From an uncultured Clostridia bacterium (GTDB taxonomy: Bacteria; Bacillota; Clostridia; Christensenellales; UBA1242): a stretch of DNA of 64,000 nt. The translations under genes were made by a program, and so were the position numbers. The first letter of the stretch is position 1, and each line of letters opens with the position of its first letter. The notes under the pieces are model-generated. The model was not told where the DNA came from. It saw nothing but the letters and a program-made list of their open reading frames with translations, and searched no databases. Positions 1 through 64,000 of this stretch are shown here, one piece after another. The DNA lies in the NCBI GenBank assembly GCA_944380265.1, contig CALWGY010000001.1:3790-67789 (forward strand), written 5' to 3'.

Positions 1-2
1 CA

Positions 3-356
3 AACACACCACTTTTAGAACAAGCGGCAGAACAAATTAAGGAATATTTTTCAGGGAAAAGAAAAGTGTTTGATTTGCCAATTAATCTTAAAGGAACACC
101 TTTTCAAATTAAGGTTTGGGAAGCACTAAGAACCATTCCGTTTGGGCAAACTGCAACATATAAAGACATTGCAAAATTAATTGGCAACGAAAAGGGTTTT
201 AGAGCAGTTGGTCTTGCGTGTGGTAAAAATCCAATTTTGTTGGTTGTGCCATGCCACCGAATAATTTCCCAAGATGGAAAAATTGGTGGGTTTACCGGTG
301 GGATAAATGCAAAAATTAAACTATTAAATTTAGAGAATATAAACGTAAAAATTTAA
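3..356 (+). CDS. ogt: methylated-DNA--protein-cysteine methyltransferase, C-terminal part (5' end outside window)
   Basis: The frame is open from base 3. The translation EQIKEYFSGKRKVFDLPINLKGTPFQIKVWEALRTIPFGQTATYKDIA...VPCHRIIS carries the PCHR active-site motif of Ogt/Ada-C. Confidence 0.85.
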   Translation, partial: NTPLLEQAAEQIKEYFSGKRKVFDLPINLKGTPFQIKVWEALRTIPFGQTATYKDIAKLIGNEKGFRAVGLACGKNPILLVVPCHRIISQDGKIGGFTGGINAKIKLLNLENINVKI

Positions 357-388
357 CTAATCAAACGTAATTGTTTGGTTAGTTTTTT
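357..388 (+). terminator. rho-independent terminator after ogt
   Basis: Stem CTAATCAAAC (357-366) pairs with GTTTGGTTAG (373-382) with one G-U pair, followed by TTTTTT. Confidence 0.6.
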
Positions 389-467
389 AAGTCATGATAA
401 AATAATATTTAGAATAAAAGGTTCTTATTCAAAAATATAATATTAAAAAACATAAAGGGGGAAATTA

Positions 468-1745
468 ATGAAACTAACAAAAGAAGAACAGGCAATTTTA
501 AATGGCTCTGAAGGCGAAACCAAAGCAAAAATTTTAAAAACCCTAGTGGAATTTGGCGATGTTTTTGGTGCTGAAAAATTGGTTCCTGTTACTCATGAAG
601 GTCACTTAGTAACATCTTTTGGAATTGGGCTTATTAAACCACTATTTAGAATTATGGATGAAATTATTGATGCAGGCATTAAAGCAAAACTTCCATTCAC
701 GGTTGACCCACGACCAATTGATTATGAAAATGTTAAATGCAATTTATTAGATAAATTAATTTTTAGCAAAATTATGTATAGCCAACAAGCAAGATATGAA
801 GAACAACTTAAAAAAATTGGTTTAAAAAATTCCGATGGCTTCACATGCACATGCTATATGGATGAGGTTGGAAACATTCCACAATATGGCGATGTTCTGT
901 CTTGGGCAGAAAGTTCTGCGGTTGTTTATGCAAACTCTGTTTTGGGCGCAAGGTGCAATCGTAATTCTGGCATGTTAGACATTTTTGGCGCAATAATTGG
1001 CAAGGTTCCATATTTTGGGCTTCTTACCGATGAAGGCAGAAAAGCGGATTGGATTATTGAAGTTAAAACCACAACAAAGCCAGAAGCACAAATTTTGGGC
1101 AGTGCAATTGGCTTAAAAGTTATGGAAGATGTTCCATATGTTAAGGGGCTTGATAAATTTTTAGGAACAGAACTTAATGATGATGCAAAAAGTTATTTAA
1201 AAGATTTTGGTGCTGCAACAGCATCAAATGGTGCAGTTGGGCTTTATCACATTGAAAACCTAACACCAGAAGCAAAAAAGTTAGGAAGCAAACTTATTAA
1301 ACCAAATGCAAAAACCTATGTTATTGACGATGCTGAACTTGAACGAGTTTACAAAAGTTATCCTGTGCTTTGGAAAAACAAAGATGCAAAACCAAAACTT
1401 TGCTTTATTGGTTGTCCACATTTAAGTTACAATCAACTTGTTTTGTGGGCAGAAAACATTATTAATGGTTTAAAGGAAACTGGAAAAAGAAAAGTTCAAG
1501 TTAGAACAGTTTTAACAACCAGCCCACAAGTTAGAAAAAAATTTGAGCAAACCGAACTTTATAAAAAACTAACAAAAACAGGTGCAAAAGTTTCAAGCAT
1601 TTGCCCACTTATGTACACTAACAATCCAATTGCAGGCAAAAAACCAATTATAACTTCATCAAATAAGTTAAGAACATATTCAAGTTCAAAATATTTAAAA
1701 GATGCCGACATTTTAAATGTTATTGTTGGAAAGGAGGGCAAGTAA
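468..1745 (+). CDS. aconitase X large (catalytic) subunit, DUF521 family
   Basis: 425 aa. The N-terminus MKLTKEEQAILNGSEGETKAKILKTLVEFGDVFGAEKLVPVTHEGH matches my memory of DUF521/AcnX. RBS GGGGGA lies upstream, and the gene overlaps the next gene by 1 nt. Confidence 0.7.
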   Translation: MKLTKEEQAILNGSEGETKAKILKTLVEFGDVFGAEKLVPVTHEGHLVTSFGIGLIKPLFRIMDEIIDAGIKAKLPFTVDPRPIDYENVKCNLLDKLIFSKIMYSQQARYEEQLKKIGLKNSDGFTCTCYMDEVGNIPQYGDVLSWAESSAVVYANSVLGARCNRNSGMLDIFGAIIGKVPYFGLLTDEGRKADWIIEVKTTTKPEAQILGSAIGLKVMEDVPYVKGLDKFLGTELNDDAKSYLKDFGAATASNGAVGLYHIENLTPEAKKLGSKLIKPNAKTYVIDDAELERVYKSYPVLWKNKDAKPKLCFIGCPHLSYNQLVLWAENIINGLKETGKRKVQVRTVLTTSPQVRKKFEQTELYKKLTKTGAKVSSICPLMYTNNPIAGKKPIITSSNKLRTYSSSKYLKDADILNVIVGKEGK

Positions 1746-2191
1746 TGGAAAAAGTTTTTAAAGGCAGAGTTGTTGGTGGCGGAACTTTGGTTGGCGAAGC
1801 AGTTGTTTCACATCAAGGTGTTAACACTTTGGCAACTTTTCAAAAAAGTGCACTTAAAAATGCAAAACAAGTTTTCAGTTCCGACCAAAACAATCCAGAC
1901 ATTTACAAATTAAATTTAACAGGTAAAATTTTGTGTTTGCCAAAAACCATTGGCTCAACAACAGGTGGGCTTGTTATTCAAACCATTTGTTCAATGGGCA
2001 TAAATCCATCAGCAATGTTGTTTTCAGAAGAAATTGATTCGCTTGCTTGCTCTGGCATAATTCTTGCAAGAAACTGGGAAAACAGCAATATTATTGCAAT
2101 TGATAAACTTGGACAAGAGTTTTTAGATTACGTTAAAACAGGCGACAAAATTGAAATTAAGGAAGATGGAACTATTAAAGTAATAAGATAA
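1745..2191 (+). CDS. aconitase X small (swivel) subunit, DUF126 family
   Basis: 148 aa, with GKILCLPKTIGSTTGGLVIQTICSMGINPSAMLF typical of DUF126. Translationally coupled to the DUF521 gene through a TAATG overlap. Confidence 0.7.
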   Translation: MEKVFKGRVVGGGTLVGEAVVSHQGVNTLATFQKSALKNAKQVFSSDQNNPDIYKLNLTGKILCLPKTIGSTTGGLVIQTICSMGINPSAMLFSEEIDSLACSGIILARNWENSNIIAIDKLGQEFLDYVKTGDKIEIKEDGTIKVIR

Positions 2192-2242
2192 AATTACATA
2201 TTAACAGATAATAAAAAAATTAAATAAAAGAAAAATAAAAAG

Positions 2243-2265
2243 CCACTAATTTTTAGTGGTTTTTT
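2243..2265 (+). terminator. rho-independent terminator
   Basis: CCACTAA (2243-2249) pairs with TTAGTGG (2253-2259), followed by a T-run. Confidence 0.65.
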
Positions 2266-2417
2266 GTTAATTAAATTTGTTTTATATATTTATTATATAA
2301 AGTTAGGACTGCTTTTGTGTTTAATAATTGTTTGGTTTGTGTGTTTGCGTATTGTGGGTATTGAAAAGTTGTTTTTAGTGTGCTATAATGTAAATGTGAA
2401 TTTTCACAGGAGGAAAC

Positions 2418-3035
2418 ATGGCGCTCAAATCGAACGTGAAAGGTTTAAAACGAGAAAATTATTCTTATAGTCAAATTGAAACATTAACAAACGAAGAACA
2501 AATGGAAATTGCTGGAAACATTATAAATTGTGCAAGCAAAAAGGAAATGCCATTTTATCAAACAGAACTTTCAAAAGTGGGTTTGTTTTATTTAAAAGAA
2601 AGATTTTTTGTTTGTGATGCAGATTATGCTAAACAAGCAGTTAACATAAATGAACTTTTAAATTATTCAAATATGCTTGGTAAATATATTGAAAAATTAA
2701 CACCAAGCACATATGATGAAAACAACGCAGTAAAAAGTGAAAGTAATGCAAATAAAATTCGTTTGGCACACAGATTAAAAATAATTGGCGACACATATTT
2801 AAAAAGTGTTTATGCAAAGCAACTAGACACACTAGCATTTGATGAATTTGTTTCTGAATTTGTTAGTTTTATGCATTCAAATGTTTCAACGCAATCAAAA
2901 AAAGTTCCAATTTTTAATAAGGTTTTAACAAAAGTTTGTGATGTTTCAGAAATTGACATGGAAAAACAAGAAGAATGCAAAACATTTATTTCCAAGTTTT
3001 ATAACTTACTTAAAAAACAAGAACAAGAACTATAA
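2418..3035 (+). CDS. hypothetical protein
   Basis: 205-aa ORF preceded by a strong RBS (AGGAGGAAACATG). I recognise no family. Confidence 0.6.
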   Translation: MALKSNVKGLKRENYSYSQIETLTNEEQMEIAGNIINCASKKEMPFYQTELSKVGLFYLKERFFVCDADYAKQAVNINELLNYSNMLGKYIEKLTPSTYDENNAVKSESNANKIRLAHRLKIIGDTYLKSVYAKQLDTLAFDEFVSEFVSFMHSNVSTQSKKVPIFNKVLTKVCDVSEIDMEKQEECKTFISKFYNLLKKQEQEL

Positions 3036-3036
3036 T

Positions 3037-3070
3037 AAAAACCGTTTTTAAAACGGTTTTTTATTTTTTT
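3037..3070 (+). terminator. rho-independent terminator
   Basis: AAAAACCGTTT pairs with AAACGGTTTTT, followed by a T-rich tail. Confidence 0.7.
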
Positions 3071-3134
3071 TCAATTTTGCAATTAATAAAATTTTTTCTT
3101 TTAATTAACAAAATTATGTGTTAATATATTTCGT

Positions 3135-3965
3135 ATGGATAAATTGTTAGAAATTGAAAGAAGTATAATAAAAAAATATAGAAACAACATTTGGAAAAAG
3201 TTTATTAGAGCGGTTGTTGACTACAAGCTTATTGAACCAAACGACAACATTGCAGTTTGTATTTCTGGCGGAAAAGATAGCATGTTGCTTGCAAAATGCA
3301 TGCAAGAACTAAAAAAACACGGTAAGTTTGATTTTGGTTTAAAGTTTATTGTTATGGACCCGGGCTACGCAAAACCAAACAGAGAACTTATTGAAAGCAA
3401 CCTAAAACTTTTAAATATAGATGCTGAAATTTTTGAAACCAACATTTTTAATGCTGTAACTGAAATAACTGATTCGCCTTGCTATTTGTGTGCAAGAATG
3501 CGTAGGGGATATTTATACAAAAAAGCACAATCGCTAGGTTGCAACAAAATTGCATTAGGACACCATTTTGATGATGTTATTGAAACGGTTTTGCTAAGCA
3601 TGTTTTATGGTGCAGAATTTAAAACTATGATGCCAAAACTTCATTCCACAAACCACAAAGGTATGGAACTTATTAGACCACTATATTATGTTAAGGAAGC
3701 CGACATAAAACACTGGCAAACCTATAATGGCTTAAAATTTTTGCAATGTGCTTGCAAGTTCACTGAAGGGCTTGCAACTGGAAAAATTTCGGGTAAGCGA
3801 ACCGAAATTAAAAACTTAATTTCCAGTTTGCGTGAAATTAATGAAAATGTTGACATTAACATTTTTAGAAGTTTGTGCTCGGTTAATCTTTCAACAATAT
3901 TAGGCTACAAAAAAGATAACAAAACAATCAGTTTTTTAGATTATTACGATAAAATTTCCGATTAA
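3135..3965 (+). CDS. ttcA: PP-loop ATPase, TtcA-like tRNA thiolation enzyme
   Basis: SGGKDS PP-loop (CISGGKDSMLLAKCM), CYLCARMRRGYLY and HHFDDVIETVLLSMFYG motifs. Confidence 0.7.
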   Translation: MDKLLEIERSIIKKYRNNIWKKFIRAVVDYKLIEPNDNIAVCISGGKDSMLLAKCMQELKKHGKFDFGLKFIVMDPGYAKPNRELIESNLKLLNIDAEIFETNIFNAVTEITDSPCYLCARMRRGYLYKKAQSLGCNKIALGHHFDDVIETVLLSMFYGAEFKTMMPKLHSTNHKGMELIRPLYYVKEADIKHWQTYNGLKFLQCACKFTEGLATGKISGKRTEIKNLISSLREINENVDINIFRSLCSVNLSTILGYKKDNKTISFLDYYDKISD

Positions 3966-4026
3966 TTTTAAGTTTTAAAATTTGCAAATTTTAGTTTTCA
4001 AAATTTTTAACAAATTAAATTAAGTA

Positions 4027-4049
4027 AAAAGCAGTTTAACTGCTTTTTT
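4027..4049 (+). terminator. rho-independent terminator
   Basis: AAAAGCAGT pairs with ACTGCTTTT, followed by a T-run. Confidence 0.7.
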
Positions 4050-4126
4050 ATTTTTTAAACAAAAATAATGTTTTTTTCATATTAAGTATTATGAACTTTA
4101 TAAATTATTTTAAGAGGTGAAAATTT

Positions 4127-5416
4127 TTGGAAATTTATGTTGTAAAACAAGGTGACACAATATATAAAATTGCGCAAATGTTTAATGTTAGTGCAGAAAA
4201 AATTATTGCAGATAACGAACTAACAAATCCAAACAATTTGGTTGTTGGTCAAACAATTGTAATTTTAACAAATGGGGCAAATGGAACAACGCACACAGTT
4301 GTTAGTGGCGACACACTTTTTAGCATTGCAAAACAATATGGCGTTAGTTTAAGCAGTTTAATGCAGGCAAACCCACAAATAACAAATCCGTTAAATTTGC
4401 AAATTGGAAGCATTGTTACTGTTCCAAACGTAAACCAAAACAAACGCGAAATTGAAGTTAATGGCTATTGTTTTCCAAACATATCAGATAGTGTGCTTAA
4501 CAAAACTTTGCCAAGTTTAACATATCTTAGCATATTCAGTTACGAAGTTTTGCCAGATGGAAATTTGGTTAACATTTCAAACGACACAAGATTAATTGAA
4601 AAGGCAAGATCACACAATGTTGCACCAATGCTAGTTATAACAAACATTGAACAAAACGCATCTTTTTCAAGTGAACTTGCTCATGAAATTTTAAACAATC
4701 CAGTGGCACAAGCAAATTTAATTAACAATGTTATTAGCAAAATGCAGGAGAAAAATTATTACGGTGTTGATGTTGATTTTGAGTATTTGTTCCCAGAAGA
4801 TAGGGAAGCATACAATCAATTTTTACTAGAATTAAAAACAGCGATAACTCCATTAGGTTACATATTAACAACTGCTGTTGCCCCAAAAACATCTAAAAAC
4901 CAAGAAGGGCTTTTGTATGAGGCACACGACTATGCTTTTCATGGAAAAGTTTCCGACCATGTTATAATTATGACCTACGAATGGGGTTACACATATGGCC
5001 CACCAATGGCTGTTGCACCAGCAGATCAGGTTAAACGAGTGCTTGATTATGCGGTAACCGAAATTCCAAGTAGAAAAATTTTAATGGGAATGCCAAACTA
5101 TGGCTACGATTGGAACATTCCATATGTTGAAGGAACAGCAGCAAGTTCAATTTCAAATGTTGGGGCAGTTGATTTGGCACGAGAAGTTGGCTCGTTTATA
5201 AACTTTGATAATGTTCAAAAAGCACCATATTTCAACTACTGGCAAGGTTCGCAGGAACATGTTGTTTGGTTTGATGATGCACACAGCACATATGAAAGAT
5301 TAAAATTTGTGGAAGAGTATGATTTGGGTGGTGTTAGTTACTGGACAATAAACCAATTCTTCCCACAAAACTGGCTTGTGTTAAATGCAATGTATAATAT
5401 TAAAAAAGTAATTTAA
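4127..5416 (+). CDS. LysM-LysM-GH18 spore peptidoglycan hydrolase (YaaH/SleL-like)
   Basis: TTG start after RBS GAGGTGA. Two LysM repeats (YVVKQGDTIYKIAQMFNVS and HTVVSGDTLFSIAKQYGVS) are followed by the GH18 catalytic motif GVDVDFEYL. Confidence 0.75.
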   Translation: MEIYVVKQGDTIYKIAQMFNVSAEKIIADNELTNPNNLVVGQTIVILTNGANGTTHTVVSGDTLFSIAKQYGVSLSSLMQANPQITNPLNLQIGSIVTVPNVNQNKREIEVNGYCFPNISDSVLNKTLPSLTYLSIFSYEVLPDGNLVNISNDTRLIEKARSHNVAPMLVITNIEQNASFSSELAHEILNNPVAQANLINNVISKMQEKNYYGVDVDFEYLFPEDREAYNQFLLELKTAITPLGYILTTAVAPKTSKNQEGLLYEAHDYAFHGKVSDHVIIMTYEWGYTYGPPMAVAPADQVKRVLDYAVTEIPSRKILMGMPNYGYDWNIPYVEGTAASSISNVGAVDLAREVGSFINFDNVQKAPYFNYWQGSQEHVVWFDDAHSTYERLKFVEEYDLGGVSYWTINQFFPQNWLVLNAMYNIKKVI

Positions 5417-5421
5417 AAAAA

Positions 5422-5446
5422 ATAAAAGTGCAATTTGCACTTTTAT
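5422..5446. terminator. bidirectional terminator between convergent genes
   Basis: Palindrome ATAAAAGTGCAA / TTGCACTTTTAT flanked by A-runs on one side and T-runs on the other. Confidence 0.6.
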
Positions 5447-5829
5447 TTTTTCTTGGTTATCAAATGATTAATTCCTGCAATATCGTTAACTGGCATGCTA
5501 AAACACAAACCTTTGCCTTCTTCGTTTAAGTTTGCATTTTCGCAAATTGCTTTCATAATTTCTTTGCGTTTGTTTCTGTAAACCAAAATAAGCAACACTT
5601 CTTTTTCAGGTTGCAACTTAACACCCAAAATCGAATCGGTTTCGTGCACGCCTGTTCCTCTGCCATAAATAATTGTGCCACCAGATGCACCTGCTTGTCT
5701 TGCAGCGTCAACAACAAAATCGGAAAAACCTTTGTTAACAACAACAACAATTAAATCAAATTCTTTGTTTTTGCGTTTTTCAATTTCTTTATTAACTTGT
5801 TTAACTTTGTCATAATTAATTTTTGCCAT
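5443..5829 (-). CDS. P-II-like signal transduction protein (second of pair)
   Basis: I prefer the start at MAKINYDK, which follows RBS GAGGTG. The core LIVVVVNKGFSDFVVDAARQAGASGGTIIYGRGTG...EKEVLLILV resembles the P-II ferredoxin-like fold with a T-loop-like GRGTG. Confidence 0.6.
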   Translation of the reverse strand: MAKINYDKVKQVNKEIEKRKNKEFDLIVVVVNKGFSDFVVDAARQAGASGGTIIYGRGTGVHETDSILGVKLQPEKEVLLILVYRNKRKEIMKAICENANLNEEGKGLCFSMPVNDIAGINHLITKKK

Positions 5830-5830
5830 A

Positions 5831-6178
5831 TCACACCTCAATTTTTAAAGTTTTAATTAAGTCCATTGTTGCGCCACTTGGCTGAATTGTAAAAACTAGT
5901 CCTGTGTGTTCCATGTCAAGTTTTAAATCGGTGTAAACCATTTCAACCAAAGCCCTGCTTCTTTCTTCTTCAACAAAGCAAGCAACAACATCACGTTCAA
6001 CCACGCCAAAACCAAAAATGTCGGCAACTTCACTTTCGGCAGTTCCTCTTCCTTGCATTTGTAAGGTTAGGGGAATGTTGTTGTTTTTAAGCAATTCAAC
6101 AACTTTGTCGCCTTCGCCATAATTAACAATAATAATCATAATTTCAAAAGGAGGTTTAATTTTTTTCTTTCTCATCAT
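5831..6178 (-). CDS. P-II-like signal transduction protein (first of pair)
   Basis: 115 aa with IMIIIVNYGEGDKVVELLKNNNIPLTLQMQGRGTA...RDVVACFV. Overlaps the upstream DUF1538 gene through ATGA. Confidence 0.6.
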   Translation of the reverse strand: MMRKKKIKPPFEIMIIIVNYGEGDKVVELLKNNNIPLTLQMQGRGTAESEVADIFGFGVVERDVVACFVEEERSRALVEMVYTDLKLDMEHTGLVFTIQPSGATMDLIKTLKIEV

Positions 6179-7701
6179 TCTTCTCCCAAATCAAATTCAA
6201 CAATTTCAATTGGTTTTTTAATTTTTCGCTTAGTTTTTCCGGATTTTTTAATGGAAATATACTTATAAATTATTCCAATAATCAAAATTATTAAAATTGG
6301 TAAACTTGCAATAAATGCAACTGTTCCAAACACATCAGAAATAATGTTTGCATTGCAAGCTTTTGCAACTCCTAAAATTAAAGGGAAAATAAAACTTGAT
6401 GCCATTGTTCCCGAAGCAACCCCACCACTATCAAACGCAATTGCTGTAAATATTGAAGGACAAAAAATTGACAAAATAATGCATAAAATATAAATTGGTA
6501 AAATTAAATAAATGTAATCAATTTTATAAATTACTCTTAAAATTGCAAGAACCAAACTTAAACTAACACCAATACCAATTGCAATCATCATAACATTTTT
6601 GCTAATTATTCCATTTGTTATTTCTTCAACTCTTTTGTTTAAAACATGAACAGCAGGTTCTGCAAATGCAGAAAATAAACCAACAATTAATGATATTGGA
6701 ATTATTAACCAATTGTGATTCGATGACATAATGTTAAAACCAAGAACGCTTGCAATAGGATAAAAACCTGTTAAAACTCCTGTTAAAAATAAAACAATAC
6801 CCAAATAGGAGTAAACCAAACCAACAATAATTTTTAAAATTTGAATTTTTGGAAATTTTAAGTATATTGCATTATACACAAAAAAGAAAACAATAATTGG
6901 CAAAATAACAACCAAAATTGCCAAAACATTTTCTAAAAATTCAACTCCAAATTCACTAAACATAAGGCTTGCCGAACCAGTTTGTGTTTCAGTTATAACA
7001 GTTTGCGAGTAACTTGCATCATTTCCAGCAAAAATACAAAGTAAAAGAGTTGTAATAAGTGGGCCAACACTAGTTAAGGAAATTAGTCCAAAACCATCAT
7101 TATCGTGTTCACCACCACTTCTAACTGCACTAATACCAACACCAAAAGCCAAAATAAATGGTACCGAAATCGGCCCTGTGGTAATAGCTCCAGAATCAAT
7201 TGAAATAGGCAAATATCCACTAGGAACAATAAACATTAATGCAAAAACAATCAAATATGAAATAATTAGAACAGTTTTAATTTTTATTTGGAAAATAATG
7301 CGTAAAACTGCAAGCATTAAAAAAATTCCAACCCCAAGCGCAACAATAAAAATAAACAACCATTTGTTGATTGAGGCAATTTGTTCTGCCAAAACTGATA
7401 AGTCTGGTTCGGCAATTGTAATAACAAGTCCAAGTAAAAAACTAAAAACAAGCAATGTTGCAAGTTTTCTAGATTTACTTAAATTGCTTCCAATGCTAGA
7501 GCCCATTGTGTGCATTGCACTTTCAGCACCAACAGTGAAAAGTGGCATACCAATAATAAGGAGTAGTGCGGAAATTAAAAATTTAATTATGTCATAAGAA
7601 GAAAGGGGTGAAATTGTTAACCCTAAAATTAACACAATTAAAACAATTGGAATTATTGAAATAACACTTTCTTTTAATTTACTTAAAATATTTTTAGCCA
7701 A
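6175..7701 (-). CDS. DUF1538 family polytopic membrane protein
   Basis: 508 aa and very hydrophobic. It has two internal halves, each carrying an AEP motif (ITIAEPDLSVLAEQI and FSAFAEPAVHVLNKRV). The family name is from memory. Confidence 0.6.
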   Translation of the reverse strand: MAKNILSKLKESVISIIPIVLIVLILGLTISPLSSYDIIKFLISALLLIIGMPLFTVGAESAMHTMGSSIGSNLSKSRKLATLLVFSFLLGLVITIAEPDLSVLAEQIASINKWLFIFIVALGVGIFLMLAVLRIIFQIKIKTVLIISYLIVFALMFIVPSGYLPISIDSGAITTGPISVPFILAFGVGISAVRSGGEHDNDGFGLISLTSVGPLITTLLLCIFAGNDASYSQTVITETQTGSASLMFSEFGVEFLENVLAILVVILPIIVFFFVYNAIYLKFPKIQILKIIVGLVYSYLGIVLFLTGVLTGFYPIASVLGFNIMSSNHNWLIIPISLIVGLFSAFAEPAVHVLNKRVEEITNGIISKNVMMIAIGIGVSLSLVLAILRVIYKIDYIYLILPIYILCIILSIFCPSIFTAIAFDSGGVASGTMASSFIFPLILGVAKACNANIISDVFGTVAFIASLPILIILIIGIIYKYISIKKSGKTKRKIKKPIEIVEFDLGEE

Positions 7702-7916
7702 TATTTTTCCCTAAAGTTATAAAATTACAAATATATTTTAAATAATATATTTTTTTAAGTCAAACAATAATTTGCTAAATAATGATGTGTAAACATGCAC
7801 ATATGTTAAAAATTGTTTGCACATGTGGGCATGTGTTAAAACAAATGTTATTATTAATTAACAATTTGATTGATTTACATTGTGCCAATTTGTTAAAATA
7901 ATCTTAGGTGAAAATT

Positions 7917-8498
7917 ATGGATTACAAAGAAGAATTTTTAAAAATTTATGAACAAAACATAAAACGCGATGGGGCAAGCGAACTTTTAAAATGGCTTTTA
8001 AGTACTGATTTTTTTACTGCTCCTGCAAGCACACGTTTTCATTCGGCTTATGCTGGTGGGCTTTGCGAACATTGCGTTCATGTTTACAATCGTTTTAAAC
8101 AATTAATTAAAAGTGAGTATGGCGAAAATTATTCCGAAGTTATTTCTGATGAAAGCATTGCAATAATTGGACTGTTGCACGATGTTTGCAAAGTTAATTG
8201 TTACAAAGTTGATTTTAGAAATGTTAAAGACGAAACTGGCACATGGGTTAAACAACCATATTACACTTTCGATGAAGATTTGCCTTATGGACATGGCGAA
8301 AAATCTGTTTACATAATTAACGGATTTTTAAGATTAACACGTGAAGAAGCAATGGCAATTAATTGGCACATGGGTGGTTTTGATGCAAGAGTTAAAGGTG
8401 GAGCATATGCAACCATGACTGCATTTTACAAATTTCCAACAGCTCTTTTGTTCCATGTGGCAGACACCATGGCAACTTACTTAGATGAACAAAGATAA
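7917..8498 (+). CDS. HD-domain phosphohydrolase
   Basis: I prefer the ATG at 7917, which follows RBS AGGTGA, over the track start at GTG 7908. Contains RFHSAYAGGLCEHCVHV and GLLHDVCK (an HD motif). Confidence 0.55.
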   Translation: MDYKEEFLKIYEQNIKRDGASELLKWLLSTDFFTAPASTRFHSAYAGGLCEHCVHVYNRFKQLIKSEYGENYSEVISDESIAIIGLLHDVCKVNCYKVDFRNVKDETGTWVKQPYYTFDEDLPYGHGEKSVYIINGFLRLTREEAMAINWHMGGFDARVKGGAYATMTAFYKFPTALLFHVADTMATYLDEQR

Positions 8499-8604
8499 GG
8501 TGCTATGCAAAGTGCTATGCAAAAACTTTAATTTTGCCTTTATTTGGTGGTTTTTGCTTTTTATGTTAAAACTAATATTAAAAAAAATAACCAAAAGTTT
8601 TTGG

Positions 8605-9081
8605 TTATTTTTTGTTTTTGCTAAGCATAGATTCAAAGTCCTTAATAAATTCCATAAAGTGTGTAACATCAGTAAATTTTCTGTAAACAGAAGCAAATCT
8701 AATGTATGCAACTTCATCAATTTCTTTTAATCTTTCCATAATCATTTCGCCAATTTCGGCAGAAGTTATTTCTTGTTTTAAAGTGTTTTGAATTTGTTTT
8801 TCTATGTCATTAACAATGGCATCAACTTTTGCAACCGACACTGGTCTTTTTTCACATGCTCTTAAAATGCCTTGCTTAATTTTTAATGGATTAAATTCTT
8901 GTCTGCTTTCATCATTTTTAACAACCATAATTGGCAACAGTTCAACAGTTTCATAAGTGTTAAATCTTTTTTGACAATCAGGATTCAAACACTCACGCCT
9001 TCTTCTAATCATGTTGTTTTCTTCAACATATCTTGAATCAATAACTTTGCTATCTTTGCAACCACAGTAAATACATTTCAT
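8605..9081 (-). CDS. nrdR: transcriptional repressor NrdR
   Basis: MKCIYCGCKDSKVIDSRYVEENNMIRRRRECLNPDCQKRFNTYE zinc ribbon followed by an ATP-cone. Confidence 0.9.
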   Translation of the reverse strand: MKCIYCGCKDSKVIDSRYVEENNMIRRRRECLNPDCQKRFNTYETVELLPIMVVKNDESRQEFNPLKIKQGILRACEKRPVSVAKVDAIVNDIEKQIQNTLKQEITSAEIGEMIMERLKEIDEVAYIRFASVYRKFTDVTHFMEFIKDFESMLSKNKK

Positions 9082-9194
9082 GTTAATTTTGTCCTTTTAA
9101 TTTTATAAAACAAGTTTAACATAAGTTAGTGTTTTTTTCAAATATTATAACAACATTTTGTGCTTGTTTGGTTAAACTGATCAAAATGTTGTAT

Positions 9195-9602
9195 TTAACA
9201 AGTTTGATTGTCGTTTAAATATGTACTATCAGTTTTGCTGGGTTGTTTTTGCGGGTCTTCCACAATTTCTGGCATGTACGTGTTAGAGTTTAAGGTTGAT
9301 TGAGAACTAACTTCTTGGCTGGCTTTTTGCTCTGTTGAAAGTGTGTTTATGGTTGGTGCATTAGCAGGGTTTAATTCAACTAAAATAACATCTCTGCCAA
9401 TTTTTCTAATTTTGTTAAATGGAATAAATATGTCAGGATTATTTTTAAAAAAACTGAAAAAGCTTTTTTCGCCAGGCACAACAATTCCTGTGATGCATGC
9501 ACAACAGGAATCAAAAACAATATCAATAATGTTTCCAAGGCGTTTACCATCGCAAATGTTAACCACTTCTTTTGCTCGTAAATCGCAAAAAGTTATTTCC
9601 AT
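9195..9602 (-). CDS. YlmC/YmxH family sporulation protein (PRC barrel)
   Basis: FCDLRAKEVVNICDGKRLGNIIDIVFD...ITGIVVPG matches the YlmC/YmxH signature. A low-complexity C-terminal tail follows. Confidence 0.7.
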   Translation of the reverse strand: MEITFCDLRAKEVVNICDGKRLGNIIDIVFDSCCACITGIVVPGEKSFFSFFKNNPDIFIPFNKIRKIGRDVILVELNPANAPTINTLSTEQKASQEVSSQSTLNSNTYMPEIVEDPQKQPSKTDSTYLNDNQTC

Positions 9603-9758
9603 AAAAACCTTAATTGCTTTTTTGTTTTATATAATATATATGACAAAATTTAACATTTAATTACATTTTGTGCTTATGCACGTTTTTACAAAATAAAAAT
9701 GTTAAAATTTTGCATATTAAAAAAAACTTTCCACAAATTAATTGTGGGAGATTTTTTT

Positions 9759-10322
9759 ATGCCAATAGGGTTTATTTGTTTGGGAGTTTTTTTAATTTAT
9801 CAGTTACTATATCAAAACAACAACACAAAAAAAATTGGTGTAACACTTTTTTGTTTGTTTACAATGAGTGGATATTTAACTAACACAATAACCTTAAAAA
9901 ATGTTTCAATAAACATAATTTTCATGCTTTCAGCATTGTTTACGGCTTTGTTTGTAATAAAAAATTTTAAATTAAAAGAAATTGTGAATTTGTTAGCACT
10001 TTGTGTTTTTGTTTCGTGTTTTTATGTTGTTTTAACAAAAATTAATTCCGATTTTATAACAACATTAAATCCGTACCCAATAATTTTTGTAATGCTAATT
10101 GTAAGTGTGGCAGTAATTAAAAATTTTAAATTTGTGGTTGCTTTTAATTTAATTAGTTTTTTATTTATTAGTTTATGCAATTTATTTGTTGAAAAAAACT
10201 TAGGTTTTGTTAATTTTGCAAGTTTAGAATTGTTTGATTTGGTGCTTTTGCTTCTATCAATTTTGTTAGTTATAAAACTAATAATTATAGATTTAAAACA
10301 ATTAAAGAGGGATGTTATATGA
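9759..10322 (+). CDS. polytopic membrane protein, unknown function
   Basis: I prefer the ATG at 9759, which follows RBS GGGAG. It has several hydrophobic segments, and its stop overlaps the spoIIP start (ATATGA). Confidence 0.5.
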   Translation: MPIGFICLGVFLIYQLLYQNNNTKKIGVTLFCLFTMSGYLTNTITLKNVSINIIFMLSALFTALFVIKNFKLKEIVNLLALCVFVSCFYVVLTKINSDFITTLNPYPIIFVMLIVSVAVIKNFKFVVAFNLISFLFISLCNLFVEKNLGFVNFASLELFDLVLLLLSILLVIKLIIIDLKQLKRDVI

Positions 10323-11419
10323 AAAAACTTACAATTTTTATGTTAATACTTATTTGTTTGTGTTTGGCAGTTCCAAACATAAACACTGTTTATGCAACAG
10401 ATGGAAACAAAGACGAAATGTTTGTTGTTTACACTTCCGATGGCGAAAAGTTGTTTGAACGAAGCGATGTTAAAGTTAACGATAATTACATAACAAAAAA
10501 TTTTGAAATGTATGAAGTTGTTAGTGTTGATGAAAACACCAAAACTGCAAAAGCAGAATTTGTTAAAACTTTAAAAAAGCCGAATGTTAGTGTTAATCCA
10601 AATCCAAGCCAAATTTCTTTAACAGACAAAAAAATATGTTTGTACTTAACACATAATGATGAAAGTTATGTTCCAACCGATGGCTACGATAGCATTTATG
10701 GTGCAGGCGGAATTCATGATGTTGCAAAAGCATTAAAAAACAGTTTTGAACTTTTGGGAATAAACACAACATTAAACGAAACATTGCACATTCCGCACAA
10801 CAGTTCGGCTTATTCCAGAAGCGAAGTTACCGCAAAAGAGTTGCTAAAAACCAATCCTGATGCACTTTTCGATATTCACCGAGATGGTGTTAGCAGACAA
10901 TATTATGTAACAGAAGTTGATGGAAAGGAACGTTGCAAAGTTAGAATTGTGGTTGGGCAAGCAAATCCGAATAAGGAACAAAATTTGGAATTTGCATTGT
11001 ATTTAATGAGTGTGGCTGAAAACATGTATCCTTGGTTGTTTGCCGACATATATTATGCGTCAGGTCACTACAATCAGGCGCTATATAACAAAATGCTTTT
11101 GTTTGAAATGGGAACATACCTTGTTGAAAAGGAAATGGTGTTCGACAGTGTTCATCCACTTGCGGAAGTTATTAACACAGCACTTTACAACACAACTGTT
11201 GATTCTGGAACAGGAGACATAACAATTGGTGGAAACGATGATCCAGAAGATCCAACAATTAATGACCATTTTAACAACTTGCAAAATAAAACTAACAAAC
11301 GAACCGTTATTTCATTAATAATAATTGGTGTGTCGGTGGTTGTTGTGGCTGTTGCAAGTGTGCTACTAGTTGTTAAAACAAAAGATAAACCAAAAAAATC
11401 AAAATCAAACAAAAAATAA
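10319..11419 (+). CDS. spoIIP: stage II sporulation protein P
   Basis: LYLTHNDESYVPTDGYDSIYGAGGIHDVAKAL and DIHRDG motifs, with an N-terminal signal-like segment. Confidence 0.8.
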   Translation: MKKLTIFMLILICLCLAVPNINTVYATDGNKDEMFVVYTSDGEKLFERSDVKVNDNYITKNFEMYEVVSVDENTKTAKAEFVKTLKKPNVSVNPNPSQISLTDKKICLYLTHNDESYVPTDGYDSIYGAGGIHDVAKALKNSFELLGINTTLNETLHIPHNSSAYSRSEVTAKELLKTNPDALFDIHRDGVSRQYYVTEVDGKERCKVRIVVGQANPNKEQNLEFALYLMSVAENMYPWLFADIYYASGHYNQALYNKMLLFEMGTYLVEKEMVFDSVHPLAEVINTALYNTTVDSGTGDITIGGNDDPEDPTINDHFNNLQNKTNKRTVISLIIIGVSVVVVAVASVLLVVKTKDKPKKSKSNKK

Positions 11420-11525
11420 TTCGAGAATGTTTAAAGGCTAATAAAACTCAAAAAATTATAAAAACTAAAAAAACTTTAAAAAATATAAACATAAATAATT
11501 TGAAAAAAATATATTTATCAAAAAA

Positions 11526-11557
11526 ACAAAAGCAATTTTGTTGCTTTTGTTTTTTTT
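11526..11557 (+). terminator. rho-independent terminator after spoIIP
   Basis: ACAAAAGCAA pairs perfectly with TTGCTTTTGT (10 bp), followed by TTTTTTT. Confidence 0.7.
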
Positions 11558-11737
11558 GTAATAGCATTATAAATTGTTTAATGCCATTTAAGTTTTTAAA
11601 ATTTACAATTTATATATATTTAATAAATTTTATATTACATAATTAATTTATATTATTAAAGTTGCTTAAAAAACTAAAAAAATGTACAATAATATTTGTA
11701 ATAAATAATATGTTTAAAACATTCTAAGGAGTATTAT

Positions 11738-13063
11738 TTGGAAAAACCACTTGTTGCAGTTGTTGGCAGACCTAATGTTGGCAAAAGCACATTTTTTAAT
11801 AGAATTGCGGGCAAAAAAATAAGCATTGTTAAAGATATGCCGGGTGTAACACGTGACCGCATTTATGCTGATGCCGAATGGTGTGGGCATGCTTTCACAA
11901 TTGTTGACACTGGCGGATTAGATGTTAAAAACAAAGATGATTTCCAAAAAAACATAACCAGGCAAGCCGAACTTGCATGCGAAGTTGCCGATGTTGTGTT
12001 ATTGTTTGTTGATGGAAAAGAAGGTTTGCTTCCTGCCGATTATGATGCAGCAAACTTTTTAAGAAAATATAAAGTACCAATCATTTTGGTTGTTAACAAA
12101 ATTGATAATAACGAACTTGAAAAAACTTATGAGTTTTACAACTTAGGGTTGGGCGAACCAATTGCCATTTCTGCCGAACTTAACAAAGGCATTGGCGATT
12201 TATTAGATGCAATTGTTTCCAAATTTAAAGTTAAAGTTGATTCCGATGCAGACAAAAACAAAATAAAAATTGCAATTGTTGGAAAACCCAATGCTGGAAA
12301 AAGCAGTTTGGTTAACAAATTGCTTGGCGAAAACCGAGTTATGGTTTCTTCCGTTGCAGGCACCACACGTGATGCCATTGACACACCATTTAAGTATAAC
12401 GGAAAAGAATATTTGTTAATTGACACTGCTGGAATTAGAAGAAAACGTAGCATAGATAAAGATTCTGTTGAGCTTTACAGCGTTATTCGTTCTTTTGATG
12501 CAATTAGGCGAGCAGATGTTGTTGTTTTGGTGGTTGACAGCGTGGAAGGGCTTAGCGAACAAGATGTTAGAATTGCAGGCTTTATTCATGAAGAAGGAAA
12601 GCCAAGTGTTATTTTAATGAACAAATGGGACGTGGTTGAAAAAGACACCTATTCTATGAACAAATTTAATGAAAAATTAAATGAAGATTTAAAGTTTATG
12701 GATTACTTTGTTGCTTTGTATGGCAGTGCTTTAACAGGTTTAAGAATTAACAAATTAATGGAAAATGTTAATTTGGTTCTAGAAAATGCAAGCAAACGAA
12801 TAACAACAGGTGTTTTAAATGATATTTTGCAAAATGCTGTTTTAACAAACGAACCACCAACAAAAAATGGAAGAAGACTAAAAATTTATTACATCACTCA
12901 ACCTTCAACAAATCCTCCAACATTTGTGCTTTTTGTTAATGACAAGGATTTAATGCATTTTTCATATTTAAGATATTTAGAAAATTGCATTAGAAATGCC
13001 GTTGATTTTAAAGGAACACCAATCAATTTGTTGGTTAATAGTAAAAAAGAAAAGGACGTATAA
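11738..13063 (+). CDS. der: ribosome-associated GTPase Der (EngA)
   Basis: Two GTPase domains (GRPNVGKST and GKPNAGKSS) followed by a KH-like C-terminus. TTG start after RBS AAGGAG. Confidence 0.92.
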   Translation: MEKPLVAVVGRPNVGKSTFFNRIAGKKISIVKDMPGVTRDRIYADAEWCGHAFTIVDTGGLDVKNKDDFQKNITRQAELACEVADVVLLFVDGKEGLLPADYDAANFLRKYKVPIILVVNKIDNNELEKTYEFYNLGLGEPIAISAELNKGIGDLLDAIVSKFKVKVDSDADKNKIKIAIVGKPNAGKSSLVNKLLGENRVMVSSVAGTTRDAIDTPFKYNGKEYLLIDTAGIRRKRSIDKDSVELYSVIRSFDAIRRADVVVLVVDSVEGLSEQDVRIAGFIHEEGKPSVILMNKWDVVEKDTYSMNKFNEKLNEDLKFMDYFVALYGSALTGLRINKLMENVNLVLENASKRITTGVLNDILQNAVLTNEPPTKNGRRLKIYYITQPSTNPPTFVLFVNDKDLMHFSYLRYLENCIRNAVDFKGTPINLLVNSKKEKDV

Positions 13064-13066
13064 TAT

Positions 13067-13906
13067 ATGTTAATCACTGTGCTTAAATATGTAGGATTAA
13101 TAATTATTTCATATTTGTTGGGTAGCATAATTTTTGGAAGGTTGCTATCCAAACTACAAAAAGATGACATAACAAAACATGGAAGTGGAAATCCTGGAAC
13201 AACCAACATGCTTAGAAACTATGGTGTTATGTATGGGCTTTTAACATTTGTGCTAGATGCATTAAAGGGTGTTGCGGCTGCATTAATTGGATACTTTATG
13301 TTTGGCGGTGCAGATGGCGGAGTTGTTGCACGTGCAGCCATTTACATTGGTGGTGTTAGTGCAGTAATTGGTCACATGTTTCCAATATTCTTTAAGTTTA
13401 AGGGCGGAAAAGGTGTTGCAACAGCATCTGGAATTGCATTTGTTGCACATCCAATTGTTGGAGCAATCTTGTTTGTAGTTTACATTGTGTTATTGTTACT
13501 AATAAGAATTGGCAGTGTTTGCAGTTTGATTGTTGCACTTGCTTATGCCATAACCGACACTGTTATGTTAATTATGGAACAAAACTATGTTGGGCTTGGA
13601 CTATTATATTTTGTAATATTATTAATTATTTGGGCACACAGAGAAAACATTAAAAGGTTACTTAACAAAAAAGAAAATGTACTTGACTTAAATGAAGTAG
13701 TGCAAAAAGACATAGACAGGTTTAATGCTTTAAAAAATAAAAAGAAAAACAAAAACAGCCAGGTTGAATTAAAAGAAGAACAAAATGAAATTGAAACAAA
13801 CAAAGTTACTGTAACTGAAACTAAACAAGTTGCAAATGATGAAGATAACAAACCTAATAATAATGAAAACGATAAAACAAATAATAACAAAAATGAAAAT
13901 AAATAA
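13067..13906 (+). CDS. plsY: glycerol-3-phosphate acyltransferase PlsY with a Lys/Asn/Glu-rich C-terminal extension
   Basis: GSGNPGTTN and FKGGKGVAT motifs. The final ~80 aa are low complexity. Confidence 0.85.
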   Translation: MLITVLKYVGLIIISYLLGSIIFGRLLSKLQKDDITKHGSGNPGTTNMLRNYGVMYGLLTFVLDALKGVAAALIGYFMFGGADGGVVARAAIYIGGVSAVIGHMFPIFFKFKGGKGVATASGIAFVAHPIVGAILFVVYIVLLLLIRIGSVCSLIVALAYAITDTVMLIMEQNYVGLGLLYFVILLIIWAHRENIKRLLNKKENVLDLNEVVQKDIDRFNALKNKKKNKNSQVELKEEQNEIETNKVTVTETKQVANDEDNKPNNNENDKTNNNKNENK

Positions 13907-14011
13907 TAATTAGAATTGAAAAAATAAAAGAGAGTTTTTAAAACTTTCTTTTTTTTGCATAAATCATATTTTTGCTTCATACACTTTTGTAATAATACTG
14001 TGGAGGGAAAT

Positions 14012-15490
14012 ATGAGCAGTTACAATATCTACTCCGATATTGCTAAACGCACAAACGGAGATATATATGTTGGAGTTGTTGGACCAGTTAGAACAGGTAA
14101 ATCAACTTTTATTAGAAATGTTTTAAACACATTAGTAATTCCAAACATTACTGATGAAAATTCAAAAGAAAGGGCAATTGATGAAATTCCCCAAAGTGGC
14201 GATGGAAAAAGCATTATGACAACTCAACCCAAATTTATTCCAAACGAGGCAGTTAAAATAACTGTTAACGAAAACATTGACATGAAGGTTAGACTAATTG
14301 ATTGTGTTGGATATTTGGTTGATGGTGCAATTGGCCATATTGAAGATAACAAACCAAGACTTGTTAAAACGCCATGGAACACCGAACCAATTCCGTTTAG
14401 TGAAGCGGCAGAAATTGGCACAAACAAAGTTATAACAAATCACTCAACAATTGGTGTGTTACTAACAACCGATGGAAGCATAACCGACATTGACAGGTTT
14501 AACTATGTTAAGGCAGAAGAAAAGGTTTTTGAAGAATTATCAAAATGTGGCAAACCTTTTGTTATTGTTATTAATTCAAAAACCCCTTATTCCGAAGAGT
14601 GTGTTAATCTTAAAAATAGTTTGTCGTTAAAGTACGGGAAAAATGTTTTAAGCATGGATGTAACAAAATTAACAGAAGAAGATATTAGCCAAATTTTTGC
14701 AAATGTTTTAAACGAATTTCCAATTGTTTCTGTTGATGTTAACATGCCAAAATGGTTAAGTGCATTGCCATTTAGTAACAAATACATTCAAGAAATTGTC
14801 ACAAACGTGCAAGATGCTGTCAATAACCAAACAAAAATTGGTGATTTTGAAAATGGTGTTGAGTTGTTTATGGACAGCGAAAACTTTGAACCAATAAGCA
14901 ATGTTAGAATTGTTATGGGCGAAGGGAAAATTGAAATTGATGTTGTTCCAAAGCCAGAATTGTTCTACAAAATTTTAAGCGAAGAATGTGGTCAAGAAAT
15001 TTCTTCCGACTATCATCTAATAAGTTATGTTAAACAATTAACCGAAGCAAAAGTTCAATACGACAAATTTAAAGATGCTTTAAAACAAGTTGAAGAAACT
15101 GGTTATGGTGTGGTTTATCCAACGCTTGAAGAATTAAAATTGGAAGAACCACAAATTGTTAAGCAAGGTGGCAGGTTTGGAGTTAAACTTAAAGCAAGTG
15201 CACCAAGTTTGCATTTAATGCAAGTTGACATTAACACCGAAGTTAATCCAATTGTTGGCAGCGAGCAACAATCGGAAGAACTTGTTAAATATTTATTGTC
15301 CGAATTTGATAATGACCCAAAAAGCATTTGGGAAACAAAAATGTTTGGCAAAAGTTTAAGTTCACTTGTTAATGAAGGTTTGCAAAACAAACTTGTTTCA
15401 ATGCCTAATGAAGTTCAAAAGAAAATTAGAAGAACATTAAGCAGAATTGTTAATGAGGGTAAGGGCGGAGTAATTTGCATTTTACTTTAA
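14012..15490 (+). CDS. spoIVA: stage IV sporulation protein A (spore coat morphogenetic ATPase)
   Basis: The ATG at 14012 follows RBS GGAGGG. MSSYNIYSDIAKRTNGDIYVGVVGPVRTGKSTFI contains a Walker A motif. Confidence 0.9.
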   Translation: MSSYNIYSDIAKRTNGDIYVGVVGPVRTGKSTFIRNVLNTLVIPNITDENSKERAIDEIPQSGDGKSIMTTQPKFIPNEAVKITVNENIDMKVRLIDCVGYLVDGAIGHIEDNKPRLVKTPWNTEPIPFSEAAEIGTNKVITNHSTIGVLLTTDGSITDIDRFNYVKAEEKVFEELSKCGKPFVIVINSKTPYSEECVNLKNSLSLKYGKNVLSMDVTKLTEEDISQIFANVLNEFPIVSVDVNMPKWLSALPFSNKYIQEIVTNVQDAVNNQTKIGDFENGVELFMDSENFEPISNVRIVMGEGKIEIDVVPKPELFYKILSEECGQEISSDYHLISYVKQLTEAKVQYDKFKDALKQVEETGYGVVYPTLEELKLEEPQIVKQGGRFGVKLKASAPSLHLMQVDINTEVNPIVGSEQQSEELVKYLLSEFDNDPKSIWETKMFGKSLSSLVNEGLQNKLVSMPNEVQKKIRRTLSRIVNEGKGGVICILL

Positions 15491-15681
15491 TTATTGTTTT
15501 GGATTAACCAATGTAAATTGTTAATCATATTCATTCCGAAAGGCGGTTAAAACCCGTCTTTTTTTGTTTCAATTGTTTTATTTATTAGTTTTGCAAAGTT
15601 TTAGCAAAATTAACAAAAAGTTTGAGTTTTATGTTTTTGTTTGTTAAACTTTGTTTAATAAAAGATTTCGGAGAATTTATT

Positions 15682-16359
15682 ATGATTAATGTTTTGGAAG
15701 AGTTAAACAATTTAAAAAGTGAAAAACATAAAAATTTTAGTGAGAATATAATCAAAAATTGTCACCCCATGCTAGGTGTTCCAATTCCAAAACTTAGAGA
15801 ACTTGCAAAACAAATTAGTAAACTTGATTTTTTAGAATTTTTAAATTCCAATCCAATGAAATATTATGAAGAAGTGGTTTTGCAAGGGCTTGTTATTGGT
15901 TATGCAAAGTTTGAGCCAGAGTTGAAGTTTGACTACTTAAAAAACTTTATTTCACAAATAAAAGATTGGTCACAATGCGACACTGTTGTTAGCAGTTTAA
16001 AATTTTTTAACAAAAACTTAAAACAAACCTATCAGTTTTTGGAACCATATTTTAATAGTGAGAAAGAATTTGAAAAACGCTTTGCCATAATTTCGTATAT
16101 GGACTATTTTTTCAACGATGAATTTTTTAAAATTGTGCTAGAACGTTTAACAAATGTTAATAGCGTTCATTACTATGTTAACATGGCAGTTGCTTGGGCA
16201 ATATCTGTTGCCTTTGTGAAAAATTTTGATTTAACACTTAAATATTTTAAAAATTCAAACATTAACAATTTCACCTTTAACAAAACCATTCAAAAATGCG
16301 TTGAAAGTTTTAGAATCACACCCGAACAAAAACAGCTTTTAAAAACATTAAAAAAATAG
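15682..16359 (+). CDS. DNA alkylation repair protein (AlkD-like HEAT-repeat family)
   Basis: The ATG at 15682 follows RBS GGAGA. The N-terminus LEELNNLKSEKHKNFSENIIKNCHPMLGVPIPKLRELAKQI is typical of the family. Confidence 0.65.
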   Translation: MINVLEELNNLKSEKHKNFSENIIKNCHPMLGVPIPKLRELAKQISKLDFLEFLNSNPMKYYEEVVLQGLVIGYAKFEPELKFDYLKNFISQIKDWSQCDTVVSSLKFFNKNLKQTYQFLEPYFNSEKEFEKRFAIISYMDYFFNDEFFKIVLERLTNVNSVHYYVNMAVAWAISVAFVKNFDLTLKYFKNSNINNFTFNKTIQKCVESFRITPEQKQLLKTLKK

Positions 16360-16503
16360 GAGAATAATTGAACAAAAAAACCTAATTAAAAACAAACATG
16401 GTGTTAAAAATTTAAAGTTAACATAATTAAAAAAATAAATAAACAAAAATAAAATTTAAAAACATAATAAAAAGAAAAATAATAGTATGCTTAAAAAGCA
16501 ATT

Positions 16504-16538
16504 AAAAAAATGAAACAAATTTTTTGTTTCATTTTTTT
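16504..16538. terminator. bidirectional terminator between convergent genes
   Basis: ATGAAACAAA pairs with TTTGTTTCAT, flanked by an A-run and a T-run. Confidence 0.65.
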
Positions 16539-16660
16539 GTTTTATTTGCAAATTTAATTTTTTACACAACTTATTTGTTTTTTTTCATTAATGCATTTAA
16601 TTTGTTTATTTTCATGCTTTTTAAAATGTTTTTTCTTGTTTTAATTTTAAGTTTTACATT

Positions 16661-17722
16661 TTACCATTTGTTAAACACTTTTTCAGCAAAGCCCAACAAG
16701 TTTTTAATTTCAAGTTTTGTGCCATCATCTAAAATGGCAATTCCATCAAAGTAACCAAACACTTGGTTTTGATTGCTTCTTAAAATTAATGCATTAGTGT
16801 CGCTGTGCCTGTTAAGTATTGGAGTAAAGTTCATTTCAAATCTGCCATCACTAGAACTAAAAGTCCAAGGACTCAAAAAATCATCTTTTCCATTTTCTGT
16901 TTTAGGAATGTTGAATGTAACATGTTCTAACTTGTGTGCAACTCCGCCATAAAATAACATGTTTTCTGTTGCACGTGATGTGTCGCCAAATCCATAACCA
17001 ATGTTAAACCCAAAACTTTTGCCATTTATTGTGCTCATTCCAGCACCCCAAAACCAAGTGTTTTTATATGTCCAAACGCCACGTCCCCAATCAAGCAGTG
17101 CAAAGGTGTCATCTTTTTTAAAGTTTATGTTTTCATTTCCAAACTTAACTTCGCCATATGCCTTAAAGCCAACAATTTTTTGATTGTAGTAAAAAGCTTT
17201 TTTATTTTCCTTAAATGGGGTGGCAATAACCATGCTTTGTTTTGGTTCGTCTGTTAAAGTTAAGTCAACTTCCAAATTTTGTTTTTTATCAAAATTTAAA
17301 AAGTTAAGGTAAAGTTTTCTGTTTTTTCCATCATGCAAAAATCTTATGTCGCAGTTTTTGTTTCTAAACATAACATCACCGGTTTTGGAAGATGATGGCA
17401 TGTTTATTTTTTTATGTTCATTAAAATTTGTGTTAAGTTTTCCCATTGGAAAAAATGTCATAATGCTTTTTGTTTTTTCTGTTCGGTTTTTAAAATTTAA
17501 AATAGATGCAGAAATTAATCCCATATACGAGTTGTCGGCAACGGTTAGGGCAATTCCATAATCGCTGTTATGAATCAAGTAATAGTCCCATTCCTTAATT
17601 TTAAATTTTGATGCTTTAATTTTGTTTCTATCATAAATTTGAAGCAGTTGTTTACTAAAACCTGCATTGTTAAGTTCTCCAAACTTGTTTAATAGTTCGC
17701 ATTCTTCAACAATTTCAACCAC
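16661..17722 (-). CDS. DUF2804 domain protein
   Basis: 353 aa. KEWDYYLIHNSDYGIALTVADNSYMGL and WGRGVWTYKNTWFWGAG resemble DUF2804 as I remember it. Confidence 0.55.
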   Translation of the reverse strand: MVEIVEECELLNKFGELNNAGFSKQLLQIYDRNKIKASKFKIKEWDYYLIHNSDYGIALTVADNSYMGLISASILNFKNRTEKTKSIMTFFPMGKLNTNFNEHKKINMPSSSKTGDVMFRNKNCDIRFLHDGKNRKLYLNFLNFDKKQNLEVDLTLTDEPKQSMVIATPFKENKKAFYYNQKIVGFKAYGEVKFGNENINFKKDDTFALLDWGRGVWTYKNTWFWGAGMSTINGKSFGFNIGYGFGDTSRATENMLFYGGVAHKLEHVTFNIPKTENGKDDFLSPWTFSSSDGRFEMNFTPILNRHSDTNALILRSNQNQVFGYFDGIAILDDGTKLEIKNLLGFAEKVFNKW

Positions 17723-17878
17723 AAAATCACCTCACGTTTTTTTTAATTATATCAAACTTTTACATTTTTAAAAATCATATTAGAATACTAATTTAATTTA
17801 ATAAAAAAGTTTTTTTATGTTATACTTATTCTAGTTAAAGTAAAACATTACTTTCTGTTTAATTATTAGTATTAATTT

Positions 17879-17965
17879 TAATCTGAATTTTTAATTTTAA
17901 ATTATTTAATTTTATTTAATCAATTAATCTGAATTTTTAATTTTAAATTATTTAATTTTATTTAA
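17879..17965. repeat. perfect 41-bp direct repeat x2 (5-bp spacer) in a promoter region
   Basis: TAATCTGAATTTTTAATTTTAAATTATTTAATTTTATTTAA occurs at 17879-17919 and again at 17925-17965. Confidence 0.9.
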
Positions 17966-17979
17966 CCAAAAGGTGAAAC

Positions 17980-18657
17980 ATGAACGTTAATGATGTTAGA
18001 TATCAAAATCAAGGATTGCATGTTGTTCTTGCATTGTTCACTGTAACAAATGGCCAATTTAAGGTTTTGTTAATAAAAAGGAAAAATGAACCATTTAAAA
18101 ACAAATGGATTTTGGTTGGCGGTTGTGCCTACAACACCGAAACTGGCGAGCAAGCAATGAAACGTGAACTTTTTGAAAAAACCAAAATCACAGATGTTGA
18201 TTTTCAAATGTTTAATGTTTTCACAAATCCAAATCGTTCGCCACTAAAACGAATGATTGCAATTGGATATTTTGGTGTTAGCGATTCATCTATAATTGAA
18301 AAATTTAAGCAAACTGAAAAGGCTTCGGATGCTGAATGGTTTGAAATTGATAAAGTGCCAGAACTTGGCTATGACCACAAAGAAATTTTGGATGAGGCAA
18401 TTGAGCATTTGAAAAATAGCATATTTAAAACAAATATAATGCGAAAACTTTACCCAAACTATTTCACATTGCCAGAACTTCAAGAAACATATGAAACCAT
18501 TTTGCAAGTTTCGTTGGATAGAAGAAATTTTAGAAAAAAATTATTAAATGAGGGGCTTATTGTTGAAACCGATAAAACAATTAAACGTGGCAACTCAAAG
18601 CCAAGCAAACTTTACAAATTTTCATCTGTTAGCACAACATTTAATTTTTATAAGTAA
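17980..18657 (+). CDS. Nudix hydrolase fused to a winged-helix domain (NrtR-like regulator)
   Basis: Nudix box region GGCAYNTETGEQAMKRELFEKT, with a C-terminal LDRRNFRKKLLNEGLIVET wHTH-like segment. Confidence 0.6.
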   Translation: MNVNDVRYQNQGLHVVLALFTVTNGQFKVLLIKRKNEPFKNKWILVGGCAYNTETGEQAMKRELFEKTKITDVDFQMFNVFTNPNRSPLKRMIAIGYFGVSDSSIIEKFKQTEKASDAEWFEIDKVPELGYDHKEILDEAIEHLKNSIFKTNIMRKLYPNYFTLPELQETYETILQVSLDRRNFRKKLLNEGLIVETDKTIKRGNSKPSKLYKFSSVSTTFNFYK

Positions 18658-18776
18658 CAAAAAGAATGTTTTTGTAACAATTTAAAAAAAATGTTTACAA
18701 TATTTTTGTGATTTATGTTTATATGTGATAAGCTTTAATGGTTAAACAAAAGTAGAGTTTAAAGAGGATTTATTTT

Positions 18777-19598
18777 ATGTACGAAACTGAGCATATTTTA
18801 TACATTGTTTTTTCTTTATTATTTGTTTCTGTTTTATTATTTGGCGCACATTTTATTAAAAGCCAAAAATATAAAAATTTATTTTTGCTAATTTGGGCGT
18901 TTTTGTGTTTTTTCATGCATATTTCAACAATGTACACAACATTTTTTATGCAAAACGGGGTTGGTAATGCTTACGACAATCAATTGTTCCCAATTTATTT
19001 CTGCAACTATATGATGTATTTGTTGCTAGCAACCAGTTTGTGGGCAAACAAGGAAACAAAATTTTTTAAAATAATGGCAACATTTGTGGCTTATGGCGGA
19101 ACCTTTGGTGCACTTATAACTTTGTTTGTAACACCACCAGGATTTAGTAGTTGGTTTAATTTGCAATCAGCATTTTCACACACCTGTTTGTTAATTGGCA
19201 GTTTGTGGTTGTTTGTTGGTGGTTATGTTAAAATTAATGTTTTCAATGTTGTTCCATATGCATACGGGCTTTTAAGTTGCGGAGTTGTTGGTGGAATTGT
19301 TGAACTAATTTTCTATTTGGGTGGATTACCTAGTCCAAATGCAATGTATTTGGTTCATGGACCTGTGGAACTACCAGAATTTAAGTGGTGGATGTTTGCA
19401 ATTGTTATGTTATTATTAATTTTCATATTCACCATAATTTGGGAACATTTCACACGCAAAAAAGAAGATAGATGGTTTAAAACCAGCAAAGATTTGTTTA
19501 TGTATTTGCCAACAAGAAAAGTAAAAAATATAACCACAACCCAAACAACCCAAGAAAGTTTGGATGAGAGCACAGAACAAAAAAATAGCGCGGAATAG
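18777..19598 (+). CDS. polytopic membrane protein (possibly YwaF/TIGR02206-like)
   Basis: 273 aa with about 7 hydrophobic segments. The family guess is weak. Confidence 0.45.
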   Translation: MYETEHILYIVFSLLFVSVLLFGAHFIKSQKYKNLFLLIWAFLCFFMHISTMYTTFFMQNGVGNAYDNQLFPIYFCNYMMYLLLATSLWANKETKFFKIMATFVAYGGTFGALITLFVTPPGFSSWFNLQSAFSHTCLLIGSLWLFVGGYVKINVFNVVPYAYGLLSCGVVGGIVELIFYLGGLPSPNAMYLVHGPVELPEFKWWMFAIVMLLLIFIFTIIWEHFTRKKEDRWFKTSKDLFMYLPTRKVKNITTTQTTQESLDESTEQKNSAE

Positions 19599-19632
19599 TT
19601 TTATTGTTATTTAAACTTCAAAATTGTTAAAA

Positions 19633-19666
19633 ACTGCATGATACTAAATGTATTATGCAGTTTTAT
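19633..19666 (+). terminator. rho-independent terminator
   Basis: ACTGCATGATAC pairs with GTATTATGCAGT (one G-U pair), followed by TTTT. Confidence 0.6.
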
Positions 19667-19796
19667 CTTTTAAGCGAAAGTTTGCTTTTAAATCTTTTGT
19701 TTAAAGGTTTTAATATTGAAAAGTTTTTATATATTTCTTTTTATTACAAATTTGATGTGATACAAAAAATTGTGATATAATATTATGGGAGTGATT

Positions 19797-20327
19797 ATGA
19801 GTAAATTAACATTAGTTGTGCCACAAATTAAGGATTTGTGGTTTAAAAAAGAAATAAAAGAAGACCCACACACAATGGACTATAATGCAGGGTATGATTT
19901 AAGTTTTAATGGATATAATCGTGAAGATGGAACCATTCAAACAGACATAACAGAACTAAGGGAAGTTTGGTCTAAAAAATGGATTGGAAATGAGCCATCA
20001 AATTTTTATTATTACATAAAAGATGGTAACACTTTTATTGGCGAAATTTACGCAAAGTTTGATAGCAACAAAAATTCATATGAAATTGGCATTGTTATTA
20101 AAGGCGAGCATAGGGGGAAGGGTTATGCAACACCTGCAATTAAATTGCTTTGTGAAAAAATGAAGGAGTATGGAGTTAAAAATTTATATCACAAACTTCC
20201 TGTTTCCAGAAAAGGAGCAGTTAAAGCCGATTTAAACAATGGCTTTGTTGTTGTGAAAGAAAACATTGATGGTATGAAAAAGTTTGGCAAAGTTGAAAAA
20301 TTAGTGTATTTAGAAAAAACATTATAA
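19797..20327 (+). CDS. GNAT family N-acetyltransferase
   Basis: I prefer the ATG at 19797, which follows RBS GGGAG. IGIVIKGEHRGKGYATPAIKLLCE is an acetyl-CoA-binding motif. Confidence 0.7.
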   Translation: MSKLTLVVPQIKDLWFKKEIKEDPHTMDYNAGYDLSFNGYNREDGTIQTDITELREVWSKKWIGNEPSNFYYYIKDGNTFIGEIYAKFDSNKNSYEIGIVIKGEHRGKGYATPAIKLLCEKMKEYGVKNLYHKLPVSRKGAVKADLNNGFVVVKENIDGMKKFGKVEKLVYLEKTL

Positions 20328-20348
20328 GCAAAACATGAAATTAAAAAT

Positions 20349-20372
20349 ACCCAAAACATTTTGGGTGTTTTT
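20349..20372 (+). terminator. rho-independent terminator
   Basis: ACCCAAAA pairs with TTTTGGGT, followed by GTTTTT. Confidence 0.6.
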
Positions 20373-20504
20373 GTTTTTAGGAACACAAATTTGTTTTGTT
20401 AACACAACTTTTTATGTTTTACATTAAAACATGTTTCTATTAACCTAAAAACAATCAAGAAATAAAAACTTAAAAAGTAATTGTTATTATATATTTTTAA
20501 GTTG

Positions 20505-20540
20505 GTACCCATAAAAGTACCCACAAAAGTACCCATAAAA
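20505..20540. repeat. tandem 12-mer x3 (GTACCCAYAAAA)
   Basis: GTACCCATAAAA GTACCCACAAAA GTACCCATAAAA read directly from the sequence. Confidence 0.9.
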
Positions 20541-20610
20541 ACTAATAAAAAATAAATATTTTTTAACAAATTTGAAAAATGTTCAAAAAACAAAAAAATA
20601 CCTAAATTTA

Positions 20611-20666
20611 GGGATTTGACGTGGTGGACCACCAGAAACTCGAACCCTGGACCCACTGATTAAGAG
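20611..20666 (-). repeat. left att-like direct repeat: orphan tRNA-Lys 3' half plus 11 nt of downstream sequence
   Basis: 53 of 56 nt are identical to 23687-23742. It covers the tRNA from the anticodon loop to CCA but has no 5' half. Confidence 0.85.
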
Positions 20667-20915
20667 GTACATTTGGGACTTCTTTCTTAATGCCTTTTTA
20701 TACCAACTAATACCCTTAAATCCCTTATTTTCTCTACCAAAATCGTGTTATTCAAGTTTATCTCTTAACCTATAAATTTGTCTAAAATCATTTCAGTTTT
20801 TGCAGTTTTCTTTTAGACAGTTATAAAAACAATTTATTAATAGTGTTTTATACTCTTATTTGTTTGATTTTTTTGATATATTATTATAAAATAAAATTAA
20901 CATTTGGAGGATGAT

Positions 20916-21353
20916 ATGCAAAATTCACATACCACCCCACTTCTTAGAAATGACTTAAAAGAATTTTTAATTAGGTTAGGTAAGATTTTTTCTAACATTT
21001 CAATATTAGCTCTATTATTGTGTTTTAGCGGAATTCTATCTTTTGCTGCAACTGCTTTTATTTTGCTTATAGGTTTTGTTGTCATTATTTTATCTATTGG
21101 GACCATATTTATCATTGTTCCTAATTATTTTGATATATTAATGTCAACATCTCAAGTATCTGCAAAGATTTCTGCTTTCTTTTTAGAAAATTTTTATATA
21201 TTTGCTTCAATTGCCATTGTAGGAGCAGTTCTTTCTTTGATTCTGTTACTTTTAGATAAGAGAAATAAACATATCGCTCGAATAGTGATTTCTTCGGTTG
21301 TAATTGCAATTGTGATTATTGCTATAATAGTTGTTGCAACGGAGGTGATATAA
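20916..21353 (+). CDS. islet membrane protein 1 (about 4 TM)
   Basis: The ATG at 20916 lies 5 nt after GGAGG. It has hydrophobic segments, and its stop overlaps the next start (TAATG). Confidence 0.6.
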   Translation: MQNSHTTPLLRNDLKEFLIRLGKIFSNISILALLLCFSGILSFAATAFILLIGFVVIILSIGTIFIIVPNYFDILMSTSQVSAKISAFFLENFYIFASIAIVGAVLSLILLLLDKRNKHIARIVISSVVIAIVIIAIIVVATEVI

Positions 21354-21862
21354 TGAATTCGGTGAAATTAAAATTGGTTGGAATCAATTCAAAACTTATT
21401 CCTAATATTTTTATTGATGACCAATATGTAAAATGTAAGAAAAACGAATTTGGCTCTTACGAAACAGATTTTCAAACAGAAAAAGATGAAATTAAAATAG
21501 CTTTTTCAAGAGAGTTAGAGTTGAAATCTAAACTCTGGTGGTTATATGCAATATTATCATTTATAGTAAGTGTTTTCGGAATTTTTAACCCACCTTATGA
21601 TAGAAAATGTATTTCAATGGATTGTTCTTTTATAGTTAAATTAAAAGATGTAAATAATATTAATATAAAATTTAATTCCTTATCTTCAAGTGGCAGAGCT
21701 GTTGAAGTAGAAACGGAAACAAGTTTTGAAGAAATAAAAAATGAATATACAGTTGATAAAATAGCTAAAAGAAGATGGATAATACTGCTCATAGCCAGAA
21801 TTTTGGCTTGGATAGGAATTGCTATTTTATTAGGTTGGCTAATTGCAAATCAAATTGGTTAG
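21353..21862 (+). CDS. islet membrane protein 2 (2 TM)
   Basis: RBS GGAGGTG upstream. TM segments LWWLYAILSFIVSVFGIF and WIILLIARILAWIGIAILLGWLI. Confidence 0.6.
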   Translation: MNSVKLKLVGINSKLIPNIFIDDQYVKCKKNEFGSYETDFQTEKDEIKIAFSRELELKSKLWWLYAILSFIVSVFGIFNPPYDRKCISMDCSFIVKLKDVNNINIKFNSLSSSGRAVEVETETSFEEIKNEYTVDKIAKRRWIILLIARILAWIGIAILLGWLIANQIG

Positions 21863-21872
21863 GGAGGGATTT

Positions 21873-22358
21873 ATGAAAGTATATATAAAGAACAAATTTT
21901 GGTCTATTGGTGGAGGTTCATCGGTTGTAAACGAAAACAAAGAAGATGTTTTTAAGGTAAAAGGTCGTGCATTTAGCATAACTCGTGTAAAATATGTTTG
22001 CGACTTAGAAGGGAACAGACTTTTTAAGATTAGAAATAAATGGTTTAATTGGTTTATTCATAAAGCATATATTTATGACGCAAATAAAAATAAGATTGCC
22101 ACAGTGAAAGACAAATGGTTTAATGTAAATCAAGAATATTTTGTTATGGGTTATAAAGACGAAATTAAAATTCAAGGAAAATTTTTTGGTTTAACAACTC
22201 AAATTCTAAAAAATGGTGAAGTTATCGGAACAATAAGAAGACAAATTGCTTTTATCAATGACGCCTTTGAACTTGAAGCGAATGAACAAGACATGCCTTT
22301 CTTAATTGCTCTTGTTATAGCAATAGATAATATAACAGATAAAAAACATAAATCATAA
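21873..22358 (+). CDS. LURP-one-related / DUF567 (tubby-scramblase-like fold) protein
   Basis: The ATG at 21873 follows RBS GGGAGGG. MKVYIKNKFWSIGGGSSVVNENKEDVFKVKGRAFSI...ILKNGEVIGTIRRQ matches the DUF567 pattern as I remember it. Confidence 0.6.
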   Translation: MKVYIKNKFWSIGGGSSVVNENKEDVFKVKGRAFSITRVKYVCDLEGNRLFKIRNKWFNWFIHKAYIYDANKNKIATVKDKWFNVNQEYFVMGYKDEIKIQGKFFGLTTQILKNGEVIGTIRRQIAFINDAFELEANEQDMPFLIALVIAIDNITDKKHKS

Positions 22359-22367
22359 GGAGTTATT

Positions 22368-23390
22368 ATGAAAAAGAAAATTTTAAGTTTTTGTCTAGCA
22401 TTTGCTCTTATGATTCCTGCAATATTTTTGCTCTCTGCTTGTGGTGGTGACAATGACACACCTAAAAAAGATAGGACAAACACTGCTAAAATAGTTAGTG
22501 TTTATCAAGATTATCAAGCAAGCCTTTATGTCGAAATGACAGGATTTAAACACGACGAATATGAACTTACTGGATCTTCTCGTAATAACTTAACTCTTGA
22601 ATTTTCAATAAATAATGGAGAATGGTTTGAATGTTATCCTGTACAAGATTTTTATGATGAAAGTGGCAAGGGTGTTTATCAAATACTAAATGCCACATAT
22701 AACTATAGAGATAGTGAAGTTAGTTCTTTCACAACAATGATGACAGCTCAAAAAGTAGAGCCGGGAGAAATTTCTATATCTGCTCGTATTCCAGAATCAA
22801 ACACATACAACGCAAGTGCAGGCACATCTCCTACCCCCTACACATTAAAATCAAAAATTCAAACAATTGATGATAAGATAGGTGCGGGAGTTTATGCATT
22901 TGGTTCTGTAATAGCGTCAAGTGCCCCTGAAGAAGAAAAATTTGTTTTTTATCAAGATTCTTTAGATCCATATGACTTAAAAGTAGGAAGAGTTTATTCA
23001 CAAAAAAATGAAAGCGGTGAAAGTCTTGGTTATGACATTTTTGTAAGAGAATTAACAGAAGATGAAAAAACTGAATTTTCTGCATTAAATCTTGAATATA
23101 AAGTTTTGAATTATACTTCAAAATATATAACAACTGTCGAAGGCAGTGAAGATGAATATATAGACACTATGGAAATAACTAATGATGAAAATGATGCTAT
23201 TTATTCCACAAAAGGCTGGACAGATAGTTTATTAAGTTTAAGTGAAAGAAATCTTTGGACTTATACAAATGATGGAGTTAAATACGAAAATGTGATTTTC
23301 CTCGTAAGGCTAAAAGCTACTGATGATACTGTTCAATCAGAAGCTTTGTGTTTTGAAGTTTCTATTGATACTGAAGAAATAACACAATAA
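22368..23390 (+). CDS. islet lipoprotein, unknown function
   Basis: Signal peptide with lipobox LLSAC (MKKKILSFCLAFALMIPAIFLLSACGG). RBS AAGGAG upstream. Confidence 0.7.
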   Translation: MKKKILSFCLAFALMIPAIFLLSACGGDNDTPKKDRTNTAKIVSVYQDYQASLYVEMTGFKHDEYELTGSSRNNLTLEFSINNGEWFECYPVQDFYDESGKGVYQILNATYNYRDSEVSSFTTMMTAQKVEPGEISISARIPESNTYNASAGTSPTPYTLKSKIQTIDDKIGAGVYAFGSVIASSAPEEEKFVFYQDSLDPYDLKVGRVYSQKNESGESLGYDIFVRELTEDEKTEFSALNLEYKVLNYTSKYITTVEGSEDEYIDTMEITNDENDAIYSTKGWTDSLLSLSERNLWTYTNDGVKYENVIFLVRLKATDDTVQSEALCFEVSIDTEEITQ

Positions 23391-23452
23391 AACATAAAGT
23401 CAAAAAACTCTTTGAAATTTTGGGGTTCACCCCATTTTAAGATGTAAAAAAT

Positions 23453-23486
23453 GACTGGGAATTAGTGATAATTCTCAGTCTTTTTT
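23453..23486 (+). terminator. rho-independent terminator of the islet operon
   Basis: GACTGGGAATTA pairs with TAATTCTCAGTC (12 bp, one G-U pair), followed by TTTTTT. Confidence 0.75.
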
Positions 23487-23664
23487 ATGCAATTTTTTCA
23501 AAAATTTTTAGACAATTTTTTAGACAGTGGCAATTTTTAAGTAAAATTCGATGTTTTTATGCAATGTGAAATATTAAAATTTTACATACAAAAATGACAT
23601 TTTTTTAACACTTTTTACAAAAATTTTAGACAATTTTGGGCTAAAATTTATATGCTTAGATATT

Positions 23665-23691
23665 AAAAAAATCCCTTATATTATAAGGGAT
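23665..23691 (-). terminator. terminator downstream of tRNA-Lys
   Basis: Palindrome ATCCCTTATA / TATAAGGGAT, followed on the minus strand by a T-run. Confidence 0.6.
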
Positions 23692-23742
23692 TTAACGTGG
23701 TGGACCACCAGGGACTCGAACCCTGGACCCACTGATTAAGAG
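23687..23742 (-). repeat. right att-like direct repeat (inside the intact tRNA-Lys)
   Basis: Partner of 20611-20666. Confidence 0.85.
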
Positions 23743-23773
23743 TCAGTTGCTCTACCAACTGAGCTAGTGGTCC
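23698..23773 (-). tRNA. tRNA-Lys (anticodon CUU), CCA encoded
   Basis: The reverse complement is GGACCACTAGCTCAGTTGGTAGAGCAACTGACTCTTAATCAGTGGGTCCAGGGTTCGAGTCCCTGGTGGTCCACCA. It folds as a 76-nt cloverleaf with a 7-bp acceptor stem, anticodon loop CTCTTAA and T-loop TTCGAGT. Confidence 0.9.
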
Positions 23774-23940
23774 AAAACTAAATTAAAGCATTTAAATGTT
23801 ATAACAAATTAACAAATTTGTCAACGGCCTTTAATAAATATTTACTAAAATAAATTTAAAAATTAAATTTTGGTTTTTTGCTTTTACTAAGCTTGGTTTA
23901 TATGGTAAAATTAGTTAAGTATTTTAGGAGTTGTTTTGTT

Positions 23941-24399
23941 ATGAGAAAATTTGCAGTTGTTAAAAATGAACATTTAAAATATGGTGTTAAAGCGGAAGAT
24001 ATTAAACTTCCTGTTAGGGCAACAAAAACATCTGTTGCATACGATATTTATTCACCAACACAAGAAGTTATTCCTGCTGGCGAAACCAAACTAATTTTTT
24101 CAAATTTAAAAGCGTATTTTAATGATGATGAAGTGTTGTATTTGGCAACCACAAGTGGCATGGGCAAAAAAGGAATAATGCTTGCACAAGGCATTGGAGT
24201 AATTGAAAGTGACTATGCCGACAACGAAAGTAATGATGGTAATTTAGGTTTTATGCTTTATAACCATGGAAAAACCGATTTTGTTGTTAATGTTGGCGAT
24301 AAAATTGGTCAAGCGTGGTTTGCAAAATTTTTGGTTGTTGATAACGAAATTCCTCCAACCGCAACAAGAAAAGGCGGTTTTGGAAGCACCAAAAAATAG
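23941..24399 (+). CDS. dut: dUTP diphosphatase (trimeric dUTPase)
   Basis: The ATG at 23941 follows RBS AGGAG. Contains GVIESDY (motif 3-like) and the C-terminal RKGGFGST (motif 5). Confidence 0.75.
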   Translation: MRKFAVVKNEHLKYGVKAEDIKLPVRATKTSVAYDIYSPTQEVIPAGETKLIFSNLKAYFNDDEVLYLATTSGMGKKGIMLAQGIGVIESDYADNESNDGNLGFMLYNHGKTDFVVNVGDKIGQAWFAKFLVVDNEIPPTATRKGGFGSTKK

Positions 24400-24408
24400 G
24401 AGATAATT

Positions 24409-25164
24409 ATGAGTAACTATTTGTTTGAAAGCGATGAAGAATTTAAGTTTTTCATGGGCGACACACTTGCATATAATAACATGCAAAACATGGTGTCAAA
24501 ACTTGTGTCGTTCATTAAACCACAATATATGGTGGAGTTTGGTTCTGGCAGTGGAGCAACCAGCATAAGGCTTGCCAAGGAAAATCCGCAAACAAGCATT
24601 GTTGCTGTTGATTTGCGTGAAAAAATGGTGGGCATTGGTGCTGATAAATCTAGCAAAAACAGAATTAAAAATGTAACATTTGTGAATGGTGATTTAACAA
24701 AACTTGGAAATTTTAATTTAAAAAATGCAAGTTTAATTTTGATGATGTATTCTTTTAGATACATTGCTGACCCAGTTCAAAACAAATATGATTTTCTAAA
24801 AGATTTGTATGATCACATGAGCAAGGGTAGTTATGTTATAATTGGCGAAACATTTATTGATGAAAATGCTAGCAAACAAACAATTAGAAAACAACTTGAA
24901 GATAGATATTACAACAACAGCAAAGACATTTATTGGGCAAATTTAAAAGGGCTTTCTAAGGAAGATGTTATGAATGCTTTAACCATTCAATCAAAACACA
25001 GAGAAACCACAAAAGAACAAATTGAACTTGGTGTTAATCGTGATGGTATTTATTATATTTCTAGGGAATGGATGTTTGAAAATGCGCCAAAAATTGGTTT
25101 TGAAATTGTTTTGGGTGAAAGGCTAAACAGTTTGTCCGACACAATTTTTGTGTTAAAAAAATAG
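24409..25164 (+). CDS. class I SAM-dependent methyltransferase
   Basis: VEFGSGSGATSIRLA is a SAM-binding motif I. RBS GGAGA upstream. Confidence 0.65.
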   Translation: MSNYLFESDEEFKFFMGDTLAYNNMQNMVSKLVSFIKPQYMVEFGSGSGATSIRLAKENPQTSIVAVDLREKMVGIGADKSSKNRIKNVTFVNGDLTKLGNFNLKNASLILMMYSFRYIADPVQNKYDFLKDLYDHMSKGSYVIIGETFIDENASKQTIRKQLEDRYYNNSKDIYWANLKGLSKEDVMNALTIQSKHRETTKEQIELGVNRDGIYYISREWMFENAPKIGFEIVLGERLNSLSDTIFVLKK

Positions 25165-25367
25165 TTAATATTTATTAATTTTTAACGCATTATATCAAAT
25201 GCTATGCAAACATTAATTAAGTGCTATATTTAGCACTTTTTTGTTTTGTTGCATAACACTAAAATTTAATGAATAATTATGCAATAATTAAAATAATTAT
25301 AAATAAAAATAAAATTGTAAAAATTAGTTTATTCACAAAATTTAACTCAATAAAAATATAATTTAAT

Positions 25368-26450
25368 ATGGAAAATTTTAATAATTACATATTAAATTTA
25401 AATTATTTAAAACATAACTATAATCAAATTAAAAACTATGTTGGAAGCAATGTTAAAGTTTGTGCAATGGTTAAAGCAGATGGATATGGGCATGGTGCAA
25501 AAGATGTTTGTAAAGCAATTAAGCATGCCGATTTTTTTGGTGTTGCAAGTGTGCATGAAGCAAAAAATATAAGGAAATTTAACAAAACAACGCCAATTTT
25601 GGTTGTTGGAATTGTTAACTTGGAATATGTTTTGTGGTGTAGCAATAACAATGTTTCCATTGGTGTTTCGGCATTAACAGAACTTGAAAATATTGTTAAA
25701 GTTTTAAATGGAAAACCAGTTAACATTCACATTAAAGTAAACACTGGTTTAAACCGAATTGGTGTTAATAATGTTAAAGAATTTTTGAAAATGCTAAAGG
25801 TTTTTAAAACGAATAAAAACTTGAAGCTAGAAGGAGTGTTTACTCATTTTGCAACAAAACTTAACGATGTTGAATTCATTGTTAAACAGCACGAAACATT
25901 TCAAAAATTTATTAAGCATGTTAATCCGCAAAAGGTTATAATTCATTGTTGTAACAGTTTTGCAACTTTAATGTTTCCAAAGTATCATTATGGAATGGTT
26001 AGGTGTGGTTTTAATTTGTATGGCTGGGAACTTGATTACAAATTAACACTTAAACCAGCATTAAACATAACCAGTAAAATAATTTTTAAACACAAAATTA
26101 AAAAAGGTGAAACTGTTGGTTACGACCGAACATTTTTGGCGCAAAAAAATTGTGTTGTTGGTGTTTTGCCAATTGGTTATGCTGATGGGTTTGATAGAAG
26201 GTTGAGCAACAATTTTAAAGTTTTGGTTAACGGAAAGTGGGCAAATGTTATTGGAAACATCTGCATGGATATTTGCATGATTGACTTAACAGGAATTAAT
26301 GCAGAAGTGGGCGATGAAGTTGTTCTGCTTGGCAGAAGTGGTGGCTATGAAATAACGCCATACACATATGCAAAAGCACTTGGAACAAGCCCATATGAAA
26401 TACTGCTTAAATTCCAGTATTCAAGAATGAACAAAATTAACATTGAGTAA
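25368..26450 (+). CDS. alr: alanine racemase
   Basis: VCAMVKADGYGHG contains the PLP-binding lysine motif. The C-terminal YEILLKF region fits. Confidence 0.9.
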   Translation: MENFNNYILNLNYLKHNYNQIKNYVGSNVKVCAMVKADGYGHGAKDVCKAIKHADFFGVASVHEAKNIRKFNKTTPILVVGIVNLEYVLWCSNNNVSIGVSALTELENIVKVLNGKPVNIHIKVNTGLNRIGVNNVKEFLKMLKVFKTNKNLKLEGVFTHFATKLNDVEFIVKQHETFQKFIKHVNPQKVIIHCCNSFATLMFPKYHYGMVRCGFNLYGWELDYKLTLKPALNITSKIIFKHKIKKGETVGYDRTFLAQKNCVVGVLPIGYADGFDRRLSNNFKVLVNGKWANVIGNICMDICMIDLTGINAEVGDEVVLLGRSGGYEITPYTYAKALGTSPYEILLKFQYSRMNKINIE

Positions 26451-26644
26451 ATTAGAATGTTATAAAAAATTTGTAAATATAAATTAGCAGTAAAAAAAAT
26501 AAAATGTGTTTTATAAAAAGATTTATAAAATTTAAAGGTTAAAAACTTTAAAATAGGGTAAAAATTTATGCAAAATTTTTGCCTTATTTTTTTGTAACCT
26601 TTCATTTACTTTATAAAAAATTTTTAATATGATAAACTAATTAT

Positions 26645-27238
26645 ATGAGAATTATTGCAGGAAAATATAAAGGAAAAATATTAAATAGTTTTGAAGCGGA
26701 AAACATAAGGCCAACATCAGATATGGTTAAAGAAGCAATTTGTAGCAAAATTCAGTTTGAAATTCCAGATTCTGTTGTGTTAGATTTGTTTGGTGGAACG
26801 GGCAATTTTGGGTTTGAAATGTTAAGCCGTGGAGCAAAACATGTTGTTATTTGTGATAACAACGATAAAAGCATTGCTATCATCAAAAAAAATAATTCAA
26901 TGTTAAAGGAAAATGCCGAAATTTTGCAAGGGGATTATAATAAGTGCTTAAAAATGCTTGCGAATAAAAATTATAGGTTCGACATAATTTTTCTTGACCC
27001 ACCTTACAAAACTTCATATGGCGAACAAGCATTAACATTAATTAAAAAGTTTAATTTGCTAAACCATAACGGAACATTAATTTTCGAGCATGAAAAAGAT
27101 AAAACTTTTGATTTTTCTGGCTTTGATTTGTTTGATAAAAAAACTTATGGCATAAAACAAGTAAGTTTTTTCACAATAAACGATGACGAACAATGCACAA
27201 ACAAAAACAATCAACCAGCAAGCGATGGTGGACAATGA
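26645..27238 (+). CDS. rsmD: 16S rRNA (guanine966-N2)-methyltransferase RsmD
   Basis: MRIIAGKYKGKIL, RPTSDMVKEAI, DLFGGTGNFGFE and the DPPY motif. Confidence 0.85.
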   Translation: MRIIAGKYKGKILNSFEAENIRPTSDMVKEAICSKIQFEIPDSVVLDLFGGTGNFGFEMLSRGAKHVVICDNNDKSIAIIKKNNSMLKENAEILQGDYNKCLKMLANKNYRFDIIFLDPPYKTSYGEQALTLIKKFNLLNHNGTLIFEHEKDKTFDFSGFDLFDKKTYGIKQVSFFTINDDEQCTNKNNQPASDGGQ

Positions 27239-27576
27239 TTAAGGTTATTAATTTGAAGGATTTCATTTATCCTGATGTTGCAGTTGCTGAACTAGAACGA
27301 GAAATTGAAATTTGCAAACTAACAAATGTTTTTGCCATAATTGCAATTCATGGTTATGGTTCACATGGTGTGGGTGGCGAAATTAAAGCGGAAGTTTTAA
27401 AAAGTTTAAAAACATTAAAACGCCATAAAAAAATTGTTAACTATTTTAAAGGCGAGCAGTGGACAGAAAACAATGCTTGTTACTTAGAATTAACAAGGCT
27501 TGAACCAGAACTTATTTTGAACGATCAAACAAACAATTTAAACAGTGGAGTAACAATAATTTGGATTCAAAAATAA
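27235..27576 (+). CDS. small protein, possibly Smr-domain-like
   Basis: The ATG at 27235 overlaps the rsmD stop (ATGA). AIIAIHGYGSHGVGGEIKAEVLKSL resembles the Smr HGxG region. This is a weak call. Confidence 0.4.
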   Translation: MIKVINLKDFIYPDVAVAELEREIEICKLTNVFAIIAIHGYGSHGVGGEIKAEVLKSLKTLKRHKKIVNYFKGEQWTENNACYLELTRLEPELILNDQTNNLNSGVTIIWIQK

Positions 27577-27740
27577 AAAAAGGGTAAACCCCTTTTTTGT
27601 GTTTTGCTTGTTTGCAAACTTTAATTTTGCTTTTTTTAATCAATTATTTTTTATTATTTTGTTTTATTTTAATAAATTTATTTGTAATGGTTTTAATCAT
27701 TTGTATTTTTGAAAATTTATAATTGAATTAAAAAATCCAA

Positions 27741-28169
27741 TCAAACAAATTCACGTAACGAATTTAAAAATTCTTCCAAATTCTCTTTAAATTTTTTTGC
27801 ATAAGATAAAAGTTGTGGATTAGCATCTTCAAATTCATGAATTAATTCGTCCATTTGATTAATTCCCATTTTTGTGCCGTTAATCATAATTTCAGCAATT
27901 TTTTCGTCACTTCCGTCCATCATTGTTTCCATTTTAGAAACCATAAAACTGTTTGCTTTCATAAACATGCTAATGTCATCTGGTTCAATTTCATAATTTA
28001 CTGCAATTTTTTTTATGTCTTTAATAAATTCTTCATAGTATTTGTTTTGTTTCTTTATTAGGTTTTTAAGTTTTTCGGTTTCAATTTCGTTTTTTATGTT
28101 GTCAATTCCAACAATTGCTGCACTTGCAGCTTTGTGAAGTTCGTTAATTAATTTTTTTGTTTGTTCCAT
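27741..28169 (-). CDS. hypothetical all-helical protein
   Basis: 142-aa ORF with RBS GGAGA upstream on the minus strand. No family recognised. Confidence 0.55.
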   Translation of the reverse strand: MEQTKKLINELHKAASAAIVGIDNIKNEIETEKLKNLIKKQNKYYEEFIKDIKKIAVNYEIEPDDISMFMKANSFMVSKMETMMDGSDEKIAEIMINGTKMGINQMDELIHEFEDANPQLLSYAKKFKENLEEFLNSLREFV

Positions 28170-28432
28170 TTTGTTTCTCCAAGATTTTTTTATAGTAGTT
28201 TTTTAAAATTTTGTTTAATTTATGCAAGTTTTTTTGTTTTTCAAATTTTTAACAATTTTAGTTTGAAATTTTAAATTTGTAACACAAAAAATTATTATTA
28301 AACAAATACAAACATAAACTTCCACGCATAGGCAAAAATAAACTTCATGTGCGCGAATAAAAACAGTCCCACATATAGAAAAAACAAAAATCCACAACAC
28401 AAAAAAGACTAACAATATTTTAATTTTATTAA

Positions 28433-28461
28433 TTGACAAACATGCCTTAATATGGTAAAGT
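28433..28461 (+). promoter_or_regulatory. sigma-A type promoter of the L21-Prp-L27 operon
   Basis: TTGACA (28433-28438), a 17-nt spacer ending in TGg, then TAAAGT (28456-28461). Confidence 0.55.
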
Positions 28462-28553
28462 ATTCTTGTTCCACATGGATTGGGCTTTTTTTAAGTGCTT
28501 AAAAATGATTTAAGCCGCCTATAACAGTGAGTATGGAGAGAGGAGGTATTAAC

Positions 28554-28856
28554 ATGTACGCAGTTGTTGAAACAGGTGGAAAACAATATAAAGTTTCAGT
28601 TGATGAAGTTTTTAATGTTGAAAAACTTGATGCAAATGTTGGCGACAAAATTAATTTAAAAGTTTTAATGATTGTTGATGGCGACAAAGTTAAAGCTGGC
28701 AACGATGTTAAAAATTCTGTTGTTGAAGCAGAAGTTGTTGAACATGGAAAAGATAAGAAAATTGTTGTGTTCAAATACAAAGCAAAGAAAAATTATCGTC
28801 GCACACAAGGTCACAGACAACCTTACACAACTTTAAAAATTATTTCAATAAAGTAG
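28554..28856 (+). CDS. rplU: 50S ribosomal protein L21
   Basis: The ATG at 28554 follows RBS AGGAGG. MYAVVETGGKQYKV. Confidence 0.95.
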   Translation: MYAVVETGGKQYKVSVDEVFNVEKLDANVGDKINLKVLMIVDGDKVKAGNDVKNSVVEAEVVEHGKDKKIVVFKYKAKKNYRRTQGHRQPYTTLKIISIK

Positions 28857-28863
28857 TGTTAAA

Positions 28864-29193
28864 ATGACTAAAATAAAATTTTATAAAAACGAAAACAATT
28901 TTTTTAAAATAGAAGCCACTGGTCACACAGGATTTGACGAAAGTGGAAAAGATATTTTGTGTGCATCAATTTCTAGCATATTGCAATCTGGTGCTTTGGG
29001 GCTTAAAAAAGTTTTAAAGTTAAAACCAAAAATTGTTAACAACATTGATGGATACATTTTAATAGAGTTGCCAATAAACCAAAATTTAAGTAAAGCGCAA
29101 GTGTTGTTTGAAACAATGTTTGAAAGTTTAAAGGATTTACAAAGTGGTTACTCTAATTACATTAAATTGGAGGTAATAGATTATGTTTATTAG
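28864..29193 (+). CDS. prp: ribosomal-processing cysteine protease Prp
   Basis: Lies between rplU and rpm[20 protein letters not shown] contains the catalytic His/Cys context. Confidence 0.85.
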
Positions 29194-29467
29194 AATACAA
29201 CTATTTGCCCACAAAAAAGGATTAGGAAGTTCCAAAAACGGTCGTGAAAGCCAATCAAAAAGATTGGGTGTTAAAAAAAGTGATGGTCAACGTGTTGTTG
29301 CCGGAAACATTATTATTAGACAACGTGGAACCAAAGTTAATCCAGGGGAAAACGTTGGTTGCGGAAAAGATTACACCTTATACGCTTTAACAGATGGTGT
29401 TGTTAAATTCAGCCATGTTAATCGCGATAAGAAAAAAGTTAGCGTTGTAACCGAAGAAAAAAAATAG
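29183..29467 (+). CDS. rpmA: 50S ribosomal protein L27 with cleavable N-terminal extension
   Basis: [31 protein letters not shown]. The Phe-Ala site preceding HKKG is the Prp cleavage site. Confidence 0.95.
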
Positions 29468-29484
29468 TTTAAAAATTAAAAAAA

Positions 29485-29509
29485 ATCACCAAAGTTTGGT
29501 GATTTTTTT
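29485..29509 (+). terminator. rho-independent terminator after rpmA
   Basis: ATCACCAAA pairs with TTTGGTGAT, followed by TTTTTT. Confidence 0.75.
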
Positions 29510-29781
29510 GTTTGTGTTTTTGCTTTTAATTTTTGTTGATTTGTGATAATATTAAGGTGTGCGATGTTAAAATTTAATTTGCTTAAATTTTAAGTTTTGC
29601 TTCTTTAAAAAACAGCACAACTTTGTTGTGCCATCGCACCAAAACAGTTGCTAGTTTTGAGTTAATTTGAACTTATTAAGTTTACATAAAACTTTAAATA
29701 AAATTAAAACTAAAACAAAAATTAAATATAAAACAAACAAACAAAAATTCAAGTTTAAAAATTTTTTAAGCGAAGGAAAAA

Positions 29782-30621
29782 ATGTTAAAATTCACAGTTT
29801 CAGAAAACGAAATTTTCATTCCAACATCTAATGAATTTGACGCCAAACAAACGCTTGAATGTGGTCAAGTGTTCAGGTTTAAAACCACACCTTTTGGGTA
29901 TGAGGTGTACACTTTAAACCATAAAGCAACCATAATTTGTCAAAAAAGTGGCACAAAAATTGTTTGTGATGATGTAAATTATTTTATAAATTACTTTGAT
30001 TTATTAACAGATTATGCTAAAATAAAGCAGGAACTAAGGAAAAATGATTTTCTTAAAAAAGCCATAGATGTGGGTTATGGAATAAGAATTTTAAGGCAAG
30101 ACCCAATTGAAACAATAATTTCTTTCATAATTTCACAAAATAATAACATACCACGAATAAAAAAGATTATTGAAACAATTTGTTCAGAGTATGGCGAAAA
30201 ACTTGATGGCTACAATGCTTTTCCCACACTTGAAAAGTTGAAAACAATTCCAAAACAGTTTTTCACTGATATTAAGTGTGGTTACAGAGATGATTATTTG
30301 TTTAGTTCAATTCAAAAACTTTGTGGTGGCTTTGATATTGAAAAAATTAATAAAATGCCATCAAACGAGGCAAACAAATATTTAACAGAACTTAAAGGCG
30401 TAGGAAACAAGGTTGCGGATTGCATATTGCTTTATGGGTTTCACAAAACTGATGTGTTTCCAACCGACACATGGATTAAAAAAGTTTACAACGATTTTTA
30501 TCCATCAAACAAAACAAAATCTGCCATTCAAATTAGAAATGAGTTTGTAGGTTTGTTTGGGGATTTGTCAGGTTTTGCTCAACAATATTTGTTTTATTCT
30601 AAACGAGAAAATTTAATTTAA
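29782..30621 (+). CDS. ogg: 8-oxoguanine DNA glycosylase (HhH-GPD, OGG1-like)
   Basis: LKGVGNKVADCILLYGFHKTDVFPTDTWIKK helix-hairpin-helix with a catalytic Lys/Asp context. Confidence 0.7.
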   Translation: MLKFTVSENEIFIPTSNEFDAKQTLECGQVFRFKTTPFGYEVYTLNHKATIICQKSGTKIVCDDVNYFINYFDLLTDYAKIKQELRKNDFLKKAIDVGYGIRILRQDPIETIISFIISQNNNIPRIKKIIETICSEYGEKLDGYNAFPTLEKLKTIPKQFFTDIKCGYRDDYLFSSIQKLCGGFDIEKINKMPSNEANKYLTELKGVGNKVADCILLYGFHKTDVFPTDTWIKKVYNDFYPSNKTKSAIQIRNEFVGLFGDLSGFAQQYLFYSKRENLI

Positions 30622-30631
30622 GGGGAATTAC

Positions 30632-31672
30632 ATGGGAAAAGGAAAAAGAATTGCATTATTAATTGATGTTGATAATGTTAAAATCAGCAAAGATGCTGTT
30701 GAAGAATTATTAGGAAAACTTAACAACTATGGCGAAGTTGTTTACTGCAAATTTTATGGATATAACGACAGAAAACACTTATATTTAAGTGATATTATTA
30801 CAAACTATGGTTACGAAACTGCACCATTTATGAGACTTAAAAAACGTTATAGCCAATTAGACAATCGTATTATTGTTGATGCTGTTAGCATGAACTACAC
30901 AAAACCAGACATCGACACATTCTGTATTGTTGCTGGTGATGGAGATTTAATTCCTTTGCTTGTTGAATTAAAATCTTGCGGAAAAACAGTTATTGATGTT
31001 AACACCGAATATCAAGAACTTAACACACATATGTTTGATGAACACATTAACCTTGTAACAATTAACAATGAAGCACAAACATACACACCAAAAACAAAGA
31101 AAGCTCAAACAACTGTTAAAAAGCAAAAAGCAGCTGCTGCTCCAAAACGTGTTGTTGCAAAACCACAACCGGTTTATGAAGAATATGAAGAAGAAGAGGA
31201 AGAAGAACCAGTTTATGTTGCACCAAAACGTCAACCTCAACCAACACGCACACAACCTCAACCAACATATTCCAGACCTCAAACAGTGGCAAAACCACAA
31301 CCTGCACCAGTTGAAGAAGAGGAAGAAGACTACGATTCATATTTTGATGATGAAGATGATGAACCAGTTAAACCACAACCAACAAACACAAACGATGATT
31401 TAGATAATTACATTGAAGATGAATATTACGATGAACCAAGTGGCGACTATGATTTGTCAGAAGTTTTAAAAGACATTACCGCTCGTTATAACAAACTTGA
31501 CTTCACAAACAATGAAAACATGAATGAAAAACTAAAATTAATTCGTGACATTGAAAACCTTATTGAAAATGAAAATTCAAAAGGTGAGGGAATTTATAGC
31601 GATAACGAAGATATCCGTCAAATTTTCAGCGACCTTCAAGATGTTGTTGATGATATGAAAAATGCTTTATAA
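30632..31672 (+). CDS. NYN-domain protein with a Pro/Gln-rich and acidic disordered region
   Basis: GKRIALLIDVDNV...FCIVAGDGDLIPLLVELKSCGKTVI forms a LabA/NYN-like core. The middle region contains KPQP, QPQP and EEEEEE tracts. Confidence 0.65.
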   Translation: MGKGKRIALLIDVDNVKISKDAVEELLGKLNNYGEVVYCKFYGYNDRKHLYLSDIITNYGYETAPFMRLKKRYSQLDNRIIVDAVSMNYTKPDIDTFCIVAGDGDLIPLLVELKSCGKTVIDVNTEYQELNTHMFDEHINLVTINNEAQTYTPKTKKAQTTVKKQKAAAAPKRVVAKPQPVYEEYEEEEEEEPVYVAPKRQPQPTRTQPQPTYSRPQTVAKPQPAPVEEEEEDYDSYFDDEDDEPVKPQPTNTNDDLDNYIEDEYYDEPSGDYDLSEVLKDITARYNKLDFTNNENMNEKLKLIRDIENLIENENSKGEGIYSDNEDIRQIFSDLQDVVDDMKNAL

Positions 31673-31764
31673 AAAAAATAAAAAAGGAACAATTTTAAAC
31701 ATTGTTTCTTTTTTTATTTACAAATTTTGGAAATAAAATATTTAAAAAAAAATAATAAAAAATG

Positions 31765-31793
31765 TTGTATTAAGTTTGTTAATGTGATATTAT
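31765..31793 (+). promoter_or_regulatory. candidate extended -10 promoter of a short transcript
   Basis: TTGTAT, a 17-nt spacer ending in TGa, then TATTAT. Confidence 0.4.
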
Positions 31794-31842
31794 TTCTATG
31801 GAGCAAATTTCCCTAATTTTGTTTCCAAAATATTTAACCTTA

Positions 31843-31881
31843 GTCAAAAGGGAGAGTTTCACTCTCTCTTTTGACTTTTTT
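31843..31881 (+). terminator. strong rho-independent terminator about 80 nt after the candidate promoter
   Basis: GTCAAAAGGGAGAG pairs with CTCTCTCTTTTGAC (14 bp, one G-U pair), followed by TTTTTT. Confidence 0.7.
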
Positions 31882-32197
31882 ATTGTCTATTTGTTGCTTG
31901 TGTTTTGTTGCTTATATCATCACATTTTGTGCAAATGTTTCTCAGCGGTTTTTATGTTGTCAGTTTATTTGTTTATCGCAAATTTTGCATTTTTAAATTT
32001 TGCGTATGGTTAAATGAATGTTTTGTTTAAATGTTTTTAAGTTGAACTATTATATAATAATTAAAATATATTTAATATAGTATATAAACAAAACTAAATA
32101 AAATAACAAATTAGGTATTTATTTTTTTATTTTATTATGTTATACTTAACTTGTAAAAATTAAATAAAAATCTGCTTTTTAAGTTGGAGGAAATGTT

Positions 32198-32737
32198 ATG
32201 TGGAGTGATATTGTTGCTTTGTTTGATGGATATGGAGCAATTCCAATGATTATTATGCTTGCAGGTGTTATTTTGTGTATTGTTGAAGTTTTTGTTCCGG
32301 GATTTGGTGTTTTTGGAATTTTAGGTGGAACTTTCACAGTGGGCGGAATTGTTGCAAGAATGATTATGGGGGCAAGCCTAGACCAATTTTTAATTATGGT
32401 TTTAAGCAGTGCTAGTTTGGTTGTTCTTTCCATAATAATAATGTTAATTTCAGCAAAGTGTGGGTTAATTAGATACAGTCCATTAATCGAAGACAAAACA
32501 AGCGTATCGGTTAACTACGGAAAAGACAACAAACAACTTTTAAAGTTGCTTGGCAAGGTTACTTTTGCCGAAACCGAATTTAAACCAACAGGCAAATTTA
32601 ATTTTAATGGCGAAACATATGAAGCAACAACATATGGCGAATTTATTTCTAAGGGAGAAAAAATTCAAATTGTTGAAATTAAAGCAGATAAAATTTTTAT
32701 AAAAAAATCGGATAGTGTAAATGGAAAAACAAAATAA
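32198..32737 (+). CDS. nfeD: NfeD family membrane protein
   Basis: N-terminal TM helices plus a C-terminal OB-like domain (GKVTFAETEFKPTGKFNFNGETYEATTYGEFISKGEKIQIVEI). Lies upstream of floA. Confidence 0.7.
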   Translation: MWSDIVALFDGYGAIPMIIMLAGVILCIVEVFVPGFGVFGILGGTFTVGGIVARMIMGASLDQFLIMVLSSASLVVLSIIIMLISAKCGLIRYSPLIEDKTSVSVNYGKDNKQLLKLLGKVTFAETEFKPTGKFNFNGETYEATTYGEFISKGEKIQIVEIKADKIFIKKSDSVNGKTK

Positions 32738-32765
32738 CTTAAAGCATGCAAAGGAGTAAAACATT

Positions 32766-33788
32766 ATGTTAAGTATGTTAAATGCCGGAAACACTGCACT
32801 TTATGTTTGGTTAGCTGTTTTAGGGGTTTTGATAATTTTAATAGCCATTTTTGTTGGCATTGTTCCAATTAATGTTTGGATTAGAGCAATGGTTTCAGGG
32901 GCTCACATTTCTGCACTTAGATTAATTGGTATGAAGTTAAGGCATGTTGAGGTTGGCATGGTTGTTGACAACTATATAAATGCAAAAAAAGCAGGTGTTG
33001 AACTTACCATTGACGACCTTGAAACGCATTACATGGCAGGTGGAAATGTTGAACGAGTTGTTGATGCATTAATAACTGCACATGGTGCAAAAATTGAACT
33101 TTCGGTTGAAACTGCAAAAGCCATTGACCTTGCCAATCGTGACATTTTGGCAGCGGTAAAACAAAGTGTTAATCCAGTTGTTATAACAACACCAGAAATT
33201 TCTGCGGTTGCAAAAGACGGAATTGAACTTCGTGTTAAGGCACGTGTAACAGTGCAAAGCAACATCAACAAATTAATTGGTGGCGCTGGTGAAGACACAA
33301 TAATTGCACGTGTTGGCGAAGGTATTGTTACAACTGTTGGTTCAGCAGAAACACATGAAGAAGTTTTAGAAAATCCAGATTCAATTAGTAAAACTGTTTT
33401 AAATAAGGGGCTAGATAGCGGAACAGCATTCACAATTTTAAGTATCGACATTGCCGACATTGATGTTGGTAGGAATATTGGCGCAAAATTGCAAGCAGAG
33501 CGTGCGGAGGCAGATATGCAAATTGCACAAGCAAAAGCTGAAGAAAGAAGAGCAATGGCAATTGCTGCTGAGCAAGAAATGCGTGCAAAAACTCAGGAAA
33601 TGCGAGCAAACTTGCTTAATGCTGAAAGCGAAGTTCCAAAAGCAATTTCAACTGCTTTTTCAAATGGACAAATTGGCGTGTTAGATTACTACAAAATGCA
33701 AAACATTTTGGCAGACACCAACATGCGTAATTCGCTTAGCGGAAATGATAAAGTATCAAATAAAAAGCGAAAACCCGATAAGGATTAG
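32766..33788 (+). CDS. floA: flotillin-like protein FloA (YqfA/UPF0365, SPFH domain)
   Basis: [29 protein letters not shown] and the [19 protein letters not shown] coiled region. Confidence 0.85.
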
Positions 33789-34433
33789 TTGTTTATGGGA
33801 AAAGTTGAAATTATCATTTTAGTTGTTGTTGTTTTGTTTATTGCTGTTTTTGTGTTTTTGTTTTTAGATAATTCAAAAAAAATAAAAAATAGTCAACAAA
33901 AACCACCCGAAAAAAAAGCAGATGAAGTTAAAAAGGATGATGGCGGAAAAGCTGAAAAGCCAGAAAACTTAAAAGAAGTTAAAAAGGTTATGGAAGATGT
34001 TTCTAACCAGTCAGAAAACTATTTGAAGCAATTATTGATAAATGATGATGGCAAAAAAAGTGACGATATTAACTTTGCAGAAGTTTCCGAAGAAGAAATT
34101 TTAAAACCTATTGAAAATGATGATGAATTTGAACAAGAAGAAAAAGCTATTGAACTTGGAAAAAAGAAAAACAAAGTTCATGTTTTTGATGAAATAGAAG
34201 ATGATAATTTTCGTGAAAACACAACATCAGTTTTAAATGAACTAGATTCTAATGAAGAAACTGAACAATTAATTAAGGACAACACTCAAAGCGAAATAAA
34301 ACTTGAAAACTTTGAAGAAGACGATTCTGTTGGAGAAGAGTTTAAAAATATGAGTAAACGAATGAAGGTTTTAATGGTTTCTAATGTTTTTGAAAAAAAA
34401 GTTAACAATAATGATGATGACAACATTAATTAA
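33789..34433 (+). CDS. membrane-anchored acidic protein, unknown function
   Basis: One N-terminal TM (VEIIILVVVVLFIAVFVFLFL) followed by an E/D/K-rich sequence. The start could instead be ATG 33795. Confidence 0.5.
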   Translation: MFMGKVEIIILVVVVLFIAVFVFLFLDNSKKIKNSQQKPPEKKADEVKKDDGGKAEKPENLKEVKKVMEDVSNQSENYLKQLLINDDGKKSDDINFAEVSEEEILKPIENDDEFEQEEKAIELGKKKNKVHVFDEIEDDNFRENTTSVLNELDSNEETEQLIKDNTQSEIKLENFEEDDSVGEEFKNMSKRMKVLMVSNVFEKKVNNNDDDNIN

Positions 34434-34458
34434 ATAATTAAAGTAAGAAAATTAAAAA

Positions 34459-34487
34459 AGTGGAACTATAACGTTCCACTTTTTTTT
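34459..34487 (+). terminator. rho-independent terminator
   Basis: AGTGGAAC pairs with GTTCCACT, followed by TTTTTTT. Confidence 0.75.
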
Positions 34488-34730
34488 AAGTTTTTAACAA
34501 GTAATGTAATCCTTTCATTAAATTTTAAAATCTGCATATAACCAACAAATTATCAAGTATTATCAAATTTGACAGTATTATTATTTTTTTATTTTATTAT
34601 AAATTTATAAAAAAAATAATATATATAATTAAGCATTGTAAAATTTTCATTATTTTTATTTGTGTTTTTTAATTTTTGCAATGTTTAATAAAAATTTAAC
34701 ATAGTTGTTAATAAATTTTAGGTGATTATT

Positions 34731-35012
34731 ATGATTTTAGAAGAATTAACTAAACACATTGATGCAGATTTTTCAACACTTTTAGGCGAGTTTAAACTAA
34801 CACTAATTGGATTAAGGGCAATTACTGTTCAAAATTTTATAAAAATTTTAAGTTATACCGCAAACAAAGTTGTTTTTAAAATTAAAAACGATGAAGTTAT
34901 TGTGGAAGGTGAAAACTTTAAAATTGCTGAAATGGGTGTTAAAGATGTAATTTTGACAGGGAAAATTTATAAAATTTATTCAGTTAAAGGTTTAAACAAT
35001 GAAAAAGTATAG
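34731..35012 (+). CDS. yqfC: sporulation protein YqfC
   Basis: The ATG at 34731 lies 5 nt after AGGTGA. It is a small protein immediately upstream of, and overlapping, yqfD. Synteny supports the call. Confidence 0.65.
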   Translation: MILEELTKHIDADFSTLLGEFKLTLIGLRAITVQNFIKILSYTANKVVFKIKNDEVIVEGENFKIAEMGVKDVILTGKIYKIYSVKGLNNEKV

Positions 35013-36111
35013 TTATTTTATTAGAATTGAAGGGCTAAATTTTGATAGATTTTTTAATGAACTAAAAAGGCAAAATATAAAAATGTTTAACATTTCTATG
35101 CCAAACTATAAAACTTGCGAGTTTGGGTTAACTTTTGCAGATTATCATAAAATAAAAAAGCAAAAATTACTAAAAAACTTTAAAACAACAGTTTTAAAAA
35201 CATATAATTTGGGTTTTGTGTGCAACAGTTTTATAAAAAACATGGGGCTTTATTTGGGCGGAGTGGTTGTTGCTATTTTTTCTATTATAATTAGCAAAAC
35301 CACACTAAAAATTAATGTTTTAGGCACTCAAAACATAAAACAAGAAGAAATTGTTAATTTACTTAAACAAATTGATGTTAAAGTTGGAAAAATTAACACT
35401 GTTTCAAATGAAGACATTGAAAAGTACATAAAGCAAAACAATGATAGTGTTAGTTTGGTTTCGGTTGTAAAAAAGGGGACAAACCTAATTGTTAACATCA
35501 AGGAAAAAATTGAAAAAATAGAAGATATTTCTCCAATTTGTGCCGAATATAACATGGTCATAGATTCAATTGTGGTTTCACAGGGCGTTGCAAAGGTTAA
35601 AAGTGGTGATGTTGTTAAAAAGGGTGATGTTTTGGTTGAACCAAAATCTGTTTTAACAAATGGCGAAGTAACGTTATTAAAACCAATTGCAAACATAAAA
35701 GCAACAGCATGGATAACGGGTTTTTGTGAATTTAAAACCGAAGAAGATGTTTTTAAAAGAACAGGTAAAAAAGTTGTTTGGTCGAACTATGAACTAAATG
35801 GTAAAAAATTATTTTCAACCACACCACAAGTAAAGTTTGAAAATTACGATAAAATTGTGTATAATAACTATGTGTTTAAAAATTTCTTTTTACCACTTAA
35901 ATTAAATAGAACAATTTTTTATGAAACAAAAAAAGAAACTATAAAACGTAATTTTGAAGAAAATAAACAAAGTTTAATTGATAAAAGCAAATCAATTGCT
36001 TATTCAAAATTGCCAAAAGGTAAACAAGTTTTAAGTGAAGAAACAATAATTTCACAAGCAAATAACACATATTTTGTTAACACTTACTTAAAAATTGATG
36101 TAAACATTTAA
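34999..36111 (+). CDS. yqfD: sporulation protein YqfD
   Basis: 370 aa with a central TM. The position between yqfC and ybeY is typical. Confidence 0.7.
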   Translation: MKKYSYFIRIEGLNFDRFFNELKRQNIKMFNISMPNYKTCEFGLTFADYHKIKKQKLLKNFKTTVLKTYNLGFVCNSFIKNMGLYLGGVVVAIFSIIISKTTLKINVLGTQNIKQEEIVNLLKQIDVKVGKINTVSNEDIEKYIKQNNDSVSLVSVVKKGTNLIVNIKEKIEKIEDISPICAEYNMVIDSIVVSQGVAKVKSGDVVKKGDVLVEPKSVLTNGEVTLLKPIANIKATAWITGFCEFKTEEDVFKRTGKKVVWSNYELNGKKLFSTTPQVKFENYDKIVYNNYVFKNFFLPLKLNRTIFYETKKETIKRNFEENKQSLIDKSKSIAYSKLPKGKQVLSEETIISQANNTYFVNTYLKIDVNI

Positions 36112-36123
36112 AAGGATAAAATT

Positions 36124-36618
36124 ATGTTAATTAATTTAAAAAACGAGAAAAAAGCAAAAAAATATTTAGTAAACATAATAAATGCATTAAACACTGCAAA
36201 AAATTATTTAAAACTTTCTTGTTCTCAGGTTGAAATTAACGTGTCGTTTGTTTCAAAGTCGGAAATAAAAAAATTAAACAATCAAACAAGGGGAATAAAC
36301 AAAGTAACTGATGTTTTATCATACCCAACACTTTTAACCGATGGATGTGGTGTAATAGACAAAAAAATTTCTAAAAAAGCATTTCCATTCGATATAAACC
36401 CAGAAACAGGCAATCTTGTTTTAGGCGACATTGTTATTTGCGTTCCACGTTGCATTGAACAATCAAAAAAATATGGAACAACAAAAACTCGTGAAATTTG
36501 TTATTTAAGTGTTCATGGATTTTTGCATTTGTTAGGGTATGACCACATAGATGATGAAGATAAAAAATTAATGCGACAAAAAGAAGAAGAAATTTTAAAT
36601 ATTGTAAGTTTAAATTAA
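36124..36618 (+). CDS. ybeY: rRNA maturation endoribonuclease YbeY
   Basis: HGFLHLLGYDH zinc-binding motif. Confidence 0.9.
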   Translation: MLINLKNEKKAKKYLVNIINALNTAKNYLKLSCSQVEINVSFVSKSEIKKLNNQTRGINKVTDVLSYPTLLTDGCGVIDKKISKKAFPFDINPETGNLVLGDIVICVPRCIEQSKKYGTTKTREICYLSVHGFLHLLGYDHIDDEDKKLMRQKEEEILNIVSLN

Positions 36619-36715
36619 CAAAATTTATGTTTAATTTTAAATTAAATTTTAAAAGTTAAAATGTATAATTATACATAAAACTAATTAAAAATACATAAAA
36701 AATTTGGAGAAAAAT

Positions 36716-37612
36716 ATGGATTTTAAAAGCGGATTTGTTGCAATTATGGGCAGACCAAATGCAGGCAAAAGCACACTTTTGAATGCAATTTTAGGCACAA
36801 AAGTTTCAATTGTTTCGCCAAAACCACAAACAACCAGAAACAATATTATTGGCATTTATAATAGTGTTGATTGTCAAATAGTTTTTACAGACACACCGGG
36901 CATTAACACAGCAAACACAAAACTTGATGAGTATATGCAAAAAAGTGTTAAAAACGCAAAAAATGGTGTTGATGCAATTTTACTTTGCGTTGATGGTAGC
37001 AAAGGAATTAAGGAAAAAGACATTGAATTTATTAAAGGTTTTAAGGGCACTGAAAATTTAATTTTGGTTGTAACAAAAACCGATTTAACAAACTACGAAA
37101 AACTTTATCCGCAACTTGCAAAGTTAAATGAACTAGATTTTGTTAAAAGCATAATTCCTGTTTCGTCATTTAAAAAACGAAACATCGATGTTGTTGTTAA
37201 TGAAATAAAAAAATACTTAACCGACAACATAAAATATTTTGCCGATGATGAGTACACCGATAAGTCGGTTAGGTTTATGGTTTCCGAAATTATTAGGGAA
37301 AAGGGCTTGTGGCTTTTGCAAGATGAAATTCCGCATGGAATTGCTGTTGAAATTGCAAATTTTAAGGAATTTGGCAACAAATTTGAAATTGATGCCGATA
37401 TTATTTGCGAAAAAGAATCACACAAACAAATAATAATTGGCAAAAATGGTGCAAAAATTAAAGAAATTGGAACCAAGGCAAGGCTAGATATTGAAAATTT
37501 GCTTCAAAAAAAAGTTTACTTAAACTTGTTTGTTAAAGTTAAAGATGGTTGGCGTAACAAACAAAGTGTTATTGCTGATTTGGGGTATGATTTAAAAGAT
37601 TTAGATAAATAA
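36716..37612 (+). CDS. era: GTPase Era
   Basis: I prefer the ATG at 36716, which follows RBS GGAGA. GRPNAGKST and DTPG motifs with a KH domain C-terminus. Confidence 0.93.
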   Translation: MDFKSGFVAIMGRPNAGKSTLLNAILGTKVSIVSPKPQTTRNNIIGIYNSVDCQIVFTDTPGINTANTKLDEYMQKSVKNAKNGVDAILLCVDGSKGIKEKDIEFIKGFKGTENLILVVTKTDLTNYEKLYPQLAKLNELDFVKSIIPVSSFKKRNIDVVVNEIKKYLTDNIKYFADDEYTDKSVRFMVSEIIREKGLWLLQDEIPHGIAVEIANFKEFGNKFEIDADIICEKESHKQIIIGKNGAKIKEIGTKARLDIENLLQKKVYLNLFVKVKDGWRNKQSVIADLGYDLKDLDK

Positions 37613-37654
37613 AACTAACAAATTTTCACATACTAAAAAAAAGGAGTTTTTGGT

Positions 37655-37756
37655 ATGGAAGATTTAAAAAACACATGTTGGAAACTTTTCAACGAAACAG
37701 GTGAAGTTAGTTATTATTTACTTTACAAAGCATTAAAGGAAGAAGATGAAATTTAG
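37655..37756 (+). CDS. yqzL: YqzL-like small protein (33 aa)
   Basis: Absent from the ORF track because it is shorter than 60 aa. RBS AAGGAG at 37641-37646. MEDLKNTCWKLFNETGEVSYYLLYKALKEEDEI fits the WK-F-TG-YLL pattern, and the era-recO position matches B. subtilis yqzL. Confidence 0.6.
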   Translation: MEDLKNTCWKLFNETGEVSYYLLYKALKEEDEI

Positions 37757-38472
37757 TGGAACAAATTAAGTTTACTGGAATTGTTTTAAAAAGTGTAGAT
37801 TACAAAGAAAAAGATAAGTTGTTAACAATTTTTAGTTTGGAACTTGGCAAAATAACGGCAACATTAAAAGGTGTTAAGCAAGAAAAAGCAAAATTAAAAT
37901 TTGCAGCCATGCCTTTTTGTTTTGCCGAATTTGTTGCCAGCAACAACAATGGTTATTTAACAATTACAGAATGTTATCAAATTGAAAGTTTTTACAACAT
38001 AATTTCAAACTACAATAAGTCCATAACAGGTTTTTTGTTTTTAGAAGTTTCATGCATAATTATGCAAAAAACACCAGATGAGATGTGGTTTTTAACTTTG
38101 ATTAATTTTTTAAAAGAATTGGAGTTTGGCACAGCAAACGAAAAGGTGTTGCAAATTAAGTTTATGCTTAAAACCCTAAACAAAGTGGGGTATGGCTTAA
38201 ATTTTTCTAACTGCTTAGAATGTGGTTTAAAATTTATTAATGATGTTTACTTAAACTTAAACACAGGTGAGCTTGAATGCTCAACATGTTTTGGTGTTAA
38301 TTCATTAAAATTAACAAAACAACAATTTTCAATTTTAAAACTAATAGATTCTTTATCTTTAACCGAACTTAAAGGTGTTAAGCAAAAAGATGATGTTTTA
38401 ACAGAAATTGTTAACATATTAAAACAAAATTTAAATTTGCGATTGGGCTCAAACATAAGGTCGTTAATATAA
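37756..38472 (+). CDS. recO: DNA repair protein RecO
   Basis: GTG start overlapping the yqzL stop. N-terminal OB region (GIVLKSVDYKEKDKLLTIFS) and a C4 zinc site (CLECG...CSTC). Confidence 0.85.
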   Translation: MEQIKFTGIVLKSVDYKEKDKLLTIFSLELGKITATLKGVKQEKAKLKFAAMPFCFAEFVASNNNGYLTITECYQIESFYNIISNYNKSITGFLFLEVSCIIMQKTPDEMWFLTLINFLKELEFGTANEKVLQIKFMLKTLNKVGYGLNFSNCLECGLKFINDVYLNLNTGELECSTCFGVNSLKLTKQQFSILKLIDSLSLTELKGVKQKDDVLTEIVNILKQNLNLRLGSNIRSLI

Positions 38473-38476
38473 CAAA

Positions 38477-38507
38477 AGATGTTAGAAATTTCTAGCATCT
38501 TTTTTTA
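38477..38507 (+). terminator. rho-independent terminator after recO
   Basis: AGATGTTAGAAA pairs with TTTCTAGCATCT, followed by TTTTTTT. Confidence 0.65.
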
Positions 38508-38618
38508 CTAATTTTATTGGAATTTTTGTTGTTTTTTAAGTTAAATTAGTTGGCAAAAAAATCTGGTTGTTCTATAATAAACCTGATGTCAAAAATAAAT
38601 ACATATATAGGAGTTTTT

Positions 38619-41246
38619 ATGGCAAAAAAATACGTTTATCTTTTCAAAGAGGGTAATGCAACAATGCGTAACCTACTTGGTGGAAAAGGTGCAAACTTGG
38701 CAGAAATGACAAATCTTGGTTTGCCTGTTCCACAAGGATTCACAGTTACAACAGAAGCTTGTAACAAATACTATAAGGACAACGAAACACTTTCAGAAGA
38801 TGTGTTAAAACAAATTGATGTTGCCTTAGCAAAAACCGAAAAAATAACAGGAAAAGTTTTTGGTAGTAAAGAAAATCCATTGCTAGTTTCTGTTCGTTCA
38901 GGTGCAAGAGCAAGCATGCCTGGCATGATGGACACCATTTTAAACTTAGGTTTAAATGATGAAGTTGTTGAAGGAATGGCAAAATTAACAAACAACCCAC
39001 GTGTGGCTTATGATAGTTACAGAAGATTTGTTATGATGTTTGCTGATGTTGTTATGGGCGTTGACAAAAGCAAATTTGAAGCAATCATGGACAAACTAAA
39101 ACAATCAAAAGGCGTTGAAAACGACACAGATTTAACAGCAGATGATCTTAAAAAACTTGTAAAAGACTACAAAGCTCTTTACAAAAAAGAATTAAAATCA
39201 GATTTCCCACAAGAACCAAAAGCACAATTAATTGAAGCAGTTAAAGCAGTTTTCCGTTCATGGAACAACCCACGTGCCGAAGTTTATCGTCGTATGAACG
39301 ACATTCCAAGTGAATGGGGCACAGCAGTTAACGTTCAATCCATGGTTTTTGGAAACATGGGTGAAACAAGCGGAACAGGTGTTGCTTTCACACGTAACCC
39401 TGCAACTGGCGAAAAAGAATTGTTTGGTGAATATTTAATGAATGCACAAGGTGAAGACGTTGTGTCTGGCGTTAGAACACCAAGCCCAATTAGCCACTTA
39501 AAAGAACAAAACGAAAAACTATATAACGAATTTGTTGCTGTTTGCAATAAACTTGAAAAACACTATAAAGACATGCAAGACATGGAATTTACCATTGAAA
39601 ATGGCAAATTATATATGTTACAAACTCGTAACGGAAAAAGAACCGCAACCGCAGCATTAAGAATTGCTATTGATTTGGTTAAAGAAGGCATGCTTTCTAA
39701 AAAAGAAGCACTTTTAAAAATTGAACCAAAAAGTTTGGATGCACTTTTACACCCAATGTTTGATGCTGATGCATTAAAGAAAGCAAAAGAAGTTGCAACT
39801 GGTCTTGCTGCAAGCCCAGGTGCTGCATGTGGTCAAATTGCATTAACACCAGAAAAAGCAAAAGAAATGCACAAAGAAGGCAAAAAAGTTGTTTTAGTTA
39901 GAAGCGAAACCAGCCCAGAAGATATTGAAGGTATGGCTGTTGCGTTAGGCGTTTTAACTGCAACTGGTGGAATGACATCTCACGCAGCTGTTGTTGCTCG
40001 TGGAATGGGTACAGCATGCGTTGCAGGCTGCAAACAATTAAGTGTTAGAGAAGAAAAGAAAGAAATTTCACTTGCTGGAAAAATTTTAAAAGAAGGCGAC
40101 TACATTTCAATTGACGGTTCAACAGGAAAAATTTATGCTGAACAAATTAAAACTGTTGAAGCACAAATCACTGGCGATTTTGCAACAATAATGTCTTGGG
40201 CAGATGAAGTTGCAAAAGTTAAAGTTAGAGCAAATGCTGATAACGAACGCGATGCTGCACGCGCTTTGTCACTTGGTGCAACAGGAATTGGCTTGTGCCG
40301 TACAGAACACATGTTCTTTGAAGCAAACAGAATTAAAGCAGTAAGAGAAATGATTATTGCAACCGATGCAAAAGCAAGAGAAAAAGCATTAAACAAAATT
40401 TTACCAATGCAAAAAGGTGACTTTGTTGCAATGTTTAAAGTTATGAAAGGTTTGCCTGTAACAATTCGATTCCTAGACCCACCACTTCATGAATTTTTAC
40501 CTCATGAAGAACCTGAAATGAGGGAACTAGCAAAAGAACTTGGAAAAACATATCAAGAAATTAAAGATGTTGTTGATGGTTTAAGTGAATTCAACCCAAT
40601 GATGGGATTCCGTGGATGCCGTCTTTCAATTGTTATGCCAGAAATTGCAAAAATGCAAACAACAGCAGTAATTGAAGCAGCAATTGAATGTGTTAAAAAA
40701 CACAAAATTGAAGTTCATCCAGAAATTATGGTTCCACTTATTGGTGATGTTAAAGAATTCCTATATGTTAAAAACATAATAACAACAACTGCTGATGAAC
40801 TAATTGCAAAAGCAGGAGTTGACATTACTTACAAAGTTGGAACAATGATTGAAATTCCACGTGCTGCAATCACATCTGATGAAATTGCTAAAGAAGCACA
40901 ATTCTTCTCATTTGGAACAAACGATTTAACGCAAATGACATATGGTTTCAGCCGTGATGATGCTGGAAAATTTATTGGCGATTACTATGATAAACGTGTT
41001 TTGGAATATGACCCATTTGTTAGAATTGATGAAAAAGGTGTTGGTCACTTAATGAAATACACTGTTCAAAATGCAAGAGCAGTTGATAAAAACTTTAAGT
41101 GCGGAATTTGTGGTGAACAAGGTGCTGATCCACTTTCAGTTGAATTTGCACACAAAATTGGTATCACATATGTTTCATGCTCACCATTCCGTGTTCCAAT
41201 TGCAAGACTAGCAGCAGCACAAGCAGCTGTTAAATGCGGAAAATAA
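38619..41246 (+). CDS. ppdK: pyruvate, phosphate dikinase
   Basis: The ATG at 38619 follows RBS TAGGAG. MAKKYVYLFKEGNATMRNLLGGKGANLAEM, the phospho-His loop GGMTSHAAVVARGMG, and the PEP-utilising C-domain. Confidence 0.95.
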   Translation: MAKKYVYLFKEGNATMRNLLGGKGANLAEMTNLGLPVPQGFTVTTEACNKYYKDNETLSEDVLKQIDVALAKTEKITGKVFGSKENPLLVSVRSGARASMPGMMDTILNLGLNDEVVEGMAKLTNNPRVAYDSYRRFVMMFADVVMGVDKSKFEAIMDKLKQSKGVENDTDLTADDLKKLVKDYKALYKKELKSDFPQEPKAQLIEAVKAVFRSWNNPRAEVYRRMNDIPSEWGTAVNVQSMVFGNMGETSGTGVAFTRNPATGEKELFGEYLMNAQGEDVVSGVRTPSPISHLKEQNEKLYNEFVAVCNKLEKHYKDMQDMEFTIENGKLYMLQTRNGKRTATAALRIAIDLVKEGMLSKKEALLKIEPKSLDALLHPMFDADALKKAKEVATGLAASPGAACGQIALTPEKAKEMHKEGKKVVLVRSETSPEDIEGMAVALGVLTATGGMTSHAAVVARGMGTACVAGCKQLSVREEKKEISLAGKILKEGDYISIDGSTGKIYAEQIKTVEAQITGDFATIMSWADEVAKVKVRANADNERDAARALSLGATGIGLCRTEHMFFEANRIKAVREMIIATDAKAREKALNKILPMQKGDFVAMFKVMKGLPVTIRFLDPPLHEFLPHEEPEMRELAKELGKTYQEIKDVVDGLSEFNPMMGFRGCRLSIVMPEIAKMQTTAVIEAAIECVKKHKIEVHPEIMVPLIGDVKEFLYVKNIITTTADELIAKAGVDITYKVGTMIEIPRAAITSDEIAKEAQFFSFGTNDLTQMTYGFSRDDAGKFIGDYYDKRVLEYDPFVRIDEKGVGHLMKYTVQNARAVDKNFKCGICGEQGADPLSVEFAHKIGITYVSCSPFRVPIARLAAAQAAVKCGK

Positions 41247-41316
41247 TTAGTTTTAAATATTATTTTCTTTAAGCTTGATTAAAATTTAAAAGATAATAAA
41301 TAAATAAAAACAAAAA

Positions 41317-41341
41317 ACAGTGGTTTTCCACTGTTTTTTTT
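41317..41341 (+). terminator. rho-independent terminator after ppdK
   Basis: ACAGTGG pairs with CCACTGT, followed by a long T-run. Confidence 0.75.
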
Positions 41342-41556
41342 GTGTACTATTTCTTTTAGTTTTGTTATAAAACTCAAAATTTAACTACTATGCAAACATT
41401 GTTTAAACCATTAAATATGGCAGTTTTTTAAAAAATTTAATAAAAATTTAAAAAAAATACAAAAATATAAAGGAAAATTAAAAAAGTTGTTGTATTAATT
41501 AATTGAGATGGCATTTTTTAGATATAGAATTATAACTAATTTGGGAGGTTGCATAT

Positions 41557-43332
41557 TTGGATAATTTTGAAGAATTTAAACAAAAAGTTAAAGATTCAAA
41601 CGATATTGTGTCAGTTGTTTCAAAATATGTAACTTTAACAAAAAAAGGAAAAACATGGTGGGCAAATTGCCCATTTCATTATGAAAAAACACCAAGTTTT
41701 GCAGTTAATGGTTTGGAACAATATTACCATTGTTTTGGCTGCGGAGTTAGTGGTGATGTTTTTAGTTTTGTTCAACATATGGAAGGGTGTGACTTTTTTG
41801 ACGCACTAAAAATTTTAAGTGAAAATGCAGGGCTTAGCATGCCAGACTTTTCTGGTATTGAAAAAGATAGTGAAAGAAAAAAAGAGCGTGAACAAATTTT
41901 TTCAGTTTTACGTGATGCAGCGGTTTATTATTGTAAAAACTTAAACTTGCCCGAATCAAAACCTGCAACAGAGTACATATTTTCAAAACGTAAACTTAAC
42001 ATGGAAGCAGTTAAAGCATTTGGTCTAGGATATTCGCTTGGTTGGAATGAACTTATTGATTATTTAAAAAAGAAAGGTTATTCTTTTGAAATAATGCAAA
42101 AAGCAGGCTTAATTGAAAAAAATAAGAATGGAAAGTTTTATGATGTTTTTGCAAAACGATTAATTTTCCCAATAATTAATTCCAACGATAATGTTGTTGG
42201 TTTCAGTGCTAGGGCATTAGATAACAATTCACAACCAAAATATCGAAACACTGGCGACACACCAGTTTTTCAAAAAAACGAATGTGTTTATGGTATTAAC
42301 CTAATCAAAAAACTTCGCAGAAGTGAACCTTTAAAAGAAATAATAATTGTTGAAGGGCAAATGGATGTTATTTCACTTTACAAAGCGGGGGTTAAAAATG
42401 CGGTTGCATGTTTAGGCACAGCACTAACGCAAAATCATGCAAAGCAACTAAAAAAATATTGCGATAAAGTGGTTGTTTGTTTTGATGGTGATGGCGCTGG
42501 TAAAAAAGCAACTTTAAGAAGTTTAGATATTTTGGTTAGCGTTGGGTTAAATGTTTTTGTTGCACAAATGCCAGCAGGTGTTGACCCCGATGAGTTCATA
42601 TTAAAATATGGTTTAAATGGCTATTTGGAATTAATTAATGATTCAAAATATTGGGTAGAATATTTAATAAGGGAATATGCACAAAACTTCAACTTAAAAC
42701 GTGCAGATGAAAGAAATTCTTTTGTGGTTTCATCGTTAAACGTTATAAAAAAATTGGATAGCAACACTGAACAAAATGTTTATCTGGAACTTGTTAAAAA
42801 TTTAAGTAACATTTCAATGGATGTTTTAAGAAAGGATCTTGAAAATATTGATAATGTTAAATTAGAAGAAGTTGTTGTTGAAGAAAAACCGGAAAACACT
42901 TTAACAAAAGAAAATGCTTATGTTAAAGCAGTTAAATTTGTTTTAAGTGCATTGCTTCATAAAAAAGACTATGCAACATTAAACGATGATGTTAAAGATA
43001 ACTTAATTGATAATGACATAATTAAACTTTATGAATACATTGAAAGTTGCAAACAAAAAAACACGCAACCAATTGTTAGCCATGTGTTTGATATGTTTAA
43101 TGTTGATAATAATCCACTAATAAATGACATTGTTAATTTTAATTTCAACGAAATTAACGATGATGAAAAATATTATAACGATTGTGTTAAGTTGTTAATT
43201 ATTAGTGGGCTTGAATTAAAACAAAAAGACTTGGCACTTAAAATTTCACTAACAAACGAAATTGAAGAGCGTAAAAAACTTTCAATGGAACTAGCAAAAA
43301 TAATTCAAAAACAAAACAGTTTAAAAAAATAA
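41557..43332 (+). CDS. dnaG: DNA primase
   Basis: TTG start after RBS GGGAGG. Zinc ribbon CPFHYEKTPSFAV...YHCFGCG and a Toprim domain EGQMDVIS. Confidence 0.93.
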   Translation: MDNFEEFKQKVKDSNDIVSVVSKYVTLTKKGKTWWANCPFHYEKTPSFAVNGLEQYYHCFGCGVSGDVFSFVQHMEGCDFFDALKILSENAGLSMPDFSGIEKDSERKKEREQIFSVLRDAAVYYCKNLNLPESKPATEYIFSKRKLNMEAVKAFGLGYSLGWNELIDYLKKKGYSFEIMQKAGLIEKNKNGKFYDVFAKRLIFPIINSNDNVVGFSARALDNNSQPKYRNTGDTPVFQKNECVYGINLIKKLRRSEPLKEIIIVEGQMDVISLYKAGVKNAVACLGTALTQNHAKQLKKYCDKVVVCFDGDGAGKKATLRSLDILVSVGLNVFVAQMPAGVDPDEFILKYGLNGYLELINDSKYWVEYLIREYAQNFNLKRADERNSFVVSSLNVIKKLDSNTEQNVYLELVKNLSNISMDVLRKDLENIDNVKLEEVVVEEKPENTLTKENAYVKAVKFVLSALLHKKDYATLNDDVKDNLIDNDIIKLYEYIESCKQKNTQPIVSHVFDMFNVDNNPLINDIVNFNFNEINDDEKYYNDCVKLLIISGLELKQKDLALKISLTNEIEERKKLSMELAKIIQKQNSLKK

Positions 43333-43392
43333 TAAGGTACTATGCAAAAATTAATATTTTGGCTTTAAATAGTAATTTTAAAAGGATTATAA

Positions 43393-44448
43393 ATGGAAAA
43401 GAAACTTGAAAATGATATAAACAATTTAATTCAAATTGCAAAAAAGACAAACGAAATTCACGAAGATGACATTGTTAACAAACTATCAAAGCACGAGTTA
43501 ACGCCAGAAATTATGGCTGGAATAATAACTATGTTTGAAGATGAAGGAATTAAAGTTATTCCATCAGAAGAAGTTGTTGTTAAAGATGAAGATTTAAAAG
43601 AAATAATTAGCACAGTTAAAGTTGATGACCCAGTAAAAATGTACTTAAAAGACATTGGAACTGTTCAACTTTTAACCAGTGAACAAGAAGTTGAACTTGC
43701 AAAACGCATATTAGAACACGATGAACGTGCAAAAGCAGAACTTATTGAAAGAAACCTAAAACTTGTTGTTTCCATTGCAAAAAAATATGTTAATCGCAGT
43801 TCAATGCAATTTCTAGATTTAATTCAGGAAGGTAACTTGGGGCTTGTTAAAGCAGTTGAAAAATTTGACTACACAAAAGGTTTCCGTTTTTCAACATATG
43901 CAACTTGGTGGATTCGCCAAGCAATAACTCGTGCAATTGCCGATCAGGCAAGAACCATCAGAATTCCTGTTCATATGGTTGAAACAATTCACAAACTTTC
44001 GCGTGTGTCTAAACAATTAATGCAGGAATTGGGTCGTGACCCAACAACAGCAGAAGTTGCAGAACGAATGGGAATTAGTGAACAACGTGTTAACGAAATT
44101 CAAAAAATTGCACAAGATCCAGTAAGTTTGGAAAGTCCCGTTGGTGAAGAAGATGAAAGCAAAATTGGCGATTTTGTGGAAGATGACAGTTTTAAAAGTC
44201 CAGCCGAAAGTGCAGCACAAGACATTTTAAAAGCACAACTTCTTGCAGTAATTGAAACTTTAACTCCACGTGAACAAAAAGTTATTAGGCTTAGGTATGG
44301 TTTAGATGATAATCATCCACGAACACTAGAAGAAGTTGGTAAAGAATTTAATGTTACTCGTGAACGTATTAGACAAATTGAAGCCAAAGCATTAAGAAAA
44401 CTTAGAAACCCTAACAGAAGTAAAAAATTAGAAGACTTTATAGATTAA
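43393..44448 (+). CDS. sigA: RNA polymerase sigma factor SigA/RpoD
   Basis: Region 2 is [27 protein letters not shown]. Region 4 is [28 protein letters not shown]. Confidence 0.95.
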
Positions 44449-45119
44449 TGTTAAGTTATAGATTAAGTGAAATAGTTAAACTCTGCAAAAATCACACTCG
44501 AATTGCTGATGTTGGTTGTGACCATGGAAAAGTTTTGGGTGAACTTGCAAAAAACGGAGCAAAATTTCTAGTTGCATCTGATATAAGTGAGCCAAGTGTT
44601 AAAAAAGCAGAACAGTTGTTAACCAAACTTAATTTTAAAAATTTTGATGTTAGGGTGGGTAATGGTTTCGAAACATTATCCGACAGCGACAATTTAGATT
44701 TAATAATTGTTGCTGGAATGGGTGGTTTAGAAATTATTCAAATTTTAAAAAATTCAAAAATCAAACTTACAAATTTAATTTTGCAACCACAAAATAATGT
44801 TGTAAAATTAAGAGAGTATTTGTGCAACAACAATTTTTACGTTCAACTAGATTATGTTATTTGTGATAAAGATAAATTTTATAACATAATAAAAGTTAAA
44901 AAAGATAACAAATTTCATAAATTAACAAAAAGAGAAATAACTTTTGGAAAAACAAATTTAAAAACTTTTAATCCAGAATTTATTTCTATGCTTGAAAGTC
45001 TTAATTTTAAACTTGCAAACAGAGTGCAGGGCATTAAAGATGAAAGTTTGAAAAATGAAATTGTTGAAACAATCAAGGAAAACAATGTTGAAATTGAACG
45101 TGCAAAAAACAGGAGATAG
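44448..45119 (+). CDS. trmK: tRNA (adenine22-N1)-methyltransferase TrmK
   Basis: IADVGCDHGKVLGELAKNG and VAGMGG motifs. Lies directly after sigA, as yqfN does in Bacillus. Confidence 0.8.
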   Translation: MLSYRLSEIVKLCKNHTRIADVGCDHGKVLGELAKNGAKFLVASDISEPSVKKAEQLLTKLNFKNFDVRVGNGFETLSDSDNLDLIIVAGMGGLEIIQILKNSKIKLTNLILQPQNNVVKLREYLCNNNFYVQLDYVICDKDKFYNIIKVKKDNKFHKLTKREITFGKTNLKTFNPEFISMLESLNFKLANRVQGIKDESLKNEIVETIKENNVEIERAKNRR

Positions 45120-45123
45120 TATT

Positions 45124-45816
45124 ATGGAAAATATTTTAAAGTATCAAAGTTTAGATGCTAAAAAACAACAGTTAGAAAAATCAATTTTAACTTCTTCTGA
45201 AAAAGCAGTTATGAACAAGATGATTGCTTATGTTAAAGAAGCTCAAAACAAAAGCATGGAACTTGAAAACCAAGCAAAAAAATTAACAGAAGAGTATTTA
45301 GCATTAAAAAAGGAATATGACAAAAATATATTGTTAATTAAGGAATTAACTTCAAAAAATTCAGATGAATTAACAACCGAGCAAATGGATCAAATTTTTC
45401 ATCAAATTAATTTGGTTTCAAGCAATTTGTATATGATTGAAAGAAATTTAAACATTCAAATTGTTAATATCAAAAACATATTAAAAGAATTTGAAGCAAC
45501 CAAAAAAGGTGTTATTCAAGCAAGAACAAAACATAAAGAAAGCAAACTTAAATATGAGGCTTTCGTAAATGATGTTAATCCTAAAATTGAAGCCATCAAC
45601 AAAGAGATGCAAAAACTTGAAAGTGTGATTGATGAAAAACTTTTGGCAAAATATAAATCATTAAAACACGACAACATTTTCCCAGTTTTTGTTCCACTTG
45701 AAAATGGCAATTGTGGTGGATGCAGAATGGCACAACCAAAGGGTAGGTTAGACAAAATTAAGTCAGATGGATACATTATTTGTGAACAATGTGGCAGAGT
45801 TATTTACAATAAATAA
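45124..45816 (+). CDS. coiled-coil protein with C-terminal C4 zinc ribbon (COG1579-like)
   Basis: The ATG at 45124 follows RBS AGGAGA. C-terminus CGGCRM...CEQCGRVIY. Confidence 0.65.
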   Translation: MENILKYQSLDAKKQQLEKSILTSSEKAVMNKMIAYVKEAQNKSMELENQAKKLTEEYLALKKEYDKNILLIKELTSKNSDELTTEQMDQIFHQINLVSSNLYMIERNLNIQIVNIKNILKEFEATKKGVIQARTKHKESKLKYEAFVNDVNPKIEAINKEMQKLESVIDEKLLAKYKSLKHDNIFPVFVPLENGNCGGCRMAQPKGRLDKIKSDGYIICEQCGRVIYNK

Positions 45817-45861
45817 TCTATAAATTTTAATTTGAATTAAATAATATTTAACAAAAAAAAT

Positions 45862-45888
45862 GAACTGTAAATATGCAGTTCTTTTTTT
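45862..45888 (+). terminator. rho-independent terminator ending the sigA-trmK cluster
   Basis: GAACTG (45862-45867) pairs with CAGTTC (45876-45881), followed by TTTTTTT. Confidence 0.7.
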
Positions 45889-47449
45889 AAGTGCACAAGA
45901 ATAATAGCAATGCAAGGAGCGTTTTTTTTGTTGTTTTTTTTAATTGATTTTTTTCAAAAAAACAAATGTTAAAACTTACTAAAAATAAGTATAAAATATT
46001 GCTGTATTTTTTGTTTGTTTTGTTTTTAAATTACATTATTTTTTTATTTGTCTTTTTTTAATTTTTATGCTCCAAAGTTTTATTTGAATTTCGTTTAAAA
46101 ATGTAACAAAATATTATTAAAATTTTTATCTTTTATTTTATAAATTTTTTAAAAACATGGTTAAATTTTGACTATGTTTTTTGTTTTTTATTAATGTATA
46201 ATTATACATATAATATCTAATTAAATTAATATAAGTTTCTTAATATTATATTTACAGTTTATAATTATTATTAAAAATATTTATTTTGCAATAACTTTTT
46301 AATAAAAACATTAAAATATTTTGTTTATGACAAAAAGTGTATAGTTTATGACAATTATAAATATACATAAAAACAAATAAAAATACACAAAAAATGTTAA
46401 AAATTTTCATAAATTTTAATCAAATTGTTTCATGTTTTTTTAATTAAATTGGCACAAGCTTTTTCGAAAAATTCATTCAATTTCTTTCAAGTTTTTTAGT
46501 GATTTATTTCAAATTTTTTTATAAAAAAATAGCCATCAGTTTGTTTATATTTTTTATGAAAAAATTTTTATTTTAATTTATGTTGACTGTTATTATTTGT
46601 TGTATAATTTTCACTTTTTCTTTCAAGTAAAAAATTGTTAAGTTAATTATTTTTTAGTTGTTGTTTTTTATGGTTTTAAATTTTAATTTTGTTTTTATAA
46701 AAAAATTTACGATCCGCTTTTGTAAAATAATTTATTTATTTTTGTGAAGGTCGATTTTTTGTGTTTAATTTGTTTTCTTGTTTTTTGTTTGTCCAAATAT
46801 TAAAACGAAAAATAAAAAATATAAATGTGTGGGGTAGTGCTCACTGCAAAAAAGTAAACACACAAATTTGTAAATGTGTTTTTTTTTCAAATCATTAATT
46901 TTAACCACGAATATTAATTTAAAATGCAAATAAAAATCCAACTTCAAAGTTGGTTTTAATTTTTGTGAGAATGTAGAACTAAAAATCTTATGAAGCGTAA
47001 TAACTTGTGTAGCGTAATAATTTTTGTTGGATATAATATTCACTCTTGTTTGCTTTATGTTTAATAATGCAATGGTTGACAATTTGGTTTGATTTGATTT
47101 TTCTTCTTTAAGTTTTTTTAAATTTTAAAACCAACAAAATTGAATTATCAAAATTCTAATTGATAAATGCATTTGTTGTTTGTCAACTTTATTTTCTAGT
47201 GAAATTATTTTTTTCGTTTTTCTAATTTGCTTAATTAACGCATTTTTTCTTAATTTAAAAATAACGGCTTAAAAATTTAATCTTAAAAATTTAATGGCAC
47301 AAATAATTAAACATGCAATTTAGTGATATTAAAATTGTTGCTGTTTTAGCAGAAATTTGGCATGAAAAAGAAAATGTTGAGTCACAATTTTATTTGTTTA
47401 AACACTTAAAATTTGTGCAAAACAAATTAACCAAAACCTATTGATTTAT

Positions 47450-47478
47450 TTGACTAAAATCGCCAGATTTAATATACT
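47450..47478 (+). promoter_or_regulatory. candidate sigma-A promoter for the giant gene
   Basis: TTGACT (47450-47455), a 17-nt spacer, then TATACT (47473-47478). This would give a 5' UTR of about 180 nt. Confidence 0.45.
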
Positions 47479-47667
47479 ATGAGCAGGCAAAATATAATAT
47501 ATATATATTATTTAACATTTATTTTGCTTAAATTAATTTTTTTTGTACAAACTAATACCAATAAAATTTTTCCATTATTTGTTGTACTTTTAAGTGAACA
47601 TTTTAGTTTGGCTTAGTTTAAAAATAATGCTAATAAAGCACGGAATGATAAAAAGGAAAATTTACTA

Positions 47668-64000
<16,333 letters not shown>

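Follow-up and report, generated by a model that had tools for sequence, protein, structure and literature searches.

How an islet came to lie at a tRNA-Lys gene

The locus raises the question of how a four-gene operon came to lie between an intact tRNA-Lys gene and a second, partial copy of that gene, and whether the DNA between them (the islet, about 20667-23742) is a mobile element and of what kind. Positions refer to the window, i.e. the whole 64-kb stretch of DNA that was analysed, and the features are collected in Table 1. ARAGORN called only one tRNA in the window, a tRNA-Lys(CTT), and Rfam made the same call. A repeat search returned a 57-nt direct repeat (20610-20666 and 23686-23742) with 54 of 57 positions identical (95%), confirming the initial annotation, which had reported this tRNA on the minus strand together with a repeat of its 3' end. 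The repeat comprises the 3' 45 nt of the tRNA (23698-23742, from the CCA end through the full 7-nt anticodon loop CTCTTAA) and 12 nt of downstream sequence, and its boundary falls exactly at the 5' edge of the anticodon loop (directly after ...GATTAAGAG). Exactly two occurrences of its inner 28-mer were counted in the window, against none expected from 100 shuffles, and no third degenerate copy rose above shuffle level in the window. The intact gene is thereby split into a 3' half (23698-23742, the attR core) inside the element and a host 5' half (23743-23773), and the attL core carries two T-stem substitutions (GGG>GAA). No GC contrast was found between the islet (28.4%) and its flanks (29.5-29.9%).

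The empty site that the initial annotation had expected in related genomes is present in the conspecific contig L055, in which GNAT, the native terminator, an intact tRNA-Lys and dut follow one another. This contig aligns to window positions 18665-20666 and from 23665 onward, with flanks 95-97% identical, and its junction, at the anticodon loop, coincides exactly with the repeat boundary, the left copy continuing directly into the tRNA 5' half. The hairpin of the left copy, which the initial annotation had described as terminator-like, indeed occupies the position of the native tRNA terminator; in the window, however, its form (CCTAAATTTAGG) is weak and absent from the terminator-scan calls, and it has evidently decayed, since the empty-site allele holds a better hairpin (AAATCCCTAAATTTAGGGATTT). 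As the single empty site observed, L055 could represent the ancestral state instead of an excision product.

Table 1. Coordinates of the islet, its borders and its genes in the window
Feature	Position	Strand	Evidence or remark
Native host terminator of tRNA-Lys, split from its gene and decayed (AAAAAAATACCTAAATTTAGGGATTTGACG)	20594..20621	-	Same position and sequence in L055 apart from TCCC>TACC in the hairpin
attL core, displaced 3' 45 nt of tRNA-Lys(CTT), CCA end through anticodon loop	20622..20666	-	Direct repeat
Left (P) arm, with inverted TTTTAGACA pair and operon promoter region	20667..20900	+	96-100% conserved between hosts
Two TTTTAGACA motifs, candidate arm-type integrase or Xis sites	20779..20819	20779-20787 (-), 20811-20819 (+)	
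I1, 145-aa membrane protein, about 4 TM segments	20916..21353	+	ORF, hydropathy
I2, 169 aa, 2 TM segments (about 59-79, 140-166), beta-rich soluble parts	21353..21862	+	
I3, 161-aa LOR/DUF567 (tubby C-terminal-like) protein, no TM segment	21873..22358	+	Pfam
I4, 340-aa predicted lipoprotein, lipobox LLSAC, Cys25	22368..23390	+	All-beta tandem Ig/FN3-like fold predicted
Vestige of tyrosine integrase last codons and stop, ~14 nt (ATTTTAAGATGTAA; GATTTTGAAATGTAA in relatives)	23434..23447	+	Right-side alignments
Former integrase terminator, now ending the cargo operon	23453..23480	+	Terminator scan; kept 3' of integrase remnants in L020, L006, L024, L044
Right (P') arm	23481..23668	+	TTTTAGACA at 23506, 23518, 23624
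Terminator now serving the intact tRNA (AAATCCCTTATAATATAAGGGATTT then T run), element side of attR	23669..23697	-	Terminator scan; similar hairpin here in all hosts
Intact tRNA-Lys(CTT)	23698..23773	-	ARAGORN, Rfam; identical to tRNA of empty-site allele

Near-identical islets in divergent hosts

The same islet with the same arms, for which the initial annotation had proposed a search, was found at tRNA-Lys(CTT) in several deeply divergent uncultured Christensenellales of the gut with unrelated outer flanks. Islet DNA is 93-100% identical between hosts and includes blocks of 100% nucleotide identity, one of which covers about 450 nt of the I2 gene in divergent hosts; at the protein level, the cargo is 99-100% (I2), 92-96% (I3) and 87-92% (I1) identical, compared with 33-35% for Alr and 38-48% for RsmD when syntenic core proteins are aligned to those of the window. 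Such identity between hosts whose core proteins have diverged to this extent shows, at the level of sequence comparison, that the islet has moved horizontally and recently among divergent Christensenellales. In alignments, left-arm homology between hosts begins abruptly at the anticodon-loop boundary. The attL core is of the host type in every host compared and is preceded by a host-specific terminator. The element-side tRNA 3' half also matches each host's own tRNA, in every host compared, which is not predicted by a simple model of integration of a foreign attP.

Both arms (~230 nt on the left, ~250 nt on the right) are conserved in other hosts. All five copies of TTTTAGACA in the 64-kb window lie inside them, in a layout that recurs in seven other contigs (L020, L022, L024, L042, L044, L045 and L005) and is kept in L040 as well, and a mutated fourth right-arm site (TTTTTAACA) is located at 23602-23610. 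The left arm contains a promoter-like site (20864-20892), and the right arm of the window is a mosaic of L044-like and L020-like blocks.

These comparisons also bear on whether the left repeat might be a second, tandem tRNA-Lys degraded in place next to four ordinary chromosomal genes that never integrated. Arrangements of that sort do exist among relatives, the lipoprotein gene lying between two tRNA genes in L001 and L003 (tRNA-Gln or tRNA-Asn, and tRNA-Lys) and two tRNA-Lys(CTT) genes occurring in L013, but for the islet this reading is scarcely credible, as it is already contradicted by the empty-site allele, in which left copy and tRNA 5' half meet precisely at the anticodon loop, by the exact end of the displaced copy at the loop in each of six hosts, where the same element arm always follows, by flanks outside the repeats that are unrelated between hosts, and by integrase remnants adjoining the right arm (see below). 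The left copy is the native displaced 3' half with its native terminator, and the unrelated degraded tRNA that the initial annotation had named as a possible refutation is thus ruled out. The integration into the tRNA 3' end that it had proposed is borne out by the empty site, the arms shared with other hosts and the integrase remnants.

Integrase decay and the nature of the element

Pfam searches of the four islet ORFs revealed no integrase, excisionase, relaxase or replication domain, and tblastn with a related integrase as query found no integrase homology across the whole 64-kb window. The initial annotation's statement that no integrase lies between the repeats therefore holds for genes and domains, but not entirely for sequence, as positions 23434-23480 retain the 3' end of an integrase gene and its terminator. 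In relatives, the integrase fragments terminate at the position of this vestige with ...KDFEM and a stop codon. Beside the right arm, these relatives keep a nested series of ever shorter 3' pieces of a tyrosine integrase gene, which start at about residue 101 (L044 and L042), 132 (L024, a 195-aa fragment lacking Arg-I), 192 (L020, frameshifted) and 272 (L006, in which an IS3 insertion is also present). Mobility genes are found next to tRNA-Lys in L040 and L041, which encode Mrr, MobL, HTH_17, an Arm-DNA-bind fragment plus a 340-aa integrase, and HNH. The L040 integrase is 75% identical to the integrase remnants of the islet relatives and is frameshifted in two independent assemblies; P0151, an uninterrupted relative, reads through the frameshift site. 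A functional cognate integrase was found neither in any islet-bearing contig examined nor in the window.

Cis-mobilisable elements (CIMEs) have lost their integration and transfer genes and kept attL and attR, and a three-step decay-and-accretion model has been described for them (PMC5704250). The islet is bounded by the 57-nt tRNA-derived repeat, with an empty site joined at the repeat and the same boundary in six hosts; Pfam on its four ORFs and the tblastn integrase search of the window revealed no integration, excision or transfer genes of its own; and descent from an ICE or IME is visible in the nested remnants, in the window vestige and in a related element with MobL, HTH_17 and integrase. 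Because relatives keep integrase remnants and one related element has a relaxase, an Xis-like HTH protein and an integrase, the islet conforms to the structural definition of a CIME, and we consider it, with a probability of roughly 0.8, to be a decayed IME derivative of this known kind. An assignment as an IME proper was rejected, its own integrase being absent save for ~14 nt and a relaxase domain being lacking. The tandem arrays seen in L005 and L020, the recent spread between hosts and the presence/absence polymorphism are indirect signs that the islet may undergo accretion and cis-mobilisation. The att-only, cis-mobilisable element put forward in the initial annotation accordingly stands as far as structure is concerned, whereas its mobilisation in trans is suggested by population patterns.

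The ancestor would have resembled the L040 element, combining the cargo with a MobL relaxase, an Xis-like protein of the HTH_17 type and an integrase whose N-terminus binds the arms. Insertion would have occurred by tyrosine-recombinase exchange within the repeat, with the TTTTAGACA repeats as arm-type sites of the ancestral integrase, and the mobility genes would have been removed by later deletions. The islet may then have spread with integrase provided in trans by a co-resident relative, through tandem accretion and cis-mobilisation, or by tandem integration and subsequent homologous recombination of right arms with each other; the latter route would account for why the left junction is sharp, the right arms are mosaic and the integrase truncations are nested.

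An inert fossil would have a different history: the islet would have spread while its integrase was intact, lost it independently in each lineage and become immobile, with L055 as the ancestral state. We hold this to be rather unlikely. In keeping with it, the integrase is truncated, frameshifted or absent in all observed copies, the displaced tRNA half in the window has decayed (three substitutions relative to attB), and 10 of the 11 conspecific contigs are collinear for the islet, which has the same location in them and about the identity of the flanks; inheritance within the species looks largely vertical. What it does not accommodate are the stretches of 100% nucleotide identity between hosts with 33-48% core identity, which imply transfers more recent than the differing integrase truncations, and the different truncation points among near-identical islets. 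Moreover, conservation extends to the two arms with their motif arrays, for which there is no user in cis, and within this one species, three variants of the P arm and a left fragment that has decayed differently suggest that the locus was affected more than once. Several assemblies also break within the islet or exactly at att, and the first base of contig L056 coincides with the att boundary. Against the reading that we favour, neither a circular junction nor an attP junction was seen.

The cargo operon

Between the repeats lie four plus-strand ORFs (I1-I4), at the coordinates given in the initial annotation. The operon is not confined to the islet, as it also occurs as an ordinary chromosomal operon in other Christensenellales. 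I1 (dN/dS 0.2-0.3) had no family match in Pfam, PHROG, NCBIfam or PADLOC, and its pairing with I2 is kept in L058 at 26% identity. I2 is a member of an uncharacterised family, which comprises 303 clusters at 50% identity, and weakly matches PADLOC PDC-M37A (19.4 bits, E 1.5e-4), which we regard as a lead only; beyond this match, which is not significant, the cargo gave no meaningful PADLOC defence match. The cytoplasmic protein I3 (dN/dS 0.04-0.15) is the only islet ORF product with a Pfam match. By the criterion that a LOR/DUF567 protein should exceed the Pfam gathering cutoff across most of the domain, it is a member of this family, matching PF04525 with 48.5 bits (cutoff 24.5; profile positions 27-186 of 187; E 1e-12) and PF23728 (Tubby_C_like) with 31.4 bits (cutoff 24.4; E 2e-7), in agreement with its earlier annotation as a LURP-one/DUF567 tubby-like protein. 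To our knowledge, no bacterial member of this family has a demonstrated biochemical function.

I4, likewise recognised earlier as a 340-aa lipoprotein, is predicted to be one by the presence of a signal peptide ending in a lipobox ([LVI][ASTVI][GAS]C; here MKKKILSFCLAFALMIPAIFLLSAC), and Cys25 is invariant in 31 homologues. Its AF2 model (pLDDT 82.6) has an N-terminal helix at residues 5-23, and structure matches were generic FN3/Ig ones, none of them informative. The protein is hypervariable, with mosaic alleles, patches of which are distributed among conspecifics, and dN/dS values of 0.9-3.7 in close pairs. Where a pair gives a value near 1, constraint could simply be relaxed. Some strains no longer have an intact lipoprotein or LOR gene (I4 is deleted in the conspecific contig L049, I3 frameshifted in the conspecific contig L047). 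No phase-variation repeats or diversity-generating retroelement (DGR) target were detected for I4. In L009, bAvd and a reverse transcriptase (RT) gene lie beside the lipoprotein gene; a DGR target, defined by a VR matching a TR next to an RT, was rejected for the islet, as no TR/VR pair was found and the window contains no RT.

A diversifying lipoprotein, encoded in L044 directly upstream of an integrase remnant, would also suit a degraded prophage end, in which I4 would be a lysogenic-conversion or superinfection-exclusion moron comparable to ltp of Streptococcus phage TP-J34. A prophage lysis module (terminase, P22-type portal, holin) precedes the lipoprotein gene in L001 and L007, and phage-like genes lie beyond the tRNA fragment in L010. 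In L001, however, a tRNA-Gln separates prophage and lipoprotein, so the phage probably ends there, and the sole relative with mobility genes has a MobL relaxase and no phage genes. The phage search suggested in the initial annotation came back empty, with no homologues of I2, I3, I4 or the arms in IMG/VR or GenBank phages, and no PHROG match was better than E 1e-3. By these searches the islet has neither structural, lysis or lysogeny genes nor phage homology, and a prophage origin is very improbable.

With regard to function, we tentatively favour, as a possibility still short of even odds, a cell-envelope module whose exposed lipoprotein I4 would be the point of contact with an antagonist or a partner, be it a phage, host immunity or a partner cell, because such a role would explain positive, diversifying selection on I4 together with conservation of I1-I3. 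The cargo might instead be an envelope-stress or bacteriocin-immunity module, in which membrane protection would come from the LOR protein and its membrane partners, with the lipoprotein as an accessory. In B. subtilis, YxjI, which we take to be a LOR-family protein, is encoded with yxjJ, whose product is presumably a small membrane protein. The two genes are co-transcribed and belong to the core sigma-W regulon (envelope stress, antimicrobial resistance) (PMC3498285). This precedent, the conservation of the I1-I2 pair far beyond the lipoprotein and the dispensability of the lipoprotein in some strains speak for such a module; dN/dS above 1 and the mosaic I4 alleles would be left unexplained, I1 and I2 show no sequence link to known immunity proteins and the LOR gene itself is broken in one strain, making this role rather doubtful.

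Comparison with known systems

Variable surface and phage-exclusion lipoproteins include Ltp of TP-J34, Llp of T5 and Vlp/Vsp of Mycoplasma. I4 may be a functional analogue of these lipobox lipoproteins, which it resembles in its carriage by a mobile element next to an integrase gene, its patchwork alleles and a dN/dS at or above 1, whereas no relationship in sequence or fold goes past generic Ig/FN3 sandwiches. I3 falls by Pfam thresholds into the same family as Arabidopsis At5g01750 (PDB 1ZXU) and B. subtilis YxjI, with insignificant direct sequence similarity to 1ZXU (E 0.64).

Att sites extending from the anticodon loop to CCA form a known class among tRNA-integrating islands (bioRxiv 10.1101/2020.11.02.365908), and the islet belongs to it: the repeat boundary is at the 5' edge of the loop, and what is duplicated is precisely the loop-to-CCA segment and a few bases downstream of it. 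In contrast to the usual expectation for recently transferred islands, the element-side tRNA half of the islet is host-matched in every host. IMEs with a tyrosine integrase and a relaxase (for example IME_Sag2603_tRNAlys and the L040 element) use the same target gene, and the L040 element shares the arm architecture with TTAGACA repeats, whereas the islet has no integrase, Xis or relaxase.

Among the closest known systems are the CIMEs of streptococci, such as the S. thermophilus elements CIME19258 and CIME302 and those that occupy tRNA-Lys(CTT) in S. agalactiae. For the streptococcal CIMEs, cis-mobilisation has been demonstrated experimentally, whereas for the islet it is proposed. The islet further differs in its hosts, which are uncultured low-GC Christensenellales, probably of the reduced-genome UBA1242/Onthoplasma group, in a 57-nt repeat that extends to the anticodon loop, and in near-identical copies across hosts with 33-48% core-protein identity. 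What the islet and the streptococcal CIMEs have in common is a location at the 3' end of tRNA-Lys(CTT), flanking attL and attR sites, the deletion of integrase and transfer genes from an ICE or IME ancestor, and tandem arrays with related elements.

The islet is an insertion at tRNA-Lys(CTT)

A repeat search of the window returned, as the longest repeat unit in the region and the second-largest repeat family, a 57-nt direct repeat (54/57 identical) whose two copies enclose the islet (see table). Its inner 28-mer occurs exactly twice in the 64 kb and in none of 100 shuffles, which bears out the tRNA-derived flanking repeats proposed in the initial annotation. Each copy comprises the final 45 nt of tRNA-Lys(CTT), from the CCA end to the anticodon loop, whose 7 nt are all included, together with 12 nt of downstream sequence, and the repeat boundary coincides exactly with the 5' edge of the anticodon loop; the right copy (attR) is part of the intact gene, the sole tRNA gene in the window, and the left copy (attL) is a fragment. 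Between them lie four ORFs (I1–I4), all on the same strand and with short or overlapping junctions, of which the third alone matches Pfam families (LOR/DUF567 and Tubby_C_like). Integrase, excisionase, relaxase and replication domains were absent from all four in a domain search, in agreement with the earlier description of a compact four-gene operon devoid of integrase, excisionase or replication genes. The GC content of the islet was not distinguishable from that of its flanks.

The islet was located between the GNAT gene and dut at all 10 listed places of the window's exact dUTPase. The empty site predicted for a related genome was found on L055, a 243-kb conspecific contig whose dUTPase falls into the same 90% cluster as that of the window and whose flanks are 95–97% identical to the window at the nucleotide level, similar to other conspecific contigs. 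Its gene order is GNAT, native terminator, intact tRNA-Lys and dut, with nothing between, and the window's left flank through position 20666 is joined to position 23743 onward; recombination between the two repeats is predicted to give just this junction, and the islet is an insertion. Measured against the attB of L055, three bases of the left copy are substituted, two of them in the T stem and the third in the terminator hairpin; such decay is expected in a tRNA half that has been displaced and has lost its function. The locus is dynamic within the window's species too: left-arm starts exist in three versions, the decay of the left tRNA fragment and the right hairpins differ among conspecific contigs, the lipoprotein gene is deleted in one conspecific (L049) and the LOR gene is broken in another (L047). 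One contig (L056) starts precisely at the att boundary, and 5 of 10 conspecific contigs end inside the islet, as expected for sequence common to co-occurring genomes.

Further differences were seen to the left of the islet. A gene for an NrtR-like Nudix regulator is missing in L055 and a TMEM164-like gene in L045 and L046, which marks the whole stretch left of tRNA-Lys as a variable region. The GNAT gene is 84–85% identical to genes of L006 and L023, two contigs of hosts whose core proteins are 35–48% identical to those of the window; it, too, seems to have been acquired horizontally and may once have been cargo of an older islet. An older att fragment was looked for near it without success, and leftward around it no more degenerate tRNA fragments delimiting older islets were detected above shuffle level. 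Three tandem 12-mers (GTACCCAYAAAA) lie between GNAT and attL, and L055 has two copies. Candidatus Onthoplasma faecipullorum (Christensenellales) has an annotated protein identical to I2; since I2 is shared between hosts, this match points to a clade and not to one species. Onthoplasma has been placed in family UBA1242, which is described as gut bacteria with genomes under 1 Mb (PMC12306168).

Coordinates of the islet, its surroundings and related loci on other contigs.
Feature	Contig	Position	Remarks
NrtR-like Nudix regulator	window	17849-18665	
TMEM164-like gene	window	18738-19514	
GNAT gene	window	19785-20327	left of islet
Tandem 12-mers	window	20505-20540	between GNAT and attL
Direct repeat, left copy	window	20610-20666	
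I2 segment of low synonymous divergence	window	21400-21850	
Integrase vestige ATTTTAAGATGTAA	window	23434-23447	alignments with relatives
Former integrase terminator, now ending the cargo operon	window	23453-23480	alignments and terminator scan
Direct repeat, right copy	window	23686-23742	
tRNA-Lys(CTT)	window	23698-23773	minus strand
Related element with mobility genes	L040 (also L041)	4385-12236	7.9 kb, adjoins tRNA-Lys
Prophage ending at tRNA-Gln	L001/L007	1-9687	
Two tRNA-Lys fragments enclosing ABC-transporter gene	L005	6828-9546	2.7 kb apart
Two inserted ORFs	L006	6597-7846	between lipoprotein and integrase remnant
bAvd-like gene and reverse transcriptase	L009	11234-13533	right of 45-nt tRNA-Lys fragment
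XRE/CI-like repressor, tRNA-Lys fragment, further genes	L010	1184-6334	
Inverted tRNA-Lys anticodon arm copy	L022	5740-5770	just upstream of left tRNA fragment

Closely related islets occur in divergent hosts

Islet relatives were found by scanning genomes for the lipoprotein and metagenomes for a 22-mer of the left arm, and by context look-ups; as exact-protein matches to the window's GNAT and lipoprotein were not on record, context was taken from homologues. The islet was recovered on contigs of uncultured Clostridia/Christensenellales. In alignments of other hosts, similarity to the window starts abruptly directly after ...GATTAAGAG and extends over a left arm of ~230 nt, the cargo and a right arm of ~250 nt as far as the tRNA. 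The outer flanks are unrelated, namely HisS/ASCH and glycosyltransferases (L020), DegV and MetRS (L042, L044) or SPFH (L025), and a host-specific terminator, different each time, precedes each left tRNA fragment. The TTTTAGACA nonamer occurs five times in the 64-kb window, each time inside the islet arms, as an inverted pair on the left and as three copies plus one mutated copy on the right; this array arrangement is also present in islet relatives, and the nonamers would be candidate arm-type sites. The left arm had no match in IMG/VR. Elements of the family stand in tandem in L005 and L020, and the same left arm occurs elsewhere with different cargo, for example, in L005, an ABC transporter. 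There, a same-type left arm with an inverted TTTTAGACA-like pair follows each of two tRNA-Lys fragments enclosing the transporter gene, a tandem accretion of two elements of the islet family. In L006 and L023, a 172-aa membrane protein is encoded where I1–I3 would be.

The gene order tRNA-Lys ... Alr ... RsmD is common to the compared hosts, and the core proteins are strongly diverged: Alr is 33–35% and RsmD 38–48% identical between the window and L006, L013, L042 and L044, and Era, YbeY and RecO are 41–58% identical between the window and L003 and L009. Across hosts, I2 is 99–100%, I3 92–96% and I1 87–92% identical, and the islet DNA consists of ~450-nt stretches of 100% identity broken by patches of 72–76%. 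Compared with core proteins at 33–48%, this level of identity makes the islet a mosaic much younger than the divergence of its hosts, and by these comparisons its horizontal transfer is recent. The exact I2 protein was found on 327 contigs, as against 117 for the window's exact dUTPase. Between-host synonymous divergence is ~0.01–0.03 in the I2 segment versus 0.2–0.5 in the adjacent I1 and I3, suggesting a very recent sweep of this segment.

Integrase remnants and related mobile elements

Beside the right arm of L024 lies an ORF of 195 aa that has the tyrosine-recombinase motifs HxxR and Y, a coiled-coil tail and the terminus KDFEM*. We considered whether it could be a functional mini-recombinase; aligned with its 340-aa relative P0130, it starts past the Arg-I motif, which reads GFRRSE in P0130, and is devoid of the core-binding domain, and this possibility was rejected. 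Remnants of the same integrase start at about residue 101 in L042 and L044, 132 in L024, 192 in L020 (with frameshifts) and 272 in L006, where the region also has a putative IS3 insertion. In the window only ATTTTAAGATGTAA and the former integrase terminator are left. The two ORFs inserted between lipoprotein and integrase remnant in L006 have N-termini that we take to resemble parts of IS3-family transposases.

A related element with mobility genes (L040/L041) has the same tRNA-Lys neighbour and the same arm architecture as the islet. It encodes an Mrr-like nuclease, a MobL relaxase, an HTH_17 protein, an HNH protein and an integrase split by a frameshift into pieces of 103 aa (with weak Arm-DNA-binding and SAM-like matches) and 340 aa. 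The reading frame of P0151, an integrase relative on a short contig, is continuous across the frameshift site, so uninterrupted relatives of this integrase exist. At the left junction of L040 the tRNA is reduced to GATTAAGAG, followed by arm-like sequence.

Other elements were seen at the same place. The bAvd-like gene and reverse transcriptase of L009 (a DGR-type pair) are a further cargo type at the tRNA-Lys hotspot. In L010, an XRE/CI-like repressor and a tRNA-Lys fragment are followed by genes whose N-termini presumably resemble a ParB-like nuclease/methylase and a radical-SAM-like protein, which suggests that a prophage or another element has entered between tRNA and lipoprotein islet. 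In L001/L007, a prophage (terminase, P22-type portal, holin) ends at tRNA-Gln, with a solitary lipoprotein gene and tRNA-Lys immediately to its right; L003 and L009 have a tRNA-Asn at the place equivalent to this tRNA-Gln.

The tRNA half of the element is matched to its host

The sequence of tRNA-Lys(CTT) differs from host to host in the acceptor and anticodon stems, and in each host both repeat copies are of the host type, including the element-side copy that completes the functional tRNA. This suggests that the mechanism is one of replacement and not simple integration. Homologous recombination alone was considered as the source of the cross-host identity and was rejected at the left junction, since each of two left-arm variants recurs in hosts with different tRNAs right up to the 10-nt conserved loop segment; this junction must come from site-specific recombination. 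Right arms are mosaic across islets. The contigs L042 and L044, from the same host species, have the hairpin and tRNA in common; their arms are different (TTAGGCA versus TTAGACA motifs), and so are their integrase remnants (73% against 94% identical to the fragment in L024).

A combination of tandem integration and homologous deletion would fit the left junction, the right arms, the truncations and the tRNA half. An incoming element would integrate in tandem at attL, the two right arms or integrase remnants would then recombine homologously, and the part in the middle would be deleted by this recombination. Such a process would leave a sharp left junction, a chimeric right arm and nested integrase truncations, while the tRNA half would remain resident and host-adapted. 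Just upstream of the left tRNA fragment of L022, an inverted copy of the tRNA-Lys anticodon arm lies within CTGACTCTTAATCAG and may be the scar of another recombination event.

The cargo couples conserved proteins to a hypervariable lipoprotein

I1 (145 aa, about four TM segments) and I2 (169 aa, two TM segments) had no family in Pfam, NCBIfam or PHROGs, and PADLOC gave a 19-bit candidate match for I2 only and none for I1. The I2 family comprises 303 clusters at 50% identity, all members being about 165–172 aa long, and its profile found no relative in Pfam or PDB. The I1–I2 pair is kept at 26–28% identity in L058, with a different gene following it. I3 is a LOR/DUF567 protein, a family to which we take YxjI of B. 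subtilis to belong. A literature search for DUF567 returned no bacterial function, the apparent matches being DUF5677 or papers without mention in the text. In the lipoprotein I4, the lipobox Cys25 is invariant among homologues. Of the structure predictions, that of I4 was confident (pLDDT 82.6) and consists of tandem beta-sandwiches, which in PDB and BFVD matched only generic FN3/Ig sandwiches, and that of I2 was poor (pLDDT 60.5, shallow alignment). Phage collections gave no homologues: alignments of I2 and I4 had no relatives in IMG/VR, and I3 had no match in GenBank phages. In L016–L018, the four genes form a chromosomal operon without att sites and with a longer lipoprotein, which indicates that the module predates its capture by the element.

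Selection differs sharply among the cargo genes. The dN/dS ratio is 0.04–0.15 for I3, 0.2–0.3 for I1 and about 0.1 for I2 in divergent pairs (0.08–0.15; the L020 pair gives 1.5, at a dS of 0.01). For the lipoprotein it is 0.9–1.5 between islets and reaches 3.7 between the window and one conspecific (dN 0.044, dS 0.012). Variation in the lipoprotein is arranged in patches with two or three alternative alleles each that are reshuffled between strains, and between L020 and the window I1–I3 are 91–96% identical and the lipoprotein only 32–40%. The bAvd and reverse transcriptase genes of L009 raised the possibility that this hypervariability is caused by DGR mutagenesis, which was rejected since L009 has no template/variable repeat pair and the window no reverse transcriptase. 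Our best guess, with low confidence, is that the cargo is an envelope module; its lipoprotein would be exposed and act as an interface on which antagonistic or frequency-dependent selection operates. The main rival is an envelope-stress or immunity role; in B. subtilis, yxjJ–yxjI belongs to the core sigma-W regulon (PMC3498285).

Relation to known integrative elements

Taken together, we propose tentatively, with a probability of about 0.3, that minimal integrase-less cassettes still move between reduced-genome gut Christensenellales of family-level divergence, exchanged at tRNA-Lys(CTT) by integrases borrowed from related mobilisable elements, with tandem integration at attL and right-arm homologous recombination keeping the tRNA host-matched. 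The cargo would be a previously undescribed envelope module, made up of the I1–I2 membrane pair, the LOR protein and a hypervariable Ig-like lipoprotein under positive selection as an interface with phages, host immunity or a partner cell. Should its role turn out to lie in envelope defence or at a partner interface, the module would offer the first functional handle on bacterial LOR proteins and the I1–I2 family.

By structure, as defined by the empty site, the att repeats and the integrase remnants, the islet is a cis-mobilisable element (CIME) at tRNA-Lys(CTT), descended from an integrative mobilisable element (IME) with a tyrosine integrase, which supports the reading offered in the initial annotation. 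Its repeat matches the recognised class of att sites spanning the anticodon loop to CCA (bioRxiv 10.1101/2020.11.02.365908). According to the published CIME pattern (PMC5704250), an IME or ICE integrates, decays until only attL and attR are left, and is joined by further elements through accretion; all stages of this decay-and-accretion model of streptococcal islands are seen at the islet family as well. Here the natural series is complete, with empty site, occupied site, tandem arrays, a relative with mobility genes and graded integrase deletions, and belongs to a lineage of uncultured gut bacteria whose genomes are very small. It goes beyond the textbook case in the near-identical integrase-less copies in hosts with core proteins 33–48% identical, in the element-side tRNA half that is host-matched in every host, and in the coupling of a surface lipoprotein, whose dN/dS reaches 3.7, to three conserved proteins of unknown function (LOR/DUF567 and the widespread, unannotated pair of membrane proteins).
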